Part shown: one piece after another, positions 1 to 64,000 of the stretch
Layout: each line of letters opens with the position of its first letter
Numbering within the stretch: the first letter of the stretch is position 1
Assembly (NCBI RefSeq): GCF_000315625.1
Contig: NW_005434584.1
Location: 62,001 to 126,000, forward strand
Reading direction: 5' to 3'
Origin: Guillardia theta CCMP2712
Lineage: Eukaryota; Protista; Cryptophyta
Length of the DNA: 64,000 nucleotides
Program-made: the position numbers and the translations under genes
The notes under the pieces: model-generated
What the model was told of the DNA's origin: nothing
What the model saw: only the letters and a program-made list of their open reading frames with translations
Database searches by the model: none

Positions 1-294
1 TTGGTACCTGTTTCCTGCCATTTCACGTATCGTTGGGTCCGCGAGCGATCCTCGTACTCACTATCTCAATTTTTTAGTTGACAGCAAAATTTACTATGAT
101 GTGTTGCCATACGGTTGTGTGGTCATTTGTATGGTAAATATGGTAACATGTATCTGTAAGGTGACGAATCTGATGTGTACCAGGACCAAGGGTATCATAG
201 TAAATTTTGCTGTCAACTAAAAAATTGAGATAGTCAGTACGAGGATCGCTCCCGGACCCACCGGTACGAAAAATGGCAGAGATACAGGTACCAA
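1..294. repeat. Long imperfect inverted repeat: arms 1-100 and 194-294, spacer 93 bp
   Basis: 1-100 (ttggtacctg...ttttttagttgacagcaaaatttactatgat) is the near reverse complement of 194-294 (atcatagtaaattttgctgtcaactaaaaaa...caggtaccaa). The left arm may extend beyond the window. Confidence 0.9.
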
Positions 295-809
295 GGGGTC
301 CTGGTACAGATTCGTAACCTTACAATTATGGGTAGGAGGTTTCTTCCGGATCATATTATTATGTATCCGATTTTCGGGTTGTACCAGAATTTATGAAAGT
401 TTATAGTTCGCAATAAATTTCCCATAAAATTGCGCAATGGCTTCAGAAGAGGATGAAAGACGGTGCTGTGAGCGATTCTGAGTAGATGAGAGCATTCTTT
501 TCCTCTTTACATCATAGCTAGCCATATGACAATGGATGTATGATGTACATAATTTTTATGGCGCAATCCCTATATATCTGTTGCTGTCCTTTTAGGGTTA
601 TAGGGTTGCGCGCAGTAATAAAATTCATAAAAGTAGTTATTAAGCACGCAACTTGATATAGTTATATAATGTACGGGGTACTTTTCCATGCAAAATCAAG
701 GACCGGTAGTATACAAGTTATCTAACATGACGTTCCTAGGATACGTGCGTCAAAGATTGCGCTGAAATAATTTGTACCAGGAAAAAGTTAAGTAAAGTAT
801 TGTTGGTGT

Positions 810-2380
810 ATGCGAACAGTTGAACGTAAAACCACCCCACTGACCGAAAATGGATTGCGTCTGGGGACAGAGACAGCGGACAATGCAAGTAGTGTAGCCT
901 CTTTCACGAGGGATGTGTCTACTAACAGAACAGACCGAGATATACATGCGTATGATGCGATGAGGAACAAACGAATCGCTGAGAGCACTCAGAAGGTATA
1001 TCGTTACAAAATTCTAAAACTCGTCGATATCCTCCGAAAGAAAGCGAAGCGCGCTCAAAGAGCTCAAAGAGCAGGCGAGTCCAACGAGTATGAAATATAC
1101 TTAAACGCTTAGAATGAGTCTGGACAATTGAATTTACCACTTTCATGGATGGCAGTTAAGGGATTGTTCGGCTATTTGACAAGAAGTACCGGTATGACAA
1201 AGAGAAGGAAGAGGAGGCGAGGGCAACATGGCGACATAGACGCCGATGACGACAGTAGCGACGAGAGTGACTCCGATGACGGTGAGCACATGGTAGAGGA
1301 AGCATCGAGCTCCACTGCCAACAATGTCAAACATCAGACGTTGTCTGTTGGCGCATTACAAGGATAAAAGAGCGCATTGAAGGACTTTTATTTCGAGCAC
1401 AATCAGGAATTTCACAGCGATAGGGGTAAAAGGAAATGACTGGGATGACTTTAGACCAGAACTTGGATAAAATCATCCAAGCATATGCGAAACATGTCAC
1501 TGAGAAAAAAGTCAATGGAGAGATGCGTATAAAAGAAGGCAAGAATTTGTTGACGGTGCAAGGATACTTGGAAGTATGCAAAAAGGGAAGAAATCAACAT
1601 GCTGCGAGAAGAGTTGAAGGTTGGAATAACGAAGATACCTGAAGCTGTGACAGAAACAATCCTAAAGAAAATCGAAATCAATGGTGTTGTACCTGTACAG
1701 AGAGATGATATAAAGGAATTGGAGCAACGACTGAACGAGTCTATTCAAGAATTGTCTCGACGCATTGAACAAATGTTCCAGTACAGGCGAAGTACGGGTG
1801 GATGTGACAGATCGGCAGGCATGACCTCGGAGTCGTCAGGTGGCGGCGGCAGTGGGCATGACATGACCTGGGGTGTTGGCACGGACTCATCAGTACAAGG
1901 GGCCCGGGGATTTGTTCAAGTGGGACACAGGTGAAATCTGTATGGCTCCTCAAAATTACGATTTTGTGCAGAAGGTAGACTGTAAGAACCTGTGTCAACG
2001 TTGGCACTGTGGGGAACAATTTGTTGAGAATGGAATAGCAAAAAAGATATGCCCTTTGAAGAAGTTGAAACCGGAATTTATCCGCAAGAAAAGGATGCGG
2101 CAAAACTTTTGCAAGGCACGGAAAGTTATGGAGAAGCTTGAGCACATGGCAAGAGATAAAGGCGGACTAGAGGGACAGGAGAAAGTCACTGTAGAGAATT
2201 ACCAAAATTGTTTTGACACAGCATACAAAAAGCCGCGAAGTTATAGAAAAAATTTATGGGGATGATTCATGGAAGAAGGAAAACGAGAAGAAGAAGTATG
2301 AAAGCTTGTCGTACATTACAGTTTACAAGTATATACGGCGGCCACCTGCAGAGGCAAACGACATTGACAGCAGGTGAGAT
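810..2380 (+). mobile_element. Degraded, internally deleted Crypton-like (tyrosine recombinase) DNA transposon ORF
   Basis: Fragments in several frames read STQKVYRYKI..., LQG*KSALKDFY..., KKVNGEMRIKEGKNLLTVQGY (Crypton N-terminal-type motifs), then MAPQNYDF...LCQRWHCG...ICPLKKL...RQNFCKARKVM...LSYITVYK (Crypton C-terminal-type region). In-frame stops at 1110 and 1365 plus frameshifts. No catalytic R..HxxR..Y core visible. Confidence 0.6.
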
Positions 2381-2615
2381 GAATGAGATGAATGTTATAC
2401 TGGTCAAACTGATGAAATGCTCATGATCAGTGATCGTATCCACGATGAACGAAGTGGAGAAGCTTTGCGAAGGACACATGAGGAAAGAATGAATGAAGAA
2501 CAGGTGAACCGGGGGCCACTGGAAGGGGTCATCGCAACTTCGAATCCTTCGCAATCAAGTACGTTAGCCTAGAAACGCCTAGTAACATCATTACAACTGG
2601 ACATGAAAATGTGCA

Positions 2616-2646
2616 TCAAGAAGCAACATTTAATGTTGCTTCTTGA
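2616..2646. repeat. Perfect palindrome, 15-bp arms with 1-nt centre
   Basis: tcaagaagcaacatt-t-aatgttgcttcttga. Confidence 0.95.
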
Positions 2647-3154
2647 CGTCTCCCACATGGTGCGGTGTAAAGATCAGTTATGCTTGAAACAGAATATAAC
2701 TGACTCAATCGACGAAATATTCTTTTGGGAAGAACAGCAGAGCTTTGACCCAGGATAACTACAGGGAAGAGTTCTTACCTGCCAGTGTGCGAGTAGCAAA
2801 TTCAGTGTGCGAGTAGCAAATTCAGGCAAATTCAGGCTGCTTTGTACTTGGCACTTCGATGTTTCTACTCGATCTCTTTGTTGGAACTGCTTCGCTGGGT
2901 AGATGAAAGATACAGGCTACTCTCTGACTCAAGGGATGCTTGTCTCCTGGCAAAGGACTTAGCCATTTTCCACGAAGCTTTTGTTTTAAAATAGTTTTAG
3001 ATTGAAGGATTGGTACAAATGTGTACCAGAATATTGAGTGAAGATGGTGGGGTCACGTACAAAGTTGGGGTTCATGTGTGGTGATAAATAATGTCAGCAG
3101 GCGAGTACCCCACCCCGTCTGCCCCCATTAGTTGTTAACATTTGTCCTTACCGT

Positions 3155-3500
3155 TTGTCACTACTAGCTTGCCATTTGTCACTACTAGCTTGCCATTTGT
3201 CACTACTAGCCGTTGAAAAACAACTTCTGTACCTTCTCTTGAGATCTTGAGAAGACTAATTCTTTTTAGTAGCAAAAACAATTATTGTAGTAGCAAAAAC
3301 AATTACTGTCAACCTTTCAACTTCTGTACCTTCTCTTGAGATCTTGAGAAGACTAATTCTTTTTAGTAGCAAAAACAATTATTGTAGTAGCAAAAACAAT
3401 TACAATTACGGCAAAAACAATTACTGTTAACCTTTTCAACTTCTGTACCTTCTCTGCAATGTTTGAGAAGACTAATTCTTTTTAGTAGCAAAAACAATTT
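3155..3500. repeat. Tandem repeats upstream of giant gene 1: ~2.7 x 21 bp, then ~3 x ~100-120 bp with internal subrepeats
   Basis: tttgtcactactagcttgcca repeated at 3155-3210; caacttctgtaccttctc...gagaagactaattctttttagtagcaaaaacaatt at about 3221, 3318 and 3437. Confidence 0.9.
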
Positions 3501-3714
3501 TACTATTTTTGGAGCTACTGCTAGCCGTTAAACACAACTTATGTACCGTCAACTTCTGTACCGGTAGCCACACCCCACGAACAGTGGTAATACCCCACAC
3601 ATGTCAAAACTTTTGTGGAAAGGGGGTGGGTACATCTCACACGTGAACCCTCAAAATACCTGGGTAGACTTGCGAGGGGTTGCGGTTGTCTCTGCTCGCA
3701 TCCGTGCCACGGGG

Positions 3715-6700
3715 ATGTCGCAGGTGAGGATGCTGTGTGCTTGTGAGAAGAATGCATCTGACATATCTTAATGTTCATGCAGATGTCGGTGTGGCTGTTT
3801 CTAGCGTGTTGTTGTTCGGTAGCTGTACATGCCGATCGACAATCATTCACGGTTGGGTCAACCACCACGGTTGGAACCATCGCCGAGATGGCTCAGCTGC
3901 ACTTCGACTACGGCGTGAAGGATCTCAAGGCGACCAACTTCAAGATCTACTGGGGTCAGCTTGGAAACACCCTGACCAAGACCAAGCAGACCAGCATTCT
4001 GTCTCCTGGGCATGTGGTCGAGGTTTACATGCCCGGCTTCACCGGAGGGTCGAACTTCTTCGGTGCATCTCGTGGAAGCACTCCGAGCACTGAGAGCACG
4101 ATCAGCTGGATGTCGCAGCAGAACAGCATTGTGATCTCTCAGTCTGTACAAGAGCCCTGGCAACAAGCCATCTCGAGCGACCTGTCACTGTCTGTGAGTG
4201 GCCCAGGAGCAGTTGGATGCATGGGAATCGTAGGCGATGTGTCATCCAACGAAGTGGGCATGTATCTCAACTATGACACATCATCCAAGCAGAACGGTCT
4301 GGGTCCTCTGCCGCCTCTCGGAGGCATCAACGAGGAGTGGCATCAGATGGCCTTCGTGTCTGTCTACGAGAAGCCCGCAACCACATCGTCTGACTGCAGT
4401 GGAGTGAGTCTTTCCGCCTTCGCCAGTACCACCTGCAGCACAGCAAACCTCGTGTACCAAGTACCGTTTGACAAGTACAAGTCACAACGCTTCGGCTCAG
4501 ACAGGCCAAGACTTCCGGTGAGGAAGGAGGCTGGAGCTATCGGAGTGACCAAGAACCCCACGTTTGTGTATGCTGCTGCTGCAGGGAACACAGACGGTAT
4601 CAACCAAGCCGTGTGCATCACTGTGACGATTGTGCCATCCATGACCATCTACTCTTCCCCTACTGCATCAACGCCTACAACCTTTACTATATCCGGGTTG
4701 ACAGGGTCTGGAACACCCGATCAAGTCACGTCATTGTATCAAAACAAATGTCAATGTGAAGGCAATCAAGAGGGGCTGTTTCCAACGAGATTCCAATCCA
4801 TCAGTTACGGTAATCAACTTGGCAAAGGAGACTTTGTTCAAGCAGCGGGAAGCTTGACTTTCCAACTTCTTCCTGGCATGTACATTCAAGCAGGCGAGGT
4901 TGTCATCTTCTCGTTTCAGCTGAAGACGCCAGGCACTGTTTCAGCGGCATCGAAGTCCATTTCGATCTCGATGTCGGGCAAGTATTGTCAGATCTCCGAT
5001 TTCTGTACAGGAGCAACTGGACAGTCCATTACACTTGGTCCTGTTACGTTCAACCCATCAACTAAGATTCTCCAAGCAGTCGGGAACAAGATTCGGGCAA
5101 CTATGTTCCAGAGCTCCTCAGATACTGGCTCTTTATCAAACATGTTTGTGACTTTGGTCCCGAACTTCGACATCCAGACATCTTCCATCCTCACCTTCAC
5201 TGGTCTGTGTGGGACCCAGGAGTTTGGAACTAAGGTAAACATGGTGGGTAACAGGTTTGCTGGGGGCAATCCTTTGACTAGCAAGTGCTCAACCTCTTCG
5301 TTTCCTACCGAGACTGACATTGGAGATCCAAGTCTCGGATACACTGGTCCAACGATGGACTGGAGCCAGTCGTCTGGAACATTGAAGTTGACCTTGACAA
5401 AGGCTCTGGCAGCAGAAGGTACCTATGCCTTCGCATGGAGCTGGAGGGTATCAGACAAGGAGAACTCCGCCTGTACCATGACAGTGTCATTGACTACTGG
5501 CCCGAACCTGGTTCAGAATGAGGCTGTCACGAACCTCGGAGGATCAGTGGGGCTGGTGGAGAAGCCATCTTTCATCAAGTACAGGATCGGACAAGTTACA
5601 ACTCGACCTGACGTCACCAACTACATCTGTGTAACCTTGAAGACCAACTTCAACCTTCAGACGTATCTGAATGCTGGCCAGTACAATGAGGCATCCATTA
5701 CTTTGTCAGGCTTATCAGGAAGCCAAGCTCAGGAAAACTCCAACCCTGACATTGACCACTGTCCATCCTTTGATTGGAACGCTCATTCGCTTGTAACTCC
5801 ATCACAAGCCTCCACTGCGTATTTTACCAGTGCAGTCACAGCCGGATCACCGAACAAAGTTGCAAAATTTGCTGCTGGAGTAGCCAAACTTGTCTTGAAT
5901 CCGGCTCAGAATCTTCCTGCAAATCACGAGATCAAGTTTGCGATCCCGCTGAAGAACTCCAAGGTTGCCCAGCCATGTCAAACAGTCACTCTGACCTTCA
6001 ATGCCTTGTATCAGAGTCAAAACAGCCAGGTGTCTTATGCAGCCACACAGACAGTACAGATGGTTGTGTCTCCTGTGAATCGTGCCCTGCAAGATGGAGA
6101 GATGGACGGAGATGCCTGTCCCTTGAAGGTCTACGACAAGGGCTTCTTGACCCGGTTGATCACCCAGCAGACGCCTCTGATCCAAGAGAACAACGTACTG
6201 ACCATTTCTCTCCGCTCGAATGTTGATCTTGGTTTGAATGGGTACGGTGCAACCATCACCATTGCAGGCTTGACGGGAACAGACACCACGCAGACATCTC
6301 TGACTGCACTATCACCGGCGTCAACAGACTACTACTCTCCGATCATTCAGAAGACTGAGTGGTCTCAGTCGAACGGTCAGATGATCATTCACCTTCCTTC
6401 ATCTTCCACTTGTCAGATGCCCATCAAGGGAACAACGACCAACTGTATGATGGCTGGCTGGACTTATGTGCTTCAATATGCCTTTGTGAATAGTCAAACC
6501 CAGCAGTCCAACCCCGCTGTATCTATCTCCGCGTCGTTTGCGGACGATGAACAGACCAAATCGCAGACGGCAACTCTTCCGCTGTCAAGTTACAAACATC
6601 CATTGTTTTTGACGAGCAACCTGCTCAACAAGTACGAGATCGGCCAGTTGTATCCAGCGCCAGGTGCAGTCAATCCTGTATGTGTCACCCTCAGACCAAA

Positions 6701-9700
6701 CAAGAACATTGTCAAACAGACTAAGTTTACTTTGACTGGACTGCCGATGTTTACCTCCACGTCCACAGTTGACTTCTACGATGAATATGGAATCCATCCT
6801 CTATCAAGCACTTCACTGAGGGGCTACTTCACCACAATTTCTGGTAACAACATCGCAGACAAAGCAGACTACGACAATGGTAACGGACAGATTCAGTTTC
6901 AATTTGTGACCAAGACATTGATTCTCGGAACGAAGTACAAGTTCTGCTTCCGTATGATCAATCAGAACTCTGCCTACAAGAACGGGGGCTCCTGTCCGTC
7001 AGTGTCGTTGATTGTTAGCTCCAGCGACGCTCCGAGTGCAGCGCCTGGTGTACAGACGTACACCATGAAGCAAGATGATGTGAAGAGGGTCTATGGGTAT
7101 GAGTCAGAGCCGTCAAGCTGCGCTGGCTACATCGTGAATCCTTCGTTTCCGCTTGCGACCATTCGATCTAGCTCCAATGTCACCTCAAACACTGTATGGA
7201 TGACTGTGGAATTGCAACCCAACTATGCATTGACAACAAGTCAGGCCGTAACAGTCGCTTCACTCACTGGGTTCATCGCCTCGCCTGATACGTTTACCTG
7301 CTGGATCAGCAGGAATGGCGAGTATGTCAACGTAGCTGCAAATGATGTGAGTGGAAACATTCATGCAAGCGACTTTGAATCAACATGCACCTTCAAGCAG
7401 AACGAGTTCAAGATGACTTACCAGCAATCACCCAATCTGCCTGTCTACAACCCTTACTTCAATGTAAACGCGATGAGATCGAACGGCATCTACGAGATAG
7501 TGGTGTTATCAGGCGGGTCAGGCTACACTGAGACCCCTACGGTTGTGATTTGTGGGTCTGAGTTCTACTTGAGCTCCACTTGCACTGCAAACAATGTGAT
7601 GTATGGAGTGGGACAGGGAGCGACAGCCACTGCAACGATCTCGGGTGGAGCGGTCACTGCGATCACCATCACCGACCCTGGACATGGATACTCTATCACT
7701 CCTGTGGTCATCGTCATACCTGCAGCAACCGAGACCGCAACTGTGACTGCAGCTAAGGCGCAGGCTTATCTGTACGACAGGAGCATCTACACCGTTCAGT
7801 TTCAGATTCAGAATCCAAGCGCAGAGCAGTCCGCACTCGCGTTGTCGATCCAAGCAACATTCAACTTTCCATCACAGGCTATAGTATCTGGAACACAGAC
7901 AAACGGATTGCAGATGATAGCATCGTCTTCGGATGTCGTCTTGAACATTGTTCCGCAGGTCCGCTTGTTTGCAGGAGACTCCCTGCTTGTGAACCTTCCA
8001 GCATACGAAGTCGAAGAGTCTGGACCTCTGTTTGGAGTTCAGTCCTCGAACCCGGCGTTCACCACCTTCACCTCACAGTTAGAATGGGAGTTGTTTGGCA
8101 GCTCCGAAGATAAGGCGAGGGCGTATCTGTCCAAGGGGTATGTTGCTGACGGCAACACGCATCGCTCTGGGGATGCAGACGTGGACGGAGTGTTTGTGTT
8201 GTCACCGTCTGATGACGGCTACAAGAAGAACAAGGACCTCTGCTGGAGCCACAAGCAGTGCCCTTGGGGAGCGTCAGACTATGATGTTGGGGATCAGGCA
8301 TCCTACACGCTGTCGAAGGTTCAGTTTGCAGGACCAAGTCCTCTTGGATACACCCACGAGGCTTGTTACACCGCTTCTGTGTCAGCATCACAATCCGATT
8401 ACGTCGGCATGCAGATCTCTTGCAGAAACAACGCCTTCTCAGCATCGACAACACCTGGGTCCTCTGTGACCGCAATCAAGGTCAAGTTTGCAGGACTCTA
8501 TGAAGTGACTGCACAGGCATCTGCTCAGACAGTAACCATCTCTCAATCAGATGCCGGATCTGGAAGCTCTGCCTCAGCTTCAATCTCTTATCAGGTGGCA
8601 AGGCTCTCTCTCCATACAGGGGACTTGGCAAACTGCCAGAGCATTACATTCTCTGCCACCGCTGGAACTCAGTTAATTGCAGCGAAGGCTGAAGTTGTTA
8701 TGTCTATTGTTGCATCTACCACAGACGTTCGCTACAGGATTGACATCACTAATCCCGGGTTGTACACGACCTTTCCAACTGCGACATGTACAGGAGCCAA
8801 CGCTCCAACTATCAAGCTCGAAATGTCCGTTGCAACAGTCAGTGTCACCAGCCAGGGGAGTGGATACGTCTCTATCCCATCCGTTATCTTGTCGGCCGCC
8901 CCTACTGGTGTCACTGTGACGTCTGCACCAGTGTTCGAAGTGATCATGTCTTCGGCAAACCAGAATATTATCACACAAACAATCCTCGATTACAACCCGT
9001 ACTACTCGCCGACCCCTTGCTTTCTTGTGGGGCAGGAGTTCCCATCGTCTTTCTTGAGCGACTGTAGCATCAACGTGAAGGAGAACGTTGGCCAATACAC
9101 AGGAATGACCGCCATGATCGGGTCCAAGGAGTACTTGATCAAGCAGGGAGCAGGAGGCGTGTACTGGGTGGTCGACTCGAACGGCAACAAGCCACGGAAC
9201 GTTGACATAGCCAACAAGCCCTACACCATCTACACCCAGTTGGAGCTGATCGTTGCCAAGAGCGCGAGGGTGGAGCCTGGCGAGTCTGTGTCGATCACCA
9301 TACCTGGGTACAGGTTCAAGTCTTATCCCAAGGACGTCAATGCTTACATCACTCCATCTACCGACGACGCTTCCAACACGACGAGGTACTACTTTGCAAC
9401 CACGCTGCCGGTCAAGAGCTCGTACGTGAAGGGATACGGAGTGTCGGGGATGGTCATAACCGGCGGAACGCTCGCAGGAGACTGCAGCATCAAGTACGTG
9501 GAGGGTCCTCAGAGCATGGGAGGAAACAAGCCGGAGGTTCGCTTCATCTCCGGTACCACCTCCAAGTTTGAGATCACTTACGCGGGAAGCGGATACACAA
9601 CCCCGCCGAGGTTCATCGGTCAGTGTGTGACCAGCACGGGGACGACGAGCTACTTCAACGGAGTCTTCTTGTTGTCGGGAAATTCAGGTGTACGACGAGT

Positions 9701-12700
9701 TGAGGTTGCAGTACAAGGAAACAACTGCCCCTCAGGAACTACTGTAACTATTGAAACTCCCAATCCTTCGGGATCGTATATTGATGGCTTGACGGGATTG
9801 ACTTACGTGGGGCAGCAGGCTTCAGCCATCGTCTTGCTGAATGGAAACAGCGTGTCTCAAGTAGTCCTACAGAACGCGGGAAGTGGGTACATCTCAGCTC
9901 CTTTGGTCACATTTCCTGCCACATGCAACGCACAGGCAAATGCATACATTTCACAGAACTTCTCGTCTACCATTGCGATGCGGTATGAGACAGGAAACTC
10001 CTTCTTGTACGAATGGAACAGGGACCAGACTGACACTCTGACGGGACTTTACGCTTCTGAGTTCTCTTCTGTTTCCATGTTTTCCCTTGAAACAGCGGCT
10101 AGTGGCTCAGCAGAGATCAAGTCCGGCTACGTTGTGTCGATTGCCGTGACAAATGCTGGGAGCACGTGCAACAATCCGAAAGTTACCGTGGACACTCCGG
10201 CAGGAATGTCGAGCACAGCGCAAGCTCAGGCGGAACCAAAAACAATAAACAACGTGTTGCAGTCAATCAACGTGACATACTCGGGGTATGGATACACTTC
10301 AGCCCCTTCAGTCACCATCACAGGTTGTGGAAGCGCATCAGCAGAAGCTTTCTTGAGCTACTCGAATGTCGATGTTCTAGTTGGGGGATCAACTTCATAT
10401 TCCAGCTTCAGAGGGGTGAGCCCCTATCAGGTGACCCAATCTTCTTCAAACTCGTACAAGACTGTCAACCCGGTCACGTCAGCCATGGACTCTCCGGTCT
10501 TGGTAGGTTTCAACGAAGCCTGCTCGAATGGGCAGACTGAAGCATACACATGGGAACAGTCTACCTACATGAACTCTCGGGTGACTGGAGTAACCATCAC
10601 CAGCGCAGGAGCAGGATACACCTTCAAAGGAACCAATGTGACCTTCACTGCATCTCCACTTGGTACCTCCAACATGTACGCGACCGCCAAGGGTGTACCG
10701 ACATGGTCGTTTCCTCCAAGGACAACTGCGACTGGGGCTGTAATTACCTTGAATACCAACGTCCTGTTGTACAAGGGGGGCACTTTGTCCACAGCAACAG
10801 GATGCGACAACGTCGTTTTGTTGTTCTCCTATCCTGAAAGATTAGGAGGAACGCAGCTACAGATCAAGATCACAAGTGTTGCATTCAAGACTTCACAGAT
10901 CAACCAGCAGGGATCAGGGTATGCTTCAATCCCTTATGTGTACGACATCCTCTTCAGTGACGGAAGGTACTTCCTCAAGGATGGGTACACTGGTGCTACC
11001 GGAAACTGCATCCCGCAGTACTTTGCGATTGATATGACTCGGCTGACTAATCTCGCATCGGGCGTTGGGTTGGTCATCGACGGCGTGTACATGACTCAGG
11101 GGGGATACGGGTACGACACTGCTCCCACTGTTACATTTGACTGCAAGTCCTGCACCATCACCACACAGGCCGTGGCCACAGCTACTCTTGAGAGCGGATG
11201 CTTCAATGGTCAGTGCACTCAGCCATCCTACGCCAACGCCTTCTTCTCGCCTGTCAACAGAAAGAACATTCAAGTCTGCCAGGCGAGCAACCCAGCTTCT
11301 AATGACTACCGTACACGAAAGACGCTCCAGATGCGAGTTTCCTCTGGACAGTCAGCAATCCAGTACTCATCGTCCACTGCATACGCGGCGAAGCGAAACA
11401 GAGGCTTCATGGCATCTGCAGGATCATTGAACTTCTACATCTCTACGCAGAACCTGCTGTCTGCCACGTGCACACCTCCTCAAGTTGTCGTGGAGCCTCC
11501 GACGTCCAGGTCGGGTGTCGCCGCACACGTCGAGCTCGTCGTAGAGAGTGCGAGGGTTGACAGCTACCTCTCTCAGAGTCCATCCTCAGCCGCTGATCTT
11601 CCGGCACAGGCCGCACAGTACAAGCTTGCCATCCGAACCGTGAACCCAGGCTCCGGGTACATCACAGCCCCAAGAGTCTCGTTTGTGAGCGTCGGAAGCA
11701 CTCCCTGCTCGACCACAGGCCTGACTGTTGCAGCAGCGCTTCAAGGCGGAATGTCTGTCTCCACTGTGCGGATTGCTGAATATCCATCCTACATCTGCCC
11801 AGCGCAGACTTACTACCTCAATCCTACAACCAAGACCTTGACAACTACTCAGAGTCAGGGTGCTGCGGTGATCACTTGGGATCGCAAGTCCAATGCTCCT
11901 TATGTGGTCGACGGGGGCTACGGGTACTCGTTTGGATCTCAGCCTCTTGTTCTCTCATGGGCGTCGTGTGGATCCACCACAGTGGTTATCTTCTTCGAAG
12001 ACACCAAGTCGATTGACGGTCAAGGACCTTTCCCTTCATTCTGGCCAGGTGACATGTCTGTGGATCAATCTGTCTGGAGAAATCATGCAGGAGAGGTCAC
12101 GGGTGTCGATCTCCTGTATGAGTCAAGGCACTTCTTTTCAAACCCTACTGTTCCTACCCCGCAGACATTCTTAAACGTCAACATCGCTGCTCGAAGCTTG
12201 AAACAAGCCGGTTTGATCTCAGCGAAATCTAATGACCTCAGGGCGACCACCAACATTGAATTGCCAGTGGAGGATGCGTCTCCCTTCAAGGCCAACGACT
12301 TGATTTTGATTGACAGTGAGATCTTCAAGGTTGGAACGGTAACTGGAAACACTATCACTGTGACCGAGAGAGCTCTAGGCGGTTCTGCAAGAGAAGCACA
12401 TTCGCCTGGAGCTAGTGTCGTGTTGTTCTATCCTGGAACCGCACTTGAGAAAGCTTTACCTGCATCTGTTGCAGGCGTGCTTGAGACGGTTTATGTAGCA
12501 TCAGCAGTTGGGTTTGCAGTGGAGAGCTCGATTGCGATCAATGATGAGTTCATGCTTGTGGCAGGCGTTGATGCAGCGACCAATACGCTGAGTGTGCACA
12601 GAGGATACACGCAGGCAGATGGTACAAAGACGCCTGCACATTCCGCTGCTTCACTTGTGGGGCTGTACAACCCGTTGGCTGCAGTTGCTAGAACACAAGC

Positions 12701-15700
12701 ATCCATCACTGCAACGGCAACCACGCTGTCTGTTTTTGTGACCAGGGGCTTTACAGCGAATACATACATCCAGATTGACAACGAGATCATGTTGATTACT
12801 ACCTTGGGATCCAAATCGTTTACTGTTCTCCGTGCTCAGGCTTATACTCAAGCAGCTTCACATGCTAAAGGGGCAGAGTATAGAGCTGTGAATGTCGAGA
12901 CCATAACTCTCTTACCAACAGCTCTTAGCACCCAACTTTCAAGCACTGCAACCTCAATGACGGTGAGCTCTTCCGTTGGATTGAAGGTTGGCGAGTACAT
13001 GGAGTTGCATTCTGACGCATCAAGCATTCGGCTTGTGAACTGCCGTCAAGACGGATGCTGCCGTGTGGAAGTTAAGCACGAAGGATCGTGGGGCACGGTG
13101 TGCGACGACAGTTTCACAGACACTAACGCACAAGTAGTTTGCCGGCAATTGGGATGCCCGACGGAAGGAGCAATGCAGGTACAGAGCTTCGGAGGAGGAA
13201 GCGGACCAATCTGGATGGACGACGTGTCATGCAGCGGAAGCGAGGCAGCGCTGCCGCTTTGCACCTTTAGAGGCTGGGGCAGCCACAACTGCGGCCACAG
13301 CGAAGACGTCGGCGTGTGCTGCCAGGGAGGCTGCACAGCACGTGGAACTGAATTGGTGAATGTCACATCCATCTCCGGCAACACGATCGGTATCAAGAGA
13401 GGGTTGTTCGGAACATCTGCAACCGATTGGCCTGTCCACACCGTAGCATCAGTTGCAACCGATGCACTTCAGTTGTCTGCCTCACTCAACAGTGAAAACG
13501 CATCAATCCCCACAGATACAACAGCATTGGGTCTGCAAATCGATGACTATCTACTCGTGAACAACGAAATTTTGGGTGTATCCAACTTCACAAAAAGTTC
13601 AATTCAAGTGACACGAGGTCAACAAGGTTCTACGACACAAACTCATGACGCAGTTTACGTCCAGAAGGCTTATGGCCCTACAACAGTAAACTCTTCAATC
13701 CTGACATTGTCGGCAGACATCACAGACAATGCAACCTCCATTGAGACTGCAGGATACTCAGTTCTGACAGCAGGAACTTACATTCAGATAGAAGACGAAG
13801 TCCTCTATGTGAGGAATGCTCCCACGTCCAGTGTTGTGGCTGTTGAGTCCGCGAACATCACCAATCGCTCCTCGCATGCTGCAGATCAAGTGATCTACAT
13901 TGTCAGCAACCCCACTTACATCAGGTCAAGCATCGATCATGTAACCACAACAATTCCTGTTCAATCAATCACAGGCTTCTCCTCTGGACAGTACGTTAGG
14001 GTGGAATCCGAGCTCATGCTGGTCAACAGTGTAATTACTTCTTCTAACTCACTCAATGTGACAAGGGCTTTAATCCCAGAACCACACAATGCAGGAAAAG
14101 TCTTGTCTGTATATGATTCGATCTATGTGAACGATCAGCTTCAGATTGTGCCAGGAGACTTTGTGGTAGTTAACAACGAGATTGACTATGTGATTGCATC
14201 TTCTTCAAAGCTGCTGACCATTAAGCCAGGACAGTTCGGAAGTGTTCCCAAGATCCCTTCTTCAAGCGATGTTGTAACAGTTGCGTCTAGAACAGGGCTG
14301 AAGAATGCTATCCTGTTAGCTGCAATTATGTTCAATGCTACATCGATGATTGTCAACGATGCAACGGGGTTGTTCTTAAATGACGTTGTCGCGATTGGAC
14401 AGGAAAGAGTGCAGATCAAGTCTCTTTCAAACAACCTTGTGGGTGTCATTCGAGGAGTCCAGGGAACGTTTGCTGCTAATCATGCGGAAGGCACATCGGT
14501 GAACTTTATTGAGCAATCAACAACTGTCCTTGCTTCCACTTGGACTCAGACCTCTCGGCGCAGGCTGCTACAGTCTTTGTCAGCAGGCATCAGTGCGGCT
14601 GCTACGTCACTTACTGTATCAGGAACGCTGCCGGCCCAAGGAACGAACATTCTTGTTGAACACGAGAATATGTTAGTGCTGACTGTCGATAAAGCGGCTA
14701 AAACCATCACCGCATCCAGAGGAAAGCAGGGCACCACAGTAATCGCACACAACGCGAGTGCCGAGATTGTGCTATCGATTGGGGCACAGTTCTTCATCGA
14801 GACCATCATCACGGCGACAGGCGTGCTTCAGTCCATCTCAGGCAGCAACTCTGGTTTGTACGCACGTCCGATCATCACCAACCCCGACACAGCTGATGCT
14901 ACCCCGATGTTGTACCTCGATAGCATTGCAGTAATTAACAGCCCCACAAAACTTCAGAAGGCCCCTGTGCTCTCCCTCAACTACCTCGCGCCTGCCTTGA
15001 CTGCTTATACCGGGGTGAACCCGGACCTGATCGTTCCTTCCCTGTCATATCCTGTGATCTACAACCCGGCCAAGTACAGCACCGACCCGCTCTACTACCA
15101 GGACAGGATGGACGGATACGACTTGATGCGTCCAAACTCGCCTGTTCTTGAGAGCAGCTCCAACCGCATCAACGGAACAAGCCCGGTCTACGTCCTCGAC
15201 TCTTTTGGACAGATGCTGGGCGATCACGTGGTTGGCAGTGAGAGCATTGCCGTGACCCTGCAGGCTCTGACCTCAGCTATCTCCACAAACCCCGTGTTAT
15301 CCTCGACTGCTTCGTCGTCTTTGACAACCAAGGCATCGTACAAGGTGACTCAACAGTCTTCTAGCCTGGGCAGCGTGTGGGGCCCTCCTTCCAAGGTCTA
15401 CTCGCCTTTCTTGGGCTACTCCATCAAGTCAGTGGCGGCATCTGGGGTGCAGTCACCAGCCACGCTCAAAGTTGCCTTGACTTCAGCGACAGCAACGTCC
15501 TTGGAACTCTCAGCAGCTGTCGCTTACATCACGGTAAACAGCTTCATCAGAATCGACAACGAGGTCATGAAGGTCACAGCAGTCTCTGGGGTCATTCTCA
15601 CGGTGGTGCGTGGTCAGCGATACACCTACGCGACAACTCACAATCAAGACGCAGAGGTATACTCGGATTGTGTTGGACGTTTGTACGCCGAGCCAAGCCT

Positions 15701-16310
15701 CGAGGGAGGGGAGCCTGCCGTCCTGGACTTTGACGGAACCACCATCACCGTGGTCTCAGGAGGAAGCGGATATCTGTCGTCCGCTAAGATCCATGCATGC
15801 GGCAGTTCAACAAGGTGCAACTATACTATCGCGACTGAGAACACCTGCTCTTTGACCTTCACTTCCACTCTCGGCTCTGCCGTGAGCGAGATGTATCTCA
15901 ATGAGACTGTAGCTACTCGGGCGCTTGGAGGACAGCTCACTGGTCTGACATCCTCGAGCAGCAGGTTCGTCTTGCAGAAGACGCAGTCAAGAAAAGTTTC
16001 TTTGGTATTGCCAACCTCTACGCCGGGAGGACCTGTCACAACAACTACCACCACACCATCATCAAGCTCTACGAATGTCGGTGCCATCATCGGAGGAGTG
16101 GTGGGAGGAGTGGTCGGAGCTGCCTTCCTTGCATTCATGGCATACAAGTTTCTGGCCCCGGCTGCTGTAGCTAAGCCTCCACTTGAGGAGATGGTTCCTG
16201 TATACCTCCCACAGACCTATCCCGTTCTCCCTGTCGACTACGCCTCTGCTGCTCCCATGCCCGTCCAGACGCCTCTCTACGGTCAGCAGCCGATGGCGTA
16301 TGGAATGTAG
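3715..16310 (+). CDS. Giant (~4180 aa) type-I membrane surface protein, copy 1: signal peptide, repeated beta-rich modules, GSGY repeats, ID.E/RG..GT..H repeats, SRCR domain, TM helix, Pro/Tyr-rich tail
   Basis: 12.5-kb uninterrupted ORF 3771-16310. Probable 9-nt first exon ATGTCGCAG (3715-3723) and intron 3724-3782 (gtgagg...ctgac...tgcag). N-terminus MSVWLFLACCCSVAVHA is signal-like; TM GAIIGGVVGGVVGAAFLAFMAY at about 16080-16146. Confidence 0.9.
13026..13323 (+). other. Scavenger receptor cysteine-rich (SRCR) domain within giant gene 1
   Basis: IRLV...RVEVKHEGSWGTVCDDSF...AQVVCRQLGC...FGGGSGPIWMDDVSCSGSEAALPLC...WGSHNCGHSEDVGVCC matches the canonical SRCR consensus. Confidence 0.97.
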
Positions 16311-17193
16311 GTTGAATAGATAGTTCTTTCATGATCTGACCGAGCTCAGTCGTTGCGCTCTGTTCATCTCTTTTCCTGTTTTTTCTTCGTGAGTAAAAAT
16401 CAAAGATAATTTCGACCTGCTGTACATAAGAAGCGAATCGAAAGCAGTAGGCTAAACACAAGCAAACATCTGTATCACGGTGAAAATAGGCATCACAAAT
16501 GCAGAATACCACTTGCACTGTCACTTCAACATCAAAGAGAGAGAGGAATCTGTGTCATATTGATGGTTGAATGTTAGTTGGAAGTCAGCTGAAGGCAGAA
16601 GGTCACTAAGCCAGTGACAGTGCTTGAGGGTTGATCATGAAGAAGAGCAGAAACGTATGTCAGGTGAAATCTCCAGTTCAATCTAGTGATGAAGCTCAGA
16701 CGATTCGGTTTGACTGCCCAGAAATTGATGAAATCCATCAAACTGTTTCACTACTCCCACAGAAACGAGAAGATTGGACAACGCACTAATTGAAAGTGTC
16801 GTGGAGCCAACCATGATGGATGTCCTTGACCTGACGAGACTGAATATTTCCTCACTCCCGCTGCAACACGGAGATGCCCTGCCGCAGTGCAATACATCCT
16901 CTTCAGCCCATACAGCGCTTGAAGCCCTTACCTGCTCCAGTTTATGCGGCGCAGATGTGGCTCAAACCTTAAACTCCCTGTTAACTCTTGCTGGTGCAAC
17001 TCATTTGGACTTATATAGGATGCGAGAACAAGTCGTAAGATATCGACTGAATATTTTAACAAGCATATCACTGACATATCTCAGCGTTTGTGAGATCACT
17101 GATATCTCTCAGCGGGTGAATGAGGAGAAGGAGATAGCAAAGAGCTACCCCTGACCTGTATCTCCTGTTTGAGAAAGCCATCCATATTGACGG

Positions 17194-17370
17194 CACATGC
17201 TGGTGGAGTTCTATGCTCAATAGTACGGGCACTGCCAGAAGTTTGAGCCCATCTACAACAAGATTGCCTCCCTCCTGCGCTTAGAGAAAGTCAACGTGAT
17301 GCTGGCCAAGATGGATGCGATCGACGAACCGAGACTTTCACAGTCAATGCAAGTTTCATCTCCTCTACAT
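17194..17370 (+). pseudogene. Protein disulfide isomerase (thioredoxin a-domain) pseudogene fragment
   Basis: HMLVEFYAQ*YGHCQKFEPIYNKIASLL...VMLAKMDAIDEPRL; the WCGHC site reads *YGHC (stop at 17221-17223). Confidence 0.85.
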
Positions 17371-17429
17371 CAACTCACGAACGGACAATGTCACTCAGTA
17401 GGGAACTGGAATGCTTATAAGATCTCACC

Positions 17430-17695
17430 ATACATTTATGTGGCAAACAAGAAATGCTGCTCTCGTCACGTTTGCTACCGCACAACCAACAACTACCCCG
17501 ACGTTACTCGCGCTCGCTGCCTGCAATGGAGTTGCAGATGTCACGGTTGTCGTTCCAGATACTGTTTTTCGGCTCTGGTTGGTGTTGGTGTTGGTGTCAC
17601 ATCAACCCCAAAGATAAAAGAGCTGGCGGTAAGAGATGTAGTTGTCAGTGTGTCAGCCTGGAGGTAGGTGGAGCTGTTTGAGGAATTCCTGACCG
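17430..17695 (-). pseudogene. Orphan degenerate copy of the stalk/TM region of giant gene 2
   Basis: ctaccgcacaaccaacaactaccccgacgttactcgcgctcgctgc (~17476-17520) nearly matches 25291-25335; translates to NSSNSST...SSFI...PLQAASASNVGVVVGCAV with a frameshift. Confidence 0.85.
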
Positions 17696-18587
17696 CGGGG
17701 TGAATAAATCTCGGTCTGAATGTGAATCTCTGATGATGTAGCAACTCCGTGCAATGAACGAAGCATATCATCTGGAAAACTATTTCCTCCCTATTCCCTT
17801 TCACTACTGCATCTACCAGAAACCTGTCTTCACATTCCAGTTTGATTTGGTTTGCCCATGGTTCCAATGATTTCTCCTCCCCCCCTCTAAGCTTTTGAGT
17901 TTAGTCTTAGCACACAACACTTTATAAAATCTTATCACACATCCAACATATTATTCTACATCAAGATCTCGAATACGTGTGTGAGCATCGCCTCGATCAC
18001 ATGAATGCATTTCTGCACTCATCATCTATCATTTCCTTTTCCATTTACGAATGTTGGTCGATTTCTTTCTCATCTTCTCACTTCATGTATTCTGAATGCA
18101 CATTCTTATCCTTTCCTTCCAAGAACCCTTCCCACGTTGCGACGTTTTACCTAGAATTTCAAGGATCTGAATAGCCGTGTACCCGAAGGCAACTAAACTG
18201 GGGTGTAAGGACGCTACTACTCCCTTTCAGATCAGATCAGACTGATTGAAAGAGTCCCATCTGCCGACAACGGAGGATGAGATCGCCTTGCAAAGGTACC
18301 AGACAGGATTCCATGCACAGCCTCTGAGGGCCGAACATTGAGCGCTGCTTCCATGAACAAGCGCTAGCTGGCAGCATGACACCAGCGGAGGTCATCGACA
18401 ATTGACTGATAAATGCTGGTACCACAATTTAGCGAAGAAATAGGTCATTTGGAACGGGATACAGAAATATGTCTGTAACTTTTCAATATCACAGATGACA
18501 TTTCAAAGATCAAACACAAAACGCATGACAAACATGACCAAGTGAAAAAAAACTCGAGCCTGGCGGAGAGAGAGGTGGGGTGGGAGA

Positions 18588-19802
18588 ATGGCGAACCGGA
18601 TTATGCATGCAGCGATTGGGTCAGCATCACGTCAGAGAATGGGCAGCAGACGATGGAAGAGCTTGTCAATACAAGCGATGTTTGTCTTCTCACTTATGTG
18701 TACCTTTTTGGTACCATTTCTGTTGACAACACGCGAAGTAGTTCCGATTAAGATTGAGACTACACCAGTCCCGTGTGATGGTTTGCAGCCAAAGGATTTG
18801 ACTTGGGTTGGCCCTTTGCACTCTAGTTTCTATGCAGGAGGAAGAATCATCGAAAGAGAAGACTCCCTGGAGTTGGCGAAGAAGCGCTGCCAAGAAAACA
18901 TCACTAGCGGGTGTGTTGGGCTGACAGGGAATTTTATAAGTCGTTCCAAGTCCGAAGTATCGTGGACGTGGGAGCTCAGGGGTCCAGACCTAGACAAGGA
19001 AGAGAAAGTTATGTGGGTTGCACCGTCGAGCACATGCGAAAAGACCTTCGTGTACAATCGTGAATTGATAAATCAGACCGATTGTTGTCCTGTTGTAAAG
19101 CATTTGCCAAAGATATTTTACATCAATCTCAGGCATCGATTAGATCGAAGAAAGCATTTACTGGAAAGCCTTTCATCGAAAGGTGTCAACATCAGCAGGA
19201 ATGTAATACGGCACTTGGGAGTCAACAGAGCTGAATTTCATAATATAACGGAGATTGTGTCAAAGCTGGAAAAAGTCCATGTAGACGCAGACATTTTGAA
19301 TCAATCAATGTCGAATGAACACCTTAATTTCACTAGCGAGCGATTCAAGGGAAAATTTGCAAGTTGGGAATCACACAGACTTGTCTGGGAAAGAATTTCG
19401 CAGATGCAAGGGGCAGACGATTGGTACATTGTGCTTGAAGACGATGTGATCATGATCGACGAACAGGACGTTTTGAAACAAAAGTTGAGTATCACATTAT
19501 GTTTATATCCCTCAGTGGAAGTCATTTACTTGACAGGCCGACAGGTTCCAAACTTTCTTCCGGGCAATGTGGTGCAATACCTTGGGGTAGACGCGTATGC
19601 ACTTTCAGGACTTGCAGCACAGAAACTTTTACGTCACACTTCATTGGCAAGTCACGAGGTTACGACGCCAGCGCTAGATGCACATCTATCATTACTGGTG
19701 AGCAAGAAAGTCGTTGATGCAAGAATGATTTTGGGAGGCCCCCGGAACTCATTTGCCAATGCGTGGAGCAAGTTCAGTTCAGATATCGAAGTTGGTAGGT
19801 AG
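18588..19802 (+). CDS. Glycosyltransferase family 25-like, type-II membrane, intronless
   Basis: N-terminal TM (MFVFSLMCTFLVPFLL); KIFYINLRHRLDRR, SH..VW..I, IVLEDDV and DAYALS motifs. Confidence 0.85.
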   Translation: MANRIMHAAIGSASRQRMGSRRWKSLSIQAMFVFSLMCTFLVPFLLTTREVVPIKIETTPVPCDGLQPKDLTWVGPLHSSFYAGGRIIEREDSLELAKKRCQENITSGCVGLTGNFISRSKSEVSWTWELRGPDLDKEEKVMWVAPSSTCEKTFVYNRELINQTDCCPVVKHLPKIFYINLRHRLDRRKHLLESLSSKGVNISRNVIRHLGVNRAEFHNITEIVSKLEKVHVDADILNQSMSNEHLNFTSERFKGKFASWESHRLVWERISQMQGADDWYIVLEDDVIMIDEQDVLKQKLSITLCLYPSVEVIYLTGRQVPNFLPGNVVQYLGVDAYALSGLAAQKLLRHTSLASHEVTTPALDAHLSLLVSKKVVDARMILGGPRNSFANAWSKFSSDIEVGR

Positions 19803-20918
19803 CATGAAGTAAAAAAAAGTCACTTCACAAAATCGACAGGAATGTACAATTTCAATCAATAAAAAAACTTAACTTGATTACATCGTCCTATTATCAAACC
19901 TGGCATCTAACTCTCCCTAGTTATTCGATCATATTCCCTCATTGGATGCACTCTGTTCAGGAATGAACGAAAATATATGTTCAGTGTCTGTGTGCCTTCT
20001 ACCACACGGGTTGGTGGACATTCTTTTTATTGACCTTTTTTTTCATGAATAGACTAAATTCTCTAACTAATGATTTATATATACAAAGAAGCAAATCACC
20101 TCAGATTGATTCCATAGGAAGTATGAAAGACAGCGAAATTCTTCTAGGTTTTCGCAGTAGAACTGACCTTCATCAGGCTAGATTGCACCCTCATGCTTTT
20201 CCTGATCGATGCACCGCAGCCGCTCGCGTGCCGCTCAGTAGGTAGCGTAGGACGCACTGCATCATCCGTTGTGCTTGCTTGTCTCTTAAATACGATGTTT
20301 CTTCATGAACGTGGTCAGAAAATGTGAAATAAGAAGCAGAGCCGCTCCAGTCACATTTGAGAATTTCATCAAGAACAAGAAGTTTCTACATGTTCGCACC
20401 GTAGATGATGTTGAAGCTATGCCAGGCTTGCAAACCTCTTGACTCCAAAACTGGAAGAAACATGTTAAAACTGGAAGAAACATGTTGCATTGGAGCCTCA
20501 GTTGTGGCATGTGCTCGTGGCGGCTTCGCAAGCCGCTTCCCAGTATGCTGCGTCCTCGGACTCAGGACGAGTGAGATCAAAACCATCGACGGTCGCATTG
20601 AAAGACCGCCACATTCCTCTCCTTCCTCTACACTGTGACTGTATGCAAGCCAATCAGGTAAGATAGATTTAACACTGTACGGTCTTTACACCTTTATCGA
20701 GCTGATGTCAGTGTCGGGCCATGTGGAGACCCGACCTAGGTTCATCTGTCGGAGTGAATTAAGAGGCTGTCTCAATCAAACTCCCGGAGAACCATCACAT
20801 CGAGTCTTTCGCGTGTCCGCTCTATCGATGAGACAAGCAATGGATGCAAGAGCTGCGAGGAAAGCTGCAGACAAGAAGACTTCGATCCAAGACCAGACCG
20901 TTACTGGGGTACGGTAGC

Positions 20919-22418
20919 TTACGCCTCGATCACTCTATGAAGATCTTCAAACCCGCGAGCGACGTCGAAGACCTCGGCGTAGACATCGTCGATCTCAACG
21001 TAGAGCGACTTGTTGCTGAGCTTCTGTTGCGTCTTGTCGTCATGCCATAGGTAGTACCATGAGAACTCGAACCATCTGCCTGTGTAGTAAGAGATCATGT
21101 GTGTTCTCAGTAGCTCCCGCAAGCCATCCCGGTAGAAAGATCTCGGTTGTCGTCGAATGTGCTGAGGCTGAGCGACAAACATGGCACAACAAGACCAGAA
21201 CAGCTCAGGACCAGAGCCGTACTTGCCGGACATCGGGCCCCCATGCTCATGCTGCAGCTCTTGGAACCGATCAATCGCCTGCCAGAGAAGCTTTGGAGAT
21301 TCCTCCCAATGCGAAAGCGTGCGAGATGCTCGCGAACGAAATCCCAACGAAGGTCGAAGAGAGCCGGCGACTCTTTTCAAGCTTGCAGTCATGTGCTGTC
21401 CTGACAAGTCATGGAGGGTCTAGTCTCCCGCTCATACGAGTTCAAGGTGTACTGCTGCCAGCAGAGAGGCTCTCTCCAGATCGTGTCATAGCAGCTGTTG
21501 AGAGACACCACGGTAGCTGAGAACTCCATCAGAACCGCATGAGACGGCAGAGCTGCAAGCTCAGGATAAACCAGCTGATGCGTGTTAGGGTCCACAAGCT
21601 GCGACGCCAACCCCAGGTAGTAAGCCCTGGACCGCTTGTACACTGGTCGCCTCTGACTGTGCCAACTCTCGATGCCATGGTCATGCATGAACACCATCAA
21701 CATGGGCAGGTTGTCATAGAACTCTTCGATGTGCGAGAGGTACACGGCTGCCTCGTTTCCTCTGTTGGGCACCAACGCTCTCTCTACCACAGTGATGCCA
21801 CACGGCAAGCCAGCAGTGGGCTCCGAGCTTAGCAAGCCTTTCAGGTTGATCCCTACGTCCATCCTCCGGTAGAGGTAGACGATGCTGTTGGTCAAGCCCA
21901 TGAACGCAATGTCCTCCACCACCTTCATAGTCCAGCTCGCATCCCTCATCGCCACCACCACGTGCACTGACCCTTCAGGAAGCGGATACCGCAGACATCT
22001 GTCTGGTCCAGCCGACCTGGTGACAGTCGAAGAGCACAAGCTCTCTCCGTCGCTGGCTGATATGCCTGCCGAAGCCAGGGGGTCCATGCAGGTCTGAAAC
22101 TTTGAGCGAGCATGCTCTCTTCCTCGGCACGTGACTAGGGTCTGGTTGGTGAAGCACAAGTTGGGCCCTCCCCTAGTCGACCCGTTGAACTCGCTCTTAA
22201 CGGCTTCCGGTAGCAGATGAATCGCCACCTATGCTGCAAGCGCTTGGGTTGGACGTCTTAGGGTCGAAGTCAGGATCGAAGAGAGTCTTCCTTCCTCCTA
22301 TTGACTTTGCGAAAGCCAAAACAGCCATTATCGCGTGCTCCTGGCTGTGAAAGACCCACATGACAGCAACATTGGAGAGGAGGAGGAGGAGGAGGAGCAC
22401 GAGCCTAGCGCAAGACAT
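20919..22418 (-). pseudogene. DUF3431-family protein, copy A, split by two apparent frameshifts (~22230 and ~21400)
   Basis: TM LVLLLLLLLSNVAVMWVF; VPNRGNEAAVYLSHIEEFYDNLP..MVFMHDH..SWH; SCCAMFVA...HIRRQPRSFY; GRWFEFSW, spread over three overlapping ORFs. Confidence 0.75.
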
Positions 22419-22861
22419 CGAGTCAGCATAGCGTCACTATCAGCAACCCTCGCTTCCTCCCTCACCTTGTCCTGTACGGCTTCCTACAGGCGGCAAGGGC
22501 TCTTGCGCTACCCATGCACAAGTCCAGGGGAGTCAAGCTGCTGGTCAAGATGTTGCGGGGAAATGGCGGGAGCGCGCGTGGCAGAAGACTAATTGTGGTC
22601 TATATCCATGTTTCTGTCCCTCGATCTTTCACTATTGTTTACTCTCCGGCGGGCCTGGCTTGCTTTTTCTTCATTTTGTATCTTTTACTCCGGCAATGAT
22701 ATGCGCTCGTGGCGGCTTCACATGCTGGATGGCGGGGACGGGCTTGCTGGTACTGCTTCAGGCGTCTCTAGTGACTCACCTCTCCTACCGCAAGCCTGCC
22801 AGCCTACCAGGGATCTGAAAGTCACAAGGTGAAGCCCGTCGGATCGACGAGGCAGTGCATG

Positions 22862-23354
22862 ACGACTACGAGCGAGAGACGAACAGATCTCTTCATAACA
22901 TGACCGGTCAAGACTCGCTCGACAGGATCTATCAAGCTGTGATCTCACTACCGGAGCGATGGAAGTCTCGGAGGGGTCGGCGGCTTGTATGGGAAGAGCC
23001 TCATCAGGTATTCCAGCAGTCCGAGAGGCTCTTCGGATCCTTACACGCAAGACTCGGGCGAGCAAAGAGCGGGAGGTCGATCCCGTTTGCGTCATGCTGT
23101 GCGATGTTCATAGCGCAGAGGAAGCACATAAGAAGACAGCCGAAGCAGTTGTACAAGGAGAGCTTGTCCGCGCTTCTGTCGACTCACCTCCTCTCTCACC
23201 ACACCGGTCGATGGTTCGAGTTCAACTGGGACAACCTGCTCTTCGATCCGTCAGGGTCGCTGGATGCCTCGAGAAGACGTCTGTACGTGGACATCGATGA
23301 CGTTTACGCGCAAGTCTTCAACGAGACCAACGCGGTCGCTGATCTACAGGAGCT
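22862..23354 (+). pseudogene. DUF3431 C-terminal fragment, copy B; near-identical inverted duplicate of 48260-48752
   Basis: About 493 bp matches the reverse complement of 48260-48752 with only a handful of substitutions; the N-terminal half is missing. Confidence 0.9.
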
Positions 23355-23413
23355 TATTGTCCTATTCGGATCAGGAGGTTTGATGAGAGTTTGGTTTCAT
23401 GTGATATTACAAG

Positions 23414-24217
23414 TCAATACAAGTCATGCAGCTGCTTGCATTCTTTGCAGCTTGACCGTCTCCGCTCGTGTTTGCATATGCTTCCTCCTCCACAGCCCTT
23501 GCACTGTGACCGTCTCCGCGCATGCTCGCATATGCTCCCTCCTCCGCACTCCTTGCACTGCGATCTCTGCCGCCCATGCGCGCATATGCTTCCTCCTGCG
23601 CAGCCCTTGCACTGTGATCGTGTTCTTCCGTGCTCGCAGATGCTTCCTCCTCCGCACTGCCTGCATTGCGATCGCCTTCGTTTATGCAGACAAATGCTTC
23701 CGCCGCCACATTCTTTGCACCTTGATCTTGCTCTTCCGTGCTCGCAGATGCTCCATCCTCCGCACTGCCTGCATCGTGAACGCCTCTTCTCATGCGCGCA
23801 GATGCTTCCTCCTCCGCACTGTCTACACTGTGATCGTATCCGACCATGCTCGCAAATGCTCCCTCCATCGCATCTTTTGCAGGATGCGCGATGTAGCCCG
23901 TGCTCACAGATGCTTCCTCCCCCGCATTCCTTACAACGTGATCGTACCTGACCATGCTTGCATATGCTTCCTCCTCCACAGCCTTTGCATGATGTTCTCT
24001 GCCGCCCGTGCTCACATATGCTCCCTCCCCCGCACTCCTTGCATCGTGACCGGACCTCGCCGTGGTCGCAGATACCTCCTCCATGGCATCCCTTGCATTG
24101 CGATCGTACCCTCCCGTGTTCGCATAACGTTCGTCTGACAAGTCTCTCTTTCTGCGGTCTGCTGCTCCTGCTTTCCTTCTCCTCTCTCCCTCTCTTCTTT
24201 CCCTCCCGTTCAGCCAT
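23414..24217 (-). CDS. Basic protein with 13 tandem 18-aa CxHxxxRxxCxxCGGGSI repeats (putative zinc-binding nucleic-acid binder)
   Basis: 54-bp tandem units with C, H, R, C, C invariant; ATG at 24217 (MAEREGKKRGREEK..., NLS-like). Confidence 0.8.
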   Translation of the reverse strand: MAEREGKKRGREEKESRSSRPQKERLVRRTLCEHGRVRSQCKGCHGGGICDHGEVRSRCKECGGGSICEHGRQRTSCKGCGGGSICKHGQVRSRCKECGGGSICEHGLHRASCKRCDGGSICEHGRIRSQCRQCGGGSICAHEKRRSRCRQCGGWSICEHGRARSRCKECGGGSICLHKRRRSQCRQCGGGSICEHGRTRSQCKGCAGGSICAHGRQRSQCKECGGGSICEHARRRSQCKGCGGGSICKHERRRSSCKECKQLHDLY

Positions 24218-24460
24218 CTCCTCGCCTGGATTTGAAAAAAAAATAGTCAAAATCTTGATATTTACTCAACAAAGAAAAGACAGCAAAAATAATGTGTTTC
24301 AAGGCATTGCTGCCTTTTCTGTGTCCAGCATTTTCCTCTGAGGCAAACTGTTTCGTGACAACATGCGGGTTGTGCAGCCACTACGACAGCACATAGAGCA
24401 ACTTCCGTCAGGTGTACAACGAGGTGAGATAATGCTGATCCGATCTTTGTAGACAATGAA

Positions 24461-24884
24461 TGTCAGAACCTGAATTTATGATACTATGAACCTCATGACT
24501 ATAAACATCGTAACTAGTGTCAGAACCTGAATTTATGATACTATGAACCTCATGACTATAAACATCGTAACTAGTGTCAGAACCTGAATTCATGATACTA
24601 TGAACCTCATGACTATAAACATCGTAACTAGTGTCAGAACCTGAATTCATGATACTATGAACCTCATGACTATAAACATCGTAACTAGTGTCAGAACCTG
24701 AATTCATGATACTATGAACTCATGACTATAAACATCGTAACTAGTGTCAGAACCTGAATTCATGATACTATGAACCTCATGACTATAAACATCGTAACTA
24801 GTGTCAGAACCTGATTTTATGATACTATGAATCTCATGACTATAAACATCGTAACTAGTGTCAGAACCTGAATTTATGATACTA
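24461..24884. repeat. 57-bp minisatellite, ~7.4 copies
   Basis: Unit tgtcagaacctgaattcatgatactatgaacctcatgactataaacatcgtaactag repeated head-to-tail with 1-2 variants per copy. Confidence 0.97.
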
Positions 24885-25195
24885 GCCCATGAAAGGTCGG
24901 TCTTGCGAGACGTAAACAGGAATGGATCTCACATCTTTTCAAGTCTGTAATGTGTTCATGACACCAAACTACATGTACTGATGAGACCAAGAAAGCTCTA
25001 ACACCAACAAGAACAAGCCTGCTTTCAATCCACAATGTTTTAAAATAAGGAGTTGGACAAATCAGGAGAAGGTTGAGGAGAACTTGAGCATGGTAGCCTT
25101 GAACACCTTTATTGAAATTTAAGAACGAAAGAAGAAATTCGGATGGCCTCCCCTTGGAGTGTGAGCTGGGCATGGTATTGAAGCCTTGGCGGTCA

Positions 25196-28100
25196 TCAAG
25201 TCATCTCGTCTACCTGCACCTTGACTCGCCCTCGGTACCTCACGAACTTGTGAGTCAAGAACCCCAGCAGCCCTGCTCCTATCACCCCTCCTACCGCACA
25301 ACCCACTACTACCCCGACGTTACTCGCGCTCGCTGCTTGCAATGGAATTTCAGACGCTGCTTTTCCAGTTCCAGCTGGTGTTGTTGTGACATCCGCCGCA
25401 TGGATAAAAGAGCTGGTGGTAGGAGATGGAGTTGTCTCCAAAGCCTCCACAACGGTGGAGCTGTTGGAGGAGTTGGAAGTGTTTGATGCAGCAGACGACA
25501 CGACCATTGAAACTTTGCTCGGCCGGGTCTTCCACAAGAAGAATCGACTGCTGGATGAAGTGAGGCCGGTCATTTGCCCTCCAAGAGCTCTCGTAGCTAC
25601 CGTATGGTTCAGATACACCTCAGTCACAGCGGGCCCGAGACTGGCAGTGAAGGTCAGCGAGCAGGTGTTGACCTGAGCTCCAGCATAGTCACATCTCGTA
25701 ACACTCCCGCAGGCGTACACATGTGAGCTTGATAAGTATCCGCTGCCTCCCGATACCACCGTCACCGAGGTCCCACTGAAGTCGAGGATAGCCGGCTCTC
25801 CTCCCTCCAGGCTCGGCTCGGCATAGAGTCGACCGATGCAGTCTGAGTACACGTTGGCGTTCGTAGCGTGAGTGGTTGCGTAGGTTGACCGCTGAGCGCG
25901 GACAATCGTGAGGGTATTTCCAGTGACAGCCGAGACCTTCATCACCTCATTGTCAATGCGGATGAAGCTGTTTACCGTGATGTAAGCGACAGCCGCTGTC
26001 AGAGATACAGTGACTGTGGTGGTGTCAATCTGTGCTGAGAGCGTGGCTGGTGACTGCACCCCAGATGCCGCCACTGACTTGATGGAGTAGCCCAAGAAAG
26101 GCGAGTAGACCTTGGAAGGAGCCCCCCACACGCTGCCCAGGCTAGAAGACTGTTGAGTCACCTTGTACGATGCCTTGGTTGTCAAGGTCGACGAAGCAGT
26201 CGAGGATAACACGGGGTTTGTGGAGATAGCTGAGGTCCGAGCCTGCAGGGTCACGGCAATGCTCTCACTACCAACCACGTGATCGCCCAGCATCTGTCCA
26301 AAAGAGTCGAGGATGTAGACCGGGCTTGTTCCGTTGATGCGGTTGGAGCTGCTCTCAAGAACAGGCGAGTTTGGACGCATCAAGTCATATCCGTCCATCC
26401 TGTCCTGGTAGTAGAGCGGGTCGGTGCTGTACTTGGCCGGGTTGTAGATGACAGGGTAGGACAGTGAAGAAACGATCAGGTCCTGGTTCACTCCAAAGGG
26501 GGTGAGGGCAGGCGCGAGGTAGTTGAGGGAGAGCACAGGGGCCTTCTGAAGCTTGGATGGGCTGCTGATCACTGCGATGCCATCGAGGTACAACATCGGG
26601 GTAGCATCAGTAGTGCCGGGGTTGGTGATGAGAGGACGTGCGTACAAGCCAGAGTTGCTGCCTGAGATGGACTGAAGCACGCCAGTCGCCCCGATGATGG
26701 TCTCACTCAGGTACTGAGCGCTGATCGACAGCACAATCTCCGCATTCGCATTGTGCGCGGCAGCCGTGGTACCTTGTTGGCCCCTGGAGACAGTGATGGT
26801 GCTTGCAGACTTGTTGAGAGACAAAACGTATATCACCTCCTGCTCCACGAGGATGTTCGTGCCCTGCGCTGGCAGCGTTCCTGTCTTGCCCGCATTCGGT
26901 CCCATCGATATCAACGTGTCAGAGATCGAGAGGTCAGTATTCAAGGCAATGGGCAGCAGGGAGACTGTCTCGACGCTCACGGCCGTGTACTCGGCCCCAG
27001 ACGCGTGCGATGCTGCCTGAGTGTAAGCCTGAGCGCGGAGAATGGTGAACGAGCCCGTGTTCAAGGCAGTGATCAGCATGATCTCGTTGCCAATCTGAAT
27101 GTAAGTGTTGGCCGTGAAGCCTCTGGTGGTGAAGACCGGGAGAGTCGTGGCGGTGGCTGTGATGGAGGCCGAGGTCTTGGCTACTGCAGCCTTGGGGTTG
27201 AAGAGTCCCACCAGGGCTGCTGCTGGATGTGACGGAGTCTCGGTTCCCTCCGCCTGTGTGTATCCTCTGTACACGCTCAGAGTGTTGGCGGTCGTGTCAA
27301 CGCTCGCTACCAGCATGAACTCGTCATCGACTGCAACGGATTCGTCCACGGCAAACCCGCTTGCCGATGCCACATAGATCGTCTCTACCGTACCCGCAAC
27401 TGACGTCAGGACAGCCTTCTCGAGTGCCGTACCAGGAAAGAACAAGACGACACTCGCTCCGGGAAAGTGTTGCGACTGGCTGGTACCTCCAAGCGCTCTT
27501 TCGCTCACAGTGATCGTGTTGCCGGTCACCGTTCCAATCTTGAAGATCTCGCTATCAATCAAGATCAAATCTCCTGCCTTGAAAGAGGAGGCGTCCTCCA
27601 CGGCGAATGAGATACTGGCTGCTGCCCGCACATCGTTAGATCTCGATGAGAACAAGCCAGCCTGCTTCAGGCTTCGAGCCGCGATGTTCACGTTCAAGAA
27701 GGTCTGAGGCGTCGGTACCGTCGGGTTGGAATAGAAGTGCTTAGACTCGTACATGAAGTCAACGCCCGTGATCTCTCCCGCATGATTCCTCCAGGTAGAC
27801 TGATCCACCGACATGTCTCCCGGCCAGAACGACGGGTACGGCGCAAGGCCGTCCAGGGACTTGCTGTCCTCGAAGAAGATCACCACTGTAGTCGCCCCGC
27901 ACGATGCCCACGAGAGAGTCACAGGCTGGGTGCCGTACGAGTACCCGTAGCCGCCGTCAACCACGTATGGGGCATTGGCCTTACGATCCCAGGTGATGGT
28001 CGCAGCCCCCTGAGTCTGAGTGGTGGAGAGAGTCATGGTAGTGGGGTTGAGGTAATACGTCTGTGCTGGGCAGATGTACAACGGAGCAGCAGCTGTCTGC

Positions 28101-31100
28101 ACAGTCGAGACTGACATGCCTCCCTGCAGTTCCGCTGCGACCACCAGGCCAGTCGTAGAGCATGGGGTGCTCCCAACGCTCACAAAGGAGACAGTGGGAG
28201 CAGTGATGTATCCCGAGCCCGGGTTGACAGTGCGGACAGCAAGCTTGTACTGTGCGGCCTGTGCCGGAAGATCAGCGGCTGTGGCTGGACTCTGAGAGAG
28301 ATAGCTGTCTGCCCTCGTGCTCTCGACGACAAGCTCGACCTGTGCGGCGACACCCGACATGGACGTCGGAGGCTCTACGACTACCTGAGGTGGTGTGCAC
28401 ATGGCTGACAGGAGGTTCTGAGATGAGACGTAGAAGTTCAGCGATCCAGTCGATGCCATGAAGCCTCGGTTCCTTCTCGCCGCGTACGCCGTCGACGACG
28501 AGTACTGGATGCCAGACTGACCCGAGGATACACGCATCTGAAGCGTCTTGCGCGTGCGGTAGTCGTTGGCTCCCGGGTTGGTCGCTTGGCAGACCTGGAG
28601 GTTGTTTCTGTTGACAGGAGAGAAGAAGGCGTTGGCGTAGGATGGCTGAGTGCACTGACCATTGAAGCATCCGCTCTCGAGAGTAGCTGTGGCCACGGCC
28701 TGTGAGGTGATGGTGCAGGACTTGCAGTCAAATGTAACAGTGGGAGCAGTGTCGTACCCGTATCCCCCCTGAGTCATGTACACGCCGTCGATGACCAACC
28801 CAACGCCCGATGCGAGATTGGTGAGCCGAGTGACGTCGATTGCAAAGTACTGGGGAACGCAGTTCCCGTTGGTGCCCGTGTATCCATCCTTCAAGAAGGT
28901 TTGGCCATTGTTGGAGTTGAACTTGATGTCGTACACGTACGGGATCGAGGCATAGCCCGTTCCTTGCTGAATGACCTGAGAGGTCCTCGATGCGGCGCTG
29001 TTGATCTGGATCTGAAGCTGTGCTCCTCCGGCCCTCTCGGGGTAGGAGAACATCAAGACGATGTTGTCGCACCCGGTCGCTGTCGACAGGGCAGCCCCCT
29101 TGTACAGCAAGACGTTCGTGTTCAGGTTTGTAGTGCCCCCAGAGGAGGTGGTTGTAGGAGGGAACGACCACGTCGGTACACCCTTGGCGGTCGCGTACAT
29201 GTTGGAGGAGCCCAGCGGCGAGGCAGAGAAGGTCACGGTGGTGCCTTTGAAGGTGTATCCTGCTCCAGCGCTTGACATGGTCACTCCGGTGACACGCGAG
29301 TTCTTGTAGGTAGACTGCTCTCGCTGATATGCCTCGGTCTTACCATTGGAGCAGGCTTCGTTGAATCCGACCAGCACCGGGGAGTCCATGGCTGACGTGA
29401 CCGGGTTGACAGTCTTGTACGAGTTGGCAGACGACTGCGTCACTTGGAGTGGTCGCATTCCTCTGTAGCTAGAGAACGAGGTTGATCCCCCCACAAGCAC
29501 ATCCACGTTCGAGTAGCTCAAGAAGGCCTTTGCAGTCGCAGCCCCGCAACCTGTGATGGTCACCGATGGTGCTGACGTGTATCCATACCCTCCGTATGTC
29601 ACGTTGATGGATTGCAGGATGTTGGCCGCTGTGACAGGTACTGCCTTCGCTTGCGCAGCTGCTGACACCCCGGACGCGGACACGGTGATCGTCGGGCTCG
29701 TGCAGGTTGTACCAGACTTGGTAATGGCAATCGATGCCACGTAACCAGAGTTCATCTCGGCTGACCCGCTCGCCGCCGTCTCGAGAGAAAACAAGGAGAC
29801 AGACGAGAACTCAGACGAGTACAGGCCCGTCAAGGTGTCAGTCTGCTCTCTGTTCCATTCATACAAGAAGGTGTTGCCTGTTTCGTACCTCATCGCAATG
29901 CTCGACGAGAAGTTCTGGGAGATGTACGCCTGCGCCTGAGCATTGCACGTAGCCGGAAAAGTAACCAAAGGAGCTGATATGTATCCGCTACCTCCGTTCT
30001 GGAGTACCACCTGAGACACGCTGTTTCCATTCAGCAACACAATGGCTGAGGCTTGCTGGCCTGCATAGGTCAACCCCGTCAGGCCATCAATGTATGATCC
30101 GGATGGGTTCGGAGACTCGATATTGACAGTGGTTCCTGAGGGGCAGTTGTTTCCTTGTACTGCAACCTCAACGCGTCGTACGCCTGAATTTCCCGACAAC
30201 AAGAAGACTCCGTTGAAGTAGGTCGTCGTCCCCGTGCTGGTCACACACTGACCGATGAAGCGAGGAGGAGACGTGTATCCGCTCCCCGCGTAAGTGATCT
30301 CAAACTTGGACGTGGCCCCAGAGATAAATCGTACCTCCGGCTTGTTTCCTCCCATGCTCTGAGGACCATCCACATACTTGATGCTGCAGTCTCCTGCGAG
30401 CGTTCCGCCGGTTATGACCATCCCCGTCACTCCGTATCCCTTCACGTACGAGCTCTTGACCGGCAGCGTGGTTGCAAAGTAGTACCTCGTCCTCTCCGCG
30501 ATAGTCTTGGAAGCGTCGTCGGTGGATCGAGTGATGTAAGCATTGACGTTCTTGGGATAGGACTTGAACCTGTACCCAGGTATGGTGATCGACACAGACT
30601 CGCCAGGCTCCACCCTCGCGCTCTTGGCAACGATCAGCTCCAACTGGGTGTAGATGGTGTAGGGCTTGTTGGCTATGTCGACGTTCCGTGGCTTGTTGCC
30701 GTTCGAGTCGACCACCCAGTACACGCCTCCTGCTCCCTGCTTGATCAAGTACTCGTTGGACCCGATCATGGCGGTCATTCCTGTGTATCGGCCAACGTTC
30801 TCCTTCACATGGATGCTACAGTCGCTCAAGAAAGACGATGGGAACTCCTGCCCCACAAGGAAGCAAGGGGTCGGCGAGTAGTACGGGTTGTAATCGAGTA
30901 TCGTCTGGGTGATAATATTCTGGTTGGCCGTAGACATGATCACTTCAAACACTGGTGCTGTCGTCTGAGTAACCCCAGTAGGCGCGGCCGACAAGAACAC
31001 TGATGGGATGGTCACGTACCCGCTGCCCTGGCTGGTTACGCTGACTGTGGCTACCGACATGAACAGGTTGAGGGTGGGGGGGGTGGTTCCAGTACAAGTT

Positions 31101-34100
31101 GCAGTAGGAAAGCTCGTGTACAACCCGGGATTGGTGATCTCGACTCTGTACGCGGGTGCGGATGTAGAAGCAACGACTGACATCACGACCTGGGCGCTGG
31201 CAGCGATCAACTGAGTTCCAGCAGCTGCAGTGAATGTGATGCTCTGACAGTTCTCCAGAGTCACAGCGTTGAGCGAGAGCTGGGCCACCTGATAAGAGAT
31301 CGAGGCTGAAGCAGAGCTAGCAGCACCAGCATCTGATTGCGAGATCGTCACGGTCTGAGCAGATGCCTGCACAGTCACGGTGTACAGCCCTGCAGACTTG
31401 ACCTTGATGGCGGTCACAGATGACCCGCTTGCTGCTGCTGTAAAAGCGTTGTTCCTGCACGAGATCTGCATACCAACGTAGTCCGATGCCGATGCAGACA
31501 AGCCAGCCGTGTAGCAAGCCTCATGCGTGTACCCCAGAGGGCTTGGTCCCGCGAACCGAACCTTCGACAGCGTGTAAGACGACTGCCCTCCGACGTCGTA
31601 GTCCGACGCTCCCCAAGGGCACTGCTTGTGGCTCCAGCAGAGGTCCTTGTTCTTCTTGTAGCCGTCATCAGAAGGTGACAACACAAACACTCCGTCCACG
31701 TCCGCATCACCCGATCGATGCCTGTTACCATCGGCAATGTACCCCTTGGACAAGTAGGCCCTAGCCCTGTCCTCGGAGCTGCCAAACAACTCCCACTCCA
31801 GCTGCGAGGTGAAGGTCTCGAACGCCGAGTTAGATGACTGCACTCCAAACAGAGGCCCGGACTCCTCCACCTCGTAGGCAGGAAGGTTGACAAACAAGGA
31901 GTCGCCCGCAAACAAGCGGGTCTGCGGCACGATGTTGAGCACGACATCCGAAGAGGACGCAGTCATCTGCAACCCGCTGGTCTGCGATCCCGACACAATT
32001 GCTTGCGATGGGAAGTTGGACGTAGCCTGAATGGACAGAGCGAGAGCCGACTGCTCCGAGCTCGGGTTCTGAATCTGAAACTGCACCGTGTAGACGCCCC
32101 TGTCGTACAGATAAGCCTGCGCCTTTGCTGCAGTGATAGTTCCAGTCTCAGTTGCTGCAGGTGAGATGATGACCACAGGTGTGAGGTAGTATCCATGTCC
32201 AGGGTCGGTGATGGTGATTGCAGTGACCGCGCCACCCGAGATCGTTGCAGTGGCAGTTGCTCCCTGTCCGACCCCGTACATCACATTGCCTCCAGAGCAA
32301 ACTGAGTTCTTGTAAAACTCAGACCCACAAATCACAACACTAGGCGGCACAGTGTACCCAGACCCTCCTGACAGCGCAACAATCTCGCAGATGCCGTTCG
32401 ATCTCATCGCGTTGACGTTGAAGTAAGGGTTGTACACAGGCAGGTTGGGCGACTGCTGGTAAGTCATCTTGAACTCGTTATGCTTGAACGTACATGTAGA
32501 AGCGAAGTCGGCACCATGGATGTTTCCACTGACCGCGTTCGAAGCCACGTTGACATACTCGCCATTCCTGCTGATCCAGCAGGGGAAGGTGTCAGGAGAG
32601 GCAATGAAGCCAGTCAGCGATGAGACCGTCACCGCCTGGCTGGTAGTCAAGGCGTAGTTGGGCTGTAGCTCCACTGTCATCCACACAGTGTTTGAGGTCA
32701 CGTTGGAGCTGGATCGAATGGTCGCATGCGGGAACGAGGGGTCCACAATGTAGCCCGCGCAGCTTGACAGCACCGATGGATATCCGTACACTCTCTTGCC
32801 CGTGTCCTGCTTCATTGTGTACGTCTGCACTCCAGGCGCTGCACTCGGCGCGTCACTGGAGCTGACAAGCAACGACACCGATGGACACGATCCTCCGTTC
32901 TTGTAGGCAGAGTTCGGGTTGATCATACGGAAGCAGAACTTGTACTTGGTTCCAAGCACCAGCGTCTGGGTCACAAACTGGAACTGGATCTCACCGTTTC
33001 CGTTGTTGTAATCTGCTTTGTTCGCGATGTTGTTACCCGAGATCGTTGTAAAGTATCCGCTCAGCGACGTGCTTGAGAGCGGGCTGATTCCATATTCATC
33101 GTAAAAGTCAACTGTGGACGTGGACGTGAACATCGGCAGCCCAGTCAACGTAAACTTGGTCTGTTTGATAATGTTCTTGTTCGGCCTCAGGGTAACACAG
33201 ACAGGATTGACTGCACCTGGCGCAGGATACAACTGGCCGATGTCGTACTTGTTGAACAGGTTGCTCGTCAAGAAGAGAGGGTTCTTGTAGCTGGAAAGCG
33301 GAAGCGTTGCCGTCTGCGAGTTGGTCTGCTCGCCGCTGGCAAACGAAGCTGAGATCGACACAGTCGGATTTGACTGCGGCGTCTTGCCATTCACGAAGGC
33401 ATATTGAAGCACATAGGTCCAGCCAGCCATCATACAGTGGGTCGTTATTCCCTTGATGGGCATCTGACAAGTGGAAGATGAAGGAAGGTGAATGATCATC
33501 TGACCGTTCGACTGAGACCACTCAGTCTTCTGGATGATCGGAGAGTAGTAGTCTGTTGACGCCGGTGATAGTGCAGTCAGAGATGTCTGCGTGGTGTCTG
33601 TTCCCGTCAAGCCCGCAATGGTGATGGTTGCACCGTACCCATTCAAACCAAGATCAACATTCGAGCGGAGAGAAATGGTCAGTACGTTGTTCTCTTGGAT
33701 CAGAGGCGTCTGCTGGGTGATCAACCGGGTCAAGAAGCCCTTGTCGTAGACCTTCAAGGGACAGGCATCCCCATCCATCTCTCCATCTTGCAAGGCGCGA
33801 TTCACAGGGGATACAACCATCTGCACAGTCTGCGTCGTCGTGTATGATACCTGGCTGTTCTGGCTCTGATACAGGGCATTCAACGTCAATGTGACCGTCT
33901 GGCAAGGCTGCGCGACCTTGGAGTTCTTGAGAGGAATTGCGAACTTGATCTCATGGCCTGAGGGGAGATTCTGAGCTGGGTTCAATACAAGCTTGGCTAT
34001 GCCAGCTGCGAAGTTTGCAACCTTGTTGACTTCTCCAGCAGTGAGAGCGCTGGTGAAGTATGCAGTGCTGGCCTTTGATGGTGTCACAAGCGAGTGAGTG

Positions 34101-36302
34101 TTCCAGTCGTAAGATGGGCAGTTGTCAATGTCCGGGTTGGAGTTGTCCTGCGCCTGGCTGCCTGACAGGCCGGACAGGGTGATGGTTGCTTCATTGTACT
34201 GGCCTGCATTCAAGTATGTTTGAAGGTTGAAGTTGGTCTTCAGAGTCACACAGATGTAGTTTGTCACGTCCGGTCGAGTGGTAACCTGTCCGATCTTGTA
34301 CTTGGTAAACGACGGCTTCTCAACAAGACCCACTGATCCTCCGAGGTTCGTGACAGCCTCATTCTGAACCTGGTTCGGCCCAGTCGTCAACGACACTGTC
34401 ATCGTACAGGCCGAGTTCTCCCTATCCGATACCCTCCAGCTCCACGCGAAGGCATAGTCACCTCGCGCGGCCAGAGCCTGGGTCAGGGTCAGCTTCAGGG
34501 TCCCTGACGACTGGCTCCAGTCCATCGTCGACCCGGTGTATCCAAAACTTGGATCTCCAATGTCAACCTCCGTCGGATAAGACGAGCTGGAGCACTTGTC
34601 CGTCAAAGGATTGCCTCCAGCAAACCTGTTACCCACCATGTTTACCTTGGTACCAGACTCCTGAGTCCCGCACAGACCAGTGAAGGTCAAGATGGAAGAA
34701 GTCTGGATATCGAAGTTGGGAGACAGAGTCACAAACATGTTCGACAAGGAGCCTGTGTCAGACGAGCTCTGGAACATCCTTGCCCCGATCTTGTTTCCGA
34801 CCGCCTGGAGAATCTTCGTCGAGGGACTGAAAGTGATCGGGTTGAGCGTGATGGACTGTCCGGTAGATCCCGTGCAGAAGTCAGAGATCTGGCAATACTT
34901 GCCCGACATCGAGATAGAGATGGGCTTCGATGCTGCTGACACTGTTCCCGGTGTCTTCAGCTGAAACGAGAAGATGACAACCTCTCCTGCTTGAATGTAC
35001 ATGCCTGGCAAGAGCTGAAAGGTCAAGGTGCCCGCCCCTTGGACAAAGTCGGCTTTTCCAATCTGGTTTCCGTAGCTGATAGACTGGAACATGCTTGGGA
35101 AGAGCCCTGCTTGAGTGCTTTCACATTGACATTTGTTCTGATACAAGGCTGTCACTTGATCTGGTGTACTAGACCCTGTCAACCCGGAGATCGTCAAAGT
35201 TGTGGGAGTAGATGATGTCGGAGACGAGTAGATGGTCATGGATGGTACGATCGTAACAGTGATGCACACGGCTTGGTTGATACCGTCTGTGTTCCCTGCA
35301 GCGGCAGCATACACGAACGTGGGGTTCTTGGTCACTCCGATAGCTCCAGCCTCCTTCCTCACCGGAAGTCTTGGCCTGTCTGAGCCGAAGCGTTGTGACT
35401 TGTACTTGTCAAACGGTACTTGGTACACGAGGTTTGCTGTGCTGCAGGTGGTACTGGCAAAGGCGGAAAGACTCACTCCGGTGCAGTCAGACGATGTGGT
35501 TGCAGGCTTCTCGTAGACAGACACGAAGGCCATCTGATGCCACTCCTCGTTGATGCCTCCGAGAGGCGGCAGAGGTCCCAGACCGTTCTGCTTGGATGAT
35601 GTGTCATAGTTGAGATACATGCTCACTTTGCTGATGAAGACTCCTGTCACGGTGCTAGGCGCATTGCTGCTCAGCCTCAGACGCAGCATCTCTCGCTGAG
35701 CGTTCCACTCACAGTAGTCAAACACATTCGCCCGGAGCTGCTTCAGGTCGAAAGCGTTCGATGACACATCGCCTACGATTCCCATGCATCCAACTGCTCC
35801 TGGGCCACTCACAGACAGTGACAGGTCGCTCGAGATGGCTTGTTGCCAGGGCTCCTGTACAGACTGAGAGATCACAATGCTGTTCTGCTGCGACATCCAG
35901 CTGATCGTGCTCTCAGTGCTCTCAGTGCTTCCACGTGATGCACCGAAGAAGTTCGACCCTCCGGTGAAGCCGGGCATGTAAACTTCGACCACATGCCCAG
36001 GAGACAGAATGCTGGTCTGCTTGGACTTGGTCAGGGTGTTTCCAAGCTGACCCCAGTAGATCTTGAAGTTGGTCGCCTTGAGATCCTTCACGCCATGGTC
36101 GAAGTGGAGTTGAGCCATCTCGGCTATGGTTCCAACCGTGGTGGTTGATCCGACAGTGAATGTTTGCCGATCGGCATGTACAGCTACCGAGCAGCAAGCA
36201 AGAAGCAGCCATACCGACATCTGCATCTGTCAGCAGTGATGTCACTTGCGAACAAGCATCGATCATCAACTTTCTCACCCTCACCTGCATCATGCCTTGC
36301 AT
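25196..36302 (-). CDS. Giant (~3680 aa) type-I membrane surface protein, copy 2 (paralog of 3715-16310, lacking the SRCR block)
   Basis: 11-kb ORF 25196-36226 collinear with copy 1. Short first exon (start at 36302 or 36293) and intron 36284-36221 at the same position as in copy 1. TM VGVVVGCAVGGVIGAGLLGFL; short basic tail. Confidence 0.9.
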
Positions 36303-37449
36303 ACCCGCTGAGCAAAGCGGCCCTTCACAGGGCTTCAAAAAACTTGAGGTTGTCATACGAAAACAACATGTACCCTCCTCTTCGACGATCCAATGTCAGA
36401 GGACACCAGGGGTACTCAAGATAATCCACCGCCAACTTTGATTTTGCGGAAAGATTGGAATTGGTCTGTTTTTCCACGTAATAAAGATTTATCGGATCGA
36501 TGCATGTTTATTACGAAGAGCTCCAAGTTTTTATGGTTTATTGGATCACCTTCACTTGCTTCCGGTACAAAATATAGCGGCCAGCAATAGCCGATCAGTT
36601 CAGCACCGCTGGCCTCTTCCTCGAGCAAGTTCGCTCCTGGCGGCCCCCGGGTTGAGTAAAAGCTCCTCGTACACCCTTACAGCCTCGAGATAGTAGTAAA
36701 AACTCTCGGCAATTGTCCTTTGACACTAGCCGGCCGCCCCCGGCAGGCCCCGAGTCTCGGCAGAAGCTGACAGTGAGGCGGACATGGACTCAAAGTGGAT
36801 TTTAGGGCGATCAATCGCCTTCTTCACTCGAAGTCAGTGGTGGGGAAAACGGTGACTCGGTGAGTCAGTTCAATGGCTATCAGCCTCATATTTTATCCCT
36901 CGGTTCTCTTGTCCTTCTCTTGTCTTCTTGTCTCAGTCTTGTCATGTCGTGTCTTGTATTCTTCTTCTCCCTCATGCTACCTCATTTCATTTAGACCGCC
37001 GGAGCGTAACCACCCACGGGAGGTGATATCAACTCATCTCGGGCAAATGAACACACTTGAGGTGCTCAAATCAGTCTGTGAACTTCACTCTATTCGGCAG
37101 TGAGTCTACTGTTGCCGTCTGACCTCTCAACTAAGATTCGATGGTCCGGATAGAACGAGGAAGACGTTTCTCTGTTCCCTCTTCCCATTTTCCCCTTTCC
37201 ACTACCCTTCTTATCTACTATCCCTTCTTTTCTCTCTAAAGCTGTAAGAGTAGTTTCTGAGTGACAGAAGTTTGTTCCCTCCGTCCTCCCTCCTTTCTCT
37301 CCTCCCTCCCCCTTCCCCCTCCCCCCTTCTCCTCCTCCTCCTTCTATTCTCTTCCTCTCCTCCGAAGAATAGAAGGCTACTTTGACCCAGGCAGGACCAT
37401 GTCACAAACTCATCTAATGTTTTAAGAGGAGAACCCCAGCAGTAGTTGA

Positions 37450-39546
37450 CTACACGTTTAGTCCGGCCTTTCTCAGCTTCTTGGATCCGTTGTCCGTAGA
37501 GTCGAAGGCAAACATCCCCTCCTCTCCCATCGGCCCGAGCACCTGCCCCAAAGTCACTTCCTTCCTCCCTCTTTCCCACCCTCCCCTCCCCCCTTCCCTC
37601 CTCTCCTCTTCCTTCCCCTCCCTCCTCTCCTCTTCCTTCCTTCCCCCTCCCTTCCCTCCTCTCACCGGCGCATGCGGGATGACATGGATGTCTATAGTCT
37701 GCTTCCCAGACGCCTGGGCGACAGGAGGAGCCACAAACGCCATGGGTGGCTGCGCAGCTGCAGCAGCGTGTCGGGCAAGGCCAGCAAGGCCATCGACCGT
37801 CTTCAAAAGAGCCTCTGCACTTCCCTTCTTCCCCGCCGCCTCCTCCTCCACTCGCTCCGCCCTCTGCAGCAGCGCCAAGGATTTCTCTTCCTCCAGAGAC
37901 AACTCGTTGACGGCAGCTGCAGCGGAAGCGTTGGAGAAGATTTTCTGTTCGAGCAGGTCCTCCTTCCTCTTCTGCATCTCCGCACTCTCCTCCTCTGCTC
38001 CGTGGGCCTTGGCAGCAGATTTCTGCATCTCTGCTCTGCTCTCCTCCACCTCCTTCTCCAGGGCGCTTATCTCAGCTTCCAGCGCCTTCGCCTTCCACTC
38101 GGCCTGGGCCATCGCCAAGCTCGTCTCCTGAGCCGCCATCCCTACCGCCTCCTGCCCTCCTCGGGATGCGTTCACCGCCTCCTCTCGAGCCATCATCACC
38201 CTCTCCAGGTCTGCCTGGGCCTCTGCCAATTTCCTGCCATAAAGCTCCTCCTCTGCTGCCGCTTCTTGCGCATACAGCTTGGCGTCTATGATCTCTTCTT
38301 CCTTGTGAACGAGAGCAGCTCTGCGATCTTGGTAGGCTTGTTTCGCTCGCTCCGCCTCCTCTGCAGCCTTCTTGGCATCCTCCTTAGCCTCATCGGCCAT
38401 CGCCACCTGCACCTTTGCCGACATGGAAGTTTCCATGAGCTTCGCCTTGGCCCTCGCTAGGCTCTCGCCAGCGACGTCTCGCCTCCACGTTGCTCGTTGG
38501 ATCGCCTTGGCTTTCACCTCATCTACTCTGCGATGAGCAACTGCCTCATCCTCCTCCTCGCGAGCCTTGGCTGCCGACTCTCTCGCTGCCTCCAACTGCT
38601 TCTTCGCCTTTTGAGCTTCACCGGCCGCTCGTCCAGCTTGACTGCGCATCAGGCTCTTGTACGCCTTGGCTTGCTCGACCTCGAGATCGTAGTGGTTGGA
38701 AGATGCAATGGCGCGAGCAAGCTGGTCCGTCAGCCGAGCTTTGACTCCCCAAGCCACGTCGCTTCTCTTCCTCGCGGCTTCCACAGCCTTCTGTCGCTCT
38801 TGCTCGGCATCTCGCAGCTCGCCCTGAACCTTCGAAACCTGTTTAGCGTATATGTCGCGAAGGTTCTCCATCTGCTGAGCAGTCGATCGAGAAGAGAAGA
38901 GCAAGTTTGAAAGAGACTGTCTGATCTCCTCATGCTGTTCAGCAAGATTCTGGGTCTGCTTGTTCATGTTTGCCAGCTTGTCCTGCTCCTCTTCTATCTC
39001 AGCATGCAACTTCTTCAGTAGAGCATGGCTTTCCTCCCATGCCTGGGCAGCGATGCGATCGACAGCAGCAGCAGGCCGAACAAGCTGACGGACGTAACGG
39101 ATCCTTACCGGCGTGATTCTCTGCTGATACACTTGTAGAGGGCTGTCATCCTGGTCGATCCTAGTCCGGTGAAACTTTTTGTAAGAGGTCATGAGCCTCC
39201 GGATCTCCGCCTCTGTCGCCCTCGCGTTCTCGATCGCAGTCTTGTACGCCATGTAACTTCTCTGAAGCAGCGCCAGATCCCGCGCGCTCATGACCGGCAC
39301 AGGCCGAACGCCTACTGGACGCCGGTAGTAGCCTAGCACATCGTCACCCTCACCTTGCCAAGGCTGCAAGCGCAGAGCATTCGTACCAGCGAACTGCAGG
39401 AGGGAGGAAGCAGCATCAAGACTTGAGATCTGCGAGACGACGAGGACGAGAACAACAGAGGCAGCCACCACCAAGGGCGCTAAGCCTCCAGGCATCTGCC
39501 TGCCCAGCCCTCCCCATGAAGGCATCCCCGCTCCCCCCTGACACAA
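37450..39546 (-). CDS. Ala/Glu/Lys-rich coiled-coil protein with N-terminal hydrophobic segment, function unknown
   Basis: Long ORF with LAPLVVAASVVLVLVV followed by extended heptad-like sequence; probable in-frame 123-nt intron 37665-37543 (gtgaga...ggcag); 5' end uncertain. Confidence 0.7.
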   Translation of the reverse strand: MCQGGAGMPSWGGLGRQMPGGLAPLVVAASVVLVLVVSQISSLDAASSLLQFAGTNALRLQPWQGEGDDVLGYYRRPVGVRPVPVMSARDLALLQRSYMAYKTAIENARATEAEIRRLMTSYKKFHRTRIDQDDSPLQVYQQRITPVRIRYVRQLVRPAAAVDRIAAQAWEESHALLKKLHAEIEEEQDKLANMNKQTQNLAEQHEEIRQSLSNLLFSSRSTAQQMENLRDIYAKQVSKVQGELRDAEQERQKAVEAARKRSDVAWGVKARLTDQLARAIASSNHYDLEVEQAKAYKSLMRSQAGRAAGEAQKAKKQLEAARESAAKAREEEDEAVAHRRVDEVKAKAIQRATWRRDVAGESLARAKAKLMETSMSAKVQVAMADEAKEDAKKAAEEAERAKQAYQDRRAALVHKEEEIIDAKLYAQEAAAEEELYGRKLAEAQADLERVMMAREEAVNASRGGQEAVGMAAQETSLAMAQAEWKAKALEAEISALEKEVEESRAEMQKSAAKAHGAEEESAEMQKRKEDLLEQKIFSNASAAAAVNELSLEEEKSLALLQRAERVEEEAAGKKGSAEALLKTVDGLAGLARHAAAAAQPPMAFVAPPVAQASGKQTIDIHVIPHAPVRGGKGGGRKEEERREGKEEERREGGRGGWERGRKEVTLGQVLGPMGEEGMFAFDSTDNGSKKLRKAGLNV

Positions 39547-40222
39547 GCAGGATCAGCACGAGCTTCAAACATCATGGCCTATGATGAAGAAAATGCCAAT
39601 GACATAGACGAGAAGAGATGATGAAAGATATCAACCAATCATAGGAGAAGGAAGAACAATTCAAGAGAGAGTCTATATGAAGATGGCAAACATGATAACA
39701 TGGAAATGAAACACAAGACTTCATCCCAAGAATGTCAGCTCAGTTCCATGGCTATCAGCCCCATCATTCCCCATCTCTCCTCCTCTCCTCCTCTCCTCCT
39801 CCCTCCATGTTAGATTGGAGCGACATCATTCCGAAGAGTCGGCGATTTTCCAGTTACATCCGTTATTTTGTATTCTTGTTCCGTTGCACAACCGTTGATC
39901 AATCGTACCGTTACGATTCGGTTTCATCTTTACACGCCTCCCAAAGTTCGGTTGCGCTTTTGGTGGTTGGAATTTGAAAATCGAGACGTGACATGCACAC
40001 GTACATGTAGTACTACTGTGCTCATTATTCATCACAATACCTCGCATCTCTCTTCCCTCTCCCTCGTGCTTCCTCCTGTCTTCTGCTCTCTTCCTGTCCT
40101 TGATATCGTTTCATTCTCTCACCCTACTTCCAATTTCTCTCTGTCCCGTTAAGCTTGCAGGTGGCATCCCTTCAACGCTCTCCCCTGCCCGAAAGGTCTT
40201 GTCCGAAAGGTCTTGTCAACGG

Positions 40223-40273
40223 CATCCATCCATCCATCCATCCATCCATCCATCCATCCATCCATCCATCCAT
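40223..40273. repeat. (CATC)n microsatellite
   Basis: Direct inspection. Confidence 0.95.
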
Positions 40274-40599
40274 GAAAGCTCCGCCATATCTTCTTCAGAG
40301 CCTTGTAAACTCCCTCCAATAACGTCTAACCTTGTGTGGCAGTCAGTTCTTTGATGAGTCCTCATGTGTCAAGCTTGTCCATTTTCACAACTGTAGACGT
40401 CATTCTTGCTAACATCAAACCCATCATCTGTATTAACATGACCAAGTATCATCTGTATCTACATGACGAAAAATCACCTGTATCAAAATGACGAAATTTG
40501 TCTCAAGGAACCAACTAACAATCTCATGTCATTGCGAACACAGCTGAAATATTTTTTCTCCTCAGTGTTTATTAGCATCTCTATTTTCAACTCCTCGTA

Positions 40600-41628
40600 A
40601 TGGCTGCCATGGCTTCGGGAGATTCAGCAAACGCTTGCAAGAGACTGCAGAAGGAGCTCATGACCCTCATGATGAGTCAAGACGAAGGAATCTCAGCATT
40701 TCCTGACGTAGACAACATCTTGAACTGGAAGGCGACTATTCAAGGAACCGAAGGGACGCCATATGAGGGTATGTCTCTACCTCCCTCTCTTTGACATCAC
40801 TTTGCCCTGTACCAACTCCTGCTCCTCCTCACTCTCTGCTCCTCCTCACTCTCTGCTCCTCCTCTGCTCCTCTGCTCCTTACTCCTTACTCCTTTTGACT
40901 CCTTACTCTTACTCCATGCTCAATCTTTTACGTCCTCCTCTCTTGACATTGTATCCTTTCGGTGACGAGGCTTGCAGGGCTTGCTTATGAGCTCTCTCTC
41001 GTCTTCCCGTCCAACTATCCTTGTGCTCCTCCGACCGTCAAGTTCATCACTCCTTGCTTCCATCCCAACGTCGATGTCTACGGCAGCATCTGCCTTGACA
41101 TCCTCCAAGACAAGTGGTCGGCGGTGTATGACGTCAGGACGACGCTCCTTTCACTCCGCTCTCTTCTTGGAGGTATTCTCCCCCTCCCTGCCCTTTAGAT
41201 GACGTGCCATGCAGAGCCTAACAACGACAGCCCTCTCAACTCTCTTGCTGCATCCATGTGGAAGAAACAAGATGGTAATGCGCTTCTAGTTCGAATTCAT
41301 CTTTGGGCCCTCCCTCCCTCCCTCCCTCCCTCNNNNNNNNNNNNNNNNNNNNNNNNNNNNNNNNNNNNNNNNNNNNNNNNNNNNNNNNNNNNNNNNNNNN
41401 NNNNNNNNNNNNNNNNNNNNNNNNNNNNNNNNTCCTCCCTCCCTCCCTCCTCCCTCCTCCCTCCCTCCCTCCCTCCCTCCCTCCCTCCCCTCCCTCCCTC
41501 CCTCCCTCCCTCCTTCTTTCCGCATGCTACCTCTGAACAAATCTAAACTCGCCGCAGAAAATTTTCGGAAGCAAGTTTTGAAGCAGCATGCAGAAGGCAA
41601 CACTCAGAACGCAGATCCTAACCGATGA
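40600..41628 (+). CDS. UBE2C: Ubiquitin-conjugating enzyme E2, UBE2C/UbcH10-like; 4 exons (40600-40768, 40978-41172, 41215-41274, 41558-41628)
   Basis: [12 protein letters not shown]...GISAFPD..NILNW..TI.G..GTPYEG; [28 protein letters not shown]; EPNNDSPLN; GT-AG junctions keep the frame. Confidence 0.9.
41333..41432. other. Assembly gap (100 N) inside a CCTC-rich intron
   Basis: Run of N flanked by (ccct)n. Confidence 0.99.
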
Positions 41629-42847
41629 TAATGAAATTCTTCCTCAACTCTCTTATGCTTTCAAGCCTTTTGTCCTTGAAGGAAGTGTAGGATCCGCCTC
41701 AGATGTCCTGAATGAGATGGAAATGCTTCATGCTGCACCTCCATCGCTGAGAGCAAGCAACCTCTAACCCATTTTAGCACCGGTATTCCCAAAGTCGCCC
41801 GCTGATGATTGTCTCTCTCAAACTTGAACATTTCAGCACTGAGCTGCGGCCATGCCTGCACGGTGCCTCCGAGGTGAGCTTGTCGCCATCGTTCGCAACT
41901 TTGGTAGCCTTCGCTACTGGTCCGATGGGACTGACAACACACGGACTCGGGACATTCTGACTCCAGTGCTGCCGTAGTAAATGACGTCACATTACTTAGA
42001 GCTGCCCCGGGGTGTGACAATGGAAAGGAAGAGAAAGAGGAAGCTTGTGCGCATGCTACCTCACAAGACCGGAGCTGCGGGGCAGCAAGTCCATCACTGC
42101 CATCCCTCTCTCCTCGACGTACTCCTCCTGCAAGCTCGTTGTCGACAGCGTGAATAGATGTTCGTCTCCCCGATGGAGTTGTTGTATGCAGATCCGTCTT
42201 GTTTACATCTCCGCTACTCGATAAATATCCCGGTAAGTCTTGCCTGACTAGTGTGATAGTTGTAAGTTGTAAGTTTTCGAAAAACAATAAGAGTCTGCAT
42301 GTTGGTCACCTGGATCATTGAGATATGTGTAATGAACCATGTGATAGAGGTTCCAACAATGGTGCTGAAAGCGAGGTCCCTTGAGCAAGCTGCGATGTAC
42401 GACCTCTGACCAAGATGGAGGGTGGTTAACATGTTCATGTTAAATCCTCGTTGAGACTTTGCTTTGTGAGGTGCAAGGCTAGATTTTCATAAGGATTTCT
42501 TTCATTGACGATTTTCACAACGAATTCTTTTATTGACAGCAACTTAAATGAACTTCAAAGAAAAGAATAGTTGTTTGAGCAAAGCAGGTTCCTGTATGAC
42601 AAAGAACTTCTTGACATCGAGAGTATCATCTTGTTTGTTCGATCTTGGTTGGGATGTCAGGGCAAGAAGCAGTGAGCACAAGCAAACGATAAGAAGAATC
42701 CAACGCAGTCACTAGGCTAGAATGAAAATCAAGGAGAAGGGAAGGGTTACGGGCCGCGCAGAGCAACGAGACTGTTGAAACGATTGCAAGGAGGAAAGTT
42801 GGGGAGGATCTGAAACACTCGTGCTGCCTGTAGAAATCTTGACTTGC

Positions 42848-43792
42848 TCAGTTCCATCCAAATCGATCGAAGTATTCAACACAAGGCAGCTGATGTCGGG
42901 ACTGAGTGTCTGAGATTGAACTAATGCTCATGTTCGGGTGCTTCATGAAATGCATTGGATCCGGGACGAAGGGGTAGTAGTATCGTTGAATCCCCTTCTT
43001 GTAGAGGTACCCTGAAAGCCAGACGTCGTCATGAAAGAAACAACCCGACGGGAGTCTCTTCAAGTACTCGAAGATGTCATCGCCGAAGTACCGGACCCGG
43101 TACGCAATTCCCGTGTACCCCATGAGCCAACCGTAGCAGGGAATGATCCTATCCTGCGAGTACCAGCCTGCTGTTGCGAGGATCCCATGAGGAAACCCGA
43201 GAGTCACCATACCATGAATGGGCATGAGAGCAGGCAGCTCCTGGCAGAGGCCACTCAGACACCCCTCGGAAGGCATGTGGTAGGCAAGGGAGGCGACGAC
43301 TTGCTGCGGGTACTCGCAATCATCGTCCAGGGTAATGATCATGGTCTCCGGGTCTTTCTCCACCTGCAGAGCTCCCAACAACTTGGTGGCAGGACCGAAG
43401 TCTCTGTTGAGGAAGTGCAGGTAGAAGAGTTGGTTCTTGTAATCGTGACTGCTGCCCGGCACCATCTCGAGAGAGCCGGTGGTGGGCGTCAATGCATGGA
43501 CCAAGGCCTCGATGTCCTGGGATGTAATGTTGCCGAACCGAGTGTAGAGAGGGATGTTGACCATGATTCTGTCGGGTCTCAGCGACTGCTTCTTCATCGA
43601 CGTCAGCGATCGTCGCAGGAAGTCAACTCGCCCCAGGAGCGAGCTCACGGACACAACCAGCCGAACTTTCTCGGACTTGCTCGTCACTGATCGCACATGC
43701 GGGCGGTACAAGGGGATGATCAGGCACAGGTACAGGGGGAACAGCAGCGCCAGACCTGCCAGCCCCAGCACGCACGCCCGCCGCGACTGCAT
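42848..43792 (-). CDS. GT-A fold glycosyltransferase, type-II membrane, intronless
   Basis: Likely ATG 43792 (MQSRRACVLGLAGLALLFPLYLCLII); VVSVSSL..R...L.S..KQS..PD.I; DFGPATKLL; IITLDDD (DxD); DDVWLSGYL. Confidence 0.8.
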   Translation of the reverse strand: MQSRRACVLGLAGLALLFPLYLCLIIPLYRPHVRSVTSKSEKVRLVVSVSSLLGRVDFLRRSLTSMKKQSLRPDRIMVNIPLYTRFGNITSQDIEALVHALTPTTGSLEMVPGSSHDYKNQLFYLHFLNRDFGPATKLLGALQVEKDPETMIITLDDDCEYPQQVVASLAYHMPSEGCLSGLCQELPALMPIHGMVTLGFPHGILATAGWYSQDRIIPCYGWLMGYTGIAYRVRYFGDDIFEYLKRLPSGCFFHDDVWLSGYLYKKGIQRYYYPFVPDPMHFMKHPNMSISSISDTQSRHQLPCVEYFDRFGWN

Positions 43793-44164
43793 GCCCTTGT
43801 CGATAGCTGTCTTTTCCGTTTCTTCACCGTTACATGTCTGTGGACCTACCGTCGGCGTACACAATTCAGTGACTGGCAAAACTGCCCCCGGGCCGGTCCA
43901 AGCGGCCGGTTGATGACCAATCGGGGGGCCGGGCCGTAGCACTGGCGGGCCCGGCCTGCTTCGGGCCCCGGGGCCCGGGCCCGGCTGCACGGCGCGGCCT
44001 CTGAGCACGACGGGGCTGAGGGGGGCTGCATCAAAGTTTACTCGGCTACTTCCAGTCATACCACGGAGTCACTGTGAGAATCTGTTTACTCGCTCAACAG
44101 CAGCAGTCAAAATTTATGATAGTATCCCAAGGCGAGCAAGAGGGTCTGTCGCTGGCCCGGTAGG

Positions 44165-45616
44165 CTAGTAAGGAGACTCGCAGGAACTCTCAGCGTTGGC
44201 AGCTTCTGCTCGCCATGGTGAGGCTGAGCTAGAGCAAGCGAGAGTTTCCTCACCTAATAGGGGCTTGAAGTCCGCGATGATGTTGCAGAAGGCGTCGCTG
44301 CGTCGCAAGGATGAGGAGGAGGAGGAGGAATAAGGAAGGGCGATCATCAAGTGCGAGGAACGAGCAGCAGGGGTCTGAACTCACCGTCTCTTCTCTTCAA
44401 CTGCTCCTCTCACCTCCTCCACTGCTTCTTGCAAGTGCTGCCATGTCGAAGCCGCATTGCTGAGGAGAAGAATAAGTCCGAGCAGAAGGGAGCAAGAGCG
44501 CAGGAGGGAGGAAGGGAGAGGAGGGAGCAAGGAAGGGCGGGGAAGGGAGGAAGAAAAGGAGCAAGAGGGATGGAGGGATCAGGGAGAAGGGAGGAAGGAT
44601 GAGGGAGGAAGGAAGGGGGATGAGGGAGGGAGGGAGGGATCAGGAGGAAGGAAGGGAGGAAGGAGTGGAGGGAGGGAAGGGGATCAGGACAAAGGGAGAG
44701 AAAGAGGGAGGATGAGAAAGGGAGGGAAGGTCCACCGGAAAATGGACGAAAAGAGGGAGGATGAGGGGAGGGAGGGGAGGAGGATGAGGGAGAGAGGGAG
44801 GAAGAGGGAGGGGGGGACGAAGAGGGAGGGGGGGAGGATAAGGGAGAGCTCACGGGTTCTCAGTCTGGATGTCCCAGTAGGTATCGGGCTCGTTGATGCT
44901 CGCCATCCTCTGAATCACCGCGATCATGGCGCGATGAGGAGGCGTCGAGATCTTCTTCGCCAGCCCCGCGTCGTAGCCCATCTGACTCGAGTCGTCACCT
45001 CCGGCTCCAACCCGGTCAACCCTCTCCTCCTCCTCCTCCTCCTCCTCCTCCCTTTCTCCTGCCTCTCGACCCATCCGCAACCAATCGCACTTGTTCTCAT
45101 CCCTCGCTCCTTCCTATTCCCTCCTGTTTCTCCTTCCTCTTTCCACCTTCTTCAGGGTAAGTCCAAAGGTTATCAGGGCAGCATGAGTTGCATTTTGAAC
45201 CTGCAGCAAAGTCAAAGAATTGGGATGTATGAGGGGGATAGGGAGAAAGAAGAGGAGGGGCAGGATGACAATTTTGATGTGAGGAGGAGGAGGAGGCAGG
45301 AGGAGGAGGATAGGAGGAGGAGGATAGGAGGAGGAGGATAGGAGGAGGATAGGAGGAGGAGGATGGGAGGAGGAGGAGGAGGAGGAGGAGGTGGTGGTGG
45401 TGGAGGAGGAGGAGGAGGAAGAGGAGGTGGTGGAAGTGAAGAGGAGGAGGACCAGGTGGAGGAGGAAGAGGAAAGGAGGAGGAGGAGGAGGGGAGGAGGA
45501 GGAGATGAGAGTAGCAAACCGCGGATGTCACACGATCATGCAGCTCTCCACTTTCCATCGGCACGATAGTCGATCCCCTGCGGCAAGGTGAGTACAGGTA
45601 GGAGTTTCCTTCCGCC

Positions 45617-45660
<44 letters not shown>

Positions 45661-45697
45661 CACGCATGCACTGACTCACAACCTCCATCACTCCAGC

Positions 45698-45731
<34 letters not shown>

Positions 45732-47304
45732 TCACCACCACCACCAACACACTCATCATCACCCCTTCCTCCATCTACCATGATTCGATCAGTGCCTCGA
45801 ACGCCTTGCTCCTTCCTGCCGTGCGGATGTGAATCGAGACTGTGTTCTGCCCTTGCCATCCTGCACCAGCAGTCAACCCCACGTCTTCTTGCTCGCTCCC
45901 AGCTGCTTCTTACCTGCAGCAGGAGCGAACATCGGGTGAACACTGAGCAGCTCAATGTGCGGGTACTTGTCTTTCAGCTCCGAGTACCTGCCAGGATCGT
46001 CAAGAGATTCTGACGCGCCCGCCTCACTCACGCGCTGCAGATGCCAGACTTGACGGAGAGAACGTCTGTGAAGAGAGCGCCGGACGCCATGTGAGGAGCA
46101 AGAGCCTGCGTTACGATCAGCTCGCACCTCACCATCTGATATAGCCTTTCCTTTCACCTCCTCCCTAATCAATCCTCCTCACCCTTCGATAATGTCATAT
46201 CCTTCCTACTTCTGCCTCTTGCTGTTGTCTCACTCTCTCTCTTCTCACGTACTGCGGACATCTCAGTCTCTCTATCATTTGTCTGTCCGTCATGCTTCCC
46301 TCTTCTCCCTCCAGCTCTTGGCTTCTGCTCCTGTCTCACCTCTAGCGCCCTCACGCAGGGCCCAGGAGGAAGGCAGCTGATGATGACAGAAGCAGACCTC
46401 ACCCTCTCGATCACCTTGCACCTGCCTCAGCTGGCGCATAGGTGGACAATAGATCTCACCGCATCCTTGGGGTCGCAGGGATCAGCTGACAGGTAGTCGT
46501 TGAAGCAAGCATCGGACCTGAGGAAGAGTGTAAGGAGAGCAGAGAGAAGTGAAGGGAGAGAAGTAGTTGGAGGAGAGGGACGACGAGGATGAAGAAAGGC
46601 CGAGTGAGGAGGGGGATAGCAGCTTCAACAAAGGAGAAGGGAGAACAAGGTTAGAAGGAAGAGAGAGGATTTGAAGGAGAGGGTCTGATGGAGGGAGGGA
46701 ACCTGGGGGAGCCCTTCCTCGAGATTCCTCTCACTTTGATTCCTGACTTGCTCAATACCTGAGATGAGCAATAAGAGTTCGTGCCAGGAGGGATGCAACA
46801 GGATAGAGGAAGAGTGAGAGCAGATCGACTATGAAGTTGGACACATAATGTTCAAACTCCATCACCATCTCCTTCATCAACACTGCCTTCTGTTCAATGT
46901 CTTCTTGCTCACCTGAGAGAAGAGTGTTCCAAACCCTCCACTTGCTCCTAACACAATCACCTGAAACATTCGATCAGTCATTGTGCTGTAAACTCCCGTT
47001 TTGTTCTCCCCTCTCGCCCCCTTTGCTTGTCCTTGGGCTTCTCATCGGTTCAATCCTCCATCACGACCAATCTCATTTTGTCTATCCCTCCAACTCCCTT
47101 GTCTCTCCTCCTCCTCCCTCTCCATCGCCCCCCCTAACTCCTCCCTCCCTCCTCCCTCCTCCTTCCCTCCCTCTCCATCCCTCTCCCGTCTCCTTCCGTC
47201 TCCTCCCTCTTCCTCTCCCTCCCTCCCATTCCTCCGTCTCCTCCGTCTCCTCCACCCTGCCTCTCTCTCTCCCTCTCCTCCCTTACTTCCTCAATCGTCG
47301 CCAT
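44165..47304 (-). CDS. tyrA: Prephenate/arogenate dehydrogenase (TyrA family), multi-exon
   Basis: Exons assembled by eye: MATIEE | VIVLGASGGFGTLFSQ (Rossmann) | VLSKSGIKVRGIS | VIISCLP | LFTDVLSVKSGI | LLSVHPMFAP | ELHDRVTSA | VQNATHAALITFG | TPPHRAM...YWDIQTENP. Exact exon boundaries and the 3' end are approximate. Confidence 0.8.
45621..45657. repeat. (CA)n microsatellite in an intron
   Basis: Direct inspection. Confidence 0.95.
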
Positions 47305-47566
47305 GTCGTGATATAAAGGGGTTCGTCACACGGACCCGAATTTAGTTTTCTCTCTCTGATATTTTGGATATATCTTACTATGACTCCCATAATATCAAAA
47401 TTCAAAAAATGATCCGGGCCCCGGGCGCAGTTTCTCAGTGACCAGCAGTGAAACCGAGATTGTAACGGTCAGTCCTCCAATCTTTACTCAAAGTTAATCC
47501 AATCAATGGCAACTTGTCTGAATGAAGACAGGCAGCAGCAAGACCGTCTAGAGTTGTGCATGAGGG

Positions 47567-47744
47567 GCATTTGTGTTGAGCTTGTTTTAAATGACTGCCT
47601 TATCGTCTATTAGAAGCATTTGTGTTGAGCTTGTTTTAAATGGCTGCCTTATCGTCTGTTAGAAGCATATGTGTTGAGCTTGTTTTAAATGACTGCCTTA
47701 TCGTCTATTAGAAGCATTTGTGTTGAGCTTGTTTGTTGAGCTTG
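47567..47744. repeat. 49-bp minisatellite, ~3.4 copies
   Basis: gcatttgtgttgagcttgttttaaatgactgccttatcgtctattagaa at 47567, 47616, 47665 and (partial) 47714. Confidence 0.95.
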
Positions 47745-48246
47745 CTGTCTACTAAACCATGCTTCGCTTGGTGATTTGAAAAGCTTTTGTTGACCTGCAA
47801 TTCAGCTCGCCAGTGAGATCGAAGGCTTCGACCCTCAGCAAGCGTGCCTCTATCAGAGTGGTGGGCTTGTTGCATCGAGTACACGACTTGTGCTAAGACC
47901 AGCAGTAGCCTACAGCTCAGCTATTACACACCCACCAAGGAAGATGTATTGAAACAACCGTGACAACAAAGTCACTCTACTCTAAACCGACGTGAGCTAG
48001 TCAGTTCCAACCCCTCCTGTTAAACTACTCTAGTGCCCTCGTCTATTCTCATGCTTCCTCTATCCTGTGCTCTCCCCTCCTGCCAGCTTCCTCCGTGCCT
48101 GCGACGACTCATGGTGTCGACCTCCTCCCATGCTTGTAGTCAGCTTGCCTGCTAGACTTTGCCTGCTTCAAAGCTACTGGGTCATCCCCAGACGACACCA
48201 CAGGCCTGTCTGAGCGACAGACAGACAGACAGACAGAGGCTAGATG

Positions 48247-49390
48247 TCATGAGTCGATGAGCTCCTGTAGATCAGCGACCGCGTTGGTCTCGTTGAAGAC
48301 TTGCGCGTAAACGTCATCGATGTCCACGTACAGACGTCTTCTCGAGGCATCCAGCGACCCTGACGGATCGAAGAGCAGGTTGTCCCAGTTGAACTCGAAC
48401 CATCGACCGGTGTGGTGAGGGAGGAGGTGAGTCGACAGAAGCGCGGACAAGCTCTCCTTGTACAACTGCTTCGGCTGTCTTCTTATGTGCTTCCTCTGCG
48501 CTATGAACATCGCACAGCATGACGCAAACGGGATCGACCTCCAACTCTTTGCTCGCCCCAGTCTTGCATGTAAGGATCCGAAGAGCCTCTCGGACTGCTG
48601 GAATACCTGATGAGGCTCTTCCCATACAAGCCACCGACCCCTCCGAGACTTCCATCGCTCCGGTAGTGAGATCACAGCTTGATAGATCCTGTCGAGCGAG
48701 TCTTGACCGGTCATGTTATGAAGAGATCTGTTCGTCTCTCGCTCGTAGTCGTTGAGATTGTATCCCCCCCAGCACAGCGGCTCTCTATGCTCGTGGCAGT
48801 AGCAGCTGTTCAAAGTCACGGCGTTGTCTGTGAAGCCAGCAAGCGTCGAGTAGGAAGGGAACGTCTGGAGCTCGGGATGCACAAGCGCGCCGCTCTTTCC
48901 ATCTCTTAGACGCGCTGCCATGAGGAGGTAGAAGGCCCGAGCTCTCTTGAACATTGGCCTCAGCTGACTGTGCCAGCTGCCGAACACGTGATCGTGTATG
49001 AAGACCGTCATGCAAGGAAGCTCGTCGTAGTACTCCACCATGTACACAAGGTACACGGCGTCTGCTCGCCGGTAGAGAAGCACGAGGCTGTTGGTCAAGC
49101 CCATCAGAGCAACGTCCTCTACCACCCTCATCGTAGGCGACGCGTCTCGCATGGCCACCACCACATGCACCTCTCCTTGCGGCAGCGCCTGACCAAGACA
49201 TCGCGAGCAACAGTCTCACTCGCTTTGCTGATGCCCCGCCATGCGCACAAGATCCTGGTTCTGGTTCCGATGATCTCACAGAGGAAGTTGTCAACCTCTC
49301 CTCTCCTAGAGCCAGATCTCGATCCCGAGCTCCCGAGGAACTTCGTACATCGATCTGGCCGCCAATTGCCGTGTCTTAGTACACAAGTTC
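48247..49390 (-). pseudogene. DUF3431-family protein, copy C; internal deletion removes the PNxGxEA motif, 5' end degraded
   Basis: HVVVAMRDAS...LLYRRADAVYL (about 36 aa shorter than copy A here)...VFIHDH..SWH...SCCAMF...GRWFEFNW. Confidence 0.7.
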
Positions 49391-49511
49391 GGAATTGAGA
49401 ACTGCCTCTTCTCTTTTCCTAATATTATTCTGAGGCGGATTTATTTTTCTACATGGCTTTCCCTGAGTGACTTGTTGGGCGGTAGAAACCTACTTGTTGG
49501 TAGAGAGCTCG

Positions 49512-52409
49512 ATGAGGAGGAGGAGAGTGCGAGGAGCTCGGCGATGCTTGGGGATCATGCTAGTCCTCTCCTTCCTCCTCTCCTTCCTCCTCTCCTTCCT
49601 GTATCTTCCTCGATTCACTTTCTCCCAGCACTGCAAACAGCAACACGCCATGCCCGGGTCGCAGACCTGTCGCATGGAGGGGAGGGTGTACACGTGCATC
49701 ACAGTGGAAGGATTCGTCGTTGACACCCCGGAAACTCCATCTCCGCACTTGATGTGCAAGGGAGGGAAACATAGTTGGGGGACGTGCTCAGAGGGGAAGT
49801 TTCTTTGCCTCGAGACCGTCCGACCCATCATGAATGGCTGCAGGGTACTCAAGACTAGAGAAAGACTCGGAGACGACGAGCAGCGGTTTTGGAAGAACAA
49901 CTCATGTGAAGTTCTCGCAGCTGGTCAGCTTGGACCAGAGGCCATCCAGAGCTTCTCCAGGATCGCGACATCTCCTAGCACATGTCGGGATCCGCCATTG
50001 AGCCGAGGCATCACAACAGTTTCCGTGGGTAGTGACCCGAAGCACTGGTTTGATTCTTTCATGTTGTGCGCTGCTCATGCCACGAGGATGGTGAATGGCC
50101 ATGAGGCAATGCACGTCAGAGTGAGATCGTTTAGATTCTCGGATAAGCCAAGAAGCCTGTTACAACTCATCGAAACTTTTCCTGCACAGCACATCGTATG
50201 GTTTCAGGACGCTTTCGATGTGTTCGTGACCAACGGGGTAGAGCCATCCGACATTGAATCCGCAAAGGCTTTCGACGTCAACGCGAATGAAATTCTCTTC
50301 AATGGCGAATGCAATTGCTTTCCAAGGATAGCTCCTTTATGTCAGCTGCAAGCGAGTTTGTTCGGAAGGGCTGGACCGCATAAGTATCTCAACTCTGGTC
50401 AATTCATAGGAAGAGCGAAGACCTTGAGATTGTTTCTAACAGGTCTGATGGCGATGATTGATGAGAATGGTGGAGATTGGCCGACAACAGATCAAGGTGC
50501 ATTCATGGAGTACTGCTTCGGAAATGGCACATTCTCAGCAGAAAACATGGGAGTACGATGTAAAGTAGACAGTGCAGCAGAAATCATGCGAACCATGATC
50601 AATTGCGAGGGACAAGATCCAATTAGATCTCTTCACGTACCCACGGATCTCGCTGAGTGTGAAGGAACTAAGAAGGGGAAAACATCATGTCTCACCGACT
50701 CGTACACAAAACAGCAGGCGATCAGTTTTCATTTCAATGGAAAATCTTTGAATTCGAAGCTAGAATTCAGCCGGATTAAGCCTATCATTGGGTTTGCATT
50801 GAATATCAGTGACAGGGATCGGGTCAGACGGTGTGTCTTGCATTCTAGATCATCTCAACCTGTTGAGAACATGATCTTTACGTCCTCTACCATCTCTCAG
50901 CTTTGTCCGAGATTCCTTGATGTCCTGCTGGGAAGATTAGTCGAAGAAGAAATGGGCCTTGTCTTTGCTGACACTAGAGATGACAAGTCCTACTGCCGCA
51001 TTGCAGCATCATTGTACTCCTGCAAAGACGATAACGCTCAGACTCTCGTCACAGGCGTGCAGAACAACGTCAATGACGACTGTCTGGCAATCCCAATAGT
51101 CTGTAACGGGTCCGCAGTAGTTTGTAAGGAGCCTAAAGCTCCCTCTGGAGTTCCTTATGTTGGAGGTGAAGCAGCAGGCAACAACTTCTGCAAGATTCAA
51201 GGTCTTCACTATCACTGTGTGAACTCAAAACATAAGCGCTGTCATGGTTATCCAGCCAGCAAACTAGTCTGCGGTGAAGACAGACATCTTTGTGAGCATC
51301 CATGCAATTTACCACCTCAGGCCCTCTTGCAATCCTATCTGGACTTTATCAGAGTCAACGAGTGCAAACCGGAACATTACGTGAATGTTGCAAAGAGTTT
51401 TCTCACTTCTGAGTTCCAGGGGAGGCCCATAACTCATCACATGCTCTCTTCATATGTAAATTTCTCGAAGAATCTTTACACCATCAGAATAACCATCGTA
51501 AGCAATGTCTTGTATGTGCGAAACTATGATGCCGTAACAGACAGAGGTCGAGCTCAGGAAGTTCTCAAGTATCTTGACAATTTGCTGCAGCGCGTTAGTC
51601 TGCCCGATGTTGATTTCGTCATGCATGTTGGAGATGGAGTGCCTGAACATGCTTGGCCACTGAAAACGCCAACGGAGAGCTTCAATGTCCCTGTCTTCGT
51701 ACAGGACATGTGGCCATCGGCTAACGCTGTCCTTGCTCCTTCTCGGTCGTCCATGTCTCATGAATTCAGAACGTCCCTTTTCACAAGCTTTGAGGTCCCC
51801 TGGTCCAAAAAGCTCAACAAGGCCGTTTGGCGGGGATCCACTACTGGCGCTTTGTATACGAAGAAGAATTGGAGAGAACAGGTCAGGTCCAAGGTAGTGA
51901 TGCTCAGCAGAAAGCGACCCGAACTCTTGGATGCCGGGTTCACAAACCTACGAGCACAGATCGACAGGGAAGAAACGTTCAAGGAAATGAAGGCAGCAGG
52001 GATGACAGGGCACTGGCTGCCACATGCCGATCAATTCAACTACCAAATCATAGTGGTTGTTGATGGAAATGTCGTGCCAGATCGACTGCCGACACAAATG
52101 AATGGGAACAGCGCGATCGTGAAGCAGCTCACTGAACGGATAGAGCACTGGTATTCTTCTCTACGGCATGGAGAGAATATCATTCTCGTTAAGTCGGACA
52201 TTTCTGACCTCGAAGAAACGCTGGAACGAGAGCTTAAGAATGCTTCAAGGTTGGCAAGAATCGCCAAGAACGGAAAACTGCTTGTTCAGAAAGTTTTGAG
52301 TCAAAGAGCAGTTGATTGTTACTGGGCAGAGTTGTTGGAAGTCTATTCCAGCTTTCTCGAGAGACCTGTTGCTCCTCCTGAAGACAAAAATGCGTTCTGT
52401 AATCTTTGA
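49512..52409 (+). CDS. Two-domain glycosyltransferase: PLOD/LH3-type GT domain + GT90 (CAP10/POGLUT-like) domain, type-II membrane, intronless
   Basis: TM LGIMLVLSFLLSFLLSFLYL; DAFDVF...ILFNGECNCFP...YLNSGQFIG...TDQ (PLOD GT); LPDVDFVMHVGD...PWSKKLNKAVWRGSTTG...IVVVDGN...EHWYSSL (GT90). Confidence 0.85.
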   Translation: MRRRRVRGARRCLGIMLVLSFLLSFLLSFLYLPRFTFSQHCKQQHAMPGSQTCRMEGRVYTCITVEGFVVDTPETPSPHLMCKGGKHSWGTCSEGKFLCLETVRPIMNGCRVLKTRERLGDDEQRFWKNNSCEVLAAGQLGPEAIQSFSRIATSPSTCRDPPLSRGITTVSVGSDPKHWFDSFMLCAAHATRMVNGHEAMHVRVRSFRFSDKPRSLLQLIETFPAQHIVWFQDAFDVFVTNGVEPSDIESAKAFDVNANEILFNGECNCFPRIAPLCQLQASLFGRAGPHKYLNSGQFIGRAKTLRLFLTGLMAMIDENGGDWPTTDQGAFMEYCFGNGTFSAENMGVRCKVDSAAEIMRTMINCEGQDPIRSLHVPTDLAECEGTKKGKTSCLTDSYTKQQAISFHFNGKSLNSKLEFSRIKPIIGFALNISDRDRVRRCVLHSRSSQPVENMIFTSSTISQLCPRFLDVLLGRLVEEEMGLVFADTRDDKSYCRIAASLYSCKDDNAQTLVTGVQNNVNDDCLAIPIVCNGSAVVCKEPKAPSGVPYVGGEAAGNNFCKIQGLHYHCVNSKHKRCHGYPASKLVCGEDRHLCEHPCNLPPQALLQSYLDFIRVNECKPEHYVNVAKSFLTSEFQGRPITHHMLSSYVNFSKNLYTIRITIVSNVLYVRNYDAVTDRGRAQEVLKYLDNLLQRVSLPDVDFVMHVGDGVPEHAWPLKTPTESFNVPVFVQDMWPSANAVLAPSRSSMSHEFRTSLFTSFEVPWSKKLNKAVWRGSTTGALYTKKNWREQVRSKVVMLSRKRPELLDAGFTNLRAQIDREETFKEMKAAGMTGHWLPHADQFNYQIIVVVDGNVVPDRLPTQMNGNSAIVKQLTERIEHWYSSLRHGENIILVKSDISDLEETLERELKNASRLARIAKNGKLLVQKVLSQRAVDCYWAELLEVYSSFLERPVAPPEDKNAFCNL

Positions 52410-52651
52410 TTTATTGCTTCATTGTACGCGTTAAGACTGTGCTATGAGAACAGTGCAAGATAGCTTTAATGATGAATCTTTTCAAAACCTATTGGGGAAT
52501 TATTGAAGGCAGTGGAAAGACATTTTTTTTGAGTCTTCCGTTTCCTGCTCTTCTTGAAAGGGATCCTTGACTTTGGTAGAGTGAACGAAACAATAAAAAT
52601 CTTTCGAGTAGCTTATCAGTACATGTTTTCAAGCATTTGAAAGGTCAAAAG

Positions 52652-54376
52652 TCACATTGGCAGTGGTTCAACATCTCGTGGTGACATGGTTGAGTTTAAT
52701 CCCTCAACGACTGTCTCAAGCAGTAGGGGAATATCGTCCACCAACACCAGATAGTCCCTGGCATCATGAAGTTCCCAGTCTGGGCTCTCAGGTCGCTTCA
52801 AGCTAGTCCGCGTGTAGTCCGTGTGATACTGACCGAAAGACGCGCACATCTGAAAGTAATCAGGTCTCGGCCAGCCAACCATCAGCTCGATAACCATCCT
52901 CTTCGGTCGAAGCCACACAAGATTGGCAAGTCCAGCTCCATGCACACCCATAAAGATGTCAGCTTCTGAAACAGATCGCAATATCTCCATGAAAGTTTCC
53001 CTGTCGAAATCATGCACAGAGAGATTGATATGATCTAGTCCCCTCAACTGACTTGTCACATTGTACTCGTTGACAATCTCCCTCCGGCCATGTCGCACCA
53101 AGAATAGTACGTTACCTTCTCTGCTTCCCTCAAGCGCCCCGGACTGAAGGGGGATTCCAAGCCTGGACTTGACCCAAGAACTGAGGAGGACTCCACTCAA
53201 GCTGACTTCCACTGCTTCCCTCCTGCCAACCTCCATGTCCCAACCCCCAGCTGTGACTCCAACGACGATGTTCTTGAAGCACACGGACTCACTCGAGTTT
53301 CCAAAGTTGAGCAACGACAGCACGCCTCGCCTGCACAGCAACGGGATGATGCCGCGTCCGAAAGGTCCCAGCTCCTTCATCTCCTGGTCGCGTGTGACAA
53401 ACACGCAATCTGATCTCGCAGGAACGAGGCCGCCGGCCTTGCCTGACCTGCTGGGATCGAATCGATCTGATTCAATCAAGCTCGAGAACGAGACCCACCC
53501 TGCGAAAATGTTTCGAAACGACTGCAACATCTGGTGAAACGGGTTCCAGCCATCGAAGTATACGAGGTATGCTGTAACATTCACAGTTTGTGCACATGAG
53601 ACGCTCTGGCCATCATCGATCGTTGCAACAACATCTACTCTATTGGAAGCCCTTGCATGTCTCATGTCTCTGATCCCCGGACAGTCGCTGACAAAGGAGG
53701 TCTGATGAGAACCAGGAGAAGCTGCATGTGAAGTTTCATCCATTCGATCGCCTGGTAACTTGCACTCAAACTTAGACATCTCCTCATTCCACTGAGCTAA
53801 ACAGCCGAATGACAAACTTTCATTGAAACGCTGACTCCACTGGAGGTTGTAGAAGACATCCTGCAGTAAGCAACTACTGCCGATGCAGGAATGACGAACG
53901 ATTCGATCTGCCGGAGGTAGATGTCGCACATCGTGAATCTTGCACAGGATTTGATTGTGTCTGCAGATCCCGTAGCTTGCTTCTTCAGACAGACAGTGCG
54001 TGGAGCATGCGAACGGGGCGGGCGTGCACGAATACTCAGTTGTGTGGAAACCCCACCTTATAGAGCACCTGGGCCCAGAATCGTGTACAAGCATGCTTAG
54101 GCATAGAAACTCTCCTCTGTCACAGATGCCCCATGACTCCAGTCCTCCGAGGCAGTTTGGAGGTCCACTGTCCAACCTTGTTTCCACCTGCACATGCTCG
54201 AACGACGTGCAAGTATACCGCGAGTGATTCACAATGCAGAAGCTCTTGCTGGGCTTGGGCTTGGAGCGAGTCAAGCTCTTGAGGCTGAAGCTGGCTTCGG
54301 GATGAGGGAAGCTGCTCCAAAGCATGAGGTGAAGAGACAGGGAGAGCAGCAGCAGCGACAACAACCATCCTCTCAT
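52652..54376 (-). CDS. Glycosyltransferase family 61-like (EOGT/DUF563), intronless
   Basis: Signal anchor; NPFH, R...REIVNE, ADIFMGVHGAGLANLVWLRP..MVIEL. Confidence 0.88.
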   Translation of the reverse strand: MRGWLLSLLLLSLSLHLMLWSSFPHPEASFSLKSLTRSKPKPSKSFCIVNHSRYTCTSFEHVQVETRLDSGPPNCLGGLESWGICDRGEFLCLSMLVHDSGPRCSIRWGFHTTEYSCTPAPFACSTHCLSEEASYGICRHNQILCKIHDVRHLPPADRIVRHSCIGSSCLLQDVFYNLQWSQRFNESLSFGCLAQWNEEMSKFECKLPGDRMDETSHAASPGSHQTSFVSDCPGIRDMRHARASNRVDVVATIDDGQSVSCAQTVNVTAYLVYFDGWNPFHQMLQSFRNIFAGWVSFSSLIESDRFDPSRSGKAGGLVPARSDCVFVTRDQEMKELGPFGRGIIPLLCRRGVLSLLNFGNSSESVCFKNIVVGVTAGGWDMEVGRREAVEVSLSGVLLSSWVKSRLGIPLQSGALEGSREGNVLFLVRHGRREIVNEYNVTSQLRGLDHINLSVHDFDRETFMEILRSVSEADIFMGVHGAGLANLVWLRPKRMVIELMVGWPRPDYFQMCASFGQYHTDYTRTSLKRPESPDWELHDARDYLVLVDDIPLLLETVVEGLNSTMSPRDVEPLPM

Positions 54377-54905
54377 AGTAGGTCCTGCTGCTTCGCCATG
54401 AACTCAGCTATAAATCCACTGGATCGCAATTTTCAGTCCGCCAGGTTTTGCCAGGTAGGGGGATGAGGGCCTCGGGAGATAGAGACAAATCCGCCTCGGA
54501 GGGAGACATAGAGCCTCCGAGGCTCTGAGAGGCCTCGGAGCCTGAGTGGCAGCTGGGCAGCAGTTCACCAAGCCTACCCTGTTGCCACCCCAAAAGGCTT
54601 GAAGGCTGCCTGCTGTCGTACAACCCGGGACGGGCCGGCACAGTGGCACACGGAGTGACTTGCCGGGCCCGGCGGCGAGTCACGATCCGATCAGTGGCTC
54701 ACTTCTGCAATGAGAAGACCAAATTACCACACTACCCACCTCAGAATCGAATAGGCTTTCATAGAAAGGCAGTATTTATCCTCTCGTAGGAATGCTTATA
54801 TCTTTCCCTGCTGCCTTGAAGAGGTGGGGCTGAGAATCATCCAAACGTACAGGATGGTGGGAAAGGAGCGGAGGGAGAAGAAGGGATAGAAGCTTGTCGA
54901 TAGCC

Positions 54906-57900
54906 ATGGAGGATCAGCCGAAGCGAAGAAGAAAGAAAGTCCAAGCTTTCCTGCACACAAGGAACGGGCTAAGCGTTCAAAGCATCCTCATCCTCAGCTT
55001 TGAACTTGTTACTACCGCTGCATTATCCAGCTATGCTGCTGAGTCTTCTTCCTCCAGCACTCCCCTTTCTTTCTCCTCGTCTTCCTCTAGTGCTTCTCTT
55101 CCTGTCTCCTCTTCCAGCGCTTCTTATGAGAGTACCTCTAGCACCATCTCAGCCTCTTCCTCTTCATCTAGCCCACCATATGAGTCTCCCTCTGATACAT
55201 CTTCCCTCTTCTCTTCTTCCTCTTCCAGCCCTTATGAGTCCTCATCCTCGAGTACCCCCCTTCCCGAGTCCTCATCCTCGAGTACCCCCCTTCCTGAGTC
55301 CTCATCCTCGAGTACCCCCCTTCCTGAGTCCTCATCCTCGAGTACCCCCCTTCCTGAGTCCTCATCCTCGAGTACCCCCCTTCCTGAGTCCTCATCCTCG
55401 AGTACCCCCCTTCCTCTATCTCCTTCCTCTACTGCCATGTATGAACAGCCTTCCTCGAGTACCCCCCTTCCTCTATCTCCTTCCTCTACCGCCATGTATG
55501 AACAGCCTTCCTCGAGTACCCCCCTTCCTGAGTCCTCATCCTCGAGTACCCCCCTTCCTGAGTCCTCATCCTCGAGTACCCCCCTTCCTATATCTCCTTC
55601 CTCTACTGCCATGTATGAACAGCCTTCCTCGAGTACCCCCCTTCCTCTATCTCCTTCCTCTACTGCCATGTATGAACAGCCTTCCTCGAGTACCCCCCTT
55701 CCTATATCTCCTTCCTCTACTGCCATGTATGAACAGCCTTCCTCTAGTACCCCCCTTCCTATATCTCCTTCCTCTACTGCCATGTATGAACAGCCTTCCT
55801 CGAGTACCCCCCTTCCTATATCTCCTTCCTCTACCAACTCATCGTATGAGTCTTCTCCATTCAGTACTTCGGTTCCGTTGCTTTCCCTTTCTTCTACACC
55901 TTCCTCTACTACACCGCCATTACAGTCGTTTTCCACTAGCTCTCTCCTCCTTCCTCCCTCCAGCGAAGCTTTCCAAGTGTCTTCAACGATCATTTCACCA
56001 GCAGCATCCTCAGTGAACGGCGAGCTTGCAAGCACTCCTCTACCTTCAAATTGCGGCAATGGTGTGCTGGAGCATACCGAAGCTTGTGATGATGGCAACT
56101 CTTTGAGCCTCGATGGATGCAGCTCGGCTTGTACCATCGAGCCCTACTGGAACTGCAGCAGACTTGAAGATCCGGTAGGGTCAACAACCTCAAATGTCAC
56201 TTCTGCCAGTCCTGCCGCCTCTCTCTGCTCCTTGACCGTGAGGCCGCGATGGACCGGGTTGTTTGTGCTGAGCGGAGCCAAGTACGCGGGGATGACAAAC
56301 ACGCTGACGATCTTGCTGACCTCCAACTTCCCTCTCAGAGCCGGCAGCAACTTCTCCATCATAGGCCTCAACGTCTCCATCAGCGGGGACTCTCAGTTCG
56401 TCTCAGTGTCAGGCGGGGACATCTTGCAGCAGGCCGTCTGGTCGGCAAGCGAGGGGAGGCTGACCCTGTTTGTGACGAGCCAGGTTAGCTCCGCCTCCTT
56501 CACTGTGACTGTACAGAACCCTCCCTATCCCCGGGAGCCAGTCTTGCTAGGAGCTGAGTGCTTGGGGTGCGTCAGCTTCGCCCCCTCCTACCGAGTCTTC
56601 AACGCCTCTCTTGCGAGGGGTCTAGGGGCAACGTCGCTTCTGCCGAGTGTCTGCGGGGAGAGCAGCGGGGGGCTGGCTCTCTATGGCTCCTCCTGTCAGT
56701 TCGAGTGCTATGGGCTGGTCTCGAGCCATCACTGCGTGTGCATGTCCGGCCAGTTCGGCCCGGGCTGCTCGCAGACGTTGGGAGCGCCAGCCGAGACTCA
56801 GACGGCGACGGTCTCGTCCGATAAGGAGACGAAGATCCAAGGATCAGGAGGGCTGTCGGTGGTGCTCCCTGCTGGGGCTGTGGCGGGCTCTCAGTCTATC
56901 AGCGTATCCGTGTACAACGTCTCAGACCTCAACGTGAGCCAAGGGGCCACGGAGAGGCTCGTTCCAGCTGGACCTGTCCTTATCTTCTCTCCGGCAGGGT
57001 TGAAGTTCAACAAGTACATCACCATCAGCTCGCCGTATGACCCCAGCCTGATCCCAGCTGGGCTGGAGGGGTACCTGTTCTACTACAACGCGATGGCGGC
57101 AGATCCATGGGAGCGGCAGGTCACGACGGCGAAGCCAACGGCTACTCCTCCGGTCCTGGAGGCTCAGATCGACCACTTCTCTGGGTTTGTGCCCCTCGGG
57201 GCTGCTCCACCTGCCACGTCACCATCATCCATGACGACTCTGACAACGACCATGTCTACTTTGCCTTCTCTCGTTCTCTCCTCGTCTACTCAGACTCCGA
57301 TTGATGTTGCCAGCACGTCCTCCACTCCATCTCCTCAAGTATTTCATACCTCTGATGCGATAGGCTCTGGCTCCACAGCCCATGTCAACTCCACTACCTC
57401 GATCTCACTTGCTTCTACTCCGATGCCCATGTTCTCCTCCTCCACTTCATCATCATCCTCAGTTGTTCTCTCCACCACACCTTCTCCTACCCAGCTCCCT
57501 TCTTTCCAAGTCAGCTCAGCGTCAGCTTTCAACGTTCAGATTCAGATCATTTCGCCCATGACTAGGTTGTTCTTCGACTCCAAGACGGCTGAGATCAGAA
57601 GCTCCATCGCCGAGGGGCTCAGAGTCAGCCAGGCGGATGTCAGTCAACCAGCAGCCGATCGCTACCTTCGCAGAGCTTCTTCCCGGTCTCTCTCCTACTC
57701 AGCAGACTTGAAAGTTGACTCAGCTGTAAAATTCGTCCAAGACATCCAGGCGAATACATCGCAGACTTTGATCAGACTCAATGTTGCCTTCACGCAAAGG
57801 AACATCCCCAACGCTACAGACTTCAGCATAGCTCTGATGTCGTCTTCTCTATCAGCTGGAGCCATTGCTGGGATTGTGATCGGGTCGGTTGTGCTTTCAT

Positions 57901-58094
57901 CGCTGATGTTAGCTACCATATGGACTTGTCACAGAGCGAGAAGAAACTTTCGGAGGACTGATCGACTTCGTCGTCCTCCTCTTCCAATCGCATCTCTGCT
58001 TGACTTCAACCTTGACAGTGAGCTGGAATTCGGAGATGTCATCCTTCGACCTTCTCCCCATGACCAGGGCTTCTTCGAGCATCGATACGTCTGA
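54906..58094 (+). CDS. Ser/Thr-rich mucin-like type-I surface protein with myxobacterial-type Cys-rich repeat, EGF-like, ZU5-like and SEA-like regions and TM helix
   Basis: SSSSTPLPE repeats; CGNGVLEHTEACDDGNSLSLDGCSSAC; CVCMSGQFGPGC; VLPAGAV...FSPAGLKFNKYITI...AQIDHFS; TM AIAGIVIGSVVLSSLMLATIW. The 5' end is uncertain. Confidence 0.8.
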   Translation: MEDQPKRRRKKVQAFLHTRNGLSVQSILILSFELVTTAALSSYAAESSSSSTPLSFSSSSSSASLPVSSSSASYESTSSTISASSSSSSPPYESPSDTSSLFSSSSSSPYESSSSSTPLPESSSSSTPLPESSSSSTPLPESSSSSTPLPESSSSSTPLPESSSSSTPLPLSPSSTAMYEQPSSSTPLPLSPSSTAMYEQPSSSTPLPESSSSSTPLPESSSSSTPLPISPSSTAMYEQPSSSTPLPLSPSSTAMYEQPSSSTPLPISPSSTAMYEQPSSSTPLPISPSSTAMYEQPSSSTPLPISPSSTNSSYESSPFSTSVPLLSLSSTPSSTTPPLQSFSTSSLLLPPSSEAFQVSSTIISPAASSVNGELASTPLPSNCGNGVLEHTEACDDGNSLSLDGCSSACTIEPYWNCSRLEDPVGSTTSNVTSASPAASLCSLTVRPRWTGLFVLSGAKYAGMTNTLTILLTSNFPLRAGSNFSIIGLNVSISGDSQFVSVSGGDILQQAVWSASEGRLTLFVTSQVSSASFTVTVQNPPYPREPVLLGAECLGCVSFAPSYRVFNASLARGLGATSLLPSVCGESSGGLALYGSSCQFECYGLVSSHHCVCMSGQFGPGCSQTLGAPAETQTATVSSDKETKIQGSGGLSVVLPAGAVAGSQSISVSVYNVSDLNVSQGATERLVPAGPVLIFSPAGLKFNKYITISSPYDPSLIPAGLEGYLFYYNAMAADPWERQVTTAKPTATPPVLEAQIDHFSGFVPLGAAPPATSPSSMTTLTTTMSTLPSLVLSSSTQTPIDVASTSSTPSPQVFHTSDAIGSGSTAHVNSTTSISLASTPMPMFSSSTSSSSSVVLSTTPSPTQLPSFQVSSASAFNVQIQIISPMTRLFFDSKTAEIRSSIAEGLRVSQADVSQPAADRYLRRASSRSLSYSADLKVDSAVKFVQDIQANTSQTLIRLNVAFTQRNIPNATDFSIALMSSSLSAGAIAGIVIGSVVLSSLMLATIWTCHRARRNFRRTDRLRRPPLPIASLLDFNLDSELEFGDVILRPSPHDQGFFEHRYV
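55236..55835 (+). repeat. Coding tandem array mixing 30-bp (SSSSTPLPES) and 57-bp (SSSTPLP[LI]SPSSTAMYEQP) units
   Basis: Near-identical cctcgagtaccccccttcct cores repeated throughout. Confidence 0.95.
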
Positions 58095-58853
58095 CTCCAA
58101 GAATGACTCAAGAGGTAGATCTTATAACTCGACAGCGAGTAGATTAGAGGTGCGGCATGAAATACAAGATGTTTGCCTTGTCGAGTCACGTATGTTGGTG
58201 CTAGTGAGAGGACCGTGCCTATCTTAATGAAATGTCGCTTCTGTATGAGCTACGACCATGAGACTAGAGTTTTTGCAAACTTTTCTTCACATAGTTGTCA
58301 TCGTTTTGAAATCATCATGTTCTAGGAGAGACAAGCATTGACTTGTCAACACGCCACGTAAGCAATTTTTGTCAATGCATGACTGTCATATAACTGTAAG
58401 AGTAGCTCATATTTGTTGACACGATCTTGTATATTGTTAAGGTCTCAACTTTATTTGGAATTTGGAGTTCCAGAAATGCACAAACTCATGAATGAATTCA
58501 CCGACAGACAGACAACAAGATAACATTGAGAGGTGAGTTAACTTTGAGTAAAAGGATCTTCTCTTCTCAGCATTTCATCTCCAAGAATCGCACACGGTTC
58601 ACAAATGCTGTAAACCGGGCCTTGACCGCTGGCTCACATTCGTAGCCTTTTTGATGAATCGCCCGATGGCAATTATTACCTATCATTCAGGAGGCTCGTC
58701 GCTTGGCCAGGCTCGTGAAGGCTCGAGGTAGTTTCTTGGGATCGACGATGGCGATGAGAAAGATGAGAGAGATGAGAGAGATGAGAGAGATGAGAGAGGA
58801 CTTGATCCTTCCCACGAGCCTCTGGCTTCTCAACATCGTAACAATCTTCTAAC

Positions 58854-60041
58854 ATGTTATGGCGCAAGGGGAAATTTCTGTGCTTGATGCTTCTGCTTGC
58901 AGCTATGTCTATCCTATTCAATGTCATGTCTTTCAGACAAGCTCTGCTAACAGCTGGCAGACCTTTGCTCACTCCATCAAGGAGTATGAAGGCACGAATG
59001 TCCAAGAATGAATTCTTGCATTGGAAACGTTGCAGGCGGCATCCAGCCATTGATCAGTCGATCCTTCTGTATCGCTCTGCTGCTTGTCGAGGTCGAGTGA
59101 CAAGGTCAGCCATCAGGAGAAGCGTGCGAGAGGAACGAGATTACATAGGCGTCAGCATCCGACACAACCATGTCTCTTACTACGGTGCCGAGGGAACGCC
59201 CTGGGAAAAGAGTAACAGAGTGACCAACGGGCTGATTCAAGACATCGCTATGGTAGCGCAACAAGTCGATCTGCCGGACGTGGAGTTCATTGGCTTCTTT
59301 CATGACGGGTATGGGGGGGTGAACCTGCCGGATGCAAGGAACGTCTGCCTGCCTGTCTTCGTGCAAGAGAAGCCAAGGTCTAGCAAAGGCATTCTAGCGA
59401 CCCCCCGATCAGTGCAAGGGTTCTCAGACTATATCCTAGGCACTGCGACAAAGGACAATACCATCCCCTTGGAAAGAAAGATCAACAAAGCTTTCTTCAG
59501 GGGTACCACGACTGGTGGAGTATACACGCTAAACAATTGGAAGAACTTCACAAGGAGCAAGATCGTCAAAGCCTCGTTAGATCACCCGGATCTACTCGAT
59601 GCTCGCTTCACACGCGTCGTGCAGTACGACTCTGAGAAGCTTGTCAAAGTCATGGAGAATGAGGGATATCTCACGGAAACTCACGTCGAGCACTCAGAGC
59701 AATGGAAGTACAGGATGATTGTCGTGCCTGACGGCAACTCAGTTCCTGATCGCCTGCTGGACTTCCTAGCAAGCAACGTCGTCGTACTGAAGCAGGAGTC
59801 AGAGAACGAAGAGTTCTGGTACCAAGACCTCAAGCCGTATGAGCACTACATCCCCTTCAAGCGCGACGTGTCGGACCTGGTTGAAGTGATCAGAAAGACT
59901 CTCAAGAACGAGACTCTCATGACACATGTTTCTGACTCTTCAACTCACTACGTCCTTGCGAACCTCAACTCAGACTGCATCAAGTGCTACCTCGTGCATC
60001 TCCTCTATGAGTATGCGGACGTGTATGTTGAGGACCATTAA
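58854..60041 (+). CDS. Glycosyltransferase family 90 (CAP10/POGLUT/KDELC-like), intronless
   Basis: Signal anchor; LPDVEFI...D; KINKAFFRGTTTG; KYRMIVVPDGN; EEFWYQDLKPYEHYIP..RDVSDL. Confidence 0.88.
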   Translation: MLWRKGKFLCLMLLLAAMSILFNVMSFRQALLTAGRPLLTPSRSMKARMSKNEFLHWKRCRRHPAIDQSILLYRSAACRGRVTRSAIRRSVREERDYIGVSIRHNHVSYYGAEGTPWEKSNRVTNGLIQDIAMVAQQVDLPDVEFIGFFHDGYGGVNLPDARNVCLPVFVQEKPRSSKGILATPRSVQGFSDYILGTATKDNTIPLERKINKAFFRGTTTGGVYTLNNWKNFTRSKIVKASLDHPDLLDARFTRVVQYDSEKLVKVMENEGYLTETHVEHSEQWKYRMIVVPDGNSVPDRLLDFLASNVVVLKQESENEEFWYQDLKPYEHYIPFKRDVSDLVEVIRKTLKNETLMTHVSDSSTHYVLANLNSDCIKCYLVHLLYEYADVYVEDH

Positions 60042-60783
60042 TTTCCTGACCCAAAGACAGTCTGTGTATAATCCATCGGTCTGTTTGTTTGGTTCACCGT
60101 CGTTTGCCTTCGGTCTTCCTCAACGCTGTTTAGATCAGCATGAGATAGGATTGAAGGTTAAGAGCTTTCATTCAAGCTTGTTCCTTTCAGAACTAGAAAC
60201 CCTTCAAAGAGGCGTGGAATAAAGATTATTCCAACCAAGTTGAAGACGAGCTGAACAATCCCTGCTTTTTTTGCACGAAAAACTTGATGATAAAAATGAA
60301 CTGAAATTGCCTTTCTTGGGACAATCTCGAGATTCGATAGAGCTTGGTCTCCATCACTCGACGTGGCAAATCAAAGATGCATCTTGCGGATGTTTGCCAA
60401 GAGACAGAATGAAGAATTCTGAGCAGACTCCGCATTTTCGGAGACACAAGGAAGAAATATTTTCTTTTCCTCACACAAGGATGAATTGAGCTAGAACAGT
60501 TTTGAAAGTAAGCACTATAGAGATGACATGAGTATCATACAGATGTCCTTCAGAAAAGGGAGGATCCTATCCACCTCTTGCCAGGCATTGTATTATATCC
60601 GTTCTACATGGTAACCAGCTTATCTCGCGTCCACTAGATGTGAATGGATAGGGAGTAGGAGGAAACCAATACATAACTAACATCTTGTCGAGAATCTGTT
60701 TGCACCTTGCGACACAAAAACTATTTCTCCACCCGCTCTTTCTTTGTCCCCCCCCCTCCTCCTTCACCCAGTCTTCGCTCCTC

Positions 60784-63073
60784 TCACTCATACTTCGTCA
60801 CGTCCAGAGGACGTCGAACGCGCTTGTAGAGGCACATGTAGGCCATGTGCCAGTCGCCTCCTCCGTAGAGCTTCTTGACCTCGTCGGCCTCGATCTCCGA
60901 GACCTGACCGACGGTCAGTCTCAATCACGTCGTCAGGTTCAAGTCGGTTTCAAGCTCAGACGTCATTGCTAAGAGGAGCAGACCTTGGCGTCATCGAAGA
61001 GAAACCACTTGCCCGAGTCCTTCTTGATCCAGGCGACGTAGTGCCCTCCGTCCGCCGTCCTCCCCTACTGCCTCGTCACTTCTCTCCACCACGAGAGGGT
61101 TTAGGGTTTAGGGTCGTCACCTTGTGCGTGATGACTCCGGTCAGCTCGTAAGTGGACCAGAGATCCTCCGTCTCCTCGATCTCCTCTTGGCCTTCCACCT
61201 CCATCGTCTCCTCCTTCTTCTCCTCTCCCTTCGCACCCTCCTTGCTCTCGCTCTCATCCTTGGCTGTCCACAAGTCATCAGTGCAGGAATACTTTCAGCA
61301 TGCAGCTCACCTGTACCAGTCTCGGTGCGTCGCCTCAACGCGGCTTGTCGCTCATCATTCGCCTCACGTTCCTGAAGTCTGCATGCTCGGAGGGTGCAGG
61401 AGACAACAGTAACGGCACCTTATTCCTCCACTTGTCTATCCTCGACTTGTACTCGTCGGTGCAGAAGTCCCTCATGTCCAACAGGAACGGAAACTTAACC
61501 GCGCGGAGGATCTTGGCCTTCTTCCCGGTGTCTTGCCTCCACTGGAACCTCACGAAGTGAAGCAGCAGATACTTTGGCAAGCTGAGGCAGACTCTGGTCA
61601 GACAACACAAGATCATGGAGACGCTGCAAACCGGGAGATCTTGGAAGTCTTCTTGTAGAGAGCGGTCCTTCCGAGGGAAGGAGAGTTCTTTTCCAGTGAA
61701 GACTCAAGGCCCTGACAGGAGGTCAGAAGTCTCAGCACAAGGAGAGACAAGAGACACAAAACATCACCAGAGAGATGCTCTGAGTCACGAAGTCAGTGCC
61801 ACCTTTGCTGCTTCCATCCGGTTGGGGAGTCTGCGGTCTCCTCAGAAGAGCCCCACTCGCTCTGCAAGGAGAAGTACCGGCCCCTGGATGTGACAGGAGA
61901 TCTTCAGTTGCTTCTCTTTCTCCGTCACGGCCTGAGGGGCAGCCACATCAACGCACTGATGTTGTCACAAGGCCTCTCACAGACCGGCTCATCTCCTTCC
62001 GCGCACTTGACCTCAACATCCAACTCGACGCCAAAGAGGTCCTCAATGAAGCTCTTTCCCTCGGCAGTCTTGATCTACCACCACCAATCTATCAGCAAGG
62101 TCGCAATCGCATCAACTAGGTACCTTCTGCGTGTAGACTTGCAGCAACTGTGACAAACACTCCTCTGCATCTTGTTGCATGTGCATCCCGCCCTCTCCCC
62201 TCTCATCGAATTGTGGGAAGTTCAGACGCAGCTGTTGGAGGGTCTCAAGGACGAAAATCAAAATCAACGTCGGGCCACCTGCATCAACAGATTTCCAGGA
62301 GCAATCGGTTCAGTAGCCGACTGCATCCGCTTGAACAAGTTCTTCGACGCAACAACCAGGCCGTTGTAAGGATCGGAATGCTGGGTCGATTCTGTTCAGA
62401 CAGAAATCTCAGTGTATTTCCGAGATGTTTCGAACTGAAGAAACCTGCTGGAGAGTTCGACAAGCTCTCAACCAGCTCGTTGACGTTGTTGACAACCTGA
62501 TCTTGAAGTCAACCCAGGAGGCTCCCTCAACCTCAAGATACCTGGAGGCAGGAGTTCATGTAGCAGGTATTTCCAAGGTTCTCAAGGCCAAAGGGAACAC
62601 CAGCAGCCATCAGCCCTGCCATATCCGACGGTGCCAAGTCTTCGACCTGAGCACAACATCACTGCAAACAGCATGGCAGAGCTCTCTCGTACAAAGATCG
62701 GTTTCTCTGTCGGAGCTTGCAGAATCTCGTCGGCAGTTCCAAACAGCATGAGCATCTTGGACCAACGTCAGGACAAGTCAAGGCAGGAGAAACGGAGGGA
62801 GAGTCAACCTGCTTGTCCTTGAGGTTCAACGACTTGAGGTCAGTGTCATCGTTGATCTTCTTGGTCCCCGCAGTGATCTTCTGCCGGTCAGGGGGAACTC
62901 CTGTGAGCGCAAACAGCTGCGCACAGCCGTCATGGTCAAACGAAGAGCATGCGGGGAGAACATCGGAGAGAAGACAGCACCTGAGCCTTGAAGACTTCAG
63001 CTGGCTCATCCAACATGATCTGAACGTCGAACTTCTCCTTTCCCCACTTCACCTTCACATCGACAGTCGCCAT
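60784..63073 (-). CDS. USP14: Proteasome-associated deubiquitinase USP14/UBP6, multi-exon
   Basis: UBL start MATVDVKVKWGKEKF...LFALTGVPPDRQKI; Cys box GLENLGNTCYMNSCLQ (~62542-62590); QQDAEE; LPKYL..HFVRFQW...KAKILRAVKFP; YELTGVITHK|GRTADGGHYVAW; GGGDWHMAY. Confidence 0.95.
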
Positions 63074-63258
63074 TCTTTTTAAAATCATGTTAGCATGGCA
63101 TAGTGGAGAAGTGAAAGCCCGTCGTTACAGACTGTTCAGCAGCTAATTCTACTTCAGCCTCCCCCCCGTCATACTCCCTCATCTTATCGTACATGTCACT
63201 CACTTAGCAATGTTTCATTTTCCTGCCCAGCCTTAGCTTCATTTCCTATGATCTTGCT

Positions 63259-63315
63259 CCTGTCCTGTCCTGTCCTGTCCTGTCCTGTCCTGTCCTGTCC
63301 TGTCCTGTCCTGTCC
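63259..63315. repeat. (CTGTC)n microsatellite
   Basis: Direct inspection. Confidence 0.95.
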
Positions 63316-64000
63316 TCCCTCCTCCTCTCCTCTCCTCTCCTCTCCTCTCCCTCTTCTCCTCTCCCTCCTCCCCATTCAAATCCGTCTCCCCGTTCCCGCC
63401 ATGATTCAAAAGGACACGTGTATTTATTACCAGGATGACCAATATTAAACAAGTCCGCCTCAGAACATTTCAACCGGAATACTGAGGACAGAGAGAGTCC
63501 TCCTACCCTGTCCAGGAGCCCTTTATACAGCCCGCCTCATTTTCTGTACAAGAAAAATTACGGGACAGCAATTAAATATTATGGAAATTTGTTCAGATCA
63601 TTAGTTGTCCACAGCAGTTCCGAGGGGGACTTGAAATCACCCACCCCCACCTTTGCCTTTAGACAAAGGGGTAGGGTAGTTGGGAGCGAGGGACAACTCA
63701 GAGATGAGACGATGTAAATTGAAATGGAGTGAAGAAGAGTAGAAGTAGAAGAAGTAGAAGTAGAAAGGAAGAAGAAGAAGAAGAAGAAGATGTTGATGAA
63801 TACAAAGATGCTAAAGAATGTTGTGATGATGAGCTTGACTGACGTTATGAAGGGGAGGAAGTTCGAGGATTATTTTGAATTCTACTTTGATTGAGGATTA
63901 GGATTAGGATGACAAATATAAAATTGTGAGAAAATAATTGAAGAAGGAAATGCAGATGAATAATTTGACGATGCAAGATATAGGGATCAGGAGCAGGAAC

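What the first reader, a model, noticed from the sequence alone, without database searches (positions are those of the whole stretch)
7500..15790. Phage-structural-protein-like repeats inside a eukaryotic membrane protein
Seen: about 13 G[SYAH]GY..xP.V motifs (e.g. GGSGYTETPTV...GATATATISGGAVTAITITDPGHGY) and about 11 units of (Y/F)I.ID.E.M.V....T(L)TV.RG..GT.A..H..GA in copy 1, versus 5 such units in copy 2. From recall, both repeat types are typical of baseplate/tail and other virion proteins of marine T4-like phages. Inference: phage-type structural modules have been combined with a signal peptide, TM anchor and SRCR domain to make a large surface fibre or adhesin. It could act in bacterial capture or as a cell-covering component.
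Basis: partly seen in the sequence, partly recalled or inferred. Interest (0 to 1): 0.8.

Follow-up and report, generated by a model that had tools for sequence, protein, structure and literature searches.

The report
Cryptophyte giant surface protein, phage modules
A marine alga (Guillardia theta) encodes a family of 4,000-residue membrane-anchored surface proteins built largely from two small modules otherwise found on the tails, baseplates and necks of marine cyanophages and in giant bacterial adhesins. This shows virus/bacterial surface building blocks re-used in a eukaryotic cell coat.

Summary
The finding lies inside one uninterrupted ORF (window 3771-16310, +, 4179 aa) of Guillardia theta CCMP2712. 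It has a signal peptide, a single C-terminal TM helix and a short cytoplasmic tail.

- **GxGY module:** 12 strict G[SYAH]GY motifs, against 0.3 expected by shuffling.
- **Second module:** 11 units of about 65 aa (I.ID.E.m.V...ltV.RG..GT.a..H). One unit is split by a nested SRCR domain. The paralogue at 25196-36226 (-) has 5 units.

Both modules are homologous to phage virion modules, not compositional look-alikes.
- **PHROG matches:** tail, baseplate-wedge, neck and virion-structural families match at down to 4e-23.
- **Phage record search:** all 21 named phage records hit by tblastn are marine cyanomyoviruses.
- **Direct HMM test:** HMMs built only from the alga hit the P-RSM6 tail sheath (7.6e-20), the 6405-aa S-RIM50 gp7-like protein (at least 18 units) and S-SKS1 gp14.
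- **Structure:** predicted folds match cyanophage proteins.

The 65-aa module also occurs in giant bacterial RTX adhesins, so "phage-type" is too narrow and the donor is unresolved.

The genome holds at least 147 and at least 79 copies of the two modules, in at least 15 giant genes. The two copies here are under purifying selection (dN/dS 0.11).

My best reading is a glycosylated surface-coat or adhesive fibre. Function is inferred, not shown, and I obtained no expression data. The scan reached the same reading on a paralogue in this genome (s1-439557).

The parts
3771..16310 (+). Gene 1: uninterrupted ORF of 4179 aa, a giant type-I membrane protein of Guillardia theta
   Evidence: ORF list and translation. 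Paralogues are named GUITHDRAFT_*. dN/dS against copy 2 is 0.11.
3771..3833 (+). Signal peptide (MFMQMSVWLFLACCCSVAVHA|D)
   Evidence: Hydrophobic segment at aa 1-19. The cleavage site is read from the sequence and is an inference.
4368..7427 (+). N-terminal region with six repeats of about 170 aa, each marked by a (I/V)T(I/L)xGLTG motif. Not phage-like.
   Evidence: Motifs at aa 305, 474, 643, 829, 986 and 1160. No Pfam or PHROG hit. Relatives occur in ENA and in marine eukaryote metatranscriptome proteins.
7428..11951 (+). GxGY module region: 11 units at aa 1220-1260, 1277-1314, 1667-1706, 1913-1949, 2008-2048, 2146-2183, 2251-2290, 2352-2392, 2417-2456, 2598-2638 and 2687-2725. Many are the second half of two-half beta domains of about 90-100 aa.
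   Evidence: HMM delimitation. PHROG 460, 701, 2885, 438, 708 and others. AF2 model with Foldseek hits to cyanophage virion proteins. HMM hits on S-RIM50 gp7-like and S-SKS1 gp14.
12261..12902 (+). Three tandem 65-aa beta-barrel units (aa 2831-3044)
   Evidence: HMM. PHROG 9851, 11439, 4406 and 1101. tblastn hits only in cyanomyoviruses. PDB profile hits 8vjh and 8rk3.
12939..13424 (+). One 65-aa unit split by a nested domain (N half aa 3057-3077, C half aa 3193-3218)
   Evidence: HMM positions 1-21 and 25-50 flank the insertion.
13062..13325 (+). SRCR domain (aa 3098-3185) inserted in a hairpin of the split unit
   Evidence: Pfam PF00530, E 1e-24, 87 bits against a cut-off of 26. The own-genome search places it at the same coordinates.
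13491..14774 (+). Six more 65-aa units (aa 3241-3668). Most of this block is absent from copy 2.
   Evidence: HMM. PHROG 1101 at 2e-20, plus 7578 and 4406. Copy 1 against copy 2 alignment.
15483..15677 (+). Last 65-aa unit (aa 3905-3969)
   Evidence: HMM, E 2e-27. PHROG 11439.
15681..15797 (+). Last GxGY unit (aa 3971-4009)
   Evidence: HMM, E 3e-11.
16074..16145 (+). Transmembrane helix (aa 4102-4125), preceded by a Thr/Ser/Pro-rich stalk
   Evidence: Kyte-Doolittle peak of 2.23, the only internal hydrophobic segment.
16146..16307 (+). Pro/Tyr-rich cytoplasmic tail of 54 aa, with YxxPhi-like motifs
   Evidence: Read from the translation. The motif reading is an inference.
25196..36226 (-). 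Gene 2 (copy 2, GUITHDRAFT_115981): a 3676-aa paralogue with 12 GxGY units, 5 units of 65 aa and no SRCR

Best explanation
This is a functional nuclear gene of the cryptophyte alga Guillardia theta. It is one of at least 15 giant, essentially intron-free paralogues. It encodes a type-I membrane glycoprotein whose ectodomain of about 4,080 aa is a long chain of small beta domains.

Domain order:
- six cryptophyte-type N-terminal repeats;
- about a dozen GxGY two-half beta-sandwich modules;
- eleven 65-aa beta-barrel modules.

The last two kinds were inherited, through horizontal transfer followed by massive internal duplication, from the pool of surface-decoration modules. T4-like cyanophages insert such modules into their sheath, baseplate-wedge, neck and fibre proteins, and marine bacteria use them in giant adhesins. 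After the acquisition, a eukaryotic SRCR ligand-binding domain was nested into a loop of one barrel.

Proposed mechanism (inferred):
- The protein is secreted through the ER, and probably heavily glycosylated by the neighbouring glycosyltransferases.
- It stays anchored by its C-terminal helix.
- It projects as a fibre of 100 nm or more that builds the fibrillar or knobbly outer coat (surface periplast / glycocalyx) of the cell.
- The phage-type modules act as rigid spacers and low-affinity glycan or ligand binders, as they are thought to do on virions.
For: Shown:
- Gene and topology: a single 12.5-kb ORF with a signal peptide and one TM helix.
- Organism and family: Guillardia theta paralogues. 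The genome holds at least 147 65-aa units and at least 79 GxGY units in open frames of 4,000-11,325 aa on more than 15 contigs.
- Selection: dN/dS of 0.11 at dS 0.74 between the two copies in the window, so both are maintained.
- Homology of the 65-aa unit: PHROG 4406, 1101, 11439 and 9851 at 4e-23 to 3e-13. PDB profile hits to the phage Chi tail tip 8vjh (6e-9) and the JBD30 gpJ-like 8rk3 (6e-5). tblastn hits 22 phage records; the 21 named ones are all marine cyanomyoviruses and one is an uncultured phage. The alga-only HMM hits the P-RSM6 tail sheath at 7.6e-20 and 1e-17. The AF2 barrel has its best PDB match in 8rk3_o at Z 6.6.
- Homology of GxGY: 15 PHROG families covering neck Hc2, baseplate wedge, virion structural and fibre proteins. 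The AF2 model gives 16 BFVD hits at E<=1e-3, mostly cyanophage virion proteins. ESM-atlas TM scores are 0.67-0.76 to T4 neck, gp53 and tailspike clusters. The alga-only HMM finds at least 18 units in the S-RIM50 gp7-like protein and 3 in S-SKS1 gp14. The S-RIM50 protein also carries one 65-aa unit.
- Bacterial occurrence: giant proteins in non-phage contexts.
- Other cryptophytes and marine eukaryote transcripts carry relatives.
- Neighbours are GT25, GT90 (two), GT61 and a PLOD-type GT.

From the literature:
- The cryptophyte surface periplast component self-assembles from a high-molecular-mass polypeptide (Perasso et al. 1997, as cited in PMC12223506 and PMC6212826).
- The Guillardia plasma membrane has a knobbly surface (PMC6212826).
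Against:
- The Komma caudata periplast polypeptide is described as secreted, whereas this protein has a TM anchor.
- The donor is unresolved. Unit identities to phage, bacterial and metagenomic units all saturate at 50-58%, and a unit tree does not make the cryptophyte units monophyletic.
- The function of these modules is not established even in phages.
- Both AF2 models are of moderate confidence (pLDDT 71-72).
- The GxGY model has no convincing match among solved structures (Z <= 4.2).
Confidence: 0.6

Rival explanations
1. Prey- or bacteria-capture adhesin. The phage-derived modules keep an affinity for cyanobacterial or bacterial envelopes. Together with SRCR, they let the alga bind Synechococcus or other bacteria, for mixotrophic uptake or for managing its phycosphere.
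For: - The closest named relatives are host-contacting parts of cyanophages that infect Synechococcus and Prochlorococcus, and bacterial adhesins.
- SRCR domains are classical pattern-binding domains (established knowledge).
Against: - In the phage proteins the modules are insertions in conserved core proteins (sheath, gp14, gp7). Pfam does not cover them, and no receptor-binding role has been shown for them.
- I have no evidence that G. theta ingests bacteria.
- SRCR is missing from copy 2 and from most paralogues.
Confidence: 0.2
2. Variable shield against viruses or grazers. A fast-diversifying family of bulky glycoproteins masks receptors or acts as a decoy, comparable to the glycosyltransferase-rich outlier chromosomes of prasinophytes.
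For: - The multigene family is large, with unit-number variation between recent paralogues (11 against 5 units, SRCR gain or loss).
- The genes cluster with several glycosyltransferases.
Against: - Purifying selection is strong (dN/dS 0.11) rather than diversifying.
- I have no population data and no known G. theta virus to test against.
Confidence: 0.12
3. The genes are not host genes. They would be bacterial or phage contamination, or part of an endogenous giant-virus or polinton-like element.
For: - The module kinship is with prokaryotes and viruses, and the ORFs are intron-free.
- Some BFVD hits are to giant-virus proteins (Sylvanvirus).
- Cryptophyte polinton-like viruses carry phage-like fibre proteins (PMC12220804).
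Against: - The genes lie on a 336-kb nuclear contig among eukaryote-type glycosyltransferases.
- The protein has eukaryotic membrane topology and a nested SRCR domain.
- Copies lie on more than 15 contigs.
- Relatives occur in other cryptophytes and in eukaryote metatranscriptomes.
- I found no NCLDV capsid match in the genome and no viral hallmark gene in the window. That capsid search also found nothing in its control genomes, so it does not show absence.
Confidence: 0.03
4. The resemblance is a compositional artefact of Gly/Ser/Thr-rich sequence.
For: The protein is 23% Ser+Thr. Several BLAST and word searches found nothing.
Against: - Bias-corrected HMMER E-values reach 1e-20 in both directions.
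- The conserved residues are not compositional ones (E, R, H, Y, P).
- The folds agree.
Confidence: 0.01

Closest known systems
Accessory modules of T4-like cyanophage (Kyanoviridae) virion proteins: gp7-like baseplate wedge initiator (S-RIM50 YP_009302175, 6405 aa), gp14 neck / head closure Hc2 (S-SKS1), gp18 tail sheath (P-RSM6), tail fibres (S-CAM1). PHROGs 460, 701, 2885, 438, 4406, 1101, 11439 and 9851.
   Same: Both module types match by sequence profile and by predicted fold. They also co-occur in one phage protein, as they do here.
   Different: - Here they sit in a eukaryotic nuclear gene with a signal peptide, TM anchor, cytoplasmic tail, SRCR and a non-phage N-terminal region.
- None of the conserved virion cores (sheath, neck, wedge domains) is present.
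Beta-barrel domains of siphophage tail-tip (gpJ-like) proteins: phage Chi 8vjh_A and Pseudomonas phage JBD30 8rk3_o
   Same: The 65-aa unit aligns to them at 6e-9 and 6e-5, with the I.ID.E...V...RG..T.pa.H signature. 8rk3_o is also the best structural match, at Z 6.6.
   Different: Those proteins carry one to three copies in a tail-tip protein. Here there are eleven tandem copies in a membrane protein.
Giant bacterial RTX/cadherin adhesins and other giant surface proteins of marine bacteria (P0174 in GCA_945861865.1, P0014, P0007 in GCA_964458015.1)
   Same: - Tandem arrays of 12-19 of the same 65-aa unit in proteins of 3,600-3,900 aa.
- A giant fibre-like surface architecture.
- Glycosyltransferase neighbours in one case.
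   Different: - The algal protein has no RTX (HemolysinCabind) or cadherin domains.
- The bacterial proteins lack GxGY modules and use type-I secretion rather than a signal peptide with a TM anchor.
Cryptophyte surface periplast component (high-molecular-mass polypeptide of Komma caudata, Perasso et al. 1997)
   Same: A very large cryptophyte cell-surface protein. This is a functional analogy only.
   Different: No sequence is available for comparison. It is described as secreted and self-assembling, not membrane-anchored.
Eukaryotic SRCR-containing surface receptors (Pfam PF00530)
   Same: A bona fide SRCR domain in an extracellular, membrane-anchored protein.
   Different: There is a single SRCR, nested inside a prokaryote/phage-type barrel. 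The rest of the architecture is unrelated to animal scavenger receptors.

Membership tests
65-aa beta-barrel module of phage tail/virion proteins (PHROG 4406/1101/11439/9851; PDB 8vjh, 8rk3) | Significant profile match with the conserved I.ID.E...V...(T)V.RG..GT.a..H signature | tested here: met
   PHROG at 4e-23 to 3e-13. PDB at 6e-9 and 6e-5. Reciprocal alga-only HMM against the P-RSM6 sheath at 7.6e-20.
65-aa beta-barrel module of phage tail/virion proteins (PHROG 4406/1101/11439/9851; PDB 8vjh, 8rk3) | Small all-beta barrel fold | tested here: inconclusive
   The AF2 model has pLDDT 71 and five strands. The best PDB match is 8rk3_o (Z 6.6, rmsd 3.6 over 69 residues). BFVD gives the S-WAM1 sheath at 36% identity and rmsd 2.1. 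Z is below 8 and the Foldseek E-values are above 0.01.
65-aa beta-barrel module of phage tail/virion proteins (PHROG 4406/1101/11439/9851; PDB 8vjh, 8rk3) | Host protein is a virion (tail/baseplate) component encoded in a phage genome | tested here: not met
   The gene is a eukaryotic nuclear gene with no virion core domains. The module also occurs in bacterial cellular proteins.
GxGY module of T4-like cyanophage virion proteins (PHROG 460/701/2885/438/708) | Profile match of the A.A.a.i..G.v..i.v...G.GY...P.V.i unit | tested here: met
   15 PHROG families, the best at 3.5e-14 and 4.4e-8. The alga-only HMM finds at least 18 units in S-RIM50 gp7-like and 3 in S-SKS1 gp14.
GxGY module of T4-like cyanophage virion proteins (PHROG 460/701/2885/438/708) | Same fold as the module in cyanophage proteins | tested here: met
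   The AF2 model (pLDDT 72) against BFVD gives 16 hits at E<=1e-3, for example P-TIM40 at TM 0.69 and rmsd 1.7 over 93 columns. ESM-atlas TM scores are 0.67-0.76. Both sides are predictions. No solved structure matches.
GxGY module of T4-like cyanophage virion proteins (PHROG 460/701/2885/438/708) | Embedded in a conserved virion core protein (gp7, gp14, gp6/8/53-like) | tested here: not met
   No T4_neck, Baseplate_wedge or sheath Pfam domains in the algal protein. They are present in the phage proteins.
SRCR superfamily (Pfam PF00530) | Match above Pfam gathering threshold over the whole domain | tested here: met
   87.2 bits against a cut-off of 26.1, covering profile positions 10-100 of 100.
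Bacterial RTX giant adhesins | RTX nonapeptide (HemolysinCabind) repeats and a type-I secretion C-terminus | tested here: not met
   No HemolysinCabind or cadherin hit in either copy. The C-terminus is a TM helix plus a tail.
Type-I single-pass membrane protein | N-terminal signal peptide and a single C-terminal TM helix | tested here: met
   Only two hydrophobic segments, aa 1-19 and aa 4102-4125. I ran no dedicated signal-peptide predictor.
Cryptophyte surface periplast component | Localisation in the layer outside the plasma membrane; self-assembly | not testable with these tools
   Rests on the literature analogy only (Perasso 1997, via PMC12223506 and PMC6212826).

The most novel reading that the evidence does not exclude
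Cryptophytes captured host-recognition or decoration modules of marine cyanophages, possibly by way of ingested infected Synechococcus. They then expanded them into a family of giant receptors that still recognise cyanobacterial or bacterial envelopes. A eukaryote would thus use virus-derived binding modules to catch prey or to organise its bacterial partners. These proteins would also be the long-sought molecular components of the cryptophyte surface periplast.
Probability: 0.12. Interest if true: 0.85.

Novelty: new variant of a known kind. Interest (0 to 1): 0.66.

Why it matters
- **Domain transfer:** It is a clear and statistically strong case of structural (not enzymatic) modules shared between phage virions, bacterial adhesins and a eukaryotic cell surface. 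After transfer the modules expanded to at least 150 copies in one alga.
- **Periplast candidates:** It gives concrete candidate genes for the molecularly unknown outer coat of cryptophytes.
- **Unannotated domain families:** It shows that two very widespread modules have no Pfam family even in the phages. The 65-aa barrel alone is in about 13,000 representative clusters. Defining them would improve annotation of cyanophage virion proteins, bacterial giant adhesins and these algal proteins alike.
- **Eukaryotic tinkering:** The SRCR domain nested inside a phage-type barrel shows that the acquired scaffold was modified afterwards.

Tried and rejected
Searches that gave nothing or failed:
- tblastn of the whole 841-aa repeat region against phages gave no hit. 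The shorter 3-unit query did work.
- tblastn of the GxGY pair gave no hit. The longer GxGY region gave only non-significant hits (E 0.03-1), though 34 of 40 were cyanophages.
- The word-based homologue search with aa 3230-3700 found nothing among 8000 candidates.
- PDB sequence search for GxGY gave only a sub-significant tailspike motif match (Dpo31, E 0.19) and spurious haemagglutinin hits.
- Structural search of PDB for GxGY gave only generic Ig-like sandwiches at Z <= 4.2.

Analyses that did not resolve the question:
- Donor inference from unit identities and a FastTree of 315 units. Cryptophyte units cluster more than random (17 label changes against about 30) but are not monophyletic, and support is weak. 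I rejected this as evidence for any donor.
- The giant-virus element idea. I found no NCLDV capsid match in the genome and no hallmark gene in the window, but the capsid search also found nothing in its control genomes, so it does not show absence.
- Contamination and compositional artefact are rejected (see the rival explanations).

Steps that could not be run:
- Two atlas calls failed on length. P0006 was too long for a context look-up.
Full report
**What is there**

The finding (window 7500-15790) lies inside one uninterrupted ORF, window 3771-16310 on the + strand, 4179 aa. A paralogue of 3676 aa lies at 25196-36226 on the - strand.

- The two copies align over aa 3-3070 at 86% identity, and again over the C-terminal ~470 aa.
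- Copy 1 has an extra block of about 540 aa.
- The window is contig C90:62001-126000 of an 87.1-Mb, 669-contig genome.
- A whole-length protein search returned only Guillardia theta CCMP2712 "hypothetical proteins" (GUITHDRAFT_115981, _120756, _120760, _101325), at 40-86% identity. The organism is therefore this marine cryptophyte alga.
- GUITHDRAFT_115981 is copy 2 from Met37 onwards, so the annotated model misses the signal peptide.
- No paper in the searchable library names these genes or links Guillardia with SRCR.

**Check of the observation**

- GxGY motifs: strict G[SYAH]GY occurs 12 times in each copy, in copy 1 at aa 1249-3998, nt 7515-15773. 2000 shuffles give a mean of 0.30 and a maximum of 4.
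- GxGY units: an iterated HMM delimits a unit of about 40 aa twelve times per copy. Aligning the surrounding sequence shows that many units are the second half of a two-half domain of about 90-100 aa, whose first half is often degenerate.
- Split unit: profile positions 1-21 lie at aa 3057-3077 and positions 25-50 at aa 3193-3218. A Pfam SRCR domain (E 1e-24, aa 3098-3185) is nested in the hairpin between them.
- Topology: hydropathy finds only a signal peptide (aa 1-19) and one TM helix (aa 4102-4125). The helix is preceded by a Thr/Ser/Pro stalk and followed by a 54-aa Pro/Tyr-rich tail.

**Are the repeats really phage-like? The 65-aa unit**

- Pfam and NCBIfam recognise nothing except SRCR.
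- PHROGs match the units to virion structural (4406, 4e-23), tail (1101, 2.4e-22) and tail fibre (11439, 9851) families.
- A profile of 15 algal units hits two solved structures. One is the tail-tip protein of phage Chi (8vjh_A, 6e-9; identified through PMC11945409). The other is the gpJ-like protein of the JBD30 baseplate (8rk3_o, 6e-5).
- tblastn of three units against 50,697 phage records hits 22 records. The 21 named ones are all marine Synechococcus/Prochlorococcus myoviruses and one is an uncultured phage. The hits fall in tail sheath, gp15 and tail fibre genes, with a best E of 8e-8.
- An HMM built only from the alga hits two tandem units inserted in the P-RSM6 gp18 sheath, at 7.6e-20 and 1e-17.
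- The AF2 model (pLDDT 71) is a small beta barrel. Its best PDB match is again 8rk3_o (Z 6.6). BFVD gives cyanophage sheath domains at 36-40% identity and about 2 A rmsd. These structural scores alone are not significant for so small a domain.

**Are the repeats really phage-like? The GxGY unit**

- The pair at aa 1220-1350 matches 15 PHROG families, covering neck / head closure Hc2, four baseplate-wedge families, virion structural, fibre and hub proteins.
- The AF2 model of the two-half domain (pLDDT 72, two pseudo-symmetric three-strand halves) gives 16 BFVD matches at E<=1e-3. They are dominated by T4-like cyanophage virion proteins: P-TIM40, P-RSM1, Bellamy gp7-like, S-ShM2, S-P4 and the S-RIM32 neck.
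- ESM-atlas TM scores are 0.67-0.76 to clusters carrying T4 neck, gp53 and tailspike domains.
- The alga-only HMM finds at least 18 units in the 6405-aa gp7-like "baseplate wedge initiator" of cyanophage S-RIM50, and three in gp14 of S-SKS1. The S-RIM50 protein also contains one 65-aa unit, so both modules co-occur in a phage protein.
- No solved structure resembles the GxGY domain beyond a generic Ig-like sandwich.
- Pfam covers only the conserved cores of these phage proteins and neither module. In the phages the modules are therefore unannotated accessory insertions.

**Not phage-only**

- The unit profile finds 13,095 representative clusters at E<=1e-3 among 1.84 billion proteins, and 1,471 at E<=1e-10.
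- Other cryptophytes are among the best hits: Rhodomonas salina and Hanusia phi.
- So are giant bacterial proteins in clearly cellular contexts. One is a 3652-aa protein next to glycosyltransferases. Others are RTX/cadherin adhesins of 3,800-3,860 aa with 14 units.
- A phage-like 119-kb contig is also among them.
- Best unit identities to algal units saturate at 50-58% for bacterial, phage and metagenomic sources alike. A unit tree does not resolve a donor.
- GxGY modules are absent from the bacterial giants sampled. The combination of both modules is so far shared only with cyanophage proteins and a few metagenomic proteins.

**The family and its status**

- The genome contains at least 147 65-aa units and at least 79 GxGY units. 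They lie in open frames of 4,000-11,325 aa on more than 15 contigs.
- Within the family, SRCR occurs only in this gene and in the copy upstream on the same contig.
- dN/dS between the two window copies is 0.11 at dS 0.74, so both are under purifying selection.
- The N-terminal 1,200 aa consist of six repeats of about 170 aa with a TIxGLTG motif, and have no phage or Pfam match. Their relatives are a signal-peptide-bearing ENA protein (30% identity over 95%) and marine eukaryote metatranscriptome proteins, one of which also carries the 65-aa unit.
- Neighbours in the window are GT25, two GT90, GT61, a PLOD-type GT and DUF3431 proteins.
- I found no NCLDV capsid match in the genome and no viral hallmark gene in the window. 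That capsid search also found nothing in its control genomes, so it does not show absence.

**Interpretation**

Shown:
- A real, selected eukaryotic gene encodes a giant type-I membrane protein.
- Two of its repeat types are homologous to accessory modules of cyanophage virion proteins. One of them is also homologous to modules of giant bacterial adhesins.
- An SRCR domain is nested inside one barrel.

Inferred:
- The modules were acquired horizontally and then duplicated.
- The protein is a glycosylated fibre of the cell's outer coat (surface periplast / glycocalyx), with the modules acting as spacers and weak binders.
- The cryptophyte surface periplast component is reported to assemble from a high-molecular-mass polypeptide (Perasso et al. 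1997, cited in PMC12223506 and PMC6212826). Guillardia has a knobbly plasma-membrane surface (PMC6212826). This is only an analogy.
- Bacterial capture and a variable anti-viral shield remain live alternatives.
- Contamination, a viral element and compositional artefact are rejected.

**Limits**

- The structures are moderate-confidence predictions.
- The donor is unresolved.
- The range of the family among eukaryotes beyond cryptophytes was not determined.

**Earlier notes of this scan**

Another agent reached the same reading on a paralogue 33 kb downstream (s1-439557). First-reader notes cover copy 2, the upstream copy and the glycosyltransferase cluster.

Noticed in passing
window 12939-13424 (SRCR at 13062-13325): The SRCR domain is nested inside one 65-aa barrel unit, between its second and third strands. 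This is a domain-in-domain insertion. The upstream paralogue (C90:48731-48997) shares it, and copy 2 lacks it.
   Followed up: partly
window 25196-36226 (-), 5' end: The public model GUITHDRAFT_115981 equals ORF residues 37-3662. It starts at an internal Met, lacks the signal peptide, and its last 13 residues differ from the ORF.
   Followed up: partly
window about 35630-35755 (-), aa 158-199 of copy 2: Copy 2 carries an in-frame extra segment of about 42 aa (AFDLKQLRANVFDYCEWNAQ...) that copy 1 lacks. It could be an insertion or a retained in-frame intron. The annotation keeps it as coding.
   Followed up: no
window 4368-7427: There are six N-terminal repeats of about 170 aa with a (I/V)T(I/L)xGLTG motif. 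They match no Pfam or PHROG family. Their relatives occur only in an ENA metagenome protein and in marine eukaryote metatranscriptome proteins.
   Followed up: partly
G000:C10:39000-83000 (outside the window): An open frame of 11,325 aa, plus a neighbouring one of 3,015 aa, carries dozens of 65-aa units. The genome therefore holds an even larger member of the module family.
   Followed up: no
window 18588-19802, 21389-24138, 48247-54376, 58854-60041: Intron-poor glycosyltransferase genes (GT25, GT90 twice, GT61, PLOD-type GT) and three DUF3431 ORFs cluster around the two giant genes. This is unusual for a eukaryote and consistent with a glycoprotein-coat locus.
   Followed up: partly
L001:2674-5472 (P-RSM6 gp18); L007:1634-3109 (S-SKS1 gp14); L008 (S-RIM50 gp7-like): Neither module has a Pfam family, even in the phage proteins. 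The 65-aa barrel alone occurs in about 13,000 representative clusters, so both modules are candidates for new domain families.
   Followed up: partly
P0131 (MGB1594120.1): A 475-aa partial protein on a 2.1-kb contig binned as 'Promethearchaeia archaeon' carries both modules, like the algal family. It may be a mis-binned eukaryotic or viral fragment.
   Followed up: no
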